A stretch of 64,000 bases of DNA from positions 2,336,001 to 2,400,000 of the forward strand of contig OY760142.1 of assembly GCA_963663225.1 (NCBI GenBank), written 5' to 3'. How positions within the stretch are numbered: position 1 is the first letter of the stretch; every line of letters starts with the position of its first letter. Below the pieces are notes generated by a model that made no database searches, was not told the origin of the DNA, and saw only the letters and a list, made by a program, of their open reading frames with translations. Below are positions 1 through 64,000 of this stretch, piece after piece. The position numbers and the translations under genes are program-made. This DNA is from Nitrospirota bacterium. GTDB lineage: Bacteria; Nitrospirota; UBA9217.

Positions 1-1
1 A

Positions 2-961
2 GGAATCCCCGGTAAAGGCAGCGCGTTTCGCATGATTTTTGAGATCGCGGACGCACTTGCCGTCAAGGCCTGCGCCGTGGTGGATTCGGATCTCAGGAGC
101 ATTACTCCGGAATGGATTGAACTCCTTCTGAAGCCGGTGCTGCACGATGGGTTTGATTTTGTCGCTCCTTTCTATCACCGGCACAAATACGACGGAACAA
201 TTACGAACAGTATTGTGTATCCTCTCACGCGGGCGCTGTATGGAAAGCGCGTTCGCCAGCCTATTGGAGGTGATTTTGGATTTTCAAGCAGCGTGGGGCG
301 TTTTTTCCTTTCCAAAGATGTTTGGCAGACGGATGTAGCCAGATTCGGGATCGATATCTGGATGACGACTACTGCGATAGCCAATGATTTCAAAATAGCC
401 CAGGCTTTTCTGGGTGCAAAGATCCATGATACCAAGGACCCCGGAGCTGATTTGAGCGCGATGCTCTATCAGGTAGTAGGGGCCGCTTTCGATCTGATGG
501 AAGCATATCCTGACATATGGAAAACGGTGAGCGGTTCAGTTTCTGTCCCTACCTTTGGGTTCCAGTATACGGTGGGTCTGGAGCACGTGCCGGTCAACGT
601 TTCAAGGATGATGACTATTTTTCAGAAAGGGATCAAGGATTTGCGTGATATATGGATCGATATTCTCGGAGCCGGTGATTTTGGACAAATCGAGCAGCTT
701 GGCAGCATGTCTGAGCGGGAATTCAGATTTCCTCTTTCTCTCTGGACGCGTATTGTGTATGACTATGCTCTTGCCTATCATAAGAAGAAGCTTCCTCGCG
801 AGCATCTGCTCAAGTCGTTAACACCGCTGTATCTGGGTAAAACAGCATCTTTTGTGATGGAAACAGAGGCCATGGAGCAGTGCGATGCCGAGGGGCAGGT
901 TGAAAATTTGTGCGTGGAATTTGAAAAGAACAAGGATCACTTGATACACAACTGGCAATAA
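2..961 (+). CDS. GT2-fold glycosyltransferase, glucosylglycerate/mannosylglycerate synthase (Ggs/Mgs)-like; 5'-truncated by window edge
   Basis: Frame is open from base 2 (GIPGKGSAFRM...); VDSDL, RHKYDGTIT, RQPIGGDFG and FGIDIWMTT motifs; lies next to gpgS. Confidence 0.75.
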   Translation, partial: GIPGKGSAFRMIFEIADALAVKACAVVDSDLRSITPEWIELLLKPVLHDGFDFVAPFYHRHKYDGTITNSIVYPLTRALYGKRVRQPIGGDFGFSSSVGRFFLSKDVWQTDVARFGIDIWMTTTAIANDFKIAQAFLGAKIHDTKDPGADLSAMLYQVVGAAFDLMEAYPDIWKTVSGSVSVPTFGFQYTVGLEHVPVNVSRMMTIFQKGIKDLRDIWIDILGAGDFGQIEQLGSMSEREFRFPLSLWTRIVYDYALAYHKKKLPREHLLKSLTPLYLGKTASFVMETEAMEQCDAEGQVENLCVEFEKNKDHLIHNWQ

Positions 962-979
962 TTGACACGGAGGTGTGCC

Positions 980-1678
980 ATGCAGGATTTCCTTAATTTA
1001 ATTCTTGAACCGCTCAAAGGTATTTATACGGACTTTGCACATTTTTTCCCGAATCTGCTCGCAATGCTGATCATTATTGCGATTGGCATTCTGGTTGCCC
1101 GCCTGTTGAAGGCCATTCTGCTGAAACTGCTGAAAGCGATTAACTTTGACGTCTGGAGCGATAGAATGGGTTTTACCACGGTTATGCGGAAAGGGGACCT
1201 GTGGTCCAAGCCGTCGTCGGCAATCGGCTCGTTTTTTTACTGGCTTTTGATTATCGTGGCGTTCATGGCGGGGCTCAGCGCTCTGAAAATTCAGGCTATT
1301 GACAATCTTGTAGCGCAATTTGTTCTGTATATTCCCCGGGTGCTGTCAGCCGTGCTGATTGTCATTGCAGGCTATATCATAACGGGCTTTATCGGCAGGG
1401 CGCTTTTAATCTCGGCGGTCAACCGGGGCTATCATTTTGCCAAACTGCTTGCGGAAGCGGCTCGTCTGTTATTGATTGTGTTGTTTATCGCAATGGCACT
1501 GGAACAGCTCCAGGTCGCACCGGGGATCGTTATTTCAGCGTTCTCCATCATTTTTGGAGGGATTGTTCTGGCGCTGGCAATTGCCTTCGGCGTGGGAGGA
1601 ATCGACGCCGCGAAGAAAATCATAGAACATAAGACAACCCAGACAACCGATGAAAAAAAGGATATGGAGCATATTTAA
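980..1678 (+). CDS. Membrane protein with TM-helix repeats (MscS-associated/CmpX-like)
   Basis: GGAGG SD before ATG 980; two PNLLA/PRVLSA-type TM-helix repeats; ends LALAIAFGVGG. Confidence 0.75.
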   Translation: MQDFLNLILEPLKGIYTDFAHFFPNLLAMLIIIAIGILVARLLKAILLKLLKAINFDVWSDRMGFTTVMRKGDLWSKPSSAIGSFFYWLLIIVAFMAGLSALKIQAIDNLVAQFVLYIPRVLSAVLIVIAGYIITGFIGRALLISAVNRGYHFAKLLAEAARLLLIVLFIAMALEQLQVAPGIVISAFSIIFGGIVLALAIAFGVGGIDAAKKIIEHKTTQTTDEKKDMEHI

Positions 1679-1687
1679 GGAGAGAGC

Positions 1688-2896
1688 ATGTCGGATTTTT
1701 ATCAGACAGGGGTAATTACCACGCTGCATAATTTAGGGAAACCGTCTCTGGAGCGCCTGGAACAGGAGCTGAAAGCATATTCACAGATGCGCCCGATAGC
1801 CCTGGTGCTTCCTGCCCTTTATTCCGAATTCGAAGGTCCGGCAATGCCGAAGATAATCGAAGAACTCTCCAAAGTAAAATATCTAGCAGAAATAGTTCTC
1901 GTGATTGACAAAGCCACGGAAAAAGAATTTCTTCGTGCAAAATCTTTTATGTCGCCCATTTCCACTGAGGTTAATATTGTTTACAACGATGGTAAACGGA
2001 TCAGTGAGATCTATGATACGCTCGCTCGGAATAAACTTGATGCGGGACAGCGCGGAAAGGGCCGATCAGTCTGGCTGGCGTACGGGTATGTACTTGCCTG
2101 CGGCCGTTCGGACATTATTGCACTTCATGATTGTGATATTTTGACCTACAGCCGCGAAATGCTGGCGCGGCTGTGCTATCCGGTGGCAAACCCGAACCTT
2201 GATTATGTATTTTGCAAGGGTTTCTACAGCAGAGTATCGGACAGAATGCACGGACGGGTGACCAGACTTCTCATAACACCACTTATCCGGTCTCTCCAGG
2301 CACTGCATGGCGCACATCCGTTTCTCAGCTTTCTGGACAGTTTCCGCTATCCGTTGTCGGGTGAATTTTGCATGATCACGGACATGGCCCGCGTGAACAG
2401 AATTCCCTGGGACTGGGGGCTGGAAGTCGGTTCTCTCGCAGAAGTGCACCGCAACTATTCGCCGCGTCGGATTTGCCAGGTGGACATAGCTGCTACGTAT
2501 GAACATAAGCATCAGGACCTTTCTGCAGAAGATCCGGAAAAAGGTCTTATGAAAATGACTGTTGATATTTGCAAATCCATATTCAGGACGCTGGCTTCGG
2601 AAGGAGTAACTTTTTCCGACGGCTTCTTCAAATCTCTTTCAGTTTCCTATATGCGGTATGCGGAAGATACGATCGGAAAATATGAGGCTGATGCGGCTAT
2701 AAACGGACTCCTGTTCGACAGACATGAAGAGGCAAAAGCGGTTGACGTGTTCGCAAAAGCCATTGCCCTGGGAGCGCAACGCTACATGGAAAACCCGCTG
2801 GCAATGCCGCTTATCCCGAACTGGAGCAGGGTCACCTCCGCCATCCCCGGCATTCTGCCGATGCTCAAAAAAGCGGTTGAGGAGGATAATAAATAA
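1688..2896 (+). CDS. gpgS: Glucosyl-3-phosphoglycerate synthase
   Basis: MSDFYQ.G.ITTLH N-terminus; GKGRSVW, HDCDI, GRVTRL, RYPLSGEF, YEHKHQ motifs. Confidence 0.8.
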   Translation: MSDFYQTGVITTLHNLGKPSLERLEQELKAYSQMRPIALVLPALYSEFEGPAMPKIIEELSKVKYLAEIVLVIDKATEKEFLRAKSFMSPISTEVNIVYNDGKRISEIYDTLARNKLDAGQRGKGRSVWLAYGYVLACGRSDIIALHDCDILTYSREMLARLCYPVANPNLDYVFCKGFYSRVSDRMHGRVTRLLITPLIRSLQALHGAHPFLSFLDSFRYPLSGEFCMITDMARVNRIPWDWGLEVGSLAEVHRNYSPRRICQVDIAATYEHKHQDLSAEDPEKGLMKMTVDICKSIFRTLASEGVTFSDGFFKSLSVSYMRYAEDTIGKYEADAAINGLLFDRHEEAKAVDVFAKAIALGAQRYMENPLAMPLIPNWSRVTSAIPGILPMLKKAVEEDNK

Positions 2897-3074
2897 AAGC
2901 GCGGATTTGCTCGGCATGCACGAAAACGGCTGAATAGAGAGAGCATATATTTACCATGAATCAGCAACTTTTTACTTGCTCAAAAACACACATCATACTA
3001 TAGTAATATTTGCTTATGCAACACTGTACTTGCATTGTGCAGTGAATTGTGTTCGTAGGATGAAGGAGTTCCTT

Positions 3075-3284
3075 ATGGCTGAAACAACTCTAAGAATATC
3101 GGGAATGAGCTGTGCTCATTGTGTAATGAGAGTAAGCAAAGCGCTCAAGGCGATACCCGGCGTTACTGATGCACAGGTTGATCTTCAGAAGGCAGAGGCA
3201 CAGGTTTCATATGATGAGGCCAGGGTGGGTGTCGAAAAGCTCATCGAAGCGGTTGGAGAAGCCGGTTATCAGGCCAATTCATGA
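3075..3284 (+). CDS. copZ: Copper chaperone (HMA domain)
   Basis: AAGGAG SD; 69 aa; GMSCAHC metal motif; C-terminal EAGY. Confidence 0.9.
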   Translation: MAETTLRISGMSCAHCVMRVSKALKAIPGVTDAQVDLQKAEAQVSYDEARVGVEKLIEAVGEAGYQANS

Positions 3285-3309
3285 TTTACTACGAACCTAG
3301 CGCGCTCGC

Positions 3310-3339
3310 TTGACAACCTGACAAACCCTTCAGTATAAT
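3310..3339 (+). promoter_or_regulatory. Sigma70 promoter
   Basis: TTGACA(3310-3315)-18 bp-TATAAT(3334-3339) upstream of ORF 3442. Confidence 0.7.
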
Positions 3340-3441
3340 CTTTACGACTTTGTTCGGAACGGTTTTTTTGAAACGACTGTTGGCAACGACGAAGCTTATG
3401 CTGCGCGATATCTCACAGAATGCTTAAACGGGGAGAAACAG

Positions 3442-4200
3442 ATGGATGAATTGATCAAGTGGAAGGTCATTTTTGCAAAAAAGCACAAACGGCAACTCCC
3501 TCTTGATATAGAACACTGCTCTCCTCTTGCGCTCCGCAGCATTATTCTTGATGTGCGCACACCCGACCATATTCTGGAACGAATTGCCCACGTATATTAC
3601 GACAGTGACGATGTTCTGCGCGACCTTGTTCGTTGTCCCAACCTTTCCGAAACGAGTCTTGCCTTTATCGCGCTGACAGGTTCAGAGGAGATCAAAGCCT
3701 TTATCTCGGAGACCCGCGTCATGGATGTCTTATTTGCGGATGCCGAGGCTTCAGGAGCAGAAGGGCAGAGCGGAAGAAAGAAGCTTAATATTCAGCAGAT
3801 CATATTGAAAATGAGTGCTCCTCAGAAAATTAAACTCGCACTGACAGGAGCCAAAGAAGCGCGCGGCCTGCTGATTCGAGAGTCGAGCAAAATAATTGCG
3901 ATGTCGGTTCTTGACAACCCCCGGATTACCATAGGAGAAATCGAATTCTTTTCAAAATCCACGAACTTAAGCGAAGATGTTATACGCAAGATCGGTACAA
4001 ATTCCGAGTGGTCCAAGAGATATTCCGTTGCCGCCGCCCTGGTGAATAACCCAAAGACACCGGTGGGCATCTCTATGCCTTTTGTGAACAGACTGACTGA
4101 CCGGGATCTCGGAATCCTCGAAAAGAGCCGCAACGTGCCGGAGGCTGTCAGAACAGCTGCCAGAAGCAGAATTATGAAGAAAAAGATGGGCAAAGGGTAG
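3442..4200 (+). CDS. Conserved hypothetical protein, helical-repeat (LRV-like)
   Basis: GGGGAG SD; 252 aa; repeated L..NP/CP.(T/L) turns (VRCPNL, LDNPRIT, VNNPKTP). Confidence 0.7.
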   Translation: MDELIKWKVIFAKKHKRQLPLDIEHCSPLALRSIILDVRTPDHILERIAHVYYDSDDVLRDLVRCPNLSETSLAFIALTGSEEIKAFISETRVMDVLFADAEASGAEGQSGRKKLNIQQIILKMSAPQKIKLALTGAKEARGLLIRESSKIIAMSVLDNPRITIGEIEFFSKSTNLSEDVIRKIGTNSEWSKRYSVAAALVNNPKTPVGISMPFVNRLTDRDLGILEKSRNVPEAVRTAARSRIMKKKMGKG

Positions 4201-4351
4201 GCTCTCCTATAACGTTGGTTTAGTCAAAAATCCTGGTACTCACTTCACAAGATATTGTTCACCCGTCCTAAATTTATAACAATGATCTGCAAAACATCTC
4301 TCAATGTTATTTAACAGTCTGATTCCGCTGCTTTTAGACGCATAAAAATAG

Positions 4352-4380
4352 TTGCATATGTTTGCATATCCTGTTAATAT
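4352..4380 (+). promoter_or_regulatory. Putative promoter with overlapping repeat/operator upstream of HesB-like gene
   Basis: TTGCAT-17-TAATAT with TG extension; TTGCATAT x2 at 10-bp spacing; palindrome ATATG-TTTG-CATAT at 4356-4369. Confidence 0.45.
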
Positions 4381-4430
4381 AAACGAATGAGGCGTGAACA
4401 ATTATTCAGATATTCAGACAGGAGGCAAAC

Positions 4431-4721
4431 GTGGTAAGTTTTACGGACAATGCGATTCGCAAGCTAAAAGAAGTTGTTGAGAAAGACGGGACGCCGGGCG
4501 ATGGAATAAGAATTTATACGGTTCCCGGCGGTTGAAGGCCGTCGTTGGCTATGGACATAGCCAAGGATGCCCAGAAGGGCGATATTCTGCTTGAAGAGCA
4601 GGGGCTAAAGTTATATTTGGGAGAAGAAGCAAACAACATGCTGATGAATACGAAACTTGATTTTCAGGAGGAGCGTGGTTTTACGTTGACCGGCATGCCG
4701 CCGGCTTCCTGCAGCTGTTAG
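4431..4721 (+). CDS. HesB/IscA-like (A-type Fe-S carrier) selenoprotein, Sec at codon 35
   Basis: GGAGG SD at 4421-4425; GTG start; reads MVSFTDNAIRKLK...GIRIYTVPGG-U-RPSLAMDI...FTLTGMPPASCSC* through TGA 4533-4535; SECIS hairpin and terminator follow. Confidence 0.9.
4537..4571 (+). promoter_or_regulatory. Bacterial SECIS element
   Basis: Perfect 8-bp upper stem TTGGCTAT/ATAGCCAA (4545-4564) with GGAC loop starting 17 nt after UGA; lower stem GGC(C)GTC/GATGCC. Confidence 0.85.
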
Positions 4722-4747
4722 CAACAAAAGGGATCTATGATTTCGTG

Positions 4748-4782
4748 ACCGCCGTATCCGGAACGGGTGCGGCGGTTTTTTT
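4748..4782 (+). terminator. Rho-independent terminator
   Basis: ACCGCCGTATCCG-GAA-CGGGTGCGGCGGT stem followed by a T run. Confidence 0.85.
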
Positions 4783-4821
4783 GTGCCAACAACGATCGAT
4801 GCAAGGCGCTGTCAGCTTTTC

Positions 4822-6060
4822 CTAGGGGAAGTGTTTGAAAATGAGCGAAGCATTTGTTCCTCCGAAACCGAGAGAATTAGAGAGCGCGGTCTTAATATCT
4901 TGTACACGCATGGTATTTGGCACATAGTCCAGATCGCACTCGGGATCGGTATGATGAAAGTTTATTGTGGGTGGAATGATGCCTTCAGAAATAGCGAGAA
5001 TGCTGATGATAGCTTCAACCGCACCTCCGGCGCCGAGCATATGGCCGAGCATGGACTTGGATGAACTTACCGCAAGCCAGCGTGCATGCGCATCGAAGAC
5101 TTTTTTTATGGCAATCGTTTCGATTCTATCGTTTGGCTTCGTAGAGGTGCCGTGCGCGTTAATATAATCGACTTCTTCCGGTGCCACAGCAGCGTCAGAA
5201 AGTGCGAGCTGCATGGCACGCGCCGGGCCGTCGCCGCTTGGATCGGGTTTTGTATAGTGATATGCGTCAGCCGTCAGTCCATAGCCCGCAAGTTCGGCAT
5301 GGATTTTAGCGCCGCGTTTGACCGCATGCTCCAGATTTTCGAGAAGAAGCACTCCGGCCCCCTCGGCAAGCACGAACCCGTCGCGGTCACGCTCAAAAGG
5401 GCGGCTGGCGCCCGCAGGGTCGCTGTTTCTTCGCGAGAGAGCCCGGGCCTGGCAAAAACCGGCTAGTATCAGCGGAGTAATTGGTGCTTCAGCACCGCCT
5501 GCAAGCATCATATCCGCATCGCCGCGTTGAATAATTTTCATGGCCTCACCGAGAGCGTGGGTACCGGCTGCACAGGCGGTCGATATGGAAAAGCAGGGGC
5601 CTTTCGCACCGATTTTCATGGAAACGTATCCGGACGCCATGTTTACCAGCGACATGGGAGCGTAGAAAGGAGAAACCATCCTGGGCCCTCCATTCGAAAG
5701 AGCCCGCATGTTTTTTTCAGCGGTGGTCACTCCTCCCCGTCCTGATCCCACCAAAACGCCGATACGATGCGCGGAACGAGAACCGATCGAAATGCGTGCG
5801 TCCTGCATTGCCATTAAAGCAGAGGCGAGTGCGTACTGAATGTACGGGTCCGTCTTCTGGGCGTCCTTGGCGGTCATGCATTGGAGAGGATCGAAGTTTT
5901 TTACTTCTCCTGCGATGCGGCAGGGAAATGCGGAAACATCGAATTTTGTAATACGTCCTATGCCTGATTGGCCGTTTTTGATTGACGTCCAAAGCGTCCG
6001 AACATCGTTTCCGAGCGGGGTTACTGCTCCGATCCCGGTTATAACCACGCGAATTGTCAT
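4822..6060 (-). CDS. fabF: 3-oxoacyl-ACP synthase II
   Basis: RVVITGIGAVTPLG; catalytic STAC, NAHGTST, GHMLGA; NSLGFGGTN; start ATG 6060 chosen from promoter position. Confidence 0.93.
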   Translation of the reverse strand: MTIRVVITGIGAVTPLGNDVRTLWTSIKNGQSGIGRITKFDVSAFPCRIAGEVKNFDPLQCMTAKDAQKTDPYIQYALASALMAMQDARISIGSRSAHRIGVLVGSGRGGVTTAEKNMRALSNGGPRMVSPFYAPMSLVNMASGYVSMKIGAKGPCFSISTACAAGTHALGEAMKIIQRGDADMMLAGGAEAPITPLILAGFCQARALSRRNSDPAGASRPFERDRDGFVLAEGAGVLLLENLEHAVKRGAKIHAELAGYGLTADAYHYTKPDPSGDGPARAMQLALSDAAVAPEEVDYINAHGTSTKPNDRIETIAIKKVFDAHARWLAVSSSKSMLGHMLGAGGAVEAIISILAISEGIIPPTINFHHTDPECDLDYVPNTMRVQDIKTALSNSLGFGGTNASLIFKHFP

Positions 6061-6067
6061 AAACTGC

Positions 6068-6096
6068 AGTATATTTTTTTTTCGCATATTTGTCAA
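6068..6096 (-). promoter_or_regulatory. Sigma70 promoter of fabF (probably leaderless)
   Basis: Minus strand TTGACA-17-TATACT, then 7 nt to ATG; no SD. Confidence 0.7.
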
Positions 6097-6196
6097 AGGA
6101 GTCGTTTCGTAAGCGGAGAGATTACAGCCGTTGCAGGTCGGCGGAACGAGCCGTTACCGCAGGTGGGGTATCCGTCGGGGCAGTGCAGGTTTTTTA

Positions 6197-6225
6197 TTGA
6201 CTTTATTCTCATAACAGAGTAGTTT
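6197..6225 (+). promoter_or_regulatory. Sigma70 promoter of the GNAT gene (probably leaderless)
   Basis: TTGACT-17-TAGTTT, 5 nt before ATG 6231; no SD. Confidence 0.5.
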
Positions 6226-6230
6226 TTTTT

Positions 6231-6698
6231 ATGATTCGGAAGGCAAAAACAACCGATGTCAAGGCAATACAGTCGCTGGTCAACCAATATGCGACTTCAG
6301 GCCAGATGCTGCCCCGGTCATTGAATGAGTTATATGAATACCTGCGGGACTTCCAGGTATATGAAGATGCCGGCTCTCTTGTTGGCGTGTGTGCGCTCCA
6401 CATAAGTTGGGACGGGCTTGCTGAAATCCGATCACTCGCAGTCAGACCGGACAGAGTACAACAAGGCATAGGAGCCGAACTGGTGCAGCATTGCCTTGCT
6501 GAAGCTGCTGACCTGCAGGTGGAACGAGTATTCGCCCTGACCTATCAGGATGTTTTTTTTAAAAAGCTTGGTTTTCAAGACATAGATAAAAAAGAACTCC
6601 CTCACAAGATTTGGACCGATTGTCTGCATTGCGCCAAATTCCCGGACTGCGACGAGTCCGCGCTCATCATTACAATTCCTTCCAGAACAGAAGCCTGA
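6231..6698 (+). CDS. argA: GNAT N-acetyltransferase, short amino-acid acetyltransferase (ArgA-like)
   Basis: MLPRS, LAEIRSLAV, GIG, VFALTY, LPHKIW.DC..C.KFP.CDE signature. Confidence 0.8.
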   Translation: MIRKAKTTDVKAIQSLVNQYATSGQMLPRSLNELYEYLRDFQVYEDAGSLVGVCALHISWDGLAEIRSLAVRPDRVQQGIGAELVQHCLAEAADLQVERVFALTYQDVFFKKLGFQDIDKKELPHKIWTDCLHCAKFPDCDESALIITIPSRTEA

Positions 6699-6838
6699 TA
6701 AGCGGATTAAACGTGGAGAAGCAGCATTCTGCTCCACCATAACGGTCCTGCATCGGTAGTAGATGATGCGTTGGCATCAGTATTGCATAAATACTGAAAA
6801 TATTTTTTTGTATAAATTGCCATATTCAAAAAAACAAT

Positions 6839-7969
6839 ATGTTATCTCTCTATATTCATATTCCTTTTTGTGTCGGAAAGTGTTTGTACTGTGGCTTTTA
6901 TTCAACACTTTATTTGCCGAAGAAAGCTGATGAATTTATCGATGCTCTGCGCATCGAAGTGGAGCAGTGCCGGAAAAAATTTGTTGGCAGACGGGTCGGG
7001 ACGATTTACATCGGCGGCGGCACACCGACCGTATTGTCGGTTGAACAATTAAAACGAGTGGTAGATCTTGTAAAGAAAAACTTCATGCTCGACGATATTC
7101 CGGAGTTCACTATCGAGGCAAACCCGAACTCTGTTACAGCCGATAGTCTTGCATCCCTCGTTCGTCAAGGAGTGAACAGGCTGAGTCTGGGAGTTCAGTC
7201 GTTTTCTGACCGGACGCTGCAAACGCTTGGGCGGCCCCACAGCGTACAACAGGCCGTGGATGCCATTACACTTGCGCGAACAACGGGATTTAAAAATATC
7301 GGCATCGATCTGATCTTTGGCGTACCGGAGCAGAGCACGACAGAATGGAAAAAAACAATCGATACAGCAACAGCGCTTCACCCTGAACATATTTCGGCAT
7401 ACAGCCTTTCCATCGATGAAGGATCACAATTTATGCAGCTCATTCAAGCGGGCACTCTCGCTCTGCCTGACGAAGAAACTGTTGCAGGTATGTATGAATT
7501 GACCGTCCAAAAACTACAGCAAACAGGCTATCATCGCTATGAAATTTCAAATTTTTCCTTTCCCGGATTTGCGTGCAGGCATAACCTGAACTACTGGAAT
7601 CGCGGCGAGTATCTGGGGATCGGGCCGGGTTCCGCTTCGTTTATCGGTGAAAGACGATATGAGAATATTGCAGACATCGATGAATATATCCTTCGTTTGC
7701 GGAACGGCTGTTCAATAATCGCGCGCGAGGAGGCCGTCGGTATTGATGCTGCAGCGAGGGAATATTTGCTGCTTGGACTCAGGACTGCACAAGGAGTGGA
7801 TCTTTGCCGCGTCCAGCTGGAGTTCGGAACGGATTCTTTAAAACAGCTGGAGAAAAATATAACCGCACTGGAAGCCGCAGGATTGGTCTTCCGAGCGAAT
7901 GGGTATTTGCGGCTGACAGACCGCGGATTTTTATTATCTGACGAGGCTCTGGCGCGGCTTTCGGCATAA
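6839..7969 (+). CDS. hemW: Radical SAM heme chaperone HemW (HemN-like)
   Basis: YIHIPFCxxxCxYC; GGGTPT; YEISNF; HNLNYW. Confidence 0.88.
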   Translation: MLSLYIHIPFCVGKCLYCGFYSTLYLPKKADEFIDALRIEVEQCRKKFVGRRVGTIYIGGGTPTVLSVEQLKRVVDLVKKNFMLDDIPEFTIEANPNSVTADSLASLVRQGVNRLSLGVQSFSDRTLQTLGRPHSVQQAVDAITLARTTGFKNIGIDLIFGVPEQSTTEWKKTIDTATALHPEHISAYSLSIDEGSQFMQLIQAGTLALPDEETVAGMYELTVQKLQQTGYHRYEISNFSFPGFACRHNLNYWNRGEYLGIGPGSASFIGERRYENIADIDEYILRLRNGCSIIAREEAVGIDAAAREYLLLGLRTAQGVDLCRVQLEFGTDSLKQLEKNITALEAAGLVFRANGYLRLTDRGFLLSDEALARLSA

Positions 7970-7976
7970 ATTTTTG

Positions 7977-8005
7977 TTTACACCCGCACTACGCCATGCT
8001 ATAGT
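7977..8005 (+). promoter_or_regulatory. Sigma70 promoter of bamA operon
   Basis: TTTACA-17-TATAGT with TG extension. Confidence 0.6.
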
Positions 8006-8044
8006 ATTTCGTTCTTAACGAGAAAATCGGAGGTCGCTGTAATC

Positions 8045-10360
8045 GTGCATAAAAACCTCATGGCCGTGGGAGCATGGCTCATGCTGTTTATCGCAGCAAT
8101 TGTGTTTCCCTGTGCGGCGCAAGACACAAAAATTACGCTGATTGAGATTCAGGGAAACAAGAGAATTGAAACGGCGACAATCCTCGCAAAGCTCAGATCG
8201 AAAGAAGGCGATTTTTTTTCTCCCTCCCTTATCAAGGAAGACATCAAGGCACTCTATCAACTTGGTCATTTCGAGGATGTCCAGGTAAAAACCGAGGGTT
8301 TTGAAAGCGGCCTCAAAATTATCTTCTCGCTAAAAGAGAAACCGCTCATCCGGGAAATAATCTATGAGGGCAACGATGAGGTGTCGCTGGAAACCCTGAA
8401 GGAAGGCATCACCTTATTGCCGAGGACGGCGTACAACCAGCAGTTGATTAATGAAAATGCCGAGAAACTGCGGCTCAAGTACCAGGACAAGGGCTTTTAT
8501 GAAGCCGTCGTGGTGCCCGTAGTTACCGAGCTTCGCAACGGCGACAGAAACGTTACATTTTATATAGAAGAAGGCAAAAAGGTAAAATTATCTGATGTCG
8601 TTATTACAGGAAACACTGCACTGACATCAAAAGAGATAAAAGACGCTTTAAAGAACCAGGAATGGTGGATATTTTCTTTTTTTGGACACAGCGGCGCATT
8701 AAGGACGGACGAGCTCAAGGAAGATGTTGAAACCATTAAGAACCTTTACTTCAACAAGGGCTATATCCAGGTGCAGGTGGATGACCCGGTCATTGAGTTC
8801 AAAGACAAGAAAAAGAAAAACAAGCTTGTTTTGCGCTTCAATGTTAAGGAAGGCGACCAATTCCGTGTTGGTTCAGTAACATTCAAAGGGAATTCCATAA
8901 TTTCGAGCAGTGAACTCACGAAAGAGGTCAAACTGAAACCCGGTGATGTATTCAGCAGAGACTTGCTTCGGCATGATGTTAGCAGAGTTATGGATCGCTA
9001 CGACGGAATTGCCCGTCCGTTTGCCAGTGTTATCCCGCAGTTTAACATTGATTCCGCTAGAAAAACGGTCGCGCTCACGATGGAAATTCAAGAAGGCGGG
9101 GAAGTACGAATCGGCAGGATTGAAATTACCGGCAACCCAAAGACCCGCGACAAGGTCATCCGGCGGGAAATACGTCTTGACGAAGGAGATCTTTACAGCA
9201 AAAAAGCACTTAAGAGAAGCTATGACCGGATCAACAACCTTAACTTTTTCGAAAGCGTCGACATCGTCCCTGAGCGCAGACAAGATTCGATCATGGATCT
9301 GAACGTCAAGGTCAAGGAAAAATCAACCGGCATGATAAGCGTCGGCGGAGGTTACAGTTCGGTCGATAAAATGATGGGCATGATCGAGTTCACGCAGGGC
9401 AATCTTTTCGGTCGCGGCCAGCTTCTCAAGATCAAAGCACAGGTTGCCATGGCTGGGACGACCAATCAATATATGTTTAGCTTTGTTGAGCCCTATCTTT
9501 TTGACAAACAAATCTCCGGCAGAGTTGATCTTTACTCGCAGACCACAGAGTATGACGGTTATAACGCCAAATCAAAGGGTTTTGGGCTGTCAATCGGAAA
9601 AACCTTCGGAGAATATGTTTCTACTTCGCTCAAATACGGACTGGATAGTACAAAATATACTTTATCAACAGAAAACTCTGACACTCCCCCGAACGATATT
9701 AAAACTCTCATTAATGACTATGGGGATGGAGACCCCAACAGTGCCACGATTATGACGAGTTCGGTAACATGGAGCATCTCCAGAGATTCGAGGGATTATT
9801 ATCTCGATCCCAAAACAGGTTCAAGAAACAGTTTCTTCGTCCAATATGCAGGCGGTCCGCTCGGGGGGGATCCAAATTTCTATAAAACGGTAATCGATTC
9901 CGCCTGGTACTATCCACTGTTTTGGGACACCGTTTTTATGGTCCGCGGCAGGTTCGGATATATGGAATCACTCATTGATAAGCCTGTACCGTTAACCGAG
10001 CGGTTTTTTGTGGGCGGTCCCGGCAGTGTCCGTGGCTTCCAATATGGAGGCGCAGGCCCCATTGATGATACCGGTAATCGGCTCGGCGGAACTAAAGAGC
10101 TTATTTTTAATTTTGAATACAATTTCCCGTTGTATCCGGCCGCGAGGCTAAAAGGTCTTGTATTCTATGACATTGGAAGGGCTTTTGGCATAGAACCGTT
10201 CAGGTCCTTTAAAATAGAGGATTTGGCACATTCTTATGGATTCGGTATTTACTGGCTTTCACCGTTCGGTCCGCTTAAGTTCGAATTCGGTTTCCCGTTA
10301 AAGAAAAATTCAACAGACAAATTGAGTTCGTTTGATTTTTCGATTGGTTCACAGTTCTAG
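8045..10360 (+). CDS. bamA: Outer membrane protein assembly factor BamA
   Basis: Signal peptide; POTRA repeats (GN.R.., TRDKVIRRE); VRGF motif; SPFGPL; C-terminal F. Confidence 0.96.
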   Translation: MHKNLMAVGAWLMLFIAAIVFPCAAQDTKITLIEIQGNKRIETATILAKLRSKEGDFFSPSLIKEDIKALYQLGHFEDVQVKTEGFESGLKIIFSLKEKPLIREIIYEGNDEVSLETLKEGITLLPRTAYNQQLINENAEKLRLKYQDKGFYEAVVVPVVTELRNGDRNVTFYIEEGKKVKLSDVVITGNTALTSKEIKDALKNQEWWIFSFFGHSGALRTDELKEDVETIKNLYFNKGYIQVQVDDPVIEFKDKKKKNKLVLRFNVKEGDQFRVGSVTFKGNSIISSSELTKEVKLKPGDVFSRDLLRHDVSRVMDRYDGIARPFASVIPQFNIDSARKTVALTMEIQEGGEVRIGRIEITGNPKTRDKVIRREIRLDEGDLYSKKALKRSYDRINNLNFFESVDIVPERRQDSIMDLNVKVKEKSTGMISVGGGYSSVDKMMGMIEFTQGNLFGRGQLLKIKAQVAMAGTTNQYMFSFVEPYLFDKQISGRVDLYSQTTEYDGYNAKSKGFGLSIGKTFGEYVSTSLKYGLDSTKYTLSTENSDTPPNDIKTLINDYGDGDPNSATIMTSSVTWSISRDSRDYYLDPKTGSRNSFFVQYAGGPLGGDPNFYKTVIDSAWYYPLFWDTVFMVRGRFGYMESLIDKPVPLTERFFVGGPGSVRGFQYGGAGPIDDTGNRLGGTKELIFNFEYNFPLYPAARLKGLVFYDIGRAFGIEPFRSFKIEDLAHSYGFGIYWLSPFGPLKFEFGFPLKKNSTDKLSSFDFSIGSQF

Positions 10361-10461
10361 CAGCGTTTGTTCCTAGATGACGGGCTTACCAAGGGAGTAT
10401 CTTCGATAATGTACTGATCGGCAAGGTAGTAATGATTGTAACTATTCAGGGAGGTATCACA

Positions 10462-11010
10462 ATGAAAAAAGTAGCAGTGGCGTGCGCCATGGTTCTGATG
10501 CTGACGACGGGTGCCATGGCAGGAGACGGAAAGACGGCGTATGTTGACACTCAGGCTGTTTTTGAGAAGACCAGTCTGGGCAAAAAATATCAGGGTATTG
10601 TACGGGAATATTATGAAAGCCGCAAGAAAATTTTGGACACGGATGCCGCGGAAATACAAAAACTGCAGGAAGAATACGGCAAGCAAAAACAGGCAAAACT
10701 GCTGAACGAAAAGGCACAGAAAAGCAAAGAAGAGGTGATCAACCGCAAAATCAACGAATTCCAGAAAAAACGCGATGAATTCGGGGCGGAAATAGGGAAA
10801 AAGAATGAGGAATTGTCAACTGAGTTCAGCCAAAAGATGCAGGAAATTATTAAAGCGGTAGCCAAAAAGGAAAAGGTATCGCTGGTGCTGACAAAGGGCA
10901 TTAATATCATGTCAAAGTCAGAAGTTCCATCAGTCTTATATGCAGAGGATGAACTGGATCTTACAGAAAAGATTGTTGCTGAAATGAACAAAAGAGAGCC
11001 GGGAAAATAA
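10462..11010 (+). CDS. skp: Skp/OmpH periplasmic chaperone
   Basis: GGAGG SD; signal peptide; AYVD; coiled coil; DLT..IV end; position between bamA and lpxD. Confidence 0.88.
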   Translation: MKKVAVACAMVLMLTTGAMAGDGKTAYVDTQAVFEKTSLGKKYQGIVREYYESRKKILDTDAAEIQKLQEEYGKQKQAKLLNEKAQKSKEEVINRKINEFQKKRDEFGAEIGKKNEELSTEFSQKMQEIIKAVAKKEKVSLVLTKGINIMSKSEVPSVLYAEDELDLTEKIVAEMNKREPGK

Positions 11011-11048
11011 CAGAGGGGTGAATCCTTGCAGCAAAGGGGATTGTAACG

Positions 11049-12077
11049 ATGAAACTTAAAGATCTGGCTGACAAACTTGGCGCTCAACTGGACGGTGCAG
11101 GAGAAGTAGAAATTACTGGTGCGATCGGCCTCCTTGAAGCAGGAACAGGGCATATTACTTTTTTTGAAGGAAAAAACTTCAAACAACTGGATCAAGTGCG
11201 TGCCTCGGCTGTTCTTGTGCCTTTGGACGCACCGAAATTCCCTTTTGCGGTACTGCGCGTTAAAAATCCGCGGCTGGCTTTTGCCCGGGTGCTTGAAATA
11301 TTTTACGTCAAACCGCATCAGTCGCTTGGTATAAGCAAACAGGCGGTAGTTGGCCAGAATGTCGTTATCGGTTCGGAAGCGACGCTGCATCCGTTCGTGG
11401 TGGTTGCAGATGACGTGCGAATCGGCAATCGGGTGACTCTCTACCCCGGTGTTTACGTGGGACAGGGATCAATAATAGATGACGACTGTATTGTCTATCC
11501 GAATGCGGTCATACGGGAAGGTACCCGCATCGGCAAACGGGTAATTATCCATGCGGGAGCGACAATCGGCAGCGACGGATTCGGATTTGTTACGGATGGC
11601 GGGAAACATCACAAAATACCGCAAGTAGGCGGAGTGGTTGTTGAAGATGACGTGGAAATTGGCGCCAATACGACGGTAGATCGCGCGACGCTGGGCAACA
11701 CCCTGATCAAACAGGGGACCAAAATCGACAATCTGGTGCAGATTGCCCATAACGTTACCATTGGGGAGCACTGTTTCCTCATGTCCCAGGTCGGGATTGC
11801 CGGGAGCTGCACGATCGGCAATTATGTTGTTCTGGCTGGTCAGGTCGGACTGGCTGACCATATCACGATCGGCGACCGCGCCATGGTCGGCGCCAAGTCG
11901 GGTATTATGAGAGACATCAAGGCAGGTCAAATAGCGGCAGGAAGCCCCGCCTTGCCGCATAAAGAGTGGGCTAAGGTGTACTCTGTTCTGCCGAAATTGC
12001 CAGAGCTCAGAAGGCATATTATGGATCTTGAAAAACAGGTGCTTGAGTTAAAACAACAGGTAGCAGAGCATAAATAG
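11049..12077 (+). CDS. lpxD: UDP-3-O-acylglucosamine N-acyltransferase
   Basis: Hexapeptide repeats; IGSDGFG; [10 protein letters not shown]. Confidence 0.96.
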
Positions 12078-12093
12078 AGAGGAGGACCGCCTT

Positions 12094-12531
12094 ATGTTTG
12101 ACATTAATGAGATTATCAAAACTCTTCCTCACCGGTATCCTTTTCTTCTTGTCGACCGGATATTGGAATTTGAAAAAGGCAAACGAATTGTAGGGTTGAA
12201 GAACGTAACGATCAACGAGCCGTTCTTTCAGGGACACTTCCCCGGTCATCCCATCATGCCGGGAGTGCTGCTCCTTGAGGCCATGGCACAGACGGGAGGG
12301 GTTCTTGCTTTGAAATCCCAACCGGAACATGATGTCCAGAACAAAGTGATTTATTTTATGAGCATTGACAAGGCAAAGTTCCGCAAGCCTGTTGTGCCGG
12401 GGGATCAGGTCCGATTTGAACTCGACATCATCAAGCATCGCGGCAATATAACCGGACTGAAGGCAGTTGCGAAAGTTGACGGCGCAGTAGTAGCAGAAGC
12501 TGAAATGATGGCTATGATCGTAGACAAATAA
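12094..12531 (+). CDS. fabZ: 3-hydroxyacyl-ACP dehydratase
   Basis: LPHRYPFLLVD; FFQGHFP; PIMPGVL. Confidence 0.96.
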   Translation: MFDINEIIKTLPHRYPFLLVDRILEFEKGKRIVGLKNVTINEPFFQGHFPGHPIMPGVLLLEAMAQTGGVLALKSQPEHDVQNKVIYFMSIDKAKFRKPVVPGDQVRFELDIIKHRGNITGLKAVAKVDGAVVAEAEMMAMIVDK

Positions 12532-12548
12532 AATTAGAGGAGCAGATT

Positions 12549-13322
12549 GTGAACATACATCCGACGGCATTAGTACATCCGAATGCAAAACTGGCCGAGG
12601 GAGTGGAAATAGGCCCTTATTCGTCGATTGGCGAGCACGTGACGATCGGCAAAGATACAAAAATTGCGGCGCATGTGGTGATTGAAGGGTGGACCACCAT
12701 CGGCGAGAGAAACCATATTTATCCATTTTCGAGTGTTGGCATGCCACCGCAGGACATCGGCTACAAAGAAGAAGAAACATCCCTCATCATCGGCGATGAT
12801 AATATCATCAGAGAATGCGCCACGATACATCGGGCCACCACCAAAGAGGATCGAAAAACGGTGATTGGCAACAAAAATTTTCTCATGGCCTATTCGCATG
12901 TTGCGCATGACTGCAAACTGGGAAGTAATATCATTATGGCAAACTCCGTGGCACTCGGCGGCCATATTGTCATTGAAGATTATGCCATTATCGGCGGTAT
13001 TGTGTGCGTGCACCAATTTGTGAGGATCGGGTCCTATTGCATGATCGGCGGAGGGTCTGCGGTATCCCTTGATATTCCTCCCTATGTCAGCGCAGCAGGA
13101 AACCATGCGACGTTATACGGCTTGAATTTGATCGGACTCAAACGGAGGGGATTTGGAGAAGAGGCAATCAGCAATATTAAAAAAGCATACAAACTCATTT
13201 TCCGATCGGGATTGACGCTCGAGGAATCAATCAAAAAAACGTCGGCGGAAATTCCGGATGCAAAAGAAGTTCGGCATCTGCTCAATTTTATCCGCGGAAC
13301 TCGACGAGGAATAACACGATAA
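12549..13322 (+). CDS. lpxA: UDP-GlcNAc(3N) acyltransferase
   Basis: IHPTA; hexapeptide repeats; SHVAHDC; HQFVRIG; GLKRRGF. Confidence 0.96.
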   Translation: MNIHPTALVHPNAKLAEGVEIGPYSSIGEHVTIGKDTKIAAHVVIEGWTTIGERNHIYPFSSVGMPPQDIGYKEEETSLIIGDDNIIRECATIHRATTKEDRKTVIGNKNFLMAYSHVAHDCKLGSNIIMANSVALGGHIVIEDYAIIGGIVCVHQFVRIGSYCMIGGGSAVSLDIPPYVSAAGNHATLYGLNLIGLKRRGFGEEAISNIKKAYKLIFRSGLTLEESIKKTSAEIPDAKEVRHLLNFIRGTRRGITR

Positions 13323-13329
13323 ACAGCTT

Positions 13330-14148
13330 ATGAAGATAGGTCTAATCGCAGGGAACGGCAGGTTCCCGATCATTTTTGCGCAGGCGGCAAAGCAAAAAGG
13401 AATGCAGGTCATCGCGGTGGCGCATGAAGGCGAAACATCGCCTGAGCTTTCGCAGTGGGTGGACGGCATTTTCTGGATCAAGGTCGGCCAGCTCGGCAAG
13501 ATCATTTCCATTTTTAAAGAACAGCAGGTAAGCGACGTGATGATGGCCGGCGGCATCAAAAAGACGCACCTCTTTTCAGGAGCCATGCCCGATTTGCGGG
13601 GCATAGCCTTCCTTACCAAAATGATTCATAAAAAAGACGATTCCATTTTACGGGCTGTTGCCGCTGAGCTGGAATCTGAAGGCATTACGGTGAGGGAATC
13701 AACCCAGTATCTTGACAGTATCCTGGCTGCGCCCGGTGTTTTGACAAAAAGAAAACCGTCAAAGGACGAACATAAGGACATCGACTTCGGCTGGCAGATA
13801 GCAAAAGAGGTCGGCAGACTTGATATCGGCCAGACGGTGCTTGTGAAAGACCAGGCCGTGCTCGCCGTGGAGGCGATTGAGGGGACAGACGAAACCATCC
13901 GCCGGGGGGGGCTTTTGTGCAAGAAAGGGGCAGTTGTGGTCAAAGTCTGCAAACCCAACCAGGATTTGCGGTTCGACCTCCCTGCTATCGGCACGCAGAC
14001 TATTAAAAGCATGGAGCAGGTCAAGGCATCCTGTCTTGCCATTGAGGCGGGAAAAACCATTATTATCGATCGGGAAGCCGTCGTGCGCGATGCTGACCGG
14101 GCGGGTATTGCCGTTATAGCAATACAGGACATAGGTGAAAACATATGA
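13330..14148 (+). CDS. lpxI: UDP-2,3-diacylglucosamine hydrolase LpxI
   Basis: GLIAGNG.FP; DIGQT; AVEAIEGTD; QDLRFDLP. Confidence 0.93.
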   Translation: MKIGLIAGNGRFPIIFAQAAKQKGMQVIAVAHEGETSPELSQWVDGIFWIKVGQLGKIISIFKEQQVSDVMMAGGIKKTHLFSGAMPDLRGIAFLTKMIHKKDDSILRAVAAELESEGITVRESTQYLDSILAAPGVLTKRKPSKDEHKDIDFGWQIAKEVGRLDIGQTVLVKDQAVLAVEAIEGTDETIRRGGLLCKKGAVVVKVCKPNQDLRFDLPAIGTQTIKSMEQVKASCLAIEAGKTIIIDREAVVRDADRAGIAVIAIQDIGENI

Positions 14149-15095
14149 AAAAAATCAAAGTCGGCGTGATCGGCGTGGGCTATCTGGGACAGTTCCATGC
14201 TGAAAAATATGCTGGCATCCCGGATGCGGAGCTTGTCGGCGTTGTTGATGCGGATGGTGCCCGTGCCGTCCAGATAGCAAACAAGCTGCAGACCCGTGCT
14301 TTTTCCTTGCCGTCGGATTTGCTCGGGAAAGTAGATGCGGTGAATATCGTCGTCCCGACAACCCTGCACTACGGGGTCGCGAAGCAATTTTTGGAACAGA
14401 GCATCCATGTTCTTCTCGAAAAACCGATGTGTGTGACTTCCGAGCAGGCTGATGAGCTCAACAGTCTTGCTGCCCGTCAAGGTGTGATTTTGCAAATCGG
14501 TCACATAGAACGGTTCAATCCTGCCGTCATCGCAATAAAGAAGATGCTGGGTACTCCGCGCTACCTGACCTCAGAGCGCATGGCCCCTTTTACAGTCCGC
14601 TGTACGGATGTCAATGTGGTGCTGGATCTCATGATCCATGATCTTGACATTGTCTCGGACCTTTCAGAATCAGAACCGGAGAAAGTCAGCGCTGTAGGTG
14701 CATCAGTCATTACCAGAGAGATTGACGCGGCGTCAGCCCGTATTGTCTTTCGAAACGGATGCATTGCCGACGTTGTTGCCAGCAGGGTATCGGATGAAAA
14801 AAAACGTGTTCTGCGGGCATTCGATGAAGACAAAGTTCTTTTTGCCGACTACCAGACACAAAAAGCGATAGTATCGCGCAGAGGAGGCAATGCTGTTCCG
14901 GAGCTGATATCGCAGGATATCTCCCTGGAACGGCGCGATACGCTCAATGAAGAAATCAAGGCTTTCATCGCCAGTATCCAAACCAATACGCGCCCGCTGG
15001 TGTCAGGCATCGAAGGGAAAAGAGCTCTGACGCTCGCGCGGCTGATTACCGAAAATATTGAAAAAGGCATTACCGGTCTTGTTCCGGTGCCGTAG
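14145..15095 (+). CDS. gnnA: Gfo/Idh/MocA oxidoreductase; UDP-GlcNAc 3-dehydrogenase GnnA-like
   Basis: GVGYLG; EKP; GHIERFNP; DLMIHD; lies between lpxA/lpxI and lpxB. Confidence 0.8.
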   Translation: MKKIKVGVIGVGYLGQFHAEKYAGIPDAELVGVVDADGARAVQIANKLQTRAFSLPSDLLGKVDAVNIVVPTTLHYGVAKQFLEQSIHVLLEKPMCVTSEQADELNSLAARQGVILQIGHIERFNPAVIAIKKMLGTPRYLTSERMAPFTVRCTDVNVVLDLMIHDLDIVSDLSESEPEKVSAVGASVITREIDAASARIVFRNGCIADVVASRVSDEKKRVLRAFDEDKVLFADYQTQKAIVSRRGGNAVPELISQDISLERRDTLNEEIKAFIASIQTNTRPLVSGIEGKRALTLARLITENIEKGITGLVPVP

Positions 15096-15112
15096 AGAGG
15101 AGCTTTATTATT

Positions 15113-16213
15113 ATGACAGTACCTATGGTTGACTTGAAAATACAATATGAAGCGTTAAAAGAGGAAATCAATGCGGCCGTTCTGGGTGTTATGCAAAGCA
15201 CGCAATTCATCCTCGGCCCCCACGGAAAAGCCCTCGAAGAGGAGGTGGCCAGGTACCACGGGGTGAAGCATGCCGTATCCGTGGCCTCGGGAACAGACGC
15301 GCTCCATCTTGCGCTTCGTGCTGCGGGAATACAGCAGGGCGATGAGGTAATTACCACGGCCTTCACGTTTATCGCAACTGCTGAAGCGGTATCGTATCTT
15401 GGCGCCGTACCGGTGTTTATAGATATCGATCCCGCCACCTTTAATATGGATGTCTCAAAAATTGAAGCGGCTATTACCAAAAAGACGAAGGCCATACTTC
15501 CGGTGCATCTGTACGGACAGCCGGTGGACATGGATGGTTTGATGCAGGTTGCCAAAAAACACGGTCTCAAGGTTATTGAGGACTGCGCACAATCTTTTGG
15601 AGCGGACTATCGTGGAAAAAAGACCGGTACTTTTGGAGAATTCGGCTGTTTCAGTTTCTTCCCGAGCAAGAACCTCGGCGGCTACGGTGATGGCGGCATG
15701 GTGATCACTGATGATGCAAAGCTGGCAGAACATCTGCTGAGTCTGCGAAACCACGGAAGCCATGTCCGATATTACCATGATGAAATCGGATATAACAGCA
15801 GGCTTGATGAGATGCAGGCCGCTATTCTACGCATCAAATTCAAACATATTGAAGAATTCAACACAAAACGCAGAAATAATGCTCATTTGTACGGCACGTA
15901 TCTTTCAGGAAACGGTATTCAGATTCCATCCGAAATGAATGAATCGAAGCATGTTTTCCACCAGTATACCATTAAGATCAAGAACCGGGATGCAGTAAAG
16001 AAAAAACTGGATGATGAAAAAATCACCTCATCCATGATCTACTATCCTGTCCCGCTCCATCTTCAATCCGCGTACAAAAACCTGGGAATGGCCCCTGGAA
16101 GCCTGCCGATGACCGAACAGGTCTCGCATGAAGTGCTGTCGCTTCCCATGTATCCCGAGCTTACCGAGGCGCAGGTCAAACAAGTGTCCGAAGCGGTGAA
16201 AAGAGCGCTCTAG
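15113..16213 (+). CDS. gnnB: DegT-family aminotransferase; GnnB-like
   Basis: SGTDAL; EDCAQ; SFFPSKNLG with catalytic Lys; NSRLD; paired with gnnA. Confidence 0.8.
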   Translation: MTVPMVDLKIQYEALKEEINAAVLGVMQSTQFILGPHGKALEEEVARYHGVKHAVSVASGTDALHLALRAAGIQQGDEVITTAFTFIATAEAVSYLGAVPVFIDIDPATFNMDVSKIEAAITKKTKAILPVHLYGQPVDMDGLMQVAKKHGLKVIEDCAQSFGADYRGKKTGTFGEFGCFSFFPSKNLGGYGDGGMVITDDAKLAEHLLSLRNHGSHVRYYHDEIGYNSRLDEMQAAILRIKFKHIEEFNTKRRNNAHLYGTYLSGNGIQIPSEMNESKHVFHQYTIKIKNRDAVKKKLDDEKITSSMIYYPVPLHLQSAYKNLGMAPGSLPMTEQVSHEVLSLPMYPELTEAQVKQVSEAVKRAL

Positions 16214-16239
16214 CAAGAGATGACAATCAGAAGACCGGC

Positions 16240-17379
16240 ATGAAAAAAGTCATGATTATGTCGGGAGAGGCGTCGGGCGACTTGCACGGCGCAAACCTCG
16301 CGCGTGAACTTCGAAAGCTTGATCCGTCCATCGCCCTGTACGGTGTCGGCAGCAAACACATGCGGGATGCCGGTGTCCAAATGTTTGCGGATGCCTCTGA
16401 AATTTCCGTTGTAGGTGCTGTGGAAGTGCTGACGCATCTGAGCGCCATACTCAGGGTTTTGAACAGATTAAAAAGTTTTTTGAAACAGGAACGCCCCGAT
16501 CTTCTAGTTCTCATAGATTTTCCGGATTTTAACATCAGGCTCGGCAAGGCCGCACGGAAATTGGGCATTCCGATCCTGTATTATATAAGCCCCCAGGTAT
16601 GGGCGTGGCGCAAAGGCCGTATCAAGACGATTGCCGCTTTGGTCAAGGCCATGATCGTGGTCTTTCCCTTTGAGGTGGAGATTTATAAAACTGCCGGTGT
16701 GGATGTGCGGTATGTCGGGCATCCTCTGACTGATATCGTGCAATCCCCCCTGAGCCGGATCGATGCGCGAAAACAACTCGGCCTTGATCCGGAAAAGAAG
16801 ACCGTAGCACTGTTGCCGGGAAGCAGGACGAAGGAAATCACCTATCTTCTTCCTGATATGCTGGCAGCAGGAAAAATTCTGCAAAAACGTTTTCCGGATA
16901 TTCAATTTGTTTTACCGGTTGCGCCCACACTTTCAGAAAACTTTATCCGTACGATTACGAACAAGAGTGGAATTGTCGTAAAACTCATTGATGGCCGGGT
17001 ATACGATGTCCTTCGCGCCTCGGATGCTGCCATGGTAACGTCCGGGACGGCAACCCTTGAAACCGGACTTATGGGCGTACCGATGGTCATTGTTTACCGC
17101 CTTTCCTCCCTGTCCTATCACATAGGCAGACTGCTCATCGATGTCAAACAGATAGGATTGGTGAATATTGTCGCAGGGGAAAAGATAGTGCCTGAACTGG
17201 TTCAACACGACGCAACGCCTGAAAAAATAGCAGCAGCCATGACGGAAATCATGGGCAATCCGGAATATTATAAGCAGATACAGAACAAGCTTGCAGGAGT
17301 TCATGCGCAGCTTGGGGAAACAGGTGCAAGCATACGTGTCGCTTCTATCGTACTGGATTTTCTGAAGGGCATTAACTGA
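16240..17379 (+). CDS. lpxB: Lipid A disaccharide synthase
   Basis: GEASGD; IDFPDFN; PQVWAWR; LLPGSR; SGTATLE. Confidence 0.96.
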   Translation: MKKVMIMSGEASGDLHGANLARELRKLDPSIALYGVGSKHMRDAGVQMFADASEISVVGAVEVLTHLSAILRVLNRLKSFLKQERPDLLVLIDFPDFNIRLGKAARKLGIPILYYISPQVWAWRKGRIKTIAALVKAMIVVFPFEVEIYKTAGVDVRYVGHPLTDIVQSPLSRIDARKQLGLDPEKKTVALLPGSRTKEITYLLPDMLAAGKILQKRFPDIQFVLPVAPTLSENFIRTITNKSGIVVKLIDGRVYDVLRASDAAMVTSGTATLETGLMGVPMVIVYRLSSLSYHIGRLLIDVKQIGLVNIVAGEKIVPELVQHDATPEKIAAAMTEIMGNPEYYKQIQNKLAGVHAQLGETGASIRVASIVLDFLKGIN

Positions 17380-17381
17380 AT

Positions 17382-19136
17382 ATGATTTGGGAAATTTATA
17401 AACGGCTGCTGACCTATTTGAAGCCTTACAAGATGCGTCTTGTCTGGGCGATGGTTTTTATGGTTCTTACAGGTATCCTGACAGCGGCGGAAGCTTATAT
17501 CGTGAAACCGGTCGTGGACAGGGTTTTCCTGGATATTAAGAATAATTTGTTTTTTTTGTATCTTCTGCCGCTGGCGATTATCCTTATCGTTGTTTTAAAG
17601 GGGGCAGCTGCATATGTCCGAGACTATCTGCTCGGTTATATTGGCCAGCGGATCGTAAATGACATACGAGATCAAGTCTATTCCCATTTGACTTCACTGT
17701 CTTTTTCTTTTTACACGCGAACCCCGACCGGAATCCTAATCTCCCGGATTATCAATGATGTGAACCTTGTCCAGGGGTCGCTGACCAGGGCGCCGTCCAG
17801 CGTGGTGCAGGGTGTGGTCACAATCGTGGCATTGAGCGGTTATATTATTTATACGGATTGGAAACTTGCCGCGCTTTCGGTGCTGGCCCTTCCCTTGCTT
17901 GGTGTCGTCTTTTCGAAATTCAGCAGACGGTTCAGGCGGGTAAGCACGCAGATGCAGGAGCAATACGGCGAGATCACCATGCATCTCCATGAAACCATTG
18001 CAGGCATGCGGATTGTAAAAGCGTTCGGCATGGAGGCATATGAAAACAAAAGGTTCGCCCAGAGAAACAAAGCCCTTTTTAATTCGCTTATGCGAGGTAT
18101 CAAGACCAGCGCACTATCGTCTCCCATGATGGAAACAATCAATATGACAAGCATCGCGCTGGTGATCCTCGTGGGCGGTATATGGATCAGCCAGGGCAGG
18201 TTGACCGTGGGAGAATTTTTTTCTTTCTTAACGGCCTTGTATTTAATGTATCGGCCTGTGAAAGATTTGAATAATGTCAATAATATCGTACAGGATGGTG
18301 TGGCTGCAGCGAAGCGCATTTTTGATGTTTTGGACACGAAATCGGAAATCACAGATCGGAACGACGCAGGAACTGCGCCACGTGATTTCAAGACAATTGA
18401 ATTCAGGGACCTTTCATTCAAGTATGAAGATGCCTTTGTGCTGAAAGGAATAAACTTCACAGTCAAAGCTGGTGAAACAATTGCAATTGTGGGCAAGAGC
18501 GGCGGAGGAAAAACCACATTTGTAAACCTTATTCCCCGTTTTTACGATGTTTCTGACGGGGCAATTCTTATTGATGGCCGGGATATTCGCAATGTCACGA
18601 TAAAGTCGCTTCGCTCTTTGATGGCAATCGTCACACAGCAAACGTTTCTGTTTAATGATTCAGTGAAGGAAAATATTTCTTATGGTAATCCGGAGATGCC
18701 TTTCTCTAAAGTGGTTGCCGCCGCACATGCAGCTCATGCGGATGGATTCATACAGTGCCTCCCAAAAGGATACGACACTGTTATCGGCGAATCGGGAATA
18801 AAGCTTTCCGGAGGGCAACGCCAGCGAGTTTCTATCGCGCGTGCACTCCTGAAGAATGCTCCGATTCTCATCCTGGACGAAGCAACGTCTTCTCTCGATA
18901 CGGAGTCAGAGCGTGAAGTGCAGAAAGCGCTCGATGTATTGATGAAGGGAAGGACCAGTTTTGTGATAGCCCATCGGTTATCAACGATTCTTAATGCGGA
19001 CCGGATTATTGTGCTCAAAGACGGCCGCATTGTTGAACAGGGAAAACACCAGGATTTGCTCGCACGGGACGGCGAATACAAAAACCTGTATGAACAGCAG
19101 TTTAGGGACGAATTGCAACCGAAGACAGAAGAGTAA
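17382..19136 (+). CDS. msbA: Lipid A export ABC transporter
   Basis: 6-TM domain plus NBD (GKSGGGKT, LSGGQ, ILDEAT); lpx context. Confidence 0.9.
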   Translation: MIWEIYKRLLTYLKPYKMRLVWAMVFMVLTGILTAAEAYIVKPVVDRVFLDIKNNLFFLYLLPLAIILIVVLKGAAAYVRDYLLGYIGQRIVNDIRDQVYSHLTSLSFSFYTRTPTGILISRIINDVNLVQGSLTRAPSSVVQGVVTIVALSGYIIYTDWKLAALSVLALPLLGVVFSKFSRRFRRVSTQMQEQYGEITMHLHETIAGMRIVKAFGMEAYENKRFAQRNKALFNSLMRGIKTSALSSPMMETINMTSIALVILVGGIWISQGRLTVGEFFSFLTALYLMYRPVKDLNNVNNIVQDGVAAAKRIFDVLDTKSEITDRNDAGTAPRDFKTIEFRDLSFKYEDAFVLKGINFTVKAGETIAIVGKSGGGKTTFVNLIPRFYDVSDGAILIDGRDIRNVTIKSLRSLMAIVTQQTFLFNDSVKENISYGNPEMPFSKVVAAAHAAHADGFIQCLPKGYDTVIGESGIKLSGGQRQRVSIARALLKNAPILILDEATSSLDTESEREVQKALDVLMKGRTSFVIAHRLSTILNADRIIVLKDGRIVEQGKHQDLLARDGEYKNLYEQQFRDELQPKTEE

Positions 19137-19241
19137 AACGTATATATAGTTCCGGTATTTAAGCACGAAATATTTATGGAGGCTTCAAAGCTGAAAATGC
19201 TGCTTCCTGTATATTGAAATCCTGGATGTATGGAGCATGTT

Positions 19242-20504
19242 ATGTACATCATTTATAATTTATTTCTGATTATTGCGACGATATTGCTCTTTCCGCTGAT
19301 CCTTTTCAAGCTGATCACGGTTCCGAAATACCGGGGTGGAATCACCCAGAAATTCGGCAGACTGCGAAAGGGCGTCCTCAGAGTCACCAGAGGAACGCGC
19401 CCTATCTGGGTGCACGCCGTTTCTGTGGGAGAAGTAATGGCAGCCCATCCGCTCATCAGAGAGCTTAAGAAGAAATACCCGGGGCGTGCGTTGATTCTTT
19501 CGACGGTGACGGTCACGGGAAACTATACCGCCCGGCGCCGGGTTCCCGAGGCGGATGCTGTTTTTTTCTTTCCGTTTGACTATCCATGGGTCGTACGTCA
19601 TGTTATTCGCGGCATCAACCCTCAGGTGGTACTGGTTGCCGAAACAGAACTCTGGCCCAATTTTTTCCGGGAACTGAAAAAGGCGGGAATACCTTCAGCC
19701 GTGATAAACGGCAGGATTTCCCTGAAGTCCCACAGAAACTATCTGCGCTTCAGATCATTTTTCCGTCTTGTTTTCGAGAATGTGGACCTCTTTTGCATGC
19801 AATCCGATGCAGATGCACTGCGGATCAAAGAAATAGGGGCCGCCCCCGAAAAGGTTATTGTGACCGGAAATCTCAAATTTGACCAGAAAATATCAATGCC
19901 CCAATCTCTGCCCGCGCTCATTCCGCCGGGGAAAAAGGTCATCACCGCGGGCAGTACACACCGGGGAGAAGAAGAAATACTGCTGGAAATTTTTACACAG
20001 CTCAGGACAAAATATCCAGGGCTGCTGCTCATTCTGGCTCCGCGTCATCCTGAACGGTTTGATGAAGTTGCAGGACTCATCAGCAAGGCTGGCTACGAAT
20101 GCCAGCGCAGAACCGAATTAAGAGGGACGATTAAAGATGTTCTGCTGCTTGACACAATCGGTGAACTGAGAGCCTTTTACTCGATTTGCGACATTGCCTT
20201 TGTGGGTGGAAGTCTCGTCAAGGTAGGAGGGCATAACCTTCTCGAACCCGCAGCAATGAAAAAACCCGTGGTCTTCAGCCGTTATATGTTCAACTTCAAG
20301 GAAATATCAGAAGCATTGCTGTCAGCGGGCGGAGGTGTCATGGTACGGGATAAATGGGACCTCTTTTCTCAATTCGAAAAACTGTTATCTGATAAAGAAC
20401 TGGCAGCGCGCATGGGAGAACAGGCATTTCAGGTAATCGAAGCAAACTCAGGTGCGGCGAAAAAAACCATTGACGCAATCGGCAGGTTCCTTGTTGCTCA
20501 ATAA
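19242..20504 (+). CDS. waaA: Kdo transferase
   Basis: WVHAVSVGE; ETELWPN; GNLKFD; APRHPERF; GGHNLLEP. Confidence 0.95.
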   Translation: MYIIYNLFLIIATILLFPLILFKLITVPKYRGGITQKFGRLRKGVLRVTRGTRPIWVHAVSVGEVMAAHPLIRELKKKYPGRALILSTVTVTGNYTARRRVPEADAVFFFPFDYPWVVRHVIRGINPQVVLVAETELWPNFFRELKKAGIPSAVINGRISLKSHRNYLRFRSFFRLVFENVDLFCMQSDADALRIKEIGAAPEKVIVTGNLKFDQKISMPQSLPALIPPGKKVITAGSTHRGEEEILLEIFTQLRTKYPGLLLILAPRHPERFDEVAGLISKAGYECQRRTELRGTIKDVLLLDTIGELRAFYSICDIAFVGGSLVKVGGHNLLEPAAMKKPVVFSRYMFNFKEISEALLSAGGGVMVRDKWDLFSQFEKLLSDKELAARMGEQAFQVIEANSGAAKKTIDAIGRFLVAQ

Positions 20505-21567
20505 ATCCTATTTTGAAGATCTGATGTACGGAAGAGCTGCATCTTGTTTCTGGGATCCTGTGCTGTGCGCACTGTCCCGGGGATACGGCATAGCCATCCG
20601 CATGCGGCGTGCGCTCTACTCGTTGCGGTTTTATCAATCCAAAGAACTTTCTCTTCCGGTCATCTCCGTCGGCAACATTACCCTTGGAGGCACCGGGAAA
20701 ACTCCGACCGTTATCGGCATTGGTACGCTCCTCCTTCAGAAAGGAAAACGCCCTGCGGTCATTAGCAGGGGCTACGGCAGAACAAGTGAAGGCGATGCCT
20801 TGGTTGTATCCGACGGACGGACGGTTCTTGTGGATGCGCAGACCGGCGGGGATGAACCTGTTCTTATCGGCTCAAAGCTGCGGGGTGCTCCCGTCGTTGT
20901 GGGGAAAAGCAAGTACCACGCCGCTCTGAACGCGGTGCACCTGTTCGATCCGGATGTGCTGATACTGGACGACGGATATCAGCATATACGACTGAAAAGA
21001 ACACTTGACATAGTGCTTGTTGACGCTGAAAATCCTTTCGGAAATGGCAGGCTGTTTCCTGCCGGGATATTGCGGGAACCAGTGTCCGCCCTCAGCCGCG
21101 CCCATGCCGTGTTGATTACCAAGGGCGAGCGAACCGAGGATGTGGAACGGTTAAAAAAAATCATCGCACAACTGACAAAAGCCCGGATTTTTTCTTCTCA
21201 GTTTCTCCCGATTGATGTAATAGACTGCTGCAGTGGCGAGCGGCAACCCTTATCCTTCCTGCAGGGCGCCAGAGTGCTTATGCTTGCGGGTATTGCGCGA
21301 CCGGCGTCCTTGGCCGCTCTCCTGAAATCGCTGGATGCATCTGTCGTTGCTGAAAGCATCTATCCGGATCACTATGTGTACGAAAAATCCGACCTTGCGG
21401 TGTGCTATAAAAAAGCAATTGCTGAGAATGCCGATATTATTATTACCACTGAAAAAGACGCTGTGCGACTGAAACCGCTCAAACCCCAGGGAGTATATGC
21501 ACTCAGTATAGAATTATCAGTGCATGAGCGGGAAGAGTGGAACGCATTCATTCTCGCGCACGTCTGA
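20491..21567 (+). CDS. lpxK: Tetraacyldisaccharide 4'-kinase (start codon uncertain)
   Basis: SVGNITLGGTGKTP; SRGYG; DDGYQH; TTEKD. Confidence 0.94.
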   Translation: MLLNKSYFEDLMYGRAASCFWDPVLCALSRGYGIAIRMRRALYSLRFYQSKELSLPVISVGNITLGGTGKTPTVIGIGTLLLQKGKRPAVISRGYGRTSEGDALVVSDGRTVLVDAQTGGDEPVLIGSKLRGAPVVVGKSKYHAALNAVHLFDPDVLILDDGYQHIRLKRTLDIVLVDAENPFGNGRLFPAGILREPVSALSRAHAVLITKGERTEDVERLKKIIAQLTKARIFSSQFLPIDVIDCCSGERQPLSFLQGARVLMLAGIARPASLAALLKSLDASVVAESIYPDHYVYEKSDLAVCYKKAIAENADIIITTEKDAVRLKPLKPQGVYALSIELSVHEREEWNAFILAHV

Positions 21568-21622
21568 CAGCAGTCAGAGCACAGGCTCAACGCATACGCT
21601 TCACAGAACAAGGGTATGTCAT

Positions 21623-22204
21623 ATGAATAAAGCCGTTTTTCTCGACAGAGATGGAACTATTAATGAGGAAGTGGGGTACATCACCGACCTGAATAAACTT
21701 CGGCTGATTCCCGGCGCCGCTGCAGCAATCAGAAAGTTAAATGAGGCCGGTTTTAAAGTCGTCGTGGTTACAAACCAGGCGGGAGTTGCCCGCGGTCATT
21801 TTACCGAACCGTTTATTTTGGAAACACACAGACTTTTTTTAGCAATGCTTCGTGCAGAAGATGCCCGTATCGACGGAATCTATTACTGTCCGCACCATCC
21901 TACGATAGGGAATACCTCGTACACGATCGACTGTGACTGCCGGAAGCCGAAAACAGGGATGATAGACCGGGCGGCACGGGACCTTCATATCAACGTCAAC
22001 ACATCGTATATGGTGGGAGACAAGTGGAGTGATATCGAAATGGGCCAGCGAGCAGGTGCTCATACTGTTCTGGTGAGAACCGGTTTCGGATCCGATGAAC
22101 AGAATAATGACAGGCCTTCTACGGTGGCAGAACCTGATTTTATTTCCCGGGATATATCGGAAGCAGTTGAATGGATACTGCGCCACACATTGAATAATAC
22201 ATGA
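21623..22204 (+). CDS. gmhB: Heptose-1,7-bisphosphate phosphatase (ADP-heptose route)
   Basis: FLDRDGTIN; TNQAG; CPHHP; CDCRKP; GDK. Confidence 0.9.
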   Translation: MNKAVFLDRDGTINEEVGYITDLNKLRLIPGAAAAIRKLNEAGFKVVVVTNQAGVARGHFTEPFILETHRLFLAMLRAEDARIDGIYYCPHHPTIGNTSYTIDCDCRKPKTGMIDRAARDLHINVNTSYMVGDKWSDIEMGQRAGAHTVLVRTGFGSDEQNNDRPSTVAEPDFISRDISEAVEWILRHTLNNT

Positions 22205-23271
22205 TGGGACAAACGCCTGAAAAAATTCTTGTGATGCGATATCGCTTTATCGGAGATACGCTCCTCACAATTCCATTTCTTCGAAATTTACGCAGAGCAA
22301 AACCTAACGCGTACATTGCGTGGATGGTGGCGCCTCTGTCGTCCGATGTGGTGAAAAACAATCCCTATGTAGATGAATTGATTTACTGGGACCCGGTAAC
22401 GATTCACGCTGACAGCAAAGGGACTCATCGTTCTTTTTTTTCCAAAGTGCAGTTTGTAAAAAGATTGCGTGCAAAACAGTTTGACACGGTCTATGTGCTA
22501 AAACGGTCTCTTTCCAGCGCGATCCTGGCATTGTTGAGCGGGGCGCCGAAACGAATCGGGTTCGACACGGAAGGCAGGGGAATCCTTTTAACCATTAAGG
22601 TCCCGTATCGTAATGACATTCACGAAGTAGAAAATTTTTTGTCGGTTTTACGGGCTGACGCCGTACCGGTTATGGATGATTACCTCGAACTCTGGACCCG
22701 GCCGGAAGATGACGCTGCGGTTGATCAGCTTTTATCAGAGGCAGGGATTGAAGCAGGCAGACCCATCGTAGCGCTCCATCCGTTTTCCGCGGTCGTTGAA
22801 CGGGGATGGCCGCTGCAGAATTTTGCAGAGCTTGGCGTACGTCTTTCCGAGTACGGCTACTCTCCCGTGGTTCTTGGCGGAAACAAAGACACCGAGGCGT
22901 TTCGAAGCGCAGCACATCTTTTTTCGAAGCAGACTGTCAGTCTGGTGGGAAAACTTTCCATTCTGCAGACCGCTTCCCTGTTGAGGAAAGCTTCACTTTT
23001 TGTCGGCAACGACAGCGGTATCATGCATCTGGCGGCCGCGGCGGGAGCGCCGCTTGTGGCGATTTTTGGTCCGCAGTCTCCTGGCAAATTTGGCCCCTGG
23101 AGTTCGCAAGCCACGTTATTGTATAAAAAATTTCCGTGCTCACCCTGCAGGCAAAAATTTTTCACTGAATGTGCACCCTCTCCCAGAAAGAGGCCTGCAT
23201 GTGTGGAAACAATTACCGTGGACGAGACACTGCAGGCGTGCATAAACCGGCTCTCATCTGCGCGGCCATGA
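22201..23271 (+). CDS. waaF: GT9 LPS heptosyltransferase
   Basis: IGDTL; NDSGIMHLAAA; FGP. Confidence 0.78.
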   Translation: MMGQTPEKILVMRYRFIGDTLLTIPFLRNLRRAKPNAYIAWMVAPLSSDVVKNNPYVDELIYWDPVTIHADSKGTHRSFFSKVQFVKRLRAKQFDTVYVLKRSLSSAILALLSGAPKRIGFDTEGRGILLTIKVPYRNDIHEVENFLSVLRADAVPVMDDYLELWTRPEDDAAVDQLLSEAGIEAGRPIVALHPFSAVVERGWPLQNFAELGVRLSEYGYSPVVLGGNKDTEAFRSAAHLFSKQTVSLVGKLSILQTASLLRKASLFVGNDSGIMHLAAAAGAPLVAIFGPQSPGKFGPWSSQATLLYKKFPCSPCRQKFFTECAPSPRKRPACVETITVDETLQACINRLSSARP

Positions 23272-23343
23272 TATCCGGGATTTGATTGCCTCGTAAGTAA
23301 TCAGACGGGGCGTTCACAATCCAGATTCTCCAGAAGGATTGCT

Positions 23344-24117
23344 ATGCGTCAGAAAATATCAGTTGTCATTATCACGCTAAACGAAGAGCGGAACATCAAG
23401 CGCACCCTCGAAAGCGTTGCCTGGTCAGACGAAATCATTATCGTCGACTCCGGCAGTTCCGACAAAACGATTTCGATCTGCCGTGAGTACACAGATAGTG
23501 TTTTTCATCAAGAATGGCTTGGCTTTGCGGAACAAAAAAATTTCGCCATTGGAAAAGCAACCGGTGACTGGGTGTTGAGCCTGGATGCTGACGAACCGGT
23601 AGAGCCCGCACTGGCGGATGAAATACGTTCACTTATTTCCGAAACAAACTCCTGTGACGGCTACCGGATTCCGAGGAGAACTTTTTTTCTCGGAAAAGAA
23701 ATCAAACACGGAGGCTGGTACCCTGATTACAATTTAAGACTTTTTCGGACTGGAAAAGGTTGTTTTGAAGAACGTGCCGTGCATGAGGCAATGCGGATTC
23801 AAGGTCGTCTCGGCACCACGCGCCACGCGATACTGCATTATGCCTATCCCGATCTCGCATCATATGTATCGTCAATGAACAAATACTCAACTCTGGCCGT
23901 GGAAGTTATGGAAACAAAAGGGATCGGTTTTTTCAGGCAGAGTTGGATGAACATTGTTTTCCGACCGTTTTTCACATTCGTTCATAAGTATATTTTCAGA
24001 TTCGGATTTCTTGATGGAAAACATGGATTGATCCTCAATATATTCCACGCGTATTATGTCTTTACCAAATACGCAAAAGCGTGGGAACATTCGAACCGGA
24101 GACATATTGAAGGCTAA
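23344..24117 (+). CDS. GT2 LPS-core beta-glucosyltransferase (WaaE/KdtX-like)
   Basis: NEE.NI; DSGS.D; LDADE; VHE; GFLDG..G. Confidence 0.85.
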   Translation: MRQKISVVIITLNEERNIKRTLESVAWSDEIIIVDSGSSDKTISICREYTDSVFHQEWLGFAEQKNFAIGKATGDWVLSLDADEPVEPALADEIRSLISETNSCDGYRIPRRTFFLGKEIKHGGWYPDYNLRLFRTGKGCFEERAVHEAMRIQGRLGTTRHAILHYAYPDLASYVSSMNKYSTLAVEVMETKGIGFFRQSWMNIVFRPFFTFVHKYIFRFGFLDGKHGLILNIFHAYYVFTKYAKAWEHSNRRHIEG

Positions 24118-24120
24118 ACG

Positions 24121-25212
24121 ATGAAGATCCTTTTTGTGAATAATTCTAGGGGAAGAGGCGGGGGCGAAGAGTTTTTACGGGATCTTCTGCCAGGGCTCAT
24201 TGAAGCAGGAGCAACCGTCGGGCTTATTTGCCGTCCGAACACCCCCTTGACCGAAATGTTTTTAAAATCAAAGGTTGCCGTCCACACGGTCGACCGTTCG
24301 GGTCTTGCTGCCCTTCTGTCAATCGTGAGGATCTCCCGGATTATTCGGAAAAACGATTATACCATTATAAGCATCCAGCGGGGGCACGATATTCTGCAGT
24401 CATGGGCTGCGGCGCATGCATCGTTCCGGAACCCGGCCCTGATTTACACGGTGCAGGTGCCGGAATTTTTGAAGTCGCGTTTTCTTCTCCAACGAATGGA
24501 TGCTGTCACGACTATCTCACGATATATTGCTGAAAAATTGAGGCATTTTGCACCAGCGATTTCACAAATACTTGCCATTCTTTACTATGGAATTGATGTC
24601 AATAAATTTTCACAAATTCACATTACTCGAGGATGGTTGAGAGATCGTTTCAATCTAGAACGAAACGTCAAAATTATCGCGACAGTCGGCGACCTATGGA
24701 AAAACCAGATAGAATTCTTGGACTCCCTGGCGATCATCAGACGAACCTTACCAGGCACATTATTTGCCTTGGTTGGTGAAAAGTCTGATTCCAAAGAAGT
24801 AGCAATGTTCAAACGTAAGGCAGATGAACTTGGGGTGGCAGACGCGATATTATGGGTGGGAAGACTGTCAAAAGACGATATGATGCAATTCTATGCAGAT
24901 GTCGATGTGGCGGTCAGCACTCATCGGAATGAAGGGTTCGGGATCTGGGTACTGGAAACCCTTGCAATGGGAACTCCGGTTGTTTCGGTGAACGCCGGCG
25001 GAATCAGAGATTCCCTGAAGGATTGCCCTGCAGGTCTCTTGGTGGACGGCGGTCCGGCAGAGATGTCCGAAGCGTTAGTCAGAATTTTGACCGATGATAC
25101 CTTACGGAAGAATATGGCAGCTGCCGGACCCCGTTGGGTGGCGGAACGATTCAAGAAGGAACGCATGATAAATGATTATTACCGTTTTTTTAAACACGTC
25201 GAAAAGAAATAA
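24121..25212 (+). CDS. GT4 glycosyltransferase
   Basis: GGGE N-terminal motif; EGFGIWVLE (Ex7E). Confidence 0.85.
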   Translation: MKILFVNNSRGRGGGEEFLRDLLPGLIEAGATVGLICRPNTPLTEMFLKSKVAVHTVDRSGLAALLSIVRISRIIRKNDYTIISIQRGHDILQSWAAAHASFRNPALIYTVQVPEFLKSRFLLQRMDAVTTISRYIAEKLRHFAPAISQILAILYYGIDVNKFSQIHITRGWLRDRFNLERNVKIIATVGDLWKNQIEFLDSLAIIRRTLPGTLFALVGEKSDSKEVAMFKRKADELGVADAILWVGRLSKDDMMQFYADVDVAVSTHRNEGFGIWVLETLAMGTPVVSVNAGGIRDSLKDCPAGLLVDGGPAEMSEALVRILTDDTLRKNMAAAGPRWVAERFKKERMINDYYRFFKHVEKK

Positions 25213-25248
25213 AAACCAAGTTCGTATCACCGGGTGTGCATATTTTCT

Positions 25249-26349
25249 ATGAATATTCTTCTGATCATTTCAAAAAATGATAAATATGGAGCTCAGAGAG
25301 TTTTTCTCGAGCAGGTGATGGCGTTGCACCAGATGAAACACTCCCTGATTATTGTAGGACGCGGTGATATAGGATATATTCCTGATGGGGTACGGGCGTT
25401 GGGTTTGCAATATTACAGCACTCCAATGAAGGGAATAAACGACCTTCTGTTTTTACGCCGGCTTGTAAAGCAGAACAATATCCATATTATACATACAGCG
25501 CTTGACAGGGCTGATTATTTCGGATTGATTCTTTCGAAGCTGACAGGGCGTCCAGTTATCAGCACCATGAATGTACGAAGGTATCATATTGGGTATCGTT
25601 TTGCAGATAGAGTCGTCACTGTGTCGAATACACAAAAAGGCCTGTTGCTTAAGCATGGCGTGCAGACACAAAAAATAAGAGTAATCCGGCCTGGAATTGA
25701 TGTAGAACGGTATTCAAGTCCTGTTCCTGAAAAACAGAAAGATTGGAAACAGAAGCTTAATACCGAACAATACAGCATTGTTTTCATCCACATATCGAGC
25801 GTCATACCTCAAAAAAGCCATGGGGTGTCCATTGAACTCGTGGAAGAATGCAAAAAAAGAGGAGAGACTCCGCTCTTGATTATTGCTGGAGATCCGCTTC
25901 AGGGTGATTATTATGATTCTCTCATCGCTAAAATTAACATCAGCGGGCTGGGGAAAAATGTTTTTTTTACCGGCTGGACGTCAGACCTGCCGGAATTGCT
26001 TTCCTTGAGCCATTTTACGCTTCTTCCTTCTGTTCATGAGGCTTTTGGGATGGTGCTGCTGGAGGGAATGGCGGCAGGAACTCCCATTATTGCGAGAGAA
26101 GGCGAGGGAGGGGCTGAATTGATTGAAGAATATGGTACCGGATTCCTTTATAGCCCGACTTTCAGTGTATCGACTTTAGCGAAGCAATTGCTGACTCTCC
26201 GGCATGACAGCCGATCCTATAAAGTCCTATCGGATCGGTGCAGAGAACTTGCGAAACGGGAGTTTTCTACAGCACAGTTTGGAAAACAACTTGTAGACGT
26301 GTACAATTCCCTTCTTCCTGGTAGTTGTCAGAACAAAAAACCGGTCTAA
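25249..26349 (+). CDS. GT4 glycosyltransferase
   Basis: YGAQR; EAFGMVLLEGMAAG. Confidence 0.85.
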   Translation: MNILLIISKNDKYGAQRVFLEQVMALHQMKHSLIIVGRGDIGYIPDGVRALGLQYYSTPMKGINDLLFLRRLVKQNNIHIIHTALDRADYFGLILSKLTGRPVISTMNVRRYHIGYRFADRVVTVSNTQKGLLLKHGVQTQKIRVIRPGIDVERYSSPVPEKQKDWKQKLNTEQYSIVFIHISSVIPQKSHGVSIELVEECKKRGETPLLIIAGDPLQGDYYDSLIAKINISGLGKNVFFTGWTSDLPELLSLSHFTLLPSVHEAFGMVLLEGMAAGTPIIAREGEGGAELIEEYGTGFLYSPTFSVSTLAKQLLTLRHDSRSYKVLSDRCRELAKREFSTAQFGKQLVDVYNSLLPGSCQNKKPV

Positions 26350-26392
26350 TATCCAGGAAGATTCCAGAGGCTGTCGGGTTTATATTATAGAC

Positions 26393-26421
26393 TTTACAAT
26401 TATTTAAAAAAAATGTAATCT
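26393..26421 (+). promoter_or_regulatory. Putative sigma70 promoter of the sugar locus
   Basis: TTTACA-17-TAATCT upstream of rfbF. Confidence 0.45.
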
Positions 26422-26501
26422 GCCATTTTGAACATTTGACATCGTTGATGCAGATATCGACAACACTGCATGCGGGTAACCAATCCGCCAGAGGTGGTAC
26501 T

Positions 26502-27272
26502 ATGAAAGTTGTAATTTTAGCAGGAGGACTTGGTACAAGGATTAGCGAAGAAACAGTCGTTCGACCCAAACCCATGGTTGAAATTGGCGGTAAACCGATT
26601 CTCTGGCATATCATGAAAATATATTCACACTTTGGTTTTAATGAGTTTGTTATCTGTCTCGGTTTCAAAGGCTACATGATAAAAGAGTATTTTTCCAATT
26701 ATTTTTTGCATATGAGCGACATCACGTTTGACATGTGCAAAAACTCCATGCAGGTGCATCAACAATACGCCGAACCGTGGAAAGTAACGCTCGTGGACAC
26801 GGGCGAAGAAACGATGACGGGTGGCAGATTAAAACGGGTTGCCGACTATGTTGGCAAAGAAACCTTTATGATGACATACGGCGACGGTGTTGGAAATGTG
26901 AATATTCAGGATTTGTTTTCATTTCATAAAAAACACAACAGGTATGCGACGATGACATCGGTTCAGCCTTCTGGAAGATTCGGGGCGATGAACATAGATG
27001 GAAACAGCGCAGTGGTCTCTTTTCAGGAAAAACCAAAAGGAGACGGTTCCTGGATCAATGGTGGTTTCTTTATGCTCGAGCCGCACGTGATCGACTACAT
27101 AAAATCCGATGAAACTATTTGGGAGCGCGAACCACTGGAGAATCTGGTAAAAGACCATCAGTTGATGGCATATAAACATAATGGATTTTGGCAACCCATG
27201 GATACGCTCAGGGACAAGAATCAACTCGAAAATCTTTGGAAGTCTGGCAATGCACCGTGGAAGGTATGGTGA
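26502..27272 (+). CDS. rfbF: Glucose-1-phosphate cytidylyltransferase
   Basis: [18 protein letters not shown]; TMTGGR; [10 protein letters not shown]. Confidence 0.95.
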
Positions 27273-27400
27273 TTCTCGTTAAGATAACCGATCAGATGTC
27301 ACAATAGTTCTTATGACGACGCTGTTTCTGTACTTTTGTTAAAGTGCGGTAGGCAAAGTTCACTTTTGGAATTAAAAGTGGTTTCATAACAGGCATATCA

Positions 27401-28519
27401 ATGAAAGATAATATAAAAAAACACGGAAATTTGGAAAATTCTTTCGAAGGTTTTTTTAAAGACAAGCGCGTTTTTATTACCGGGCATACCGGTTTTAAGG
27501 GTTCCTGGCTTTGTCTGTGGCTGTCCGCGCTTGGCGCGGAAGTCAACGGTTATGCCCTGAATCCGCCAACGGATCCAAGTCTGTTCGAGCTTGCAGACAT
27601 CAAAAAACTCGTTTTCTCAACAATCGCCGATGTGAGGGACAATGCTGCACTAACAAAAACGATGCTTGCCGTCCGTCCTGAGATTGTCATCCATATGGCG
27701 GCGCAGCCGCTCGTACGTGATTCCTATAAAATACCGGCAGAGACGTATTCCGTCAATGTCATGGGTACGGTGAATTTGTTCGAATCCGTGCGCCAGTGTG
27801 ATACCGTAAGAGCAGTACTGAATGTAACAACAGATAAATGTTATGAGAATAAAGAATGGGTGTGGGGTTACAGGGAGAACGAACCGCTTGGGGGATACGA
27901 TCCCTATTCAAACAGCAAGGCCTGTTCGGAACTGGTAACGTCGGCCTACCGAAACTCATATTTCAACCCAAAAGACTATGCGTCACACGGTGTGACGATC
28001 GCGTCGGCCAGAGCCGGAAATGTCATCGGCGGTGGTGACTGGGCCACGGACAGATTGGTGCCCGATTGCATCAGGGCTCTTTTGAAAAAAGAAAAAATTC
28101 TGATCAGAAACCCACAGGCGATTCGTCCATGGCAGCATGTGCTCGAGCCACTGAACGGATATCTCATGCTGGCAAAAAAAATGTGTGAAGATGGACCGCG
28201 CTACGCAAAACCCTGGAACTTTGGTCCTGATGATGCCGATGCGAAGCCGGTCGAATGGCTGGTTAAGCAGTTGTGTGTGGCATGGGGTGAGGGAGCTTCC
28301 TATACGATTGACGCCGCTGCGCACCCCCATGAAGCTCACTACCTGAAGCTCGACTGCTCCCAGGCTATGAATGAACTGGACTGGCATCCCAAGTGGAATT
28401 TGGAAACAACGATAAGCAGCATTCTCGACTGGACACAAGAATATCGAAATCATCGCGATATTAAAAGCATTTGTTTAAAACAAATTGAAAAATATCTTAC
28501 ACAAGAGGATGCTGCATGA
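27401..28519 (+). CDS. rfbG: CDP-glucose 4,6-dehydratase
   Basis: [10 protein letters not shown]; AAQPLVR.SY; TTDKCY; PYSNSK; RPWQHVLEP. Confidence 0.95.
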
Positions 28520-29739
28520 ATTGCAGATTTTGCAGGAAAGAAAATATTTTCAAGTTTCTTGAGCTTGGAACCATCGCCTTGGCAAACAGCTTTCTTACTG
28601 ATCAGGAATTAGCGTCTGGAGGAGAGCCCACCTATCCCTTGGATGTACATTTTTGCGAACAATGCGGTTTGGTGCAAATCGGCCATGTAGTGGCGCCCGA
28701 TGCGCTTTTTAAAGAGTATATATATTTTTCCGCCACGTCGGATCTGGTTCATAAACATGCCGACTACCTAGCGAAAAGTTTTCAGAGGCGTTTTGGTCTT
28801 ACGGGCGATTCTCGAGTTATTGAGATTGCCAGCAATGACGGAACTGTGTTGCGGTATTTCAAAAAAACCGGTGTCAAGACTCTTGGCGTAGAGCCTGCCA
28901 AGAACATCGCAGCGGTGGCTGAAAAATCGGGCATCGAAACAGTCAATGATTTCTTCAACGAGACAACATCGTGTCAGATAAAAAATAAGTATGGTCCGGC
29001 CGATGTTATCCTCGCCCGCCATGTGTTTGCTCATGTTCCGGAAATTCATGGATTTGTGAAAGGCCTAAAAAATCTTTTAGATGACCATGGCGTGATTGCA
29101 ATCGAAGCTCCTTATCTTATTGACTTTATCGAAAAGACAGAATTTGACACGGTTTATCACGAACACTATTCATACCTGTCAATGCGTGCCATGTCCTACC
29201 TGTTCAATCTTTATGGGATGGAAATTTTTGACGCCGAAAGAGTAACCATCCACGGGGGATCTCTTATTTATTTTATCGGGAACAAAGGAAAGCATGAAGT
29301 CGCCTCGAACGCACCAAAATTGATACAGTCAGAGTTTGAAAAGAAGCTTGATCAAAGGGAAACTTATATCAATTTTGCAAAACGGACATCAAGGATTAAA
29401 ACAGACTTGATTGACCTGTTAAAAAAGATCAAAGCATCGGGAAAAAGAATCGCCGCCTACGGAGCGCCGGCCAAGGGAAATACCTTGCTCAATTATTGCG
29501 GCATTACGCGGAATCTTGTTGAATACACTGTTGATAAAAGCCCTTACAAGCAGAATCTTTTTACACCGGGCGCTCATCTGCGGGTATTTCATCCGGATAA
29601 ACTTGTTCAGGACATGCCGGATTTTGTATTATTACTAGCATGGAATTTTGCTGAAGAAATTTTTGAACAGCAGAAAGAATACCGCTCAAAGGGTGGCAAA
29701 TTTATTCTGCCCATTCCCGATGTCAGGATTGTGTCATGA
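28516..29739 (+). CDS. NDP-hexose C-methyltransferase (TcaB9/EryBIII/NovU family)
   Basis: Zn motif CRFC...CEQC; EIASNDG; YHEHYSY; YGAPAKG; LLAWNF. Confidence 0.9.
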
Positions 29740-30275
29740 TTTTCACAGAGACAATCCTGAACGGTTCTTATCTTATCGATATGGAGCCTGTTGAAGACGA
29801 AAGAGGTTTTTTCTCACGAAGTTTTTGCCGGAAAGAATTTTCTTCCCACGGGCTGAAAACGAATATTGCGCAATGCAATGTCTCTTTTAACAAAAAAAAG
29901 AGTACCTTGCGCGGCATGCACTTTCAAATACCGCCGAAAGCAGAGGCAAAACTTGTACGCTGTACCCGTGGTGCGATATATGATGTTATCATTGATCTGC
30001 GACCTCAATCAGTAACATACTGCAAATGGGCGGCATTTGATTTGACGGCACAAAATTGCAAGGCACTTTACATACCGGAAGGATTTGCCCACGGTTTTCA
30101 AACGGCGGAAGACAATTCTGAAGTTTTTTACCAGATGTTTGAGACCTATGCCCCGGATTATGCTGCGGGCGTAAGATGGGATGATCCGGCTTTCGGTATC
30201 ACTTGGCCACTTAACAACCCTATTATGTCTGAAAAAGACCTGAGATATCCTCTTTTTTCAAAGACCTCAATATGA
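29736..30275 (+). CDS. rfbC: NDP-4-keto-6-deoxyhexose 3,5-epimerase (RmlC cupin)
   Basis: DERGFF; LRGMHFQ; GFAHGF; WDDP. Confidence 0.9.
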
Positions 30276-31132
30276 AGATTCTTCTTATTGGTAAGACCGG
30301 ACAGCTTGGCGGTGATATACTGAAAAATGGTACAAGCCATGAAATTCATGCACCTGAACGGTCCATGCTGAATATTGAATCGAAAGATGAAATTGAGAAA
30401 GCAGTAAAGACATATAAACCCTCAGTGGTAATAAACACTGCGGCATTTCATAATGTTCCGCTCTGTGAAACTGAGTATGAAAAAGCTTTTCGCGTAAACT
30501 GCATTGCTGTCAGGGATATTGCACTTGTCTGCAAAAAAATGAGCGCTCGATTCGTAACTTTCAGTTCGGATTATGTCTTTGGTGGCGAAAAACGATTTCC
30601 TTATCAAGAAACAGACCAGCCCGCCCCCTTGCAAGTGTATGGTATTTCACGAGTTGCAGGGGAGTATGCCGCACTTGCGGCAGCGCATGATATCACCACT
30701 ATTATCAGAACCTGTGGACTCTACGGCATATCCGGGGCGCGTTCCAAGGGAGGTAATTTTGTCGATAAACGAATTCAGGAGGCAAGGGGGCAATCATCTC
30801 TCGAAATGGGATGTGAACAAATAGTTTGCCCAACGTATACGGATGATCTCAGCAGGGCTGTATTGCGCCTAATCGAGCATCCTCGGGCCCAGTCTGGAAT
30901 TTATCATCTTGTTAATGAAGGAGAATGCAGTTGGCATGAATTTACTAAAACTATTTACGAGATCATGAATATTCGTGTCGAGGTCAAGCCGGTTGACAGA
31001 CAGGGAATGAGCGGGACGATGAGACGGCCTCTTTACTCTGTTTTGAAAAATACAAATGCCAGAGCCTTGGGAATAACGCTCCCGTCCTGGCGTGATGCGC
31101 TGGTGAGATATTTAAAAGAAAAACACAAGTAA
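30272..31132 (+). CDS. rfbD: NDP-4-keto-6-deoxyhexose reductase (RmlD family)
   Basis: GKTGQLG; SSDYVF; YGISR (YxxxK to YxxxR variant); RP.YSVL. Confidence 0.85.
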   Translation: MKILLIGKTGQLGGDILKNGTSHEIHAPERSMLNIESKDEIEKAVKTYKPSVVINTAAFHNVPLCETEYEKAFRVNCIAVRDIALVCKKMSARFVTFSSDYVFGGEKRFPYQETDQPAPLQVYGISRVAGEYAALAAAHDITTIIRTCGLYGISGARSKGGNFVDKRIQEARGQSSLEMGCEQIVCPTYTDDLSRAVLRLIEHPRAQSGIYHLVNEGECSWHEFTKTIYEIMNIRVEVKPVDRQGMSGTMRRPLYSVLKNTNARALGITLPSWRDALVRYLKEKHK

Positions 31133-31309
31133 CCGGTATTTTCAAATTGATAGCCGGTAGTGATTTTCAAACCGCCATCAAACGCGGCTTCTAAAATTAT
31201 TTTTGCGCTACCTCTTTTGCAGACAATTAAAGATATTCTATTATCAAAGGACATCAGTTCCAGCCCTGCACGTTGACACTATTCAAGGAATACCTCGGAA
31301 AGGATTGTT

Positions 31310-32197
31310 ATGGAAGTTTTCTGCCCGCTCTGCCAAAAAGAGTCCCAACTCTATTTACGCACTATGGACTACAATAGAAAAATATCTCAGGAACAATTTA
31401 ATTACAATTTCTGTCCATCCTGCAGGCTGATTTTCCTATCACCGATTCCAGAGGAATTGGGCAGGTATTATACTGCTGAGTATTATCCAGTGCCTCGATC
31501 ATACGAACAACTGGAAAAAGAGGCAGAACAGGACCGGTACAAAATTAAGATTATCCAGCAGTTTGTTTCTAAAGGCAGATTACTTGAAATAGGTCCTTCT
31601 TATGGCAAGTTTGCATTGCTGGCTAAACAGGCCGGTTTTGAGGTAGAAGTATTAGAACGTGACAAAAGCTGCTGCAATTTTTTGCAGGATGTCGTCGGAA
31701 TAAAGGCGATAAATAGCGATAATCCTGCGGAGAGTCTTCGTAATGCCAAGCCCTATGATGTGATTGTATTGTGGCATGTCCTCGAACATCTGCCAAATCC
31801 ATGGAAAACGCTTGAAACGCTTGCGGGCAAATTGCTGCCGGGGAGTATTTTGGTCATCGCAACACCAAATCCCGACGCAATACAGTTTAAGACTCTTGGA
31901 CGTTTCTGGACGCATATAGACGCGCCCCGTCATCTTTCATTGGTTCCTCTATCCCTTCTCCGGGAGAAGGCTCAATTTCTAAGCCTCAAGATCATATTAT
32001 CCACAACGTCCGATGATGGCGGATTGCTGTTAAATGCTGTTGGGTGGAAAGATTCTTTTGCAAATATGGGCAGTCGCGGCTTCATCAGGAAAAGATTGCG
32101 CTCCGTGGGAAGGCTTATCAGTGTGGTTGCTTCGCCCATAGAACGAATCAATGGTTTGGGCAGCGCTTATACCGCGGTATTTCAAAAAGAGAGGTAA
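31310..32197 (+). CDS. Class I SAM-dependent methyltransferase with N-terminal Zn motif
   Basis: CPLC...CPSC; LLEIGP..G; WHVLEH; PRHL. Confidence 0.85.
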   Translation: MEVFCPLCQKESQLYLRTMDYNRKISQEQFNYNFCPSCRLIFLSPIPEELGRYYTAEYYPVPRSYEQLEKEAEQDRYKIKIIQQFVSKGRLLEIGPSYGKFALLAKQAGFEVEVLERDKSCCNFLQDVVGIKAINSDNPAESLRNAKPYDVIVLWHVLEHLPNPWKTLETLAGKLLPGSILVIATPNPDAIQFKTLGRFWTHIDAPRHLSLVPLSLLREKAQFLSLKIILSTTSDDGGLLLNAVGWKDSFANMGSRGFIRKRLRSVGRLISVVASPIERINGLGSAYTAVFQKER

Positions 32198-32266
32198 AAG
32201 CGATCAGGGAGTAAAATTAACAATTCTAAATCGCGCTATGAGTTGGCTTGACCGTTCTGGAAATCA

Positions 32267-33202
32267 ATGAAACCAAATATTAGCATCTGCATGCCGAATT
32301 ATAATTTTGCTCAATACGTTGCTGAGGCGGTAGAGTCAGTGCTTAAACAAAGTTATACTGATTTTGAATTCATCATCATTGACAATTGTTCAACCGATAA
32401 TTCCGCAGATATCATTCGACAATACGCTGAAAAAGATGCAAGAATCCGGTTTTGTATTAATGACCGAAATATCGGAATGGTTAACAATTTAAATTTGTGT
32501 TTACAACGCGCCGACGGAAATTATATTAAGTATCTTTTAAGTGACGACCTGCTGGCCTCGCCGCGAGCATTGGAAAAAATGGTTGCGGTCCTAGAGGCGG
32601 ATAAAGAGATAGCGCTTGTCGCGACTGCGAGAAATATGATTAACGACCGCTCTGACATTAGACAAGTCTTGTCAGAGTATAGAGGAAATGATCGCTATGT
32701 CGGCACGGATATCATTCAGGATTGTCTGCTGGAACAAAAGAATAAAATCGGAGAACCTTCCGTTGTAATGTTCAGAAAGAAAGATGCAATGCGCGGCTTT
32801 GATGGACGGTACCGTCAGGCCGTTGACCTTGAAATGTGGTTTTATCTTTTAGAACAGGGGAACTTTGCTTACATAGATGAACCGTTGTGTTCATTCAGAA
32901 GTCATCCAAATCAGCAGACCCGGACAAACATTGCACAGGGTGTTCTCTCTGACGAGGCGTTTCAACTACTTGAAGATTACGCAAACAAACCCTATGTTAA
33001 TTTATCCCGCATAAAAAGAGAGTATATGCTTTATGTCCCCGCTTATTCTGTATGGAAACAATACAAAAAGAAGCAAATTACGCTGCACAACGCTTTTCTA
33101 AAAATTAAAAGACATTATAATTTTTTTAAATTTATTATGTTCTACCCAGTATTCAAAATAGTTAAATTTTTCAAAAGTACAATGCAGCCGCGGAAGAGAT
33201 AA
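32267..33202 (+). CDS. GT2 glycosyltransferase
   Basis: ISICMPNYN; DNCSTD; SDD; IGEPS. Confidence 0.88.
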   Translation: MKPNISICMPNYNFAQYVAEAVESVLKQSYTDFEFIIIDNCSTDNSADIIRQYAEKDARIRFCINDRNIGMVNNLNLCLQRADGNYIKYLLSDDLLASPRALEKMVAVLEADKEIALVATARNMINDRSDIRQVLSEYRGNDRYVGTDIIQDCLLEQKNKIGEPSVVMFRKKDAMRGFDGRYRQAVDLEMWFYLLEQGNFAYIDEPLCSFRSHPNQQTRTNIAQGVLSDEAFQLLEDYANKPYVNLSRIKREYMLYVPAYSVWKQYKKKQITLHNAFLKIKRHYNFFKFIMFYPVFKIVKFFKSTMQPRKR

Positions 33203-33372
33203 AAGATAATTTTAGCAGTACTGCTACTGTGAGAGGCTGATGATTATCTTGCCTAATAACGATTGCTAATGCTTAAAAAATCATTGTCCTCTGGTTAAAA
33301 TGCGTAATGAATTTACCGGAGACTTCGACATGAATTTCTCGAGATACTGGCAATTCCTGGTATAAATTTACT

Positions 33373-34344
33373 ATGACAAGAAATAACATTGATCTTTCTA
33401 TTATTATCATTAATTGGAATACGAAACAGCTTTTACTGAATTGCATCACATCTATTTACAGCACAGTACACCATCTCTCCTATGAAATTTTTGTGGTGGA
33501 TAATGGGAGTGCAGACGGGAGCCTTGAGGCTGTATCTGAACGCTACCCTCGCGTCAAACTTATTGCCAGCAAAATAAACCTTGGTTTCGCGAAGGCAAAC
33601 AACCTTGCCATAAGAAAAATGTCGGGCAAGTATGCGGTTCTTCTGAATAGCGATACGATACTGAAGCAAGCCTCTCTGGAACAGGCGTTTGATTTTCTGG
33701 AACACCATCCTCGCGTGGGAATGTGCGGCTTGCAGCTTCTGAACGAAGATGGATCAAAACAGAACTCCACCGGCAATTTCCCGACACTATTGACAGAATT
33801 TGCGAGTAAAAAACTCATTCATGTCTTTTTTCCTGAAAAATACAGCCAAGTATTCACACAGAAAAAAAAAGATGTCAGTGGATTTGTACCCGTTGATTTC
33901 ATTGTCGGAGCATGCATGATGGCGAGAAAGGCCGCCATCAATGAAGTCGGCATGCTTGATGAAGATTATTTTTTTCTCTATGAGGAAGTAGACTGGTGCT
34001 TTAGAATGAAAAAGTCGGGGTGGCTCGTATGTTATCTTCCCGAGGTCGAAATATACCATCTCGGTGGACAGAGTATGAAAAATATCAATTTGCGGGCAAG
34101 AGTTGAGTCCTGGCGGTCTCGATATCTTTTTTTTGAAAAAAGTTGCGAACTTTCCATTCCGGCACGGTACGGGCTCCTGTTTCTGGGGGTTCTCCAAAAC
34201 GCGTATCAATTTTTACTCTATATCCTCTTAAACGTCGTAACACTCTTTGCATTCAAACGGTTGAGGAAACGTTTGGTCATGTTTGCCTATCTTCTTTTTT
34301 GGCACGTGCGGGGCAGGCCGATTTCTATGGGAATACCGAGATAA
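33373..34344 (+). CDS. GT2 glycosyltransferase (rhamnosyltransferase-like)
   Basis: IINWN; DNGS.D; NLGFAKANN; LLNSD; FFLYEEVDW. Confidence 0.88.
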   Translation: MTRNNIDLSIIIINWNTKQLLLNCITSIYSTVHHLSYEIFVVDNGSADGSLEAVSERYPRVKLIASKINLGFAKANNLAIRKMSGKYAVLLNSDTILKQASLEQAFDFLEHHPRVGMCGLQLLNEDGSKQNSTGNFPTLLTEFASKKLIHVFFPEKYSQVFTQKKKDVSGFVPVDFIVGACMMARKAAINEVGMLDEDYFFLYEEVDWCFRMKKSGWLVCYLPEVEIYHLGGQSMKNINLRARVESWRSRYLFFEKSCELSIPARYGLLFLGVLQNAYQFLLYILLNVVTLFAFKRLRKRLVMFAYLLFWHVRGRPISMGIPR

Positions 34345-34453
34345 AATATAAGCATTTCTCGAAAAGTTAGAGCTATAAAAAAATTTCGTATTTTGCTTCC
34401 AGTAGTATATTTTACGAAAAAACAGAGATACGCGTTAAAGGTGGTAACACAAG

Positions 34454-36493
34454 GTGGTAAAGATCATAAATTTGAGTCCTTGCAAAAAAAATATGAACAA
34501 CTGGCTTTACTATATGCTGTTTATTCTTCTCGCAGTAGTAGCCATATTTGATTTTGTGGCTTGGAAGCCGGCTTTCTTTTATCCGTCAACGCCGGAAGAG
34601 TTGCATTTAGTTCGAATTGACACCTCTACAGCCTTCGCTTTGTCGTACTGGTTTCAGCACGACGTGCAATTCGGCAAGGACATCATTTTCGCCTACGGCC
34701 CTCTTGGTTTTATAAAATACGCAAAATATCATCCTACATCTTACCATTGGATGATAGCCGGACAGGTATTTCTTTATCTTGCATTTATAACCGGCGCCTG
34801 GTCACTCATCCGAAATGCCAGGGACAGTCGTTTTGTTGTTTTAATGGGGACTTTTTTATGCAGCCTCCTGTTTGTTTTTCAACTTGGCGCTTTTCTTCCG
34901 TCAGTAAACATGAAATATCTGACAGACGCCTTCCTCCAGTCATTTCTTGTGCTCCTCGTGGTTAACTATTATTTCGTTGATGCAGATACCGTCTCTATTA
35001 CCACTATGCTGCTTGCAGTAGCATCCGCATTGATTGCGCTTATCAAGGTCAGCCTGCTGTTTCTGGCGGTTGTTTGTATTTTTTTTATAACCATCACAGA
35101 TATCTTTGACAAAAAAAAGTTTCCGATCATTGCGACCATTTTTTTAGTATCATTTCTCGCTTTGTGGTATGCCGCAGGTCAGCAGCTGCTCAACATTCCC
35201 GATTATTTTCTATCTTCACTGCAGTTGATGAGCGGCTACACCGAAGCCATGTCATACGGCGCACCCGTACGTGCGAATTTGCTCTGTGAGATTCTCTTGT
35301 ATATCCTTCTCGCTTGCGTTCTCCTGACCCTCTTGTGTTTAAAATTACAGCCGTATCGTATACCGTTTAATTTATTGCCTTTCACGCTATTTGCCGCTTT
35401 TATTTTTTTGATATTTAAACACTCCTTTGTTCGCCACGACGGTCATGCGCTCGAAGCATTTTACATGCTATTTTTTTTCCTCTACATTATTTTGGCCCTT
35501 TGGAACGATTTCTTTAAAAACAATCTTCCGAAAATACTTTTTCGCGCATATCTCGGTGTGTTCATAATTTTTACCATTTTTATCTTAATACACTATATTG
35601 GCCCATCCAGAAATAGAATTCCAACGCTTGCCCAAATGAAGCAGTCTGCTGCGATACCTTATAATGTTATGGATGTTGTACATCTGGTAAAGAAGGGGAC
35701 GCAGACTTACACGGAATCGTTGTATGCAGAAAAAGAAGCTATCCGACTGGTATCCGGTCTCCCGTCGATAAATGGGACGGTAGATTTGTATCCGGACAAC
35801 ATTGCCATTGTTACGGCGCTCGAATTACAATATAAGCCACGCCCTGTTGCCATAAGTCATGGCGCTTATTCGTCTTTTTTAGCATTAAAGGACGCTGAAT
35901 ATCTCAGAGGCAGCAGTGCACCGGAAAAAATATTATTTAAAGTAGAGACGATTGACCATAGATATCCTTCAATCGATGATGGTATTTCATGGCGGGAACT
36001 CTGGACACGTTATGCATTTGAGCGGAATGCAGGTGATTATTTGCTGCTTAGTCGTATGAATGTTCCAAAGAAGTATGCTGTCAAAAAAATAGGTCATTTT
36101 GATATACCTTTCGGCCGCTGGATCGATTTAACCGACTCGGGAAACGCCTTGATATGGGCAGAGATAGACATGAAACAGACCACCGCGGGAAAATTGATAA
36201 ATTTTATCTACAAATTACCAGAGGTTAAGATTACGGTTAAGCTTAAAAACAGTATTGTCAAAGAATATAGAATAATTCCCGGGATGCTTTCGTCCGGTTT
36301 TCTTCTTTCTCCACTTGTTGAAGAAAATCGACAATTTAAAGATATCATGAGTAATAAACAAAAAAATATAATTGCGGATGCGGAAGTGCAGGCAGTTATG
36401 TTCAGCGTTGATAACTGGTGGTTTACACAATCATCGAACAGTATATTTTATGCAAACAATTTTCAAATGAGAATTTACCGATTGAACTGGTAA
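34454..36493 (+). CDS. Polytopic membrane protein with periplasmic C-terminal domain; probable GT-C glycosyltransferase
   Basis: About 11-13 TM segments; acidic first loop with FGKDIIFAYGPLG; soluble C-terminal ~290 aa; start uncertain. Confidence 0.55.
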   Translation: MVKIINLSPCKKNMNNWLYYMLFILLAVVAIFDFVAWKPAFFYPSTPEELHLVRIDTSTAFALSYWFQHDVQFGKDIIFAYGPLGFIKYAKYHPTSYHWMIAGQVFLYLAFITGAWSLIRNARDSRFVVLMGTFLCSLLFVFQLGAFLPSVNMKYLTDAFLQSFLVLLVVNYYFVDADTVSITTMLLAVASALIALIKVSLLFLAVVCIFFITITDIFDKKKFPIIATIFLVSFLALWYAAGQQLLNIPDYFLSSLQLMSGYTEAMSYGAPVRANLLCEILLYILLACVLLTLLCLKLQPYRIPFNLLPFTLFAAFIFLIFKHSFVRHDGHALEAFYMLFFFLYIILALWNDFFKNNLPKILFRAYLGVFIIFTIFILIHYIGPSRNRIPTLAQMKQSAAIPYNVMDVVHLVKKGTQTYTESLYAEKEAIRLVSGLPSINGTVDLYPDNIAIVTALELQYKPRPVAISHGAYSSFLALKDAEYLRGSSAPEKILFKVETIDHRYPSIDDGISWRELWTRYAFERNAGDYLLLSRMNVPKKYAVKKIGHFDIPFGRWIDLTDSGNALIWAEIDMKQTTAGKLINFIYKLPEVKITVKLKNSIVKEYRIIPGMLSSGFLLSPLVEENRQFKDIMSNKQKNIIADAEVQAVMFSVDNWWFTQSSNSIFYANNFQMRIYRLNW

Positions 36494-36544
36494 TATTCAT
36501 AAAAACAGGAGGATATGGCTGCGAAGACAGCGCCATGCTTTTGA

Positions 36545-37132
36545 ATGATAGCTAAAGATAATGATGTAATACATAAAAGAATCCAGGAATCTATTGAAAA
36601 TTTTTCAAAACTTCTGAAAGATGAGCAGTGCCTCCAGGCGATTTCAGAAGCCGCGCAATCGATTGTTCAAGCCATAAAAAAAAGTAATAAGCTTCTCATC
36701 TGCGGCAATGGAGGTAGTGCTGCCGACGCACAACATATCGCAGGGGAATTTCTCTGCCGTTTTTATAAAGACAGAGCCCCAATGTCTGCGATTGCATTAT
36801 CTACCGATACATCGGTTTTGACGTCCATATCAAACGATTATTCTTATGAGGAGGTTTTTAGCAGGCAGATTATTGGATTGGGTAAACACGGCGATATCCT
36901 TCTCGGAATAAGCACAAGCGGGACTTCATCGAACGTTCTTCAGGCTTTTCGTACTGCAAAGAAAAACGGCTTGAAAACGATTCTCCTTACTGGCAACAGG
37001 AAAAATGATGTTAGTAAAATCTGTGATATTGTGATTACAACGCCTTCGTCAGATACACCCCGTATCCAGGAAATGCACTTGCTCATCGAGCATATTCTTT
37101 GTGAAATAACCGAGGCAGAAGCAATTGACTAA
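36545..37132 (+). CDS. gmhA: Sedoheptulose-7-phosphate isomerase
   Basis: CGNGGSAADAQH; STSG.S.N; RIQEMH. Confidence 0.95.
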   Translation: MIAKDNDVIHKRIQESIENFSKLLKDEQCLQAISEAAQSIVQAIKKSNKLLICGNGGSAADAQHIAGEFLCRFYKDRAPMSAIALSTDTSVLTSISNDYSYEEVFSRQIIGLGKHGDILLGISTSGTSSNVLQAFRTAKKNGLKTILLTGNRKNDVSKICDIVITTPSSDTPRIQEMHLLIEHILCEITEAEAID

Positions 37133-37676
37133 AAAGGCTGTATTCATAGATCGTGATGGCACGATTAATGTCGAAAAAGGATATGTTCATAAAGTAGAAG
37201 ATTTTGAGCTTATCCCTGGCGCAGAAGAAGCGCTCCAACTCCTGACAAAAGCCGGAATAAAGATCTATATTGTTACAAATCAGGCTGGCATTGCAAAAGG
37301 ATTATTCACTGAAGCTGATTTTCATCGCCTGACGGATTATATGCTTGATTGCTTCAGCAAAAACAGTATCAAAATTGAACGCGTTCTTTATTGTCCGCAT
37401 CATCCGGAGGGCATTATACCGCAGTATGCGATTCGTTGTCAGTGCAGGAAGCCCAAAACCTTTTTATTGAGAAATATTATTGGCGAGCAGCATTATGAAG
37501 TCGATGAACTCGCTTTGGTTGGTGATAAAAAAAGCGATATCGAAGCGGGGACGGCATTAGGATTGGACACTTATCTGGTGTTGACAGGATATGGCAAGGA
37601 GCAACGTTCATTAGTAAATCCTACATTTGTCATCCCGGATATTTACCATGCTGCAGTACATATTATAAGCCGTTAA
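37125..37676 (+). CDS. gmhB: Heptose-1,7-bisphosphate phosphatase (second copy, GDP-heptose route)
   Basis: FIDRDGTIN; CPHHP; CQCRKP; TTG start overlapping gmhA. Confidence 0.9.
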   Translation: MTKKAVFIDRDGTINVEKGYVHKVEDFELIPGAEEALQLLTKAGIKIYIVTNQAGIAKGLFTEADFHRLTDYMLDCFSKNSIKIERVLYCPHHPEGIIPQYAIRCQCRKPKTFLLRNIIGEQHYEVDELALVGDKKSDIEAGTALGLDTYLVLTGYGKEQRSLVNPTFVIPDIYHAAVHIISR

Positions 37677-37687
37677 TAGGGGATCAC

Positions 37688-38398
37688 TTGGACGCAATCA
37701 TTTTAGCTGGAGGATTTGGAACCAGACTGCAAAGCCTTGTAAAGGATGTTCCAAAACCCATGGCGGACATTCAGGGGAAGCCATTTTTGGCGTATCTGGT
37801 CGACTTTTTGTCACGGCAAGGATTCAACAAAGTGTTACTCTCCGTGGGGTACAAACACGAAATCATTAAAAATTTTCTCAAAACACAGTATAATCATACA
37901 ACAATCGAGTATGTGACAGAGGACACCCCTCTGGGTACCGGTGGGGCCATACGGGAATCTCTAGGCCATATTCAAGGGAATGAAGCTGTCGTATTGAACG
38001 GAGATACTTTTTTTGATATCGACCTCAACGCCATGTACAGCTTTCATCAGAAACAGAACACTAGCCTGTCTATCGCTGTTAAACCCATGCATGATTTTGA
38101 CAGATACGGAACAATTGTTTTAGAAAAAGACAGAATTGTAACGTTCGAAGAAAAAGCATATAAAAAATTCGGTTATATCAACGGTGGAATCTATATCATG
38201 AACAAGTCAATTTTAAACTTTCTTGAGCAATACAGCGGCCAGTTTTCCTTTGAAGCTGACTTTTTGGCTAAAATAGTATATACTTTTACGCCGTCTGCGT
38301 TTATCAGTGAAGGATATTTTGTCGATATTGGAATCCCTGAAGATTATAAAAAAGCCCAGATTGATCTGGTCCGGATTGGACGGGAAAGGATAGTATAA
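37688..38398 (+). CDS. hddC: Heptose-1-phosphate guanylyltransferase
   Basis: LAGGFGTRL..PKPM; LGTGG; NGDT; FVDIGIPEDY; heptose cluster context. Confidence 0.88.
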   Translation: MDAIILAGGFGTRLQSLVKDVPKPMADIQGKPFLAYLVDFLSRQGFNKVLLSVGYKHEIIKNFLKTQYNHTTIEYVTEDTPLGTGGAIRESLGHIQGNEAVVLNGDTFFDIDLNAMYSFHQKQNTSLSIAVKPMHDFDRYGTIVLEKDRIVTFEEKAYKKFGYINGGIYIMNKSILNFLEQYSGQFSFEADFLAKIVYTFTPSAFISEGYFVDIGIPEDYKKAQIDLVRIGRERIV

Positions 38399-38399
38399 A

Positions 38400-39347
38400 A
38401 TGTTATTGTCTGTCGTTTTTTCATTCAGGAACGAAGAAAAAGTATTAGATGAATTGATCAGACGCGTCAAGGAGTCTGCAAAAAAAACCGGGTTAGACTC
38501 GGAAATTATTTTTGTAAACGATGATTCCACGGATAAATCTGCGGATATTATTCAAAAACATCAGACTATTGACTCCAGCATTAAACTGATTAATATGTCA
38601 AAACGATTTGGCGTCCATCCCTGCGTTATCGCAGGACTACGGCATGCCAAAGGTGATGCTATTGTTTATATGGACACGGATTTGCAGGATCCGCCTGAAG
38701 TAATACCGCAGCTGGTCGAAAAATGGAAAGCCGGTGCAGATGTGGTCAACACGGTGCGAACAAAGCGATTGGGAGAAAATCCTTTCAAGATGTGGCTGAC
38801 GAAAAAAGCCTATCAAGTAATCAACTTTGTGTCGGATATTAATTTGCCGCCTAATATGGGAGACTTCAAACTGCTTTCGCGGAGAGTTGTTGATGAGTTG
38901 CTTCAGATACAGGAGACAGACCCATTTATGCGGGGATTGGTGCGGTGGATTGGTTTTAAACAAGAGACAGTGTATTATGTGCGCGAAGCCAGATACGCTG
39001 GGAAGACGCATTTTTCGCTTTTTGGTTCTGGCCCTGTTAAAGAGTTCATACGTGGTATTGCGTCATTTTCCGCCGCCCCGTTATATGCAAGCGTAATCGT
39101 AGGCATCCTTGTTTCCTTTTGCTCTTTTGCCTTTATCATATATGTTCTCATCGTATGGCTTATGGGGCTGGCTGTTCCGGGATGGGCCGGTGTTATGATA
39201 GCAGTGCTTCTTCTGGGAGGAATGATCCTCTTTTCAAATGGTCTCAACGGAATTTATATTGGAAGAATTTATGAACAAGTTAAAAACAGGCCACTGTATA
39301 TAATAAAAAATAAAATCGGATTTGATGAGCCACAAAATAAGAGTTAA
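38400..39347 (+). CDS. GtrB/DPM-like polyprenol-phosphate glycosyltransferase (GT2 plus 2 C-terminal TMs)
   Basis: NDDSTD; DTDLQDPP; GDFKL; two TMs; IGRIYEQVK.RPLY. Confidence 0.88.
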   Translation: MLLSVVFSFRNEEKVLDELIRRVKESAKKTGLDSEIIFVNDDSTDKSADIIQKHQTIDSSIKLINMSKRFGVHPCVIAGLRHAKGDAIVYMDTDLQDPPEVIPQLVEKWKAGADVVNTVRTKRLGENPFKMWLTKKAYQVINFVSDINLPPNMGDFKLLSRRVVDELLQIQETDPFMRGLVRWIGFKQETVYYVREARYAGKTHFSLFGSGPVKEFIRGIASFSAAPLYASVIVGILVSFCSFAFIIYVLIVWLMGLAVPGWAGVMIAVLLLGGMILFSNGLNGIYIGRIYEQVKNRPLYIIKNKIGFDEPQNKS

Positions 39348-39375
39348 TTAATGAATAGATGGAAATGGAAAAACT

Positions 39376-40386
39376 ATGATTATATCAAGAACACCGCATA
39401 GAATATCATTTTTTGGTGGCGGAACAGATTACGCTTCATGGTATCTTGAACATGGAGGTATGGTGCTGGGAGCCGCGATCGACAAATATTGTTATCTTAC
39501 CTGCAGAGAATTGCCGCCATTTTTTAAGCATCGTCACCGCATTGCTTATTCAAAAGTTGAGACGGTTTGTGATGCAGACGAAATTCTTCATCCCTCAGTC
39601 AGAGAAACATTGAAATACCTGAATATACAGCAAGGTTTGGAGATTCATCATGATGGTGACATCCCCGCCAGATCAGGCATGGGCTCAAGTTCTGCCTTTA
39701 CCGTTGGTTTGCTTAAAACCTTGTATGCTTTCAACGGCAAGCTGATTACCAAGGAGGACTTATACAAGCAGGCCATCCACATCGAGCAAAATCTTATCAA
39801 AGAAAATGTAGGATCGCAGGATCAGGTTTGGGCCGCATGCGGAGGATTAAATACCATTGAGTTTTTACAGAATGGTGAAATTATAGTTGAACCAATCATC
39901 ATGAAAGAAAAGCTGCTGAACAACTTTGAAGGAAAGTTTATGCTTTTCTTTACCGGTCTCTCACGACATGCTCATGAAATTGCCGGCGAACAGATTCAAA
40001 ATACCAAGAAAAATACGCAGCAGCTTTCAGCCATGAGAAGCCTGGTTGATGATGCCTATAAAATCCTTACATCCGGGAAAGACGATTTTAAGGATTTTGG
40101 AAAGCTGCTGCACGAAACATGGTTGTTGAAAAGAAAATTATCCAGCAAGATTACAAACAGTTTTATAGACGATTTATATGATAAGGCTTTAAAGCATGGA
40201 GCAATAGGCGGTAAATTGCTGGGAGCAGGGGGCGGCGGCTTTATTGTTTTCTATGTGGAGCCTGAAAAACAGGAACGAGTAAAAAACGCCCTGAGTGATT
40301 ATTTGCACGTGCCATTTCATTTTGATTTCACCGGCTCTGAAATTATTGTTTATAAACCAACATACAACTATAACAACGGGAGATAG
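39376..40386 (+). CDS. hddA: Heptose-7-phosphate kinase (GHMP)
   Basis: RTPHRISFFGGGTD; GMGSSS; GSQDQ; GGKLLGAGGGG. Confidence 0.9.
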   Translation: MIISRTPHRISFFGGGTDYASWYLEHGGMVLGAAIDKYCYLTCRELPPFFKHRHRIAYSKVETVCDADEILHPSVRETLKYLNIQQGLEIHHDGDIPARSGMGSSSAFTVGLLKTLYAFNGKLITKEDLYKQAIHIEQNLIKENVGSQDQVWAACGGLNTIEFLQNGEIIVEPIIMKEKLLNNFEGKFMLFFTGLSRHAHEIAGEQIQNTKKNTQQLSAMRSLVDDAYKILTSGKDDFKDFGKLLHETWLLKRKLSSKITNSFIDDLYDKALKHGAIGGKLLGAGGGGFIVFYVEPEKQERVKNALSDYLHVPFHFDFTGSEIIVYKPTYNYNNGR

Positions 40387-40387
40387 T

Positions 40388-41548
40388 ATGAAGTTTGAAT
40401 TGGCAAGCTCTACCTGGGACGAGGAAGAAAAGAGTGCGATACTGGATGTTGTGAACAGCAATATGTTCACCATGGGCCAAAAGGTCAAGGAATTTGAAGA
40501 CAGATTCGCACGTTATTTCGGAATGAAATATGCTGTTATGGCCAATTCAGGGTCATCAGCAAATCTGATCGCTCTTGCATCGCTTTTCTATCGAAAGGAT
40601 AATCCGCTTAAGCGCGGAGATGAGGTTATTGTTCCTTGTATTTCTTGGTCGACTACATTTCACCCTCTTCAGCAATACGGACTTAAACTCAAGTTTGTTG
40701 ATGTTGATCTGCATACCTTAAATATCGATATTCAGGAACTGAAAAAGGCGATTACTGACAAAACAAAGATGATTGTTGCAGTAAGTATTTTAGGCAATCC
40801 CTGTCAGTTCGATGAAATTACAAATTTGTGTCGGGAAAAAAATATTATCCTTTTTGAGGATAATTGCGAATCCATGGGCGCACGCTTTAATAATAAATTC
40901 ACCGGGACATTTGGCCTGGTGAATACGTTCAGCACATTTTTTTCTCACCATATTTCGACAATGGAAGGTGGTCTCGTTCTGACTGATGATAAGGAATTAT
41001 TCAATCTTCTAAAATCGATCAGAAATCACGGCTGGACCCGGGGCCAGGATGCAGACAGCCCTATTTTTGAGCGCAGAGATGACGACTTCTTCGAAGCCTA
41101 TCGATTTATACTTCCGGGTTATAATGTACGGCCTGGTGAGATGCACGGCGCCATTGGTTGTAAACAGCTTGATAAATTGACCGGATTTATCAAGACGAGA
41201 AGAAAAAACGCAAAATACTTTCTCAACCTTTTTAAGCAAGACGAACGGTTCATTATTCAAAAAGAAGTAGGTGAAAGCTCCTGGTTTTCTTTTACCATGA
41301 TTATTAATCCTGGTTTGAAAATTGACAGAAAAAAAGTCCTTCAGCGATTAAAAGAAGCGGAAATCGAGCATCGTATTATTACCGGTGGGAACATACTAAG
41401 GCACGATGTAATTAAATATTACGATTATACCGTGACGAAATCCACCAATGCGGACATTGCCCACTATAATGGTTTTTTTGTCGGTAATTTCCCGTACGAT
41501 ATTAGAGAAAAAATTGATTACCTGCATAAGACATTAAAGGGAATATAA
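40388..41548 (+). CDS. colD: PLP-dependent NDP-4-keto sugar C3-dehydratase (ColD-like)
   Basis: LASSTWD..E N-terminus; NSGSSANL; FFSHHISTMEGG with His in place of the catalytic Lys; PGYNVRP. Confidence 0.85.
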   Translation: MKFELASSTWDEEEKSAILDVVNSNMFTMGQKVKEFEDRFARYFGMKYAVMANSGSSANLIALASLFYRKDNPLKRGDEVIVPCISWSTTFHPLQQYGLKLKFVDVDLHTLNIDIQELKKAITDKTKMIVAVSILGNPCQFDEITNLCREKNIILFEDNCESMGARFNNKFTGTFGLVNTFSTFFSHHISTMEGGLVLTDDKELFNLLKSIRNHGWTRGQDADSPIFERRDDDFFEAYRFILPGYNVRPGEMHGAIGCKQLDKLTGFIKTRRKNAKYFLNLFKQDERFIIQKEVGESSWFSFTMIINPGLKIDRKKVLQRLKEAEIEHRIITGGNILRHDVIKYYDYTVTKSTNADIAHYNGFFVGNFPYDIREKIDYLHKTLKGI

Positions 41549-41561
41549 AGGAGATACAAAA

Positions 41562-42500
41562 ATGGTTTTTAATATACTGGTTACCGGTGGCGCCGGATAT
41601 CTTGGATCGATTCTCGTTCCCGAGTTACTTAAGAATGGACACACAGTAACGGTTTTAGACACGTTTATGTTTGGACAGAATTCACTCCTTGAATGCTGTA
41701 CAAACATAAATTTTGACGTTATGCGGGGTGACGCGCGGGATGAAGAATTGTTAAAATCACTCCTCTGGAATAAAGACTTTATAATTCCCTTGGCAGCTTT
41801 GGTTGGCGCGCCACTATGTGCAAGAGATAAAATAGGGACAATTACAACAAATAAGGACGCAATAGCTTCCTTGGTCAAGCTTGCCTCGAAGGAACAAAGA
41901 ATACTCATGCCGGTAACCAACAGCGGCTATGGTATTGGTCAGAAAGGTGTATACTGTACTGAAGAAACACCCCTCAATCCGATATCCCTCTATGGGAAAA
42001 CGAAGGTCGAAGCAGAAAAAATTATACTCGACAGAGGCAACGCCATAAGCTTCCGGCTTGCTACCGTTTTTGGGATGGCACCGCGTATGAGAATGGACCT
42101 GCTCGTCAATGATTTCACCTATCGGGCGGTTAAGGATCGCTTTGTCGTTGTTTTTGAAGGTCACTTCAAACGAAACTACATCCATACTCGTGATGTATCC
42201 AGAGCTTTTCTCCATGCCATCGATAATTTTGACCGCATGAAAAATGAACCGTATAATGTTGGATTATCAAATGCAAATGTTTCGAAATTAGAACTGTGCG
42301 CCAAGATCAAAGAACAAGTTCAGGATTTCGTGTATTTGGAAGCTCCTATCGGTGAAGACCCGGATAAAAGAGATTACATCGTATCCAATGAAAAAATTGA
42401 AAAAACCGGATTTCAGCCACAGCATTCTCTTGAAATGGGAATTAAGGAACTCATAAAAGGCTATCGGATTCTTACAAACAGCAAATACAGCAATGTTTAA
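41562..42500 (+). CDS. SDR; GDP-heptose C4-dehydrogenase (Campylobacter Cj1427/WcaG-like)
   Basis: GGAGYLGS; IIPLAALVGAPLC; TNSGYG; RLATVFG..PRMR.DLLVNDF; GEDPDKRDY, blocks recalled from Cj1427. Confidence 0.8.
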   Translation: MVFNILVTGGAGYLGSILVPELLKNGHTVTVLDTFMFGQNSLLECCTNINFDVMRGDARDEELLKSLLWNKDFIIPLAALVGAPLCARDKIGTITTNKDAIASLVKLASKEQRILMPVTNSGYGIGQKGVYCTEETPLNPISLYGKTKVEAEKIILDRGNAISFRLATVFGMAPRMRMDLLVNDFTYRAVKDRFVVVFEGHFKRNYIHTRDVSRAFLHAIDNFDRMKNEPYNVGLSNANVSKLELCAKIKEQVQDFVYLEAPIGEDPDKRDYIVSNEKIEKTGFQPQHSLEMGIKELIKGYRILTNSKYSNV

Positions 42501-43455
42501 AGACGCAAAAATATATGTTGCAGGACATACGGGCCTTCTCGGTTCGTCACTCATCAAAAAATTGACTGCTTCGGGATATCGTAATGTTATTATAAGGAGT
42601 CATGAAGAGGCTGATCTGACTAATTGGAGTGCAGTAGATACTCTGTTTAGGCAAGAAGAGCCTGAATATGTTTTTCTCTGCGCCGGATTAACCGGCGGAA
42701 TTTATGCCAATAAGACCTATCCTGCAACGTTTTTGAGAACTAATATTGCAATTCAAAACAACGTATTCGAAGCTGCTCAACGGTACAAGATAAGACACCT
42801 TGTTTTTTATGGTTCTTCCTGTGTATATCCTAAGAATAGTCAACAGCCTATAAAAGAAAGTTATCTTTTTCAAGGTGAAATTGAATCAACCAGTGAGGCT
42901 TATGCGATTGCAAAAACGGCAGGCATAATCGGCTGCCGGTCCTTTAATAGTCAATACAAAACAAATCGCTTCATTGCGTTGTTGCCGAATTCAATGTACG
43001 GGCCATGCGATAATTTTGATGTTAATAATTCCCATGTACTATCTGCATTGATCAGACGAATTCATGATGCCCATCAGGCCGGTGATGTCGCAATAACTCT
43101 CTGGGGCAGCGGCTCTCCTCGGCGTGAGTTTATTTTTAACGAGGATGTTGCAGATGCTTCGATTTTCGCAATGCAGAATGCGTCTAAACTGCAGAATAGC
43201 CACTATAATGTCGGAACCGGCACAGACTATTCAATTCGCGAATTAGCAGAAATAATTGCCGCTATCATTGGTTTTAAAGGAACAATTACCTGGGACGTAA
43301 GTAAGCCAGACGGAACAATGCGCAAACTTTTAGACAGCTCAAGATTTTTAGAACTTGGCTGGAGGCCGAACGTTGCATTAAAAGAGGGCTTGAAACTTAC
43401 ATATCAATGGTACCTAAAAAATCAACCTTGCAATAAAAGGATGTTCTATGAATAA
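42493..43455 (+). CDS. GDP-L-fucose-synthase-family epimerase/reductase (Fcl/ColC-like)
   Basis: AGHTGLLGS; GSSCVYPK; YAIAK; SHVL.AL; WGSG.P.REF; KPDG. Confidence 0.88.
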   Translation: MFKDAKIYVAGHTGLLGSSLIKKLTASGYRNVIIRSHEEADLTNWSAVDTLFRQEEPEYVFLCAGLTGGIYANKTYPATFLRTNIAIQNNVFEAAQRYKIRHLVFYGSSCVYPKNSQQPIKESYLFQGEIESTSEAYAIAKTAGIIGCRSFNSQYKTNRFIALLPNSMYGPCDNFDVNNSHVLSALIRRIHDAHQAGDVAITLWGSGSPRREFIFNEDVADASIFAMQNASKLQNSHYNVGTGTDYSIRELAEIIAAIIGFKGTITWDVSKPDGTMRKLLDSSRFLELGWRPNVALKEGLKLTYQWYLKNQPCNKRMFYE

Positions 43456-44275
43456 GCAGTTATTTAATCTCCATGCAATGAATGAAAAAGCACGGTGGGT
43501 CCGGACAGAGACCTTGAATATTCATAGAATTGCTCAGGAAGCTCGAATTGCCTCATCATTATCTTCCGTAGAAATTTTCGTTGCGCTGTATTATGGCGAT
43601 ATTCTTCAATTCGATTCTCGCAATCCGCGATGGGAGTTTCGAGACCGATTTGTTATCAGCAAAGGACACGGTTCAATCTCCTTGTATCCTATTCTGGCTG
43701 ATTTAGGATATTTTGACAAGCAAGAACTGCAGCGGGTATGCAAAGAAGGCACTTTTTTAGGGGGTATTCCTGATCCTATAATTCCGGGATATGAAAGCGT
43801 CAATGGTTCCTTGGGGCACGGACTTGGAGTCGCGTGCGGCATGGCATTAGGACTTAAGGCTAAGAGCAAAAATGAATCAGTATTTGTTCTTGTCGGTGAT
43901 GGGGAACTGAATGAAGGATCAATGTGGGAAGCTGTTATGCTGGCCCATGCACAGCGTCTAGACAACTTGATTGTGATTGTCGATAACAACAAAATCAGCA
44001 TGCTTGATTATTGCGAAAAAATTCTCGATCTTGAACCACTCGGAGAAAAATTCAACGCTTTTAAGTGGCACGTACAGACGGTTGACGGGCATGATCTGGA
44101 GCAGCTTTACAGCGCACTGAAAAAGTTGAAAGCTAAAAAAGACGGCAAGCCAAAAGTTCTCATTGCAAATACCGTTAAGGGAAAGGGAGTCCGGAGTCTG
44201 GAAAACGACTCTCTCTGCCACGTAAAAAATGTTTCCCCGGATATCATAGATGCCGCAATTAAGGAACTGCAATGA
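43448..44275 (+). CDS. Transketolase-like ThDP enzyme, N-terminal subunit (atypical active site)
   Basis: SKGH; GSLGHG; GDGELNEG...N ThDP motif; DGHD; TVKGKG. Confidence 0.88.
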   Translation: MNKQLFNLHAMNEKARWVRTETLNIHRIAQEARIASSLSSVEIFVALYYGDILQFDSRNPRWEFRDRFVISKGHGSISLYPILADLGYFDKQELQRVCKEGTFLGGIPDPIIPGYESVNGSLGHGLGVACGMALGLKAKSKNESVFVLVGDGELNEGSMWEAVMLAHAQRLDNLIVIVDNNKISMLDYCEKILDLEPLGEKFNAFKWHVQTVDGHDLEQLYSALKKLKAKKDGKPKVLIANTVKGKGVRSLENDSLCHVKNVSPDIIDAAIKELQ

Positions 44276-45237
44276 ACTCAACAAAAAAAACCATGAGGGA
44301 CGTTTTTATCGAAGGCATTTATAATCGAATGCAGCATGATAGAACGCTCTTTTTCCTCACCGCTGATTTTGGATCGCCTAAGTTGGACAAAATACGAGCA
44401 GACTATCCCGATCGATTTCTTAATGTTGGAATTGCTGAGCAAAATTTGATCAATGTCGCCGCGGGATTGGCATTGGAAGGTTTTACCGTCTATGCATACG
44501 CTATAGCACCCTTTTTAATAATGAGAGCTTATGAACAGATTCGAAATAATCTGTCGCTTCTCTCCCATACGCATCAGGTAAATGTGAATTTGTTCGGTGT
44601 CGGCGGCGGACTCAGCTATGATGTGTCCGGCCCAACACATCACTGCTTGGAAGATATCAGCATAATGCGCACTCTACCGAATATTACCATTTTTTCACCG
44701 AGCGATTGGGTGCTTGCAGAACAGTTCATAGATTTTTCTATTGATACAAAAACCCCCAAATACATGCGTTTTGATGGAAAACCTTCGGTCAATATTTATG
44801 ATCCTCAGAAGAAAATTGATTTAAAAGCCGGCTTTATTGAACTTGTTCAAGGAGAAAATATTTGCATCGTCTCGACAGGTTTTATGACGCGTACCGCATT
44901 GAAAGCTATTGAAACACTTGTTGAAGAAAACATCAACCCTGGTCTTATAGACGTTTTTCTCGTGAAACCACTATCCGCAGATATCCTTTACAATTGCATA
45001 AAAAAGTATAAATATGTTGTTACGATAGAGGAAGGCTTTACCAATAAAGCAGGCCTTGATTCGATAATTGCCAATATACTGTGTGCGCAAAAATCAGATA
45101 TCGTGCTGGAAAAAATGGGATTCGGAGATGCCTACGTTTTTGATATCGGCAGCAGGGAATACTTACACGCTTTGTATGGGTTAGATGAAAAGGGGATTGC
45201 GAAAAAAATTATAAAAATCCAGAATGCGTCCGTATGA
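44272..45237 (+). CDS. Transketolase-like ThDP enzyme, C-terminal subunit
   Basis: NVGIAEQN; RAYEQIR; GPTHH..ED; coupled by ATGA overlap. Confidence 0.88.
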   Translation: MNSTKKTMRDVFIEGIYNRMQHDRTLFFLTADFGSPKLDKIRADYPDRFLNVGIAEQNLINVAAGLALEGFTVYAYAIAPFLIMRAYEQIRNNLSLLSHTHQVNVNLFGVGGGLSYDVSGPTHHCLEDISIMRTLPNITIFSPSDWVLAEQFIDFSIDTKTPKYMRFDGKPSVNIYDPQKKIDLKAGFIELVQGENICIVSTGFMTRTALKAIETLVEENINPGLIDVFLVKPLSADILYNCIKKYKYVVTIEEGFTNKAGLDSIIANILCAQKSDIVLEKMGFGDAYVFDIGSREYLHALYGLDEKGIAKKIIKIQNASV

Positions 45238-45241
45238 TGCC

Positions 45242-46216
45242 ATGGTCAAAAAAAAAATTATTGCTATTGTAACAGGAATTATAATAAGTCTTGCACTTTT
45301 AACCGGAGCCTTTTTTAATACAAATTTTTACAATTTTATTGCTTCATTAAAAAAAACCGAACCTCACGTTCTTTTTTTGTGTATTTTTTTTATTTTTTTA
45401 TCATATTGTACCAGGGCCCTGATGTGGCGTATTACCACAACTCGGTTCCACGACAAAACTATACGTTTTTCCACGCTGTTCGGTGGAATCGCCGTCGGAT
45501 ATATGGTAAATGGTATTTTGCCGTTTCGTGCGGGTGAATTTTTCAGAGCTCAGTTTTTGGCGTCAATGACGGGGCTGGGCCGAACGTTTGCTTTATCAAC
45601 AATTTTTATAGAACGCATCCTGGATATGATTACCTTGAGTTGCCTCTTAATTATCGGCATTTTTTGGGGCATCCAAGGATTAACCTCCCAAACTGTAAAA
45701 GTTATATTGCTGATTTGCCTGTTTATCATCTTGGTAGCGATACTCCTGATAAAATACTCTGATAACCTCGAAAAAATGAAACATAAGCTTGCCCGTTTTT
45801 CGCCTAGGTTACCCGAAATTCTTGCTCATTTCCTTTTACCGTTTCAAAAATTACGTGAAATAAAAAAAATAGTATCACTCTTCTTGCTCAGCCTTATATC
45901 CTGGATGTGTATTTATTTGTCTCTCTTGATGCTTGTTTATTCATCAGTCCCCATAGAAACATATAAAGCCGCACTTTTACTCTTCTTATTTGTAAATATT
46001 GGCATGCTTATACCCGCAGCTCCCAGTGCACTCGGTGTTCTTCAAATGGCTTTTTGGCTATCCCTCGCGCAGTTCAATGTTTCGAAAGAAGAAGCGCTGG
46101 CCCTCTCATTTGTATTTTTGTTTGTGTCATTCTTTTTTAATGCAAGCCTCGGGCTTCCCTATTTTGTTAAAGCGCATTTATGGTCGCAAAGAAAAGACAT
46201 TCAGGATAATCGATGA
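45242..46216 (+). CDS. Flippase-like membrane protein (UPF0104/LPG-synthase TM family)
   Basis: RA..W; N.ILPFRAGE..R; ERILD; P.AP..LG; about 8 TMs. Confidence 0.85.
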   Translation: MVKKKIIAIVTGIIISLALLTGAFFNTNFYNFIASLKKTEPHVLFLCIFFIFLSYCTRALMWRITTTRFHDKTIRFSTLFGGIAVGYMVNGILPFRAGEFFRAQFLASMTGLGRTFALSTIFIERILDMITLSCLLIIGIFWGIQGLTSQTVKVILLICLFIILVAILLIKYSDNLEKMKHKLARFSPRLPEILAHFLLPFQKLREIKKIVSLFLLSLISWMCIYLSLLMLVYSSVPIETYKAALLLFLFVNIGMLIPAAPSALGVLQMAFWLSLAQFNVSKEEALALSFVFLFVSFFFNASLGLPYFVKAHLWSQRKDIQDNR

Positions 46217-46384
46217 TTGTATAAACACCTGAAAAGCACACTTTTTTAGTATTATGACGCTCGGGTATTTATACCGAACCTCTCTTTTTATCTTTTCGTT
46301 CTTTTCTGAAAAAATCATTTATACATAGTCTTTTAATCAACGAAACTGTTAAAGCAGAAGAAAGTATGTTTTCGTTGTAAATGT

Positions 46385-46417
46385 TTGTTAACTTTGTAGC
46401 TTGAAATTGGTTGACAA
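46385..46417. promoter_or_regulatory. BirA operator overlapping the bioB -35 element
   Basis: TTGTTAACT-N15-GGTTGACAA matches the BirA palindrome TTGTwAACC-N14-16-GGTTwACAA; the right arm contains TTGACA (46411-46416). Confidence 0.8.
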
Positions 46418-46454
46418 TGCATTGCATATGCTGTACAACTCTTCAGGGAGACTC

Positions 46455-47432
46455 ATGATAATGAAATCATCAATATTGAAGGTTCTTGAAAATGTCTTGC
46501 GCAATATAGCAATAGATTATTCAACCGCAACAGCTCTTTCAAAAATATCAGGTACCGACCTTTGGGACTTGCTTGCCGCTTCCACCAGAATACGTGAACG
46601 TTTTCGAGGAAACAGCGTTGATCTCTGCTCCATTGTGAACGCAAAGTCCGGAGAATGCAGCGAGAATTGCGCCTACTGCGCCCAGTCTGTGCATCATAAG
46701 ACAGGAGCACCGATATTCCCCTTGATCTCTGTTGACCGGATGATAGAAGCCGCCAAAAGCGCCAAAGAAAACGGCGCCAAACGATTCTGTATAGTGACGA
46801 GCGGCCGCGGAATTGACACCCATGGAGATCTTGAGAATATCGCAAAAGGAATACGATTTGTGAAAAGCCTTGGATTGTCCCCCTGCGCAACACTCGGGAC
46901 GCTTGTAAAAGATCAACTTGCTTATCTGCAAGACGCTGGTCTTCACCGGTATCATCATAACATCGAAACATCGCGGGAGTATTTCTCCCGTATCTGTACA
47001 ACTCATTCTTTTGATGAACGGCTTGAAGTTTTGAATTATGCGCAGTCAATTGGTCTTTCAACCTGCAGCGGAGGCATCCTGGGCATGGGCGAGAACATGG
47101 ACGACCGGATAAAAATGGCCTTCACCCTGCGGGATCTTGACGTGGATTCCGTGCCGATCAACTTTCTGATGCCGATTGCGGGCACGCCTCTTGAACATCA
47201 AGTCCCTATTCCTGCGCTTGAAGCCCTCCATTCCATTGCATTATTTCGATTTATTTTGCCTGACAAGGAAATACGGATATGTGGAGGCAGAGGCAGCGCG
47301 CTCGGCCAGCTCCATCCATTGATTCTGGCGGCAGGAGCCGACGGCTTTATGATCGGAAATTATCTGACGACTTCCGGTCTGGATCCCAAAGAAGACATTA
47401 AAATGATACATGATCTCGGACTTGCAGTTTAA
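46455..47432 (+). CDS. bioB: Biotin synthase
   Basis: CSENCAYCAQS; YHHNIET; CSGGILGMGE; SVPINFL; GNYLTT; start may be 46461. Confidence 0.96.
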   Translation: MIMKSSILKVLENVLRNIAIDYSTATALSKISGTDLWDLLAASTRIRERFRGNSVDLCSIVNAKSGECSENCAYCAQSVHHKTGAPIFPLISVDRMIEAAKSAKENGAKRFCIVTSGRGIDTHGDLENIAKGIRFVKSLGLSPCATLGTLVKDQLAYLQDAGLHRYHHNIETSREYFSRICTTHSFDERLEVLNYAQSIGLSTCSGGILGMGENMDDRIKMAFTLRDLDVDSVPINFLMPIAGTPLEHQVPIPALEALHSIALFRFILPDKEIRICGGRGSALGQLHPLILAAGADGFMIGNYLTTSGLDPKEDIKMIHDLGLAV

Positions 47433-47436
47433 ATCA

Positions 47437-48285
47437 ATGCGCCAGGCTAATCTCTACAGCCTCCGCATGCACGCCAATGCTGCCGGCAAGCATATTTCAG
47501 GCGCCGAGCGGATATGCACTCTTGATAAAATGAATTCCGTAGTTCAGGATCTTGTCGCTCGAGCAAAAAACAGAACGAAGACACCTGATGAAATCGTCAT
47601 CCATATAGAACATCTCAAGGATGTGCTGTTGCGAACGCTTGCATCGCTGGACGTCATAACGATAGACGCACTGGATATGACTGAGGGGCGAAATGCAGCA
47701 GTCCATCTTTTGAAAGTTCTCGGCATCTCCTCTTCTGCGGCTGAGTCAGGAATACGATGGCTGAGCTGTGGCGCGTCGCCGTCAGGCGATAATATGCGCG
47801 GTGCAATCATCATGGATGCCGAGACCGGAGAAAGGCTTGAGCCGGACCAGGAGCGTGGAGTCCGAGCTACCCGCTTTGACTGGAGCGAAGATGCTTTAAA
47901 AAGGATCATGTTTAAACTCGCGGAGATCGGATTAACTCATCACCGAACACGTGAAGCTCTTGCGCTTGCTACGAAAGTGGCGCATGCTCCCGGCATGATT
48001 GCAGAGCTGTGCTGGTCTGATGAGCCTGACTACACTGCCGGTTATGTTGCTTCCCGGAAAACAGGATATGTTCGTTTTCCTGTTCTAAAACAGACTGGTG
48101 ACCATCTCGGCGGCAGAGTTTTCTTCATGGATTCCCGCACATTGGACGGAGGTGCACTGATCTTTTATCTTCAGAATGAACCGGTTCTGATCAATGCGAC
48201 CGGCAACTGCCGTCCTGCCGTGAAACCGGAAGCCTACTTTGCATCTGAAATTTTTTCTAAAACGATGAACCAGCGCACGGATTAA
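47437..48285 (+). CDS. bioW: Pimeloyl-CoA synthetase
   Basis: YSLRMHA; HISGAER; RGVRA; EALALATKV; ELCWSDEPDY.AGY. Confidence 0.92.
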   Translation: MRQANLYSLRMHANAAGKHISGAERICTLDKMNSVVQDLVARAKNRTKTPDEIVIHIEHLKDVLLRTLASLDVITIDALDMTEGRNAAVHLLKVLGISSSAAESGIRWLSCGASPSGDNMRGAIIMDAETGERLEPDQERGVRATRFDWSEDALKRIMFKLAEIGLTHHRTREALALATKVAHAPGMIAELCWSDEPDYTAGYVASRKTGYVRFPVLKQTGDHLGGRVFFMDSRTLDGGALIFYLQNEPVLINATGNCRPAVKPEAYFASEIFSKTMNQRTD

Positions 48286-48288
48286 ACA

Positions 48289-49446
48289 ATGTTTGAAACC
48301 GAACTATTCCAACTTGAACAAAACCATTTGTTGCGCAGCCTTACTCCCATCGAATCTTGCCCGGGGCCACATGTTACCATCAACGGCAAAGATACCCTCC
48401 TTTTGTGCTCCAATGATTATCTCGGTCTTGCTGCACATCCTGCTCTTTGCAAAGCTGCATCAGAGGCTATCAAGCAGTATGGCTTCGGTTCCGGCTCCTC
48501 GCGTCTGGTATCGGGCAGTAGTATTCTGCATCATGAACTTGAGCACAGGCTCGCCCGTTTCAAAGGTACTGATGCGGCGCTTGTTTTTAACTCCGGTTAT
48601 GCCGCAAATACCGGCATCATTCAGGCTATCGCTCAGGATGACGATATTATTTTAAGTGACAGTTTGAACCATGCAAGCATCGTTGACGGCTGCAGACTCA
48701 GCAGGGCCCAAGTGCTCATTTACCGGCACAATGACGTAAATCATGCAGAGGAACTTTTTCGGAAACACCATGCTTCAGGACGAAGATTGATCGTTACTGA
48801 CGGTGTTTTCAGCATGGACGGAGATATTGCACCCTTGCCTGATCTGGTACACCTTGCCGAAAGATACAACGCACTTCTTATGGTTGACGACGCACACGCG
48901 ACAGGAGTTCTCGGCAAAACTGGAAGAGGGTCTGTGGAGCACTTTAATCTTGCCGGGCGTGTGCATATTCAGATGGGGACGCTGAGCAAAGCTCTTGGGT
49001 CTTTTGGAGCGTACGTTGCCGGAAACTGCGATTTAATCGAGTTTCTCATAAATCGTGCACGGAGTTTTATTTACAGCACGGCACTGCCGCCGGCGGTATG
49101 TGCCGCATCGACAGCAGCGCTTGATCTCATTGAATGCGAAAGTATTCATCGCGAACGGTTATGGAAGAATCGCAATAAATTTATTGCAGGTTTGCGCGAA
49201 CTTGGGATTGATACGGGCATGTCGGAGACTCCGATCATTCCTTTGATAATCGGTGATTCGGCAAAAACGGCCGAGGCTGCAAAAAAACTTTTTGAATATG
49301 GTGTGTACGCGTCCGCAATCAGGCCGCCGACAGTGCCCGACGGAACGGCACGCATCAGAACCACACTGATGGCTTCACATTCCGATCAGGACATCGATAT
49401 GGCAGTAGACCAGGTGCGCAGGCTGAAGCAAGAAGGGCATTTATAA
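48289..49446 (+). CDS. bioF: 8-amino-7-oxononanoate synthase
   Basis: SNDYLGL; NHASI.DG; FSMDGD; DDAH; TLSKA; IRPPTVP. Confidence 0.95.
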   Translation: MFETELFQLEQNHLLRSLTPIESCPGPHVTINGKDTLLLCSNDYLGLAAHPALCKAASEAIKQYGFGSGSSRLVSGSSILHHELEHRLARFKGTDAALVFNSGYAANTGIIQAIAQDDDIILSDSLNHASIVDGCRLSRAQVLIYRHNDVNHAEELFRKHHASGRRLIVTDGVFSMDGDIAPLPDLVHLAERYNALLMVDDAHATGVLGKTGRGSVEHFNLAGRVHIQMGTLSKALGSFGAYVAGNCDLIEFLINRARSFIYSTALPPAVCAASTAALDLIECESIHRERLWKNRNKFIAGLRELGIDTGMSETPIIPLIIGDSAKTAEAAKKLFEYGVYASAIRPPTVPDGTARIRTTLMASHSDQDIDMAVDQVRRLKQEGHL

Positions 49447-49447
49447 A

Positions 49448-50883
<1,436 letters not shown>

Positions 50884-50896
50884 TACAGGAGGTAAA

Positions 50897-50974
50897 ATGC
50901 CTGGAGCGTCGCCTGCACTTGTCGTATCTTTTCTTTTACACCATGTCCTTATCTTTATTTCTCACCGGAAATAG
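50897..50974 (+). CDS. Putative 25-aa small protein
   Basis: Perfect AGGAGGT SD 4 nt before ATG; MPGASPALVVSFLLHHVLIFISHRK*. Confidence 0.3.
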   Translation: MPGASPALVVSFLLHHVLIFISHRK

Positions 50975-51027
50975 ATTCGATTCCTAGTTTAAAACCAAAA
51001 TATAATGATTTGACTTTTATCTTTGGG

Positions 51028-51056
51028 TTGACAAAGCGAATGGAGGCTGTTATTAT
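51028..51056 (+). promoter_or_regulatory. Sigma70 promoter of the DUF62 gene
   Basis: TTGACA-17-TATTAT with TG extension. Confidence 0.65.
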
Positions 51057-51091
51057 TCTCCAGTTTTGCACGTGCTGTCTTTGAGGGAATT

Positions 51092-51895
51092 ATGTCCGCC
51101 ATTATAACGCTGACCAGTGATTTCGGTGCAAGAGATGCATTTGTTGCAAGTTTAAAAGGGGTCATCTTAAAAATCAACCCGTCAGCCCAGATGATCGACG
51201 TGTCGCACGAAATAGCGCCGCAGGACGTCTGGGAAGCCGCGTTCACGCTGAAGTCTGCTTACAATTATTTCCCGAAAGGTACCGTGCATCTTGCCGTTGT
51301 AGATCCGGGAGTGGGCAGCGTCAGACGACCTATTATAGTGGTGACGGAAAGTTATTATTTCGTCGGCCCAGACAATGGATTATTCACGTTGATTTATCAG
51401 GAAGCTGAAAGGGTCCGGGTCCACCATATTACCGCAACGCATTACTTCTTGCCCAATCCCAGCCAAACGTTTCACGGCAGGGATGTTTTTGCACCCGTTG
51501 CAGCATGGCTTTCCAAAGGAATACCCTCGGGTAATTTCGGCGAGGAAATCACGGATTACCTGAAGCTCAATGTTCCGTCTCCGAAAGTTTCACCCACCAG
51601 CATTGAAGGCCATGTGGTGCATATAGATCGGTTCGGCAATATGATCACGAATATTTCCCTTAAAAGCGTGCAGGCGCTTCTGGGCGAAGAAATGGATATT
51701 TCTTCTCTTGGTGTCACTGTTGTGGGACGGGAAATAAAGGGACTTAAAAAATTCTATGCCGAAAGTGCGCCGGGCGAGGCGTCCGCTCTTATCAACAGCT
51801 CGGGTTTTGTTGAGATATTCGTATTCAAGCAGAATGCCAGAGCCGTTCTTTCCAGTAAAAGAGGAGAAGTCGTCCGAGTAAGCGTGAATAAATAA
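51092..51895 (+). CDS. SAM hydroxide adenosyltransferase (DUF62; fluorinase/chlorinase superfamily)
   Basis: ITL.SDFG; VVDPGVGS.RR; GPDNG; TFHGRDVF; D.FGN.ITN; Asp-Arg-His residues present. Confidence 0.9.
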   Translation: MSAIITLTSDFGARDAFVASLKGVILKINPSAQMIDVSHEIAPQDVWEAAFTLKSAYNYFPKGTVHLAVVDPGVGSVRRPIIVVTESYYFVGPDNGLFTLIYQEAERVRVHHITATHYFLPNPSQTFHGRDVFAPVAAWLSKGIPSGNFGEEITDYLKLNVPSPKVSPTSIEGHVVHIDRFGNMITNISLKSVQALLGEEMDISSLGVTVVGREIKGLKKFYAESAPGEASALINSSGFVEIFVFKQNARAVLSSKRGEVVRVSVNK

Positions 51896-52013
51896 ATTCG
51901 ACACCGGATAAGACAGTATCTGCTTCCGCCTTCCCCGATTTCAGCCGCGTTTATTCCGCATCCTGCCTGAGATACTTGTTGTCTTGGCTTTCTGCGCGTA
52001 TTATAATAACTCC

Positions 52014-53321
52014 ATGAAATATTTTCACATTATTACCTTCGGTTGCCAGATGAACGAGCACGATTCAGAGCGAATGACGGGTGTCCTCGAAGCGCAGGGA
52101 TTTTGGCCTTCTGAAATTGATAAAGCAGACATGATTATCTTGAACACATGCAGCATTCGTGAAAAGGCAGAGCAAAAGTTCTACAGTGAACTCGGTCGGC
52201 TGAAACAGCTGAAGGATTCAAAGCCGGATCTGAAAATAGCGGTTGCAGGTTGTATTGCGCAGCAGGAAGGCGAACATATTCTTGCACGCGCTCCCTATGT
52301 CAATGTGGTGTTCGGCCCGTCGGATATAGCAAAACTTCCGGGTATGATTGACAATTTGACACGGTATACAAAGCCCGTGATAGACACGAGTGGAGATCCC
52401 CAGTACCATTTAAAACACCTGCCTACGGCCCGGGCTGATACAATAAAAGCTTGGGTGTCGATTATGTACGGTTGCGACAATTTCTGCACCTATTGCGTGG
52501 TTCCTTACCTGCGCGGCAGAGAGCGCTCACGCCCTCCCGAAGAAATTGTAAGCGAAATACGGGATCTTGTGCAAAATGGTTATAAAGAAGTCACCCTGCT
52601 GGGGCAGAATGTGAATTCCTATGGCAAGGGATCGGAAACCAAGGCGGATTTTCCCACGCTGCTCAGAATGGTAAATGATCAAACCGGTATTGAGCGCATA
52701 CGGTTTGTAACGTCTCATCCGCGGGACCTTTCGGAAGACCTGATAATCGCTATTCGCGACCTTGACCATGTTTGCGAGTCGTTGCACCTGCCTATTCAGA
52801 GCGGAGCAGACTCCGTTCTCAAAGCCATGAACAGAGGGTACACACGAGAAGATTATCTGCACAAGGTGCACATGTTGAGGCAGGCGGTGCCGGATATCGC
52901 GCTTACCACGGACATCATCGTCGGGTTTCCCGGAGAATCAGAACATGACTTTGCAATGACGATTGATCTTCTTGAGGAAACCGGTTTTGACGGCATTTTT
53001 GCGTTCAAATATTCCAAAAGACCTGGTACGGCTGCGCTCAAACTTTCGGATCAGGTTCCTGATTCAATAAAAGAGAAAAGACTGTCTCGTGTACTTGCGC
53101 TGCAGAAAAAAATCACTCAGGGGAAAAACCAACAGCAGGTGAACACGACCAAGGAAATTCTGATAGATGGATTCAGCAAAAAAGGCGGAAAACTGACCGG
53201 CAGAACAAGAGGAAACAGAGTAGTGAATATTGAAGGGGCCGCTGATCTCATGGGCTCAATTGTACAGGCAAAAATTACTGCGGCAGGCGCGAATTCCCTC
53301 TCGGGGCGTATATGCGAATAG
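52014..53321 (+). CDS. miaB: tRNA-i6A37 methylthiotransferase
   Basis: TFGCQMN..DSE; NTCSIREKAE; GCDNFCTYC; TRAM domain. Confidence 0.95.
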   Translation: MKYFHIITFGCQMNEHDSERMTGVLEAQGFWPSEIDKADMIILNTCSIREKAEQKFYSELGRLKQLKDSKPDLKIAVAGCIAQQEGEHILARAPYVNVVFGPSDIAKLPGMIDNLTRYTKPVIDTSGDPQYHLKHLPTARADTIKAWVSIMYGCDNFCTYCVVPYLRGRERSRPPEEIVSEIRDLVQNGYKEVTLLGQNVNSYGKGSETKADFPTLLRMVNDQTGIERIRFVTSHPRDLSEDLIIAIRDLDHVCESLHLPIQSGADSVLKAMNRGYTREDYLHKVHMLRQAVPDIALTTDIIVGFPGESEHDFAMTIDLLEETGFDGIFAFKYSKRPGTAALKLSDQVPDSIKEKRLSRVLALQKKITQGKNQQQVNTTKEILIDGFSKKGGKLTGRTRGNRVVNIEGAADLMGSIVQAKITAAGANSLSGRICE

Positions 53322-54586
53322 CGTTTACGACCCTTGGCTGCAAAATAAATCAGGTAGAAACCGATTTGCTGCGCAGAAATTTCGAAGCGCGTGGGGACAG
53401 CATTGTTCCGTTCAGTGCAGATGCTGATGTTTATGTCATCAACACCTGCTCGGTGACGGCAAAGAGTGATTATCAGTGCAGGCAGGCGATACGGTCCGCT
53501 GTCCGTAGGAAACGGGGGGCCAAGGTTGTTGTTACAGGCTGCTATGCCGAGCTTCGGCCGGAGGAAATAAAAAACCTCGGCGGTGTTGATTTTGTGTTCG
53601 GTGCCAGAGAAAAAAACAAAATACCACATCTTTTTCCGACTTTTCCCGGTGCTTCTTCTCTTTCATGCCCACACAGCGCAGACGCAAATAGTATAAAAAC
53701 AACCAGCAGCAGAACACGCGGATTTCTGAAGATCCAGGATGGCTGTAACGATCAATGTTCATACTGCGTTGTCCCTCTCGCTCGGGGAGCTTCGCGCAGT
53801 GTTCCCGTGCAGGAGGTCATGTGCGAATTTGAACGACTGATACAGTCAGGCTGTCCGGAAATCGTTTTAACCGGAATTCATATCGGGACATACGGTCTGG
53901 ATCTTGCTGAAACGACGAACATTATAGTACTGCTTAAGCAACTTTTGGAGAAACGGGGCGGATCTCGGATACGACTGAGTTCCATTGAGCTGGGAGAAAT
54001 TACTGATGAACTGCTTGCGTTCCTCGGCAAGGGATTGTGCAGACATCTGCATATACCGCTCCAAAGCGGAGATGATGCAATTCTGAAGTCAATGAACAGA
54101 AAATATACGTCCGGCATGTATCAGAAACTGCTCGATGATATCGTCCTGCAAGCTCCCGGAACAGCTCTGGGCGCCGATGTCATGGTCGGCTTTCCCGGAG
54201 AAGGGAAGTTGGAATTTCAGAATACCATGCTATTGATAGAACAATCTGCTTTGACGCATCTGCACGTCTTCAGCTATTCTCCTCGTCCGGGAACCATAGC
54301 TGCGACTATGGAAGGACAGGTGCCGGAGAGTACAAAAAAAGTACGAAACAGGGAACTGCGCAAGCTTGCAGATGAAAAAAACTTATCTTTCAGAAAAAAA
54401 CACGTTGGAGTGGAAGCAACCGTTGTGATTGAGGCCAAGAAGAATAAATCAGGCTTATTGACTGGATTGACGGATAATTACATAAGACTCAGCATTTACG
54501 ATGCGAAAAAAGAGCATATAGGCAGGATTGTGAGAGCAAAAATTACCGGTGTTGAAGAACGTGAAAATTACGCTACAATTATCTAA
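53312..54586 (+). CDS. mtaB: tRNA-t6A37 methylthiotransferase
   Basis: TLGCKINQ.E; NTCSVT; KIQDGC...CSYC; HVFSYS.RPGT. Confidence 0.92.
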   Translation: MRIAFTTLGCKINQVETDLLRRNFEARGDSIVPFSADADVYVINTCSVTAKSDYQCRQAIRSAVRRKRGAKVVVTGCYAELRPEEIKNLGGVDFVFGAREKNKIPHLFPTFPGASSLSCPHSADANSIKTTSSRTRGFLKIQDGCNDQCSYCVVPLARGASRSVPVQEVMCEFERLIQSGCPEIVLTGIHIGTYGLDLAETTNIIVLLKQLLEKRGGSRIRLSSIELGEITDELLAFLGKGLCRHLHIPLQSGDDAILKSMNRKYTSGMYQKLLDDIVLQAPGTALGADVMVGFPGEGKLEFQNTMLLIEQSALTHLHVFSYSPRPGTIAATMEGQVPESTKKVRNRELRKLADEKNLSFRKKHVGVEATVVIEAKKNKSGLLTGLTDNYIRLSIYDAKKEHIGRIVRAKITGVEERENYATII

Positions 54587-54832
54587 CTATTTATAAACAT
54601 TGATATTTATGTGCTTATTTTTTAGGCAATTTGCATTTTCTTTGCAAAGACTGCACATAAAAAAGACGAATCCACAAGGTTAGTAACATGTTATTCACAG
54701 TAATTGTGTAAAGAGTGTACAAACTGTTAGTTAATAAAAGTTTTTCCGCGTTTCCTAATAGTTGCATAAAATAACAAATGCATTTTCTTGCACTACACGC
54801 GTGCAATTTTTCACAAATTTTGTTCAAATGAG

Positions 54833-55918
54833 TTATAGCGGCGAAATGTTTTCCCTTTTTAAAATATTGTATGTTGTGTCGCGATGTGCCGCTTCATAGC
54901 CGGCATCTTTTATCAAGTTCACGATTTCCTGCCTCGTCATTCTGAAGGTGATACCTGCCGCAGCTACAACATTTTCCTCAATCATGGTACTGCCGAAATC
55001 ATTTGCTCCGAATTCAAGAGCGACCTGCGCTATTTTTGCGCCTTGAGTCACCCATGATGCCTGTATATTGTCAAAATTGTCCAGCAGAATGCGCGACAGG
55101 GCGAGCACCTTTAAATATTCTACGGCGGTCGCGGTCCGTCCTCCGAGTTTTGTGTTCCCCGGCTGATACGTCCAGGGAATGAACGCAGTAAAACCGTGCG
55201 TGTCATCCTGAATGTCCCGCAGCCTTATCAGGTGTTCGACGATATCTTTTTCGGTTTCCAGACTTCCAAACATCATGGTCGCCGACGTGGGCATCCCGAG
55301 TTTATGGGCTTCCCGCATGACATCGGCCCATTGCCGCCAGCGGATCTTGTTCGGGCTGATTTTTTCCCGAACTCTGTCAACCAGAATTTCCGCACCGCCG
55401 CCAGGAATCGAATCCAGTCCTGCAGCTTGCAAGCGTTTGAGGACATCGGCTATGCCGATATTTTCCTTCTGGGAGATAAACGAAATTTCCGAAGGTGAGA
55501 GTGAATGTATCTGGATTGAAAACCGGTCTTTGATCGATGAAAACAGCTTCTCAAAGTATTCTATTCCGAGATCGGGATGCACGCCTCCCTGCATGAGAAT
55601 TTGCGTGCCGCCCTGATTGATTGTTTCTTCTATTTTTTTGAAAATTTGTTCCGCGGAGAGAATATAGGCGTCGGGACTGCCCGGTTCCCGGTAAAATGCG
55701 CAAAAGGCGCACTTGTTCACACACACATTGGTATAGTTGATGTTCCGGTCGACGATGAAGGTCACCAGCCGTTCCGGATGCAGCTGTTTCCGTACGCCGT
55801 TCGCAGCCATTCCCAATGTCAGGAGGTCGGCCTGTGTGAGCAGACGCAAACCATCGTCAGCGGTGAGACGCTTCCCTTGTAATATTTTTGTTGTTATTTT
55901 TTTTATGCTTGCGTTCAT
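54833..55918 (-). CDS. mqnC: Cyclic dehypoxanthine futalosine synthase
   Basis: VDRNINYTNVC...C.FCAF; GGTQIL.QGG; AFIPW; GANDFGSTMIEENVV. Confidence 0.93.
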   Translation of the reverse strand: MNASIKKITTKILQGKRLTADDGLRLLTQADLLTLGMAANGVRKQLHPERLVTFIVDRNINYTNVCVNKCAFCAFYREPGSPDAYILSAEQIFKKIEETINQGGTQILMQGGVHPDLGIEYFEKLFSSIKDRFSIQIHSLSPSEISFISQKENIGIADVLKRLQAAGLDSIPGGGAEILVDRVREKISPNKIRWRQWADVMREAHKLGMPTSATMMFGSLETEKDIVEHLIRLRDIQDDTHGFTAFIPWTYQPGNTKLGGRTATAVEYLKVLALSRILLDNFDNIQASWVTQGAKIAQVALEFGANDFGSTMIEENVVAAAGITFRMTRQEIVNLIKDAGYEAAHRDTTYNILKRENISPL

Positions 55919-55938
55919 GGGCGGCTACAATAACATCC

Positions 55939-57012
55939 TTATTTCCAGACCTGTACCACGTTATAGACCGTATCTCTTTCCACCGGAATGCGGTCTGCCT
56001 GTTTTATCAAGTGGAGGATTTCGTCCTTGGTCAAGCTGCCGTCTGTTGTGCCGCCCGCCGCTTTTGCGATGCGCTCTTCCACAACGGTTCCATCGAGATC
56101 GTCAACACCGAAGCTGAGCGATACCTGCGCGATTTTTTCTCCCAGCATAATCCAGTACGCCTTGATATGATCGAAATTGTCGAGCATTAGTCGGGAAACT
56201 GCGAGGGTCTTGAGATCGTCGAATCCGGTGGTGTAAACGCTTTTTTTGATTTCCGAATTCCGGGGTTGAAAACTCAAAGGAATGAATGCCTGGAAACCGC
56301 CGGTTCTGTCCTGAAGATCGCGGAGCTTGATAAGGTGATCGATTCGGTGTTCATAGGTTTCTATATGTCCGTACAGCATCGTTGCGTTGGTTTTGAGCCC
56401 GGCACGATGCGCGGTTTTTATCACTTCAAGCCATCGTTTTCCGGTGACTTTCTCAGCGCAGAGCGTATTGCGTACCGCAGGATCGAAGATTTCCGCCCCG
56501 CCTCCGGGCATTGAACCAAGCCCGGCTTCTTTTAACTTTTGGAGAGTATTTTTAAGATTCAGTCCTGATATGCTTGATAGATAATCGATTTCAACGGCGG
56601 TAAAGGCTTTTAAGTGTATTTTGGGGAATTCCCGTTTCAGGGTACGGAGCATGTCCAGATACCACTCGAAGGGGAGATCGGGATGCAGGCCGGAAACGAT
56701 ATGAAATTCCCGTATTTTTTTATGTGCGCTGCGCGCCTTGTTCAGGATGTCCTGCAGAGTCATCTCATACGCGCCGGGTTCGCCCTTGGTTTTGCTGAAT
56801 GCACAGAATTTGCAGCGATTAACGCAAATGTTCGTTGGATTGATATGCATGTTGCGGACAAAATAGACATTGTCGCCGTTTTTTTTGTGAGCAACATGCG
56901 AGGCCATGCGGCCGAGTGAAAGGATATCATTTGATTTGAACAGTTCTATCCCGTCTTTTCGGGTCAGACGTTTATTGGAAAAAACTTTTTTTTTGATTTG
57001 TTCTATCGACAT
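55939..57012 (-). CDS. mqnE: Aminofutalosine synthase
   Basis: NPTNIC...C.FCAF; HIVSGL; KAFTAVE; HIKAYW; DDLDGTV.EE. Confidence 0.93.
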   Translation of the reverse strand: MSIEQIKKKVFSNKRLTRKDGIELFKSNDILSLGRMASHVAHKKNGDNVYFVRNMHINPTNICVNRCKFCAFSKTKGEPGAYEMTLQDILNKARSAHKKIREFHIVSGLHPDLPFEWYLDMLRTLKREFPKIHLKAFTAVEIDYLSSISGLNLKNTLQKLKEAGLGSMPGGGAEIFDPAVRNTLCAEKVTGKRWLEVIKTAHRAGLKTNATMLYGHIETYEHRIDHLIKLRDLQDRTGGFQAFIPLSFQPRNSEIKKSVYTTGFDDLKTLAVSRLMLDNFDHIKAYWIMLGEKIAQVSLSFGVDDLDGTVVEERIAKAAGGTTDGSLTKDEILHLIKQADRIPVERDTVYNVVQVWK

Positions 57013-57072
57013 GTCCTATATCGCGATGTTTAAAAACAGGATTACGAGCAGTTATCAGGGATTATATATCAT

Positions 57073-58290
57073 TCATCGTGCATCAAGGATAATCTTTCCG
57101 TTGACGATGTTCATAATACAGCTTTTTGTTTCTCTGAGCAAGTCGGAATAGAGGTCTCCTGTGTCTTTCTTGGGAAGAGGAACAGCGATGAGGTCCGCCT
57201 TTTTCCCCGGCTCAAGAATTCCTATTTCCTTGTCCATCCCCAGTGCTTTTGCGCCCCCACTTGTCGCGAGCGAGAAAATGGTTTTTGGCGTTATGCCGTC
57301 TTTTTTGTGGATTTTATAAGCGTACCGCATTTCGTCCCACAGATTCAGGCTTGGTGAACTGGCCAGACTGTCTGTGCCGAGCCCCACGGTAATACCTGCG
57401 TTCAGAAATTTTTTAAGCGGCATTCTGCCCACGCGGAGTTCCCGATTGCTCCGGGGGCAGTGGGCGACGGCTGTTCCTGTTCTTCTTATCAAGCTGATGT
57501 CCGAGTCTGCTATTTGAACGGCATGAACAGCCAGAAAATCAGGAGAGAAAATTCCGAGATCATTCAGATATTCGAACGATGATGTTCCCGTTGGCGCCCA
57601 GTCAAGGTTCCAATTGGCGAATTGGTAAAGTTTTTCTAAGCTGTTTCTCTTTCGTTGAAGCAAACGGATTTCATCCTTCGACTCTGCCACATGCATGCAA
57701 AGTTTCAGTTTATGTTTCTCTGTAGTCTTTTTAATGTGATTAAGAACTTGTTCTGAGACAGTGTATGGCGAATGAGGGGACAGACCATGCTGAATCCGAC
57801 CGGTATTTTTTATTGACCGTAACGCGCGGAGTTTTTGATCTTTGTGTTTTGTGTCCATTGCAATGATCTCGTGATAGATGAGGGACCGCAGACCGCTTTG
57901 TTTAAGCAGGGAAGGACTTTCACCATGCGTACAAATTTCACCTACGGTGGTTGTGCCAGAAGTGATAATTGATTTAATATTCTCTTGCGCGGCGAAAGAG
58001 TAATCTTTGTTTGTCAGATTCCTTTTTGCAATGATGAGATTTAAAATCCAGTCGGAAAATTTTTTTGCCTGCTTTATATCCAGAAGAGGAGGCAATTCAA
58101 GGTGTGTGTGGAGATTAATCAGGCCGGGCAGAAGGACCGTTTTTTTTATGTGATGAATCCGGTGTCCCGGAAATTTTTTAATTATTTCAGACAATGATCC
58201 GACGGCTAATATGGTTCCAGTATAAACAGCCACAGCGCCGTTATGTATGATTTTGGTACCAGAAATTATGACGGAGGAGGTAACTATCAT
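57073..58290 (-). CDS. Amidohydrolase; probable aminofutalosine deaminase
   Basis: PGLIN.HTHLE; SPHSPY; HVAES; HCPRSN; GTDS; upstream of mqnE-mqnC; start 58290 or 58314. Confidence 0.72.
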   Translation of the reverse strand: MIVTSSVIISGTKIIHNGAVAVYTGTILAVGSLSEIIKKFPGHRIHHIKKTVLLPGLINLHTHLELPPLLDIKQAKKFSDWILNLIIAKRNLTNKDYSFAAQENIKSIITSGTTTVGEICTHGESPSLLKQSGLRSLIYHEIIAMDTKHKDQKLRALRSIKNTGRIQHGLSPHSPYTVSEQVLNHIKKTTEKHKLKLCMHVAESKDEIRLLQRKRNSLEKLYQFANWNLDWAPTGTSSFEYLNDLGIFSPDFLAVHAVQIADSDISLIRRTGTAVAHCPRSNRELRVGRMPLKKFLNAGITVGLGTDSLASSPSLNLWDEMRYAYKIHKKDGITPKTIFSLATSGGAKALGMDKEIGILEPGKKADLIAVPLPKKDTGDLYSDLLRETKSCIMNIVNGKIILDAR

Positions 58291-58327
58291 AATATTAATG
58301 AATGATGCTACCATTAGGCAAACATTC

Positions 58328-58373
58328 TGTCAAGAATGGTTAGATTGACATATTTTGTCACTGCAAACTGACA
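58328..58373. promoter_or_regulatory. Putative PilR-type enhancer sites
   Basis: TGTCA(58328), TGACA-TATTT-TGTCA(58346-58360), TGACA(58369), upstream of a sigma54 promoter. Confidence 0.5.
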
Positions 58374-58432
58374 AACGCAGGTATTTTGACGTGTAAATCA
58401 TATTTAACATATTGAAAAGTAATATAAATTAT

Positions 58433-58449
58433 TTGGCATATATTCTGCA
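58433..58449 (+). promoter_or_regulatory. Sigma54 -24/-12 promoter of pilin
   Basis: TTGGCATATATTCTGCA: GG(58435-36)-N10-GC(58447-48). Confidence 0.8.
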
Positions 58450-58580
58450 ATATTTGTATCAGTTTTTTCGAGGCCATTGAAAGGAGGTGAAATCCCATAA
58501 AGGCCTAAGAATTTTGCTTCAATAATTTAACCAAGCACTCAGTGATAATCTTATTAACTAATTCTATGGGAGGAAAAAGA

Positions 58581-59201
58581 ATGAAGCTGAATAAAAAAGG
58601 TTTTACCCTGATCGAGTTGTTGATTGTCGTGGCCATCATCGCCATTCTGGCGGCCATCGCCATCCCGCAGTTCAGCGCTTATCGTATCAAAGGTTACAAC
58701 GCGGCTGCTACTGCAGACTTGCGCAATGCGCGTACTGCTGAAGAGTCTTTCTTCTCTGACTGGCAGGTATATTCTTCCAGTGCTGCCGCAGGAGCGCCGG
58801 GCGTAGGTCTTGTATTAACCAACACAGCAAATAATACAGGTGCAATCGCTGCAGGTGGTATTGCTGGCGCCCCTACAAATGCTCCGAGTGCTGCCATACC
58901 CGCTCCTGGTTTCCAAATTGGTGTTTCTCAGAACGTTGGTGTTGTAATCAGCACTTCCGCTAATGGCGGTACTTTTACGATTGCATCGAAGAACCAGGCT
59001 GGTGACAGATGCTTTGGCGCGGACTCGGATTTCACTCCTGTTTATTGGGTTAACGCCCAAGTTGGTAACTCAATGCTCGCTGCCGCTAATACGGCTGCAG
59101 TTGCAAGCACGACCACGAGTGATTTCGCAGGCATAGCTGGTGTTGCACCTTGCAATGGACTCACTGGTGGCACTGGTCAACTTAGCTGGGTATCCTTGTA
59201 A
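58581..59201 (+). CDS. pilA: Type IVa major pilin
   Basis: GGAGG SD; leader MKLNKKG|FTLIELL; Geobacter-like alpha1 helix; two Cys in the C-terminal domain; own terminator. Confidence 0.93.
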   Translation: MKLNKKGFTLIELLIVVAIIAILAAIAIPQFSAYRIKGYNAAATADLRNARTAEESFFSDWQVYSSSAAAGAPGVGLVLTNTANNTGAIAAGGIAGAPTNAPSAAIPAPGFQIGVSQNVGVVISTSANGGTFTIASKNQAGDRCFGADSDFTPVYWVNAQVGNSMLAAANTAAVASTTTSDFAGIAGVAPCNGLTGGTGQLSWVSL

Positions 59202-59232
59202 AATCAAGTCAAGTGATACAACCGTCTTTTCG

Positions 59233-59260
59233 AAGGCCGGGATTCATTCCCGGCCTTTTT
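59233..59260 (+). terminator. Rho-independent terminator
   Basis: AAGGCCGGGA-TTCAT-TCCCGGCCTT followed by Ts. Confidence 0.88.
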
Positions 59261-59261
59261 C

Positions 59262-59290
59262 TTGACAACGTTTAATGCATACTATATAAT
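59262..59290 (+). promoter_or_regulatory. Consensus sigma70 promoter for the ABC genes
   Basis: TTGACA-17-TATAAT directly after the pilin terminator. Confidence 0.8.
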
Positions 59291-59373
59291 TTTTCAATTT
59301 TGAAAAGTAGTTATATATTCTATTCTTACAGTATTTCCATCCCTCAAATCTTAAAAATTATGGATACCAGCAT

Positions 59374-60114
59374 ATGATTGCTATTCAAGGAATATCGAAA
59401 GAGTTCAAAGAAGGCATTACTGGAAAAAGAATCAAAGCTTTGGAAGGACTTGACCTTGAAATCGTGCGGGGAGAAGTATTTGGTTTTCTCGGCCCGAATG
59501 GAGCAGGAAAATCAACAACAATCAAGATTCTTATGAATCTAATTTTTTCCGACACGGGAAAAGCTGAAATCGGGGGCAGGGATGTTCGTGATACAAGCGC
59601 CCGGAAACTGGTCGGCTACCTTCCGGAAAATCCTTATTTTTATGATTATCTTACCACGGAAGAATTGCTCTGGTTCGGAGGCAGGACGGCGGGTATGGGT
59701 ACAAAGAGCATCAAAGAACGCGCGGATGCTCTAATCAGCAAAGTGAATTTGCAAAACGCACGCAAAAGGCCGCTCAGGACCTATTCAAAAGGGATGGTGC
59801 AACGCGCGGGGCTTGCGCTTGCGCTCATCCATAACCCGGAGGTTATCATACTCGACGAACCCATGAGCGGTCTCGATCCTGTCGGCAGGAAAATGGTGGG
59901 CGATCTGATTCTTGAGCTGAAGGAGCAGGGCAAAACCGTCTTTTTTTCTTCTCATATTCTGAACGACATTGAGCGGTTCAGCGATCGCGCGGGGATCATC
60001 ATTAATGGCAGACTTACGCTGGTTGATACGCTCGCCAAACTTCTTTCTGAAAATAGAAATCTGGAGGACGTTTTCATGCGGGAAGTAGCGTCTGCGGGAG
60101 GTGCGGCAGCATGA
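59374..60114 (+). CDS. ABC ATPase, pilus-associated (Myxococcus PilH/Geobacter Xap-like)
   Basis: GPNGAGKST; YSKGM; LDEPMSGLDP. Confidence 0.88.
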   Translation: MIAIQGISKEFKEGITGKRIKALEGLDLEIVRGEVFGFLGPNGAGKSTTIKILMNLIFSDTGKAEIGGRDVRDTSARKLVGYLPENPYFYDYLTTEELLWFGGRTAGMGTKSIKERADALISKVNLQNARKRPLRTYSKGMVQRAGLALALIHNPEVIILDEPMSGLDPVGRKMVGDLILELKEQGKTVFFSSHILNDIERFSDRAGIIINGRLTLVDTLAKLLSENRNLEDVFMREVASAGGAAA

Positions 60115-60926
60115 ACTCACTCTGGCCTGTCGCACTCATAACATTTAAGGAAGGCATCAGAAACAGGGCAATCTACGGGATAACGCTGTTCGCGCTTCTG
60201 CTTTTTGGCGCAACTGCACTGGTTGCCACCATGATCCCAAGAGAAGTCGGCAAAGTTGCCGTGGACATGGCGCTCTCCACGATTTCTTTTACCGGTTTGC
60301 TTCTTGTTCTCTTTGTCGGGATCAACCTTATGGCAAAGGACCTTGACAAGCGGACAATTTATACTGTTCTTTCCCGGCCTATTTCCCGACCAATGTACAT
60401 TATTGGGAAATTCTTCGGCATGGCCCTTCTTATTATGGTAACGATGAGCGTGCTCAGCGTGCTGGCCATGGCGGCAATAATTTTCATGAAAGCATCCATT
60501 GCCGAGTATTTCACCCGCTTCTCCTGGTCATTGATAGCACTTTCGGTATGTTTGACGATTCTGATGCTCATCTTGCTCTCCGCGGTTTCCTTTCTCTTTG
60601 CTTCGTTCACCTCGACATCATTTGTTACGTTGGTTTTGACCATTATTACATATATCATCGGCCAGTCAATCACCGGCGTAAAAGCGCTGGTGGAGTCCTC
60701 TTCTCAGACGTTGGGGTTCGGAGTTTCTTCTGTGACGGTAAAAATGGTGCAGGCAGCCTATTATCTTTTTCCGAATCTATCACTTTTCAATATCAAACTT
60801 CAGGCAGCTCATGATCTCCCCGTATCAACATCGTATGTTGTCTGGACCGTCTTGTATGGTATTGTTTATATCGTGTTGGCAATAACGTTGGCGGCTCTTT
60901 TCTTCAGAAAGAAGGAATTCCCGTGA
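60111..60926 (+). CDS. ABC-2 permease, pilus-associated (PilI-like)
   Basis: 6 TMs; KRTIYTVLSRPISR; coupled to the ATPase. Confidence 0.85.
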   Translation: MNSLWPVALITFKEGIRNRAIYGITLFALLLFGATALVATMIPREVGKVAVDMALSTISFTGLLLVLFVGINLMAKDLDKRTIYTVLSRPISRPMYIIGKFFGMALLIMVTMSVLSVLAMAAIIFMKASIAEYFTRFSWSLIALSVCLTILMLILLSAVSFLFASFTSTSFVTLVLTIITYIIGQSITGVKALVESSSQTLGFGVSSVTVKMVQAAYYLFPNLSLFNIKLQAAHDLPVSTSYVVWTVLYGIVYIVLAITLAALFFRKKEFP

Positions 60927-61810
60927 AACGCTGGTTTTATATCGCTGTTTTTCTTTTTATTGCTGCTATTCTTCATGTCTTTTCTCTTGGGAAAGCGGCT
61001 GACGCAATGAAACAACTGCCGCAGGGAGATGAACATGCTTTTGTTCTGCCAGCGCCGATTTTAAAAATTGCAAGTCTCGAGTTCCAGGGGCTTACATCAG
61101 ACGTGCTCTTTCTCAAAGCAATGGTTTTCATGGGCGGAACTTTTGACCGGAAAGAAAAACCGAGAATAAAGGACTGGGAATGGGTTTGGATGGAAAAGGT
61201 TCTGGACACTGCTACGGAACTGGATCCTTATTTTTTTGATCCTTATTATTTTGCAAACGCTTTTTTTACCTGGGACGCAGGAAAGGTGGATGAGACAAAC
61301 CGCATTCTTGAAAAGGGAAGCCGTTACCGGGACTGGGACTGGATGCTGCCTTTTTATATAGGTTTTAACAGTTTTTTTTTCCTGCAAGAAGATGAGAAAG
61401 CGGCAACGTTTCTGTATGAGGCTTCACGCCGGCCCGGAGGAGATCCACGGCTGGGCAGTTTGGCATCACGGTTTGCTTTTAAAGGCAACAGAACAGAGAC
61501 TGCCATTCTCTTCCTTGAAGAAATAGCTGATAAAACGAGTGACTACAGACTAAAAAAGCAATACGAAACCCGTATACGGGCCCTGCGTTCGATACTAGTT
61601 CTGGAAACAGCCGTTGTCACATATAAAAAGAAATTTGGCAAAAACCCATTGAAAATTGATGATCTGGTGGATCGGAACATCCTGAAGCGACTGCCTCAGG
61701 ATCCCTATGGCGGCACATACTATATAGCGCAGAACGGCATGGTCAAAAGCACCAATGTTTCTGAAATTGAACCTTATTTTTCACCCCTCCAGAAACGCAT
61801 GCGTCAGTAA
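60923..61810 (+). CDS. Membrane-anchored TPR-like pilus accessory protein (PilG-like)
   Basis: N-terminal TM; LDPYF...YY; helical repeats; C-terminal LP.DP.GG.Y motif. Confidence 0.6.
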   Translation: MKRWFYIAVFLFIAAILHVFSLGKAADAMKQLPQGDEHAFVLPAPILKIASLEFQGLTSDVLFLKAMVFMGGTFDRKEKPRIKDWEWVWMEKVLDTATELDPYFFDPYYFANAFFTWDAGKVDETNRILEKGSRYRDWDWMLPFYIGFNSFFFLQEDEKAATFLYEASRRPGGDPRLGSLASRFAFKGNRTETAILFLEEIADKTSDYRLKKQYETRIRALRSILVLETAVVTYKKKFGKNPLKIDDLVDRNILKRLPQDPYGGTYYIAQNGMVKSTNVSEIEPYFSPLQKRMRQ

Positions 61811-61812
61811 AT

Positions 61813-62235
61813 TCAGTTTTTTCTTCTTCGTTCCTCATGCCTGATATCAAGCTTCTTTAATTGTTCAATTCTCTTGTTCTGGTCGTTCAGCGCTTTCAAA
61901 ACCGCTATCCAGTTTTGTGCTTCCGCACTTCTTTTGTCGTTGGGATACAGTTTGACAAATGCTTCAAACTCATGGAAAGCCTGCGCGTAGTCTTTTTGCG
62001 AGTTATCGGCGGCCACGAGGGTCATTGCCAGTCCATAGCGGGCATCTGAGGCATAGAACGAGTCAGGGGCCTCCTGAAGGAATTCACGGTATGCAACAGC
62101 TGCATTTGAGTATTGTTTTTTCTTCAAATAATTGTCCGCGGCAGATATGCTCCTTGTTCCGGAGAGGACAGCGCAGGATGAAAGTGTTATTATAACAAAG
62201 TATGTGACCGCGATTGCAAGGAACTCCCGCTTCAT
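61813..62235 (-). CDS. TPR lipoprotein with C-terminal coiled coil
   Basis: Lipobox LSSC; BamD/YfiO-like TPR (YP.D...AEA..W); ends IEQLKKLDIRHEERRRK. Confidence 0.75.
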   Translation of the reverse strand: MKREFLAIAVTYFVIITLSSCAVLSGTRSISAADNYLKKKQYSNAAVAYREFLQEAPDSFYASDARYGLAMTLVAADNSQKDYAQAFHEFEAFVKLYPNDKRSAEAQNWIAVLKALNDQNKRIEQLKKLDIRHEERRRKN

Positions 62236-63635
62236 TACGACCTCCGCTTATCTACAACAAAAACACTCTTCGGAATCGTTTTTGCGTAGTCCTTCAGCTC
62301 GGCGGCAATTTCCGAAGCTTCCAGCGGATCGGAATAGGTCCGATGTTCATTCGTTACGATGGCGATGGAAATGGTCATGATCGGGAACTGCATTTCGATG
62401 CCCTGCCTTGTTTTCCCAAGAATATAGCCCCGCTTTTGGTCCTCGGGCTCGTAGAACTTAGGAATTCTGTTGTCGAATCTGCTGATGATTTCTCCTGCTA
62501 CTTCACGCATGACATCAGGTATTGTGATGACCACGAAATCGTCGCCTCCCACATGACCGATGAAGTCGTCGGAGGTCCCTTTTGCCTTTACCGAGGTTTC
62601 TATCAATCTTGCCGTTTCTTTTATTACTTCACTTCCGTTTGCATAGCCGTATCTATCATTGAATGCTTTAAAGTTGTCGAGATCAAGGACACAGAATGCG
62701 AGTGGCTGGCCTGATTCTATGCGTTTCTTAAGTACGTTTTCTATGGCAATGCCACCGGGAAGCCTGGTGAGCGGACTGGCATCCAGATACATTTCTTCAA
62801 GTTTCCGGAGCCGCTTCCCCATGGCAAGGAAAGCTTCCGAGAGGCTTCCGATTTCATCTTTCGTTTTTATCTTCGGATCGTAGTCAAAATCGCCCTCTGC
62901 GACATGCACGGTTGCCTCTTTTAGTTTATGAATGGACGAGGAAATATGGTGGGTCACTACAAACCCGGCCAGTGCGCCCGCAATAATGCTGAAGAGGCAG
63001 AGACCTGCTGTCGTAAGAAAGGCGGTATTGCCGATCGCCTGTATCTGCTTCATTTTTTCATCCTGTTCTGTGCGCGCAGCAGCAGACAGCATGCGTAGAT
63101 TGTCGAGGAGCTTTTCCAGCACCGTTTTCAATTCATGGTTAGATATTGCATTTGCCTCTTCAATCTTCTTCTTTCGAAGCAATTCCATTTCTTGTGAGAA
63201 AAGCTGGGTATATCGTTTGTGGAGTTTATCGATAATATCGAGTGCAGTAGCATCTGCGTCGGGATTTTTTTTAAGTGTGGCGAGCTGGGCGCTGAATTCC
63301 GCCCCCCTTTTTTCGAACAGGGAGCGGATATCCTTGCTTTTCAATATCAGATAACGCTTTTCGTACGTATCTTGGGCAAGTAGGGTATCGAGCATCTGGT
63401 CGGATGTTTCACTGATCATAATATCAACCTTGACGATGCTTCTGTTCAAACTGTTGATTCGTTCAAGGTTCACGAGAGCATATACGACGACAAAAACAGT
63501 CAGCGCCACGAGAGTCATATAACCCAAGAGCATTTTATTCGCGATATTGAGCCGGGCAAAAAGCCGTGAGGGGACAAGTTTATCCAGGATTTTTGGTGGA
63601 ATGGGTATATTTATTTTTTTCGGAAACAAACGCAC
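62235..63635 (-). CDS. Membrane diguanylate cyclase: TM-periplasmic helical bundle-TM-HAMP-GGDEF
   Basis: Two TMs; HAMP DEIGSL; SPLTRLPG; DLDNFK.FND.YG; GGDDF. Confidence 0.9.
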   Translation of the reverse strand: MRLFPKKINIPIPPKILDKLVPSRLFARLNIANKMLLGYMTLVALTVFVVVYALVNLERINSLNRSIVKVDIMISETSDQMLDTLLAQDTYEKRYLILKSKDIRSLFEKRGAEFSAQLATLKKNPDADATALDIIDKLHKRYTQLFSQEMELLRKKKIEEANAISNHELKTVLEKLLDNLRMLSAAARTEQDEKMKQIQAIGNTAFLTTAGLCLFSIIAGALAGFVVTHHISSSIHKLKEATVHVAEGDFDYDPKIKTKDEIGSLSEAFLAMGKRLRKLEEMYLDASPLTRLPGGIAIENVLKKRIESGQPLAFCVLDLDNFKAFNDRYGYANGSEVIKETARLIETSVKAKGTSDDFIGHVGGDDFVVITIPDVMREVAGEIISRFDNRIPKFYEPEDQKRGYILGKTRQGIEMQFPIMTISIAIVTNEHRTYSDPLEASEIAAELKDYAKTIPKSVFVVDKRRS

Positions 63636-63641
63636 GGATCA

Positions 63642-63670
63642 AGAGTAACAAACATTTATAGCGTTGTCAA
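63642..63670 (-). promoter_or_regulatory. Sigma70 promoter of the GGDEF gene (probably leaderless)
   Basis: Minus strand TTGACA-17-TACTCT with TG extension, 6 nt before GTG 63635. Confidence 0.6.
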
Positions 63671-63999
63671 TTATTTAGTGTGCTTGTGCCTGAAGTCTGC
63701 GGAGCCTCATCCCGTGGCTGCTGCTCTTCATCGTCAGCCGCTCGTTCTTCACAATATTTTCTTGGTTCCGTGCCGGGCAGAAATGCTTCACGGATGGAAG
63801 ATTTGCAGCTGTCAGTGCATAGGAGCCCTGTTTTAGGTTCCACTTGCTTAAAGATGATGCCTTCAGGCACCGGAAAATCTTCCGGCTGGCGTCCGGCCTG
63901 AGTTTTTTTCATGAATTCAAGCCAGAGGGGAAGCGCAGCGCGTGCACCGGTTTCCTTCGATCCGATGCTCGAATGATCATCATAGCCTACCCAAACGCC
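63667..63999 (-). CDS. Class A penicillin-binding protein 1A, 3' end only
   Basis: Frame open to the window edge: GVWVGYDD..SIG..ETGARAALPLW..FM; EAFLPGTEP. Confidence 0.88.
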   Translation of the reverse strand, partial: GVWVGYDDHSSIGSKETGARAALPLWLEFMKKTQAGRQPEDFPVPEGIIFKQVEPKTGLLCTDSCKSSIREAFLPGTEPRKYCEERAADDEEQQPRDEAPQTSGTSTLNN

Positions 64000-64000
64000 T

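What the first reader, a model, noticed from the sequence alone, without database searches (positions are those of the whole stretch)
36545..43455. Predicted route to a 3-deoxy-heptose with self-coupled 2-oxoglutarate recycling
Seen: gmhA-gmhB-hddC-hddA (GDP-D-glycero-alpha-D-manno-heptose), a ColD-type enzyme with the Lys-to-His swap (FFSHH), a Cj1427-like SDR and an Fcl/ColC-like reductase, with no GDP-sugar 4,6-dehydratase in the locus. Known: Cj1427 oxidises C4 of GDP-heptose and reoxidises its bound NADH with 2-oxoglutarate; ColD removes the C3-OH of 4-keto sugars while converting glutamate to 2-oxoglutarate; characterised ColD-type routes start from 6-deoxy substrates. Inference: C4 oxidation, C3 deoxygenation and reduction give a GDP-3-deoxy-heptose keeping its C6-OH, with the dehydratase supplying the oxidase's co-substrate. 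I do not know of this combination being characterised.
Basis: partly seen in the sequence, partly recalled or inferred. Interest (0 to 1): 0.75.

Follow-up and report, generated by a model that had tools for sequence, protein, structure and literature searches.

The report
Branched 3-deoxy-heptose sugar operon

Summary
The genes are real: gmhA-gmhB-hddC-GT2-hddA-like, a His-type ColD, a Cj1427-like SDR (54% identical) and an Fcl-like enzyme. The complete genome has no gmd. The operon does not stop at 43455: a split transketolase overlaps fcl. It lacks six canonical substrate residues (H26, H100, S385, H461, D469, R520) and carries H100I, a pyruvate-donor-type change. In 27 of 28 well-flanked loci of the nearest ColD relatives, a Cj1427-like gene and a ThDP enzyme sit alongside. 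Three unrelated ThDP families (TK, E1 alpha/beta, YerE-like) swap in that slot. Best reading (0.55): GDP-heptose is 4-oxidised, 3-deoxygenated, then C4-branched with an acetyl unit and reduced. The plain 3-deoxy-heptose is the main rival (0.22). The 2-oxoglutarate coupling is stoichiometrically right but probably incidental: net Glu becomes L-2-hydroxyglutarate, and an LhgO-like oxidase often travels with the cassette. This scan already reported the cassette on many other genomes. This copy lacks the usual B12-radical-SAM gene.

The parts
34454..36493 (+). 679-aa multi-pass membrane protein with soluble C-terminal part; candidate GT-C-type transferase from a lipid-linked sugar (weak lead)
   Evidence: no Pfam/NCBIfam hit; Atlas nearest named cluster PF13231 PMT_2 on 22% of members; single-sequence fold unusable, pLDDT 39; 90% identical in G004
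36545..37132 (+). GmhA-like sedoheptulose-7-P isomerase (second copy; another at G000:818747)
   Evidence: TIGR00441 196 bits, cut-off 209
37125..37676 (+). GmhB-like heptose-bisphosphate phosphatase (second copy; another at window 21626)
   Evidence: TIGR00213 149.2 bits, cut-off 149.6
37688..38398 (+). HddC-like heptose-1-P guanylyltransferase
   Evidence: NF049965 247 bits, cut-off 300; best PDB 5xhw 172 bits
38400..39347 (+). GtrB-like polyprenyl-phosphate glycosyltransferase (GT2)
   Evidence: PDB 5eke (sll0501) 237 bits; homologues at 43-63% recur in related loci
39376..40386 (+). HddA-like GHMP kinase (divergent subfamily)
   Evidence: best PDB hits are heptose kinases 3k85, 4usm, 4n3o; NF049969 158 bits, cut-off 600
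40388..41548 (+). ColD-type PLP C3-dehydratase, His in place of Lys (FFSHH)
   Evidence: PDB 2gms 471 bits; 55% to E. coli O55 ColD; lies in a cassette clade apart from 4 colitose ColDs
41562..42500 (+). Cj1427-like NAD-bound C4-dehydrogenase
   Evidence: PDB 6vo6 379 bits; TNSGYG motif, no dehydratase Asp/Glu
42493..43455 (+). Fcl/ColC-like epimerase-reductase; keeps S107, C109, Y136, K140, H179
43448..44275 (+). Split transketolase, N (PP) chain; H26R, H100I; keeps H66, D155, N185, H261
   Evidence: PDB 6yak 179 bits; residue table
44272..45237 (+). Split transketolase, C (Pyr+C) chain; S385P, H461G, D469S, R520G; keeps R358, E411, H473
   Evidence: PDB 6yaj 130 bits
45224..46216 (+). LPG_synthase_TM / flippase-like membrane protein, last gene of the operon
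   Evidence: PF03706 148 bits; TIGR00374; overlaps tkC by 14 nt

Best explanation
The operon 36545-46216 is intact and conserved, and likely makes a C4-branched 3-deoxy-heptose (a nine-carbon sugar) for the cell surface. [quoted passage not shown] (2) The Cj1427-like enzyme oxidises C4 and re-oxidises its bound NADH on 2-oxoglutarate, giving L-2-hydroxyglutarate (shown for Cj1427; inferred here from 54% identity). (3) The ColD-type enzyme removes the C3-OH using PLP and glutamate (shown on this exact substrate for the C. jejuni HS:5 enzyme; inferred here). (4) The non-canonical split transketolase transfers a two-carbon unit, probably acetyl from pyruvate, onto the C4 ketone, as YerE does in yersiniose (inferred). 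(5) The Fcl-like enzyme epimerises C5 and/or reduces the side-chain ketone, the YerF role (inferred; weakest step). (6) The GtrB-like GT2 loads the sugar on undecaprenyl phosphate; the flippase-like and possible GT-C proteins move it to LPS or another glycan (inferred). ColD returns one 2-OG per turnover, matching the oxidase's demand, but both probably exchange with the cell's pool.
For: No gmd in a complete genome; colD, cj1427-like, fcl and hddA-like genes are single-copy. In vitro precedent for steps 2-3 on the 6-OH heptose (PMC10680097). The TK genes overlap fcl and each other and are under purifying selection, dN/dS 0.07-0.13. The TK lacks the acceptor/phosphate residues that the genome's two housekeeping TKs keep; H100 to Leu or Phe raises pyruvate use in TK (PMC7661550). 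Of the 80 nearest ColD loci, 67 have a Cj1427-like gene, 55 a ThDP pair and 3 a gmd; of the 28 with at least 3.5 kb on both sides, 27, 27 and 1. Of 51 well-flanked Cj1427-like loci, 28 of 31 with a His-type PLP enzyme have a ThDP pair, against 4 of 20 without. The 3 exceptions also have one: a YerE-like enzyme next to colD (L022) or a rSAM+ThDP block elsewhere in the genome (L070, L072). Close relatives L092 and L094 (81-85% ColD identity) carry E1 alpha/beta exactly where the window has TK. DC/YerE, alphaKADH2 and TK are the three ThDP superfamilies known or proposed to accept ketones (PMC12247030). Three non-orthologous PLP families in the cassette all carry the His. L105 has gmd-colD-fcl-TK with no heptose genes in view, which fits TK acting on the 4-keto sugar.
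Against: No enzyme of this locus has been assayed. The Fcl-like protein keeps every residue for C5 epimerisation and C4 reduction, so it would compete with the TK for the 4-keto intermediate and could yield the plain sugar. No split TK has been shown to accept a keto sugar (PMC12247030 section 2.3). About a third of the cassette TKs (e.g. L002, L004, L005) keep H26 and H100, so the donor may differ between copies. The HddA-like kinase is far below its family cut-off, so the scaffold may not be exactly the D,D-manno-heptose. The 2-OG-binding residues of Cj1427 could not be checked (papers not held).
Confidence: 0.55

Rival explanations
1. One reading: GDP-heptose is 4-oxidised, 3-deoxygenated, and C5-epimerised/C4-reduced by the Fcl-like enzyme to an unbranched GDP-D-glycero-3-deoxy-L-heptose (L-xylo if it behaves like ColC). 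The TK does something else.
For: Exactly this sequence works in vitro with C. jejuni enzymes. Fcl keeps S107/C109/Y136/K140/H179. A few loci show colD-cj1427-fcl with no ThDP gene in the DNA held (L112, L123). The rSAM gene is absent here.
Against: The TK pair overlaps fcl, is conserved and under selection, and is not a canonical S7P-making TK. A ThDP enzyme accompanies ColD in 27 of 28 well-flanked loci, Fcl in only 17. In L088, L090, L095 and L098 a different SDR fills the Fcl slot.
Confidence: 0.22
2. The ThDP enzyme adds its two carbons somewhere other than C4, or the scaffold is not the standard heptose: for example chain extension of a sugar phosphate or aldehyde to an octose or nonose before activation, or GDP-mannose as substrate of the oxidase.
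For: The kinase, nucleotidyltransferase and isomerase all score below their heptose-family cut-offs. Most related loci lack gmhA nearby (9 of 80). The lincosamide octose pathway uses similar activation enzymes (recalled).
Against: The TK has lost the phosphate-binding residues expected for aldose-phosphate acceptors. E1-type and YerE-type pyruvate enzymes replace it, and a 1-deoxy-ketose from such enzymes could not enter a GmhA-type isomerisation. This locus and S. magneticus pDMC1 carry their own GmhA/SIS gene.
Confidence: 0.15
3. ColD and Fcl act on a 6-deoxy-4-keto sugar from a dehydratase: colitose via a gmd, or a 3,6-dideoxy (yersiniose-like) sugar from the CDP-glucose 4,6-dehydratase 8 kb upstream.
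For: RfbF/RfbG are in the same gene run. The ColD clade also serves a gmd in at least one locus (L105).
Against: No gmd in the complete genome. The enzyme is ColD-type (471 bits), not the CDP-type E1 (178 bits). RfbG sits in its own C-methyltransferase/RmlC/RmlD module. The SDR has the Cj1427 motif and lacks the dehydratase acid/base. gmd occurs in 3 of 80 ColD loci.
Confidence: 0.05

Closest known systems
[quoted passage not shown]
   Same: Same enzyme types; C4 oxidation on 2-OG then PLP/Glu C3 deoxygenation shown on the 6-OH heptose.
   Different: In C. jejuni the C4-dehydrogenase (HS:2, 3, 4, 23/36, 33) and the C3-dehydratase (HS:5, 11, 45, 60) occur in different serotypes and were combined only artificially. 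Here they are adjacent in nature, with a ThDP carboligase, a GtrB-like lipid-carrier system and no cupin epimerase.
Colitose pathway (Gmd, ColD, ColC) of E. coli O55/O111
   Same: His-type ColD (55% identical) and an Fcl/ColC-like epimerase-reductase.
   Different: No Gmd; the oxidase keeps C6-OH; the ColD and Fcl proteins fall outside the colitose clades in the trees (only 4 colitose references each).
Yersiniose A and other acyl-branched sugars (YerE/YerF, ErwE, MMAR_2332; PMC9306805, PMC12247030)
   Same: A 3-deoxy-4-keto NDP-sugar, a ThDP carboligase and a reductase in one cluster.
   Different: The known acceptor is CDP-4-keto-3,6-dideoxy-glucose made by E1/E3, with a YerE-fold ligase. Here the acceptor would be a GDP-heptose and the ligase is a split TK, a class with no characterised ketone-accepting member.
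[quoted passage not shown]
   Same: Carbon count and pattern match heptose + acetyl at C4, 3-deoxy, C6/C7 oxygenated; by my reading of the name C2 and C6 match D,D-manno-heptose and C5 is inverted, as an Fcl-type epimerase would give.
   Different: It needs a C7-C8 ring closure; this genome lacks the cassette's B12-radical-SAM gene; no link to the T. caryophylli genome was tested.

Membership tests
Cj1427-type GDP-heptose C4-dehydrogenase | Closest solved relative is Cj1427, far above other SDRs; GxxGxxG and YxxxK | tested here: met
   379 bits vs next 76; 167 of 308 identical, no gaps
Cj1427-type GDP-heptose C4-dehydrogenase | No 4,6-dehydratase acid/base after the catalytic Thr | tested here: met
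   TNSGYG in window and in 80 of 81 proteins checked; Gmd has STSE, RfbG TTDK
Cj1427-type GDP-heptose C4-dehydrogenase | Bound NADH re-oxidised by 2-oxoglutarate (ping-pong) | not testable with these tools
   primary papers not held; LhgO-like gene in 18 of 160 related loci and lhgO on pDMC1 is indirect support
ColD-type C3-dehydratase | His in place of the PLP Lys; ColD rather than E1 (RfbH/DdhC) type | tested here: met
   FFSHH aligned to ColD; 471 vs 178 bits
Colitose pathway | GDP-mannose 4,6-dehydratase in the genome | tested here: not met
   best TIGR01472 score 84 bits, cut-off 415, genome 99% complete in 1 contig
Fcl/ColC epimerase-reductase | S107/Y136/K140 triad and C109/H179 epimerase dyad | tested here: met
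Fcl/ColC epimerase-reductase | NCBIfam Fcl cut-off, or grouping with E. coli Fcl or ColC | tested here: not met
   NF047922 389 bits vs 500; sits in a 28-row cassette clade, SH-aLRT 99, quick tree only
Canonical transketolase (S7P supply) | ThDP/metal residues H66, D155, N185, H261, E411, H473 | tested here: met
Canonical transketolase (S7P supply) | Substrate residues H26, H100, S385, H461, D469, R520 | tested here: not met
   R, I, P, G, S, G respectively; only R358 kept
GDP-D,D-heptose (HddA/HddC) pathway | GmhA, HddA, GmhB, HddC above family cut-offs | tested here: inconclusive
   all are nearest to heptose enzymes but at or below cut-offs
YerE/YerF acyl-branched sugar pathway | YerE-fold ThDP ligase | tested here: not met
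   window has a split TK; a YerE-like enzyme fills the slot in L022 and L035
YerE/YerF acyl-branched sugar pathway | C-C ligation to a 4-keto NDP-sugar | not testable with these tools
   needs an enzyme assay
Full cassette with B12-radical SAM (candidate carbocyclic-sugar route) | Cassette rSAM orthologue in the genome | tested here: not met
   best 32% identity; orthologues are 36-53% or more; also not in the G004 and G002 loci

The most novel reading that the evidence does not exclude
The cassette is the missing route to caryose-type carbocyclic nonoses: GDP-heptose is 4-oxidised, 3-deoxygenated, C5-epimerised and C4-acetylated by a ThDP enzyme, and the B12-radical-SAM enzyme of the full cassette (best NCBIfam match HpnJ, below cut-off) closes the C7-C8 cyclopentane. 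This genome's rSAM-less copy makes the open-chain 4-C-(1-hydroxyethyl)-3-deoxy-heptose with a split transketolase evolved into a pyruvate-using, ketone-accepting ligase.
Probability: 0.18. Interest if true: 0.85.

Novelty: new variant of a known kind. Interest (0 to 1): 0.55.

Why it matters
If right, it is a natural pathway to a surface sugar we could not find described, present across many phyla (Nitrospirae, Planctomycetota including anammox genera, Omnitrophota, alpha-, gamma- and delta-proteobacteria, Acidobacteria, Arcobacter). It would supply the first ketone-accepting split transketolase, a gap named in a 2025 review and of biocatalytic value for tertiary alcohols. It also gives a testable hypothesis for caryose, whose origin a 2022 review calls unknown. 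This rSAM-less copy is the simplest version to reconstitute, since it needs no oxygen-sensitive enzyme. The 2-oxoglutarate coupling is a neat consequence of known chemistry rather than a new principle.

Tried and rejected
TK as sedoheptulose-7-P supplier: rejected; substrate residues lost and two canonical TKs elsewhere in the genome. Colitose via a distant gmd: rejected. SDR as 4,6-dehydratase: rejected on motif and identity. Single-sequence fold of the 679-aa membrane protein gave pLDDT 39 and was not searched. The Cj1427 structure and mechanism papers (PMC7509852, PMC7500870) are not held, so 2-OG-binding residues were not checked. Bradyrhizose link: PMC4743980 (passages) names an 11-gene cluster but no transketolase or radical SAM, so no link could be made. 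The careful Fcl tree did not finish; the quick tree is quoted. Columns separating cassette from colitose ColDs were listed but not mapped to a structure. No complex prediction was sent, as no binding is claimed.
Full report
Observation. The genome is one contig of 3.26 Mb, 99% complete. The block ends a long lipid A/LPS gene run (lpxD, lpxA, lpxB, msbA, waaA, lpxK, heptosyltransferase, GTs). 41562-42500 matches C. jejuni Cj1427 (PDB 6vo6) at 379 bits with no gaps, 167 of 308 residues identical by my hand count; the next SDR scores 76. It has TNSGYG where Gmd has STSE and RfbG TTDK, so it lacks the dehydratase acid/base. 40388-41548 scores 471 bits to ColD (2gms) and 178 to the CDP-type E1, with His at the position that is Asn in entry 3b8x (that this is the H188N mutant is recalled). 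42493-43455 is Fcl-like and keeps S107, C109, Y136, K140 and H179. The best gmd score in the genome is 84 bits against a cut-off of 415; colD, the SDR, fcl and the kinase are single-copy, and gmhA and gmhB are second copies. The activation enzymes are nearest to heptose enzymes in the PDB but at or below NCBIfam cut-offs.

The operon runs on: fcl overlaps a transketolase N-chain gene by 8 nt, which overlaps the C-chain gene by 4 nt, which overlaps a LPG_synthase_TM gene by 14 nt; the next gap is 184 nt. A GtrB-like GT2 lies between hddC and hddA. A separate CDP-glucose module (rfbF, rfbG, C-methyltransferase, rmlC, rmlD) lies about 8 kb upstream. Two of 5 same-genus genomes carry the ColD, as do 0 of 31 other same-family and 1 of 24 same-phylum genomes searched. 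Both genus copies have the same order through TK and the flippase-like gene; dN/dS is 0.03-0.25 over 11 genes against G004 and 0.05-0.11 over 5 genes against G002.

The transketolase is not canonical. Aligned to E. coli TktA it keeps H66, D155, N185, H261, R358, E411 and H473 but has H26R, H100I, S385P, H461G, D469S and R520G. The genome's full-length TK keeps these sites (Gln at 473; 261 not aligned) and its other split TK keeps the N-chain sites H26 and H100, the only ones aligned. All 24 related C-chains in that alignment lack S385 and H461; about a third of the 25 related N-chains keep H26 and H100. PMC7661550 (passages) reports that H100 is Phe in DXS and that H100F or H100L raises pyruvate use; PMC10787763 (passages) uses H100L with D469T, S385 and R520 changes for pyruvate and non-phosphorylated acceptors.

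Comparative evidence. The PLP enzymes fall in three families about 30% identical, and all 43 clustered members have His at the ColD site. Dropping 29 loci with under 5 kb of flank leaves 51: a ThDP pair occurs in 28 of 31 with a His-PLP enzyme and in 4 of 20 without (kin are not independent, so the Fisher value overstates). The three exceptions also have a cassette-type ThDP enzyme. L022 has a YerE-like gene just before colD (best PDB hits 8rph and 5ahk; 8rph shows the CDG motif that PMC12247030 gives for JanthE, and 5ahk as PpYerE is recalled). The genomes of L070 and L072 carry rSAM-E1 and rSAM-TK blocks elsewhere. In the reciprocal scan, the 80 best of 413 ColD loci in metagenomes have a Cj1427-like gene in 67, a ThDP pair in 55 and gmd in 3; the 28 with at least 3.5 kb each side have Cj1427-like 27, ThDP 27, rSAM 20, fcl 17 and gmd 1. 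L092 and L094 (81% and 85% ColD identity) have E1 alpha/beta where the window has TK. L105 reads gmd-colD-fcl-TK with no heptose gene in the 8.5 kb held. Against the branching reading, L112 and L123 show no ThDP gene in the DNA held. Cassette ColDs group apart (FastTree 0.988) from four colitose ColDs; the window's is 55% identical to E. coli O55 ColD. A complete copy with rSAM, E1, Fcl, His-PLP, Cj1427-like SDR, a phospholipid-carrier glycosyltransferase, lhgO and a SIS gene lies between IS66 elements on S. magneticus RS-1 plasmid pDMC1. This genome has no rSAM orthologue (best 32%).

Mechanism. I commit to: GDP-D,D-heptose, C4 oxidation, C3 deoxygenation, ThDP-dependent transfer of an acetyl unit to C4, epimerisation at C5 and/or side-chain reduction by the Fcl-like enzyme, then transfer through undecaprenyl phosphate to a surface glycan (0.55). 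The two early tailoring steps I hold at about 0.8. The Fcl role is the weak point, since it keeps the residues to reduce C4 itself; the unbranched 3-deoxy-heptose stays at 0.22.

The 2-oxoglutarate claim. ColD-type enzymes give one 2-OG per turnover (PMC10440746, first third of Results read) and Cj1427 consumes one, giving L-2-hydroxyglutarate (PMC10680097). The net change is Glu to L-2-hydroxyglutarate plus ammonia, so 2-OG is passed through, not recycled. C. jejuni serotypes with the C4-dehydrogenase (HS:2, 3, 4, 23/36, 33) are not those with the C3-dehydratase (HS:5, 11, 45, 60), and 36 of 80 Cj1427-like loci show no His-PLP gene, so the oxidase does not need this partner. An LhgO-like oxidase, the natural recycler, lies in 18 of 160 related loci; one such protein from G046 passes the LhgO cut-off (340 vs 299) and the L094 one does not (237). 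This genome has a 63% match to the L094 protein at G000:2509581, outside the operon.

What is known. [quoted passage not shown] PMC9306805 (two of three parts read) sets out acyl-branched sugars from CDP-4-keto-3,6-dideoxyglucose. PMC12247030 (passages and section 2.3) says only DC, TK and alphaKADH2 superfamilies use ketones, and that no split TK with a keto-sugar acceptor has been characterised. PMC13663882 (first third read) tests ten split TKs on aldehyde acceptors in the part read. PMC9092360 (passages and section 4.2.2) gives the caryose name and says its origin is unknown. Searches found no paper on this natural cluster or a natural 3-deoxy-heptose. The library lacks most subscription journals, I opened no supplements, and I did not read the gene-cluster survey cited as ref 70 in PMC12247030; any of these could bear on novelty.

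Caryose. By nomenclature, D-ido over C2, C4, C5, C6 puts C2 and C6 as in D-glycero-D-manno-heptose and inverts C5; 3-deoxy, a C4-C8 bond and a C9 methyl fit heptose plus acetyl with a C7-C8 closure. The cassette rSAM's best NCBIfam match is HpnJ at 165 bits, cut-off 578, a weak and generic resemblance. This is my inference and is untested.

Earlier findings. My branching idea was noted, before the look-up. Searches show that this scan reached a similar reading on 14 other windows; these are AI notes and not independent support. A word search adding caryose returned nothing.

Verdict. Observation confirmed, interpretation partly supported; a new variant of known sugar-tailoring chemistry with an undescribed product; interest 0.55.

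Noticed in passing
window 14145-16213: A Gfo/Idh/MocA dehydrogenase (NF040723 UDP-GlcNAc 3-dehydrogenase, 214 bits, below cut-off) and a Lys-type DegT aminotransferase sit between lpxI and lpxB; this looks like GnnA/GnnB for a 2,3-diamino-glucose lipid A (name recalled).
   Followed up: no
window 26436-31132: rfbF-rfbG-C-methyltransferase-rmlC-rmlD: predicted CDP-linked 3-C-methyl-6-deoxyhexose module, conserved at 90-95% in G004.
   Followed up: partly
G000:C1:2509581-2510693: LhgO-like FAD enzyme 63% identical to the one beside gmhA in L094, lying next to the full-length transketolase rather than in the operon.
   Followed up: partly
L105:3405-8332: gmd-colD-fcl-tkN-tkC without a Cj1427-like gene: a 6-deoxy, probably hexose-based version of the same module.
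   Followed up: partly
L022:6749-8752 and L035:3-1520: YerE/JanthE-like ThDP enzyme directly upstream of colD-cj1427-rSAM in two Rhodospirillales loci.
   Followed up: yes
L090:13390, L092:13979, L094:10312, L095:10187, L098:11705: A second Fcl-like protein with Y136F, C109D and H179Q follows the E1 pair, next to a PfpI-like (recalled motif) and an altronate-dehydratase-like (recalled) gene; catalytically altered, role unknown.
   Followed up: no
L180 (NC_012797.1 22514-39663): Complete cassette with lhgO, SIS gene and GT-C-type transferase between IS66 elements on a plasmid of a cultured non-pathogen; suggests mobility.
   Followed up: partly
window 34454-36493: 679-aa membrane protein of a widespread unnamed family (30 Atlas hits, best 0.99, none with a common Pfam).
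   Followed up: partly
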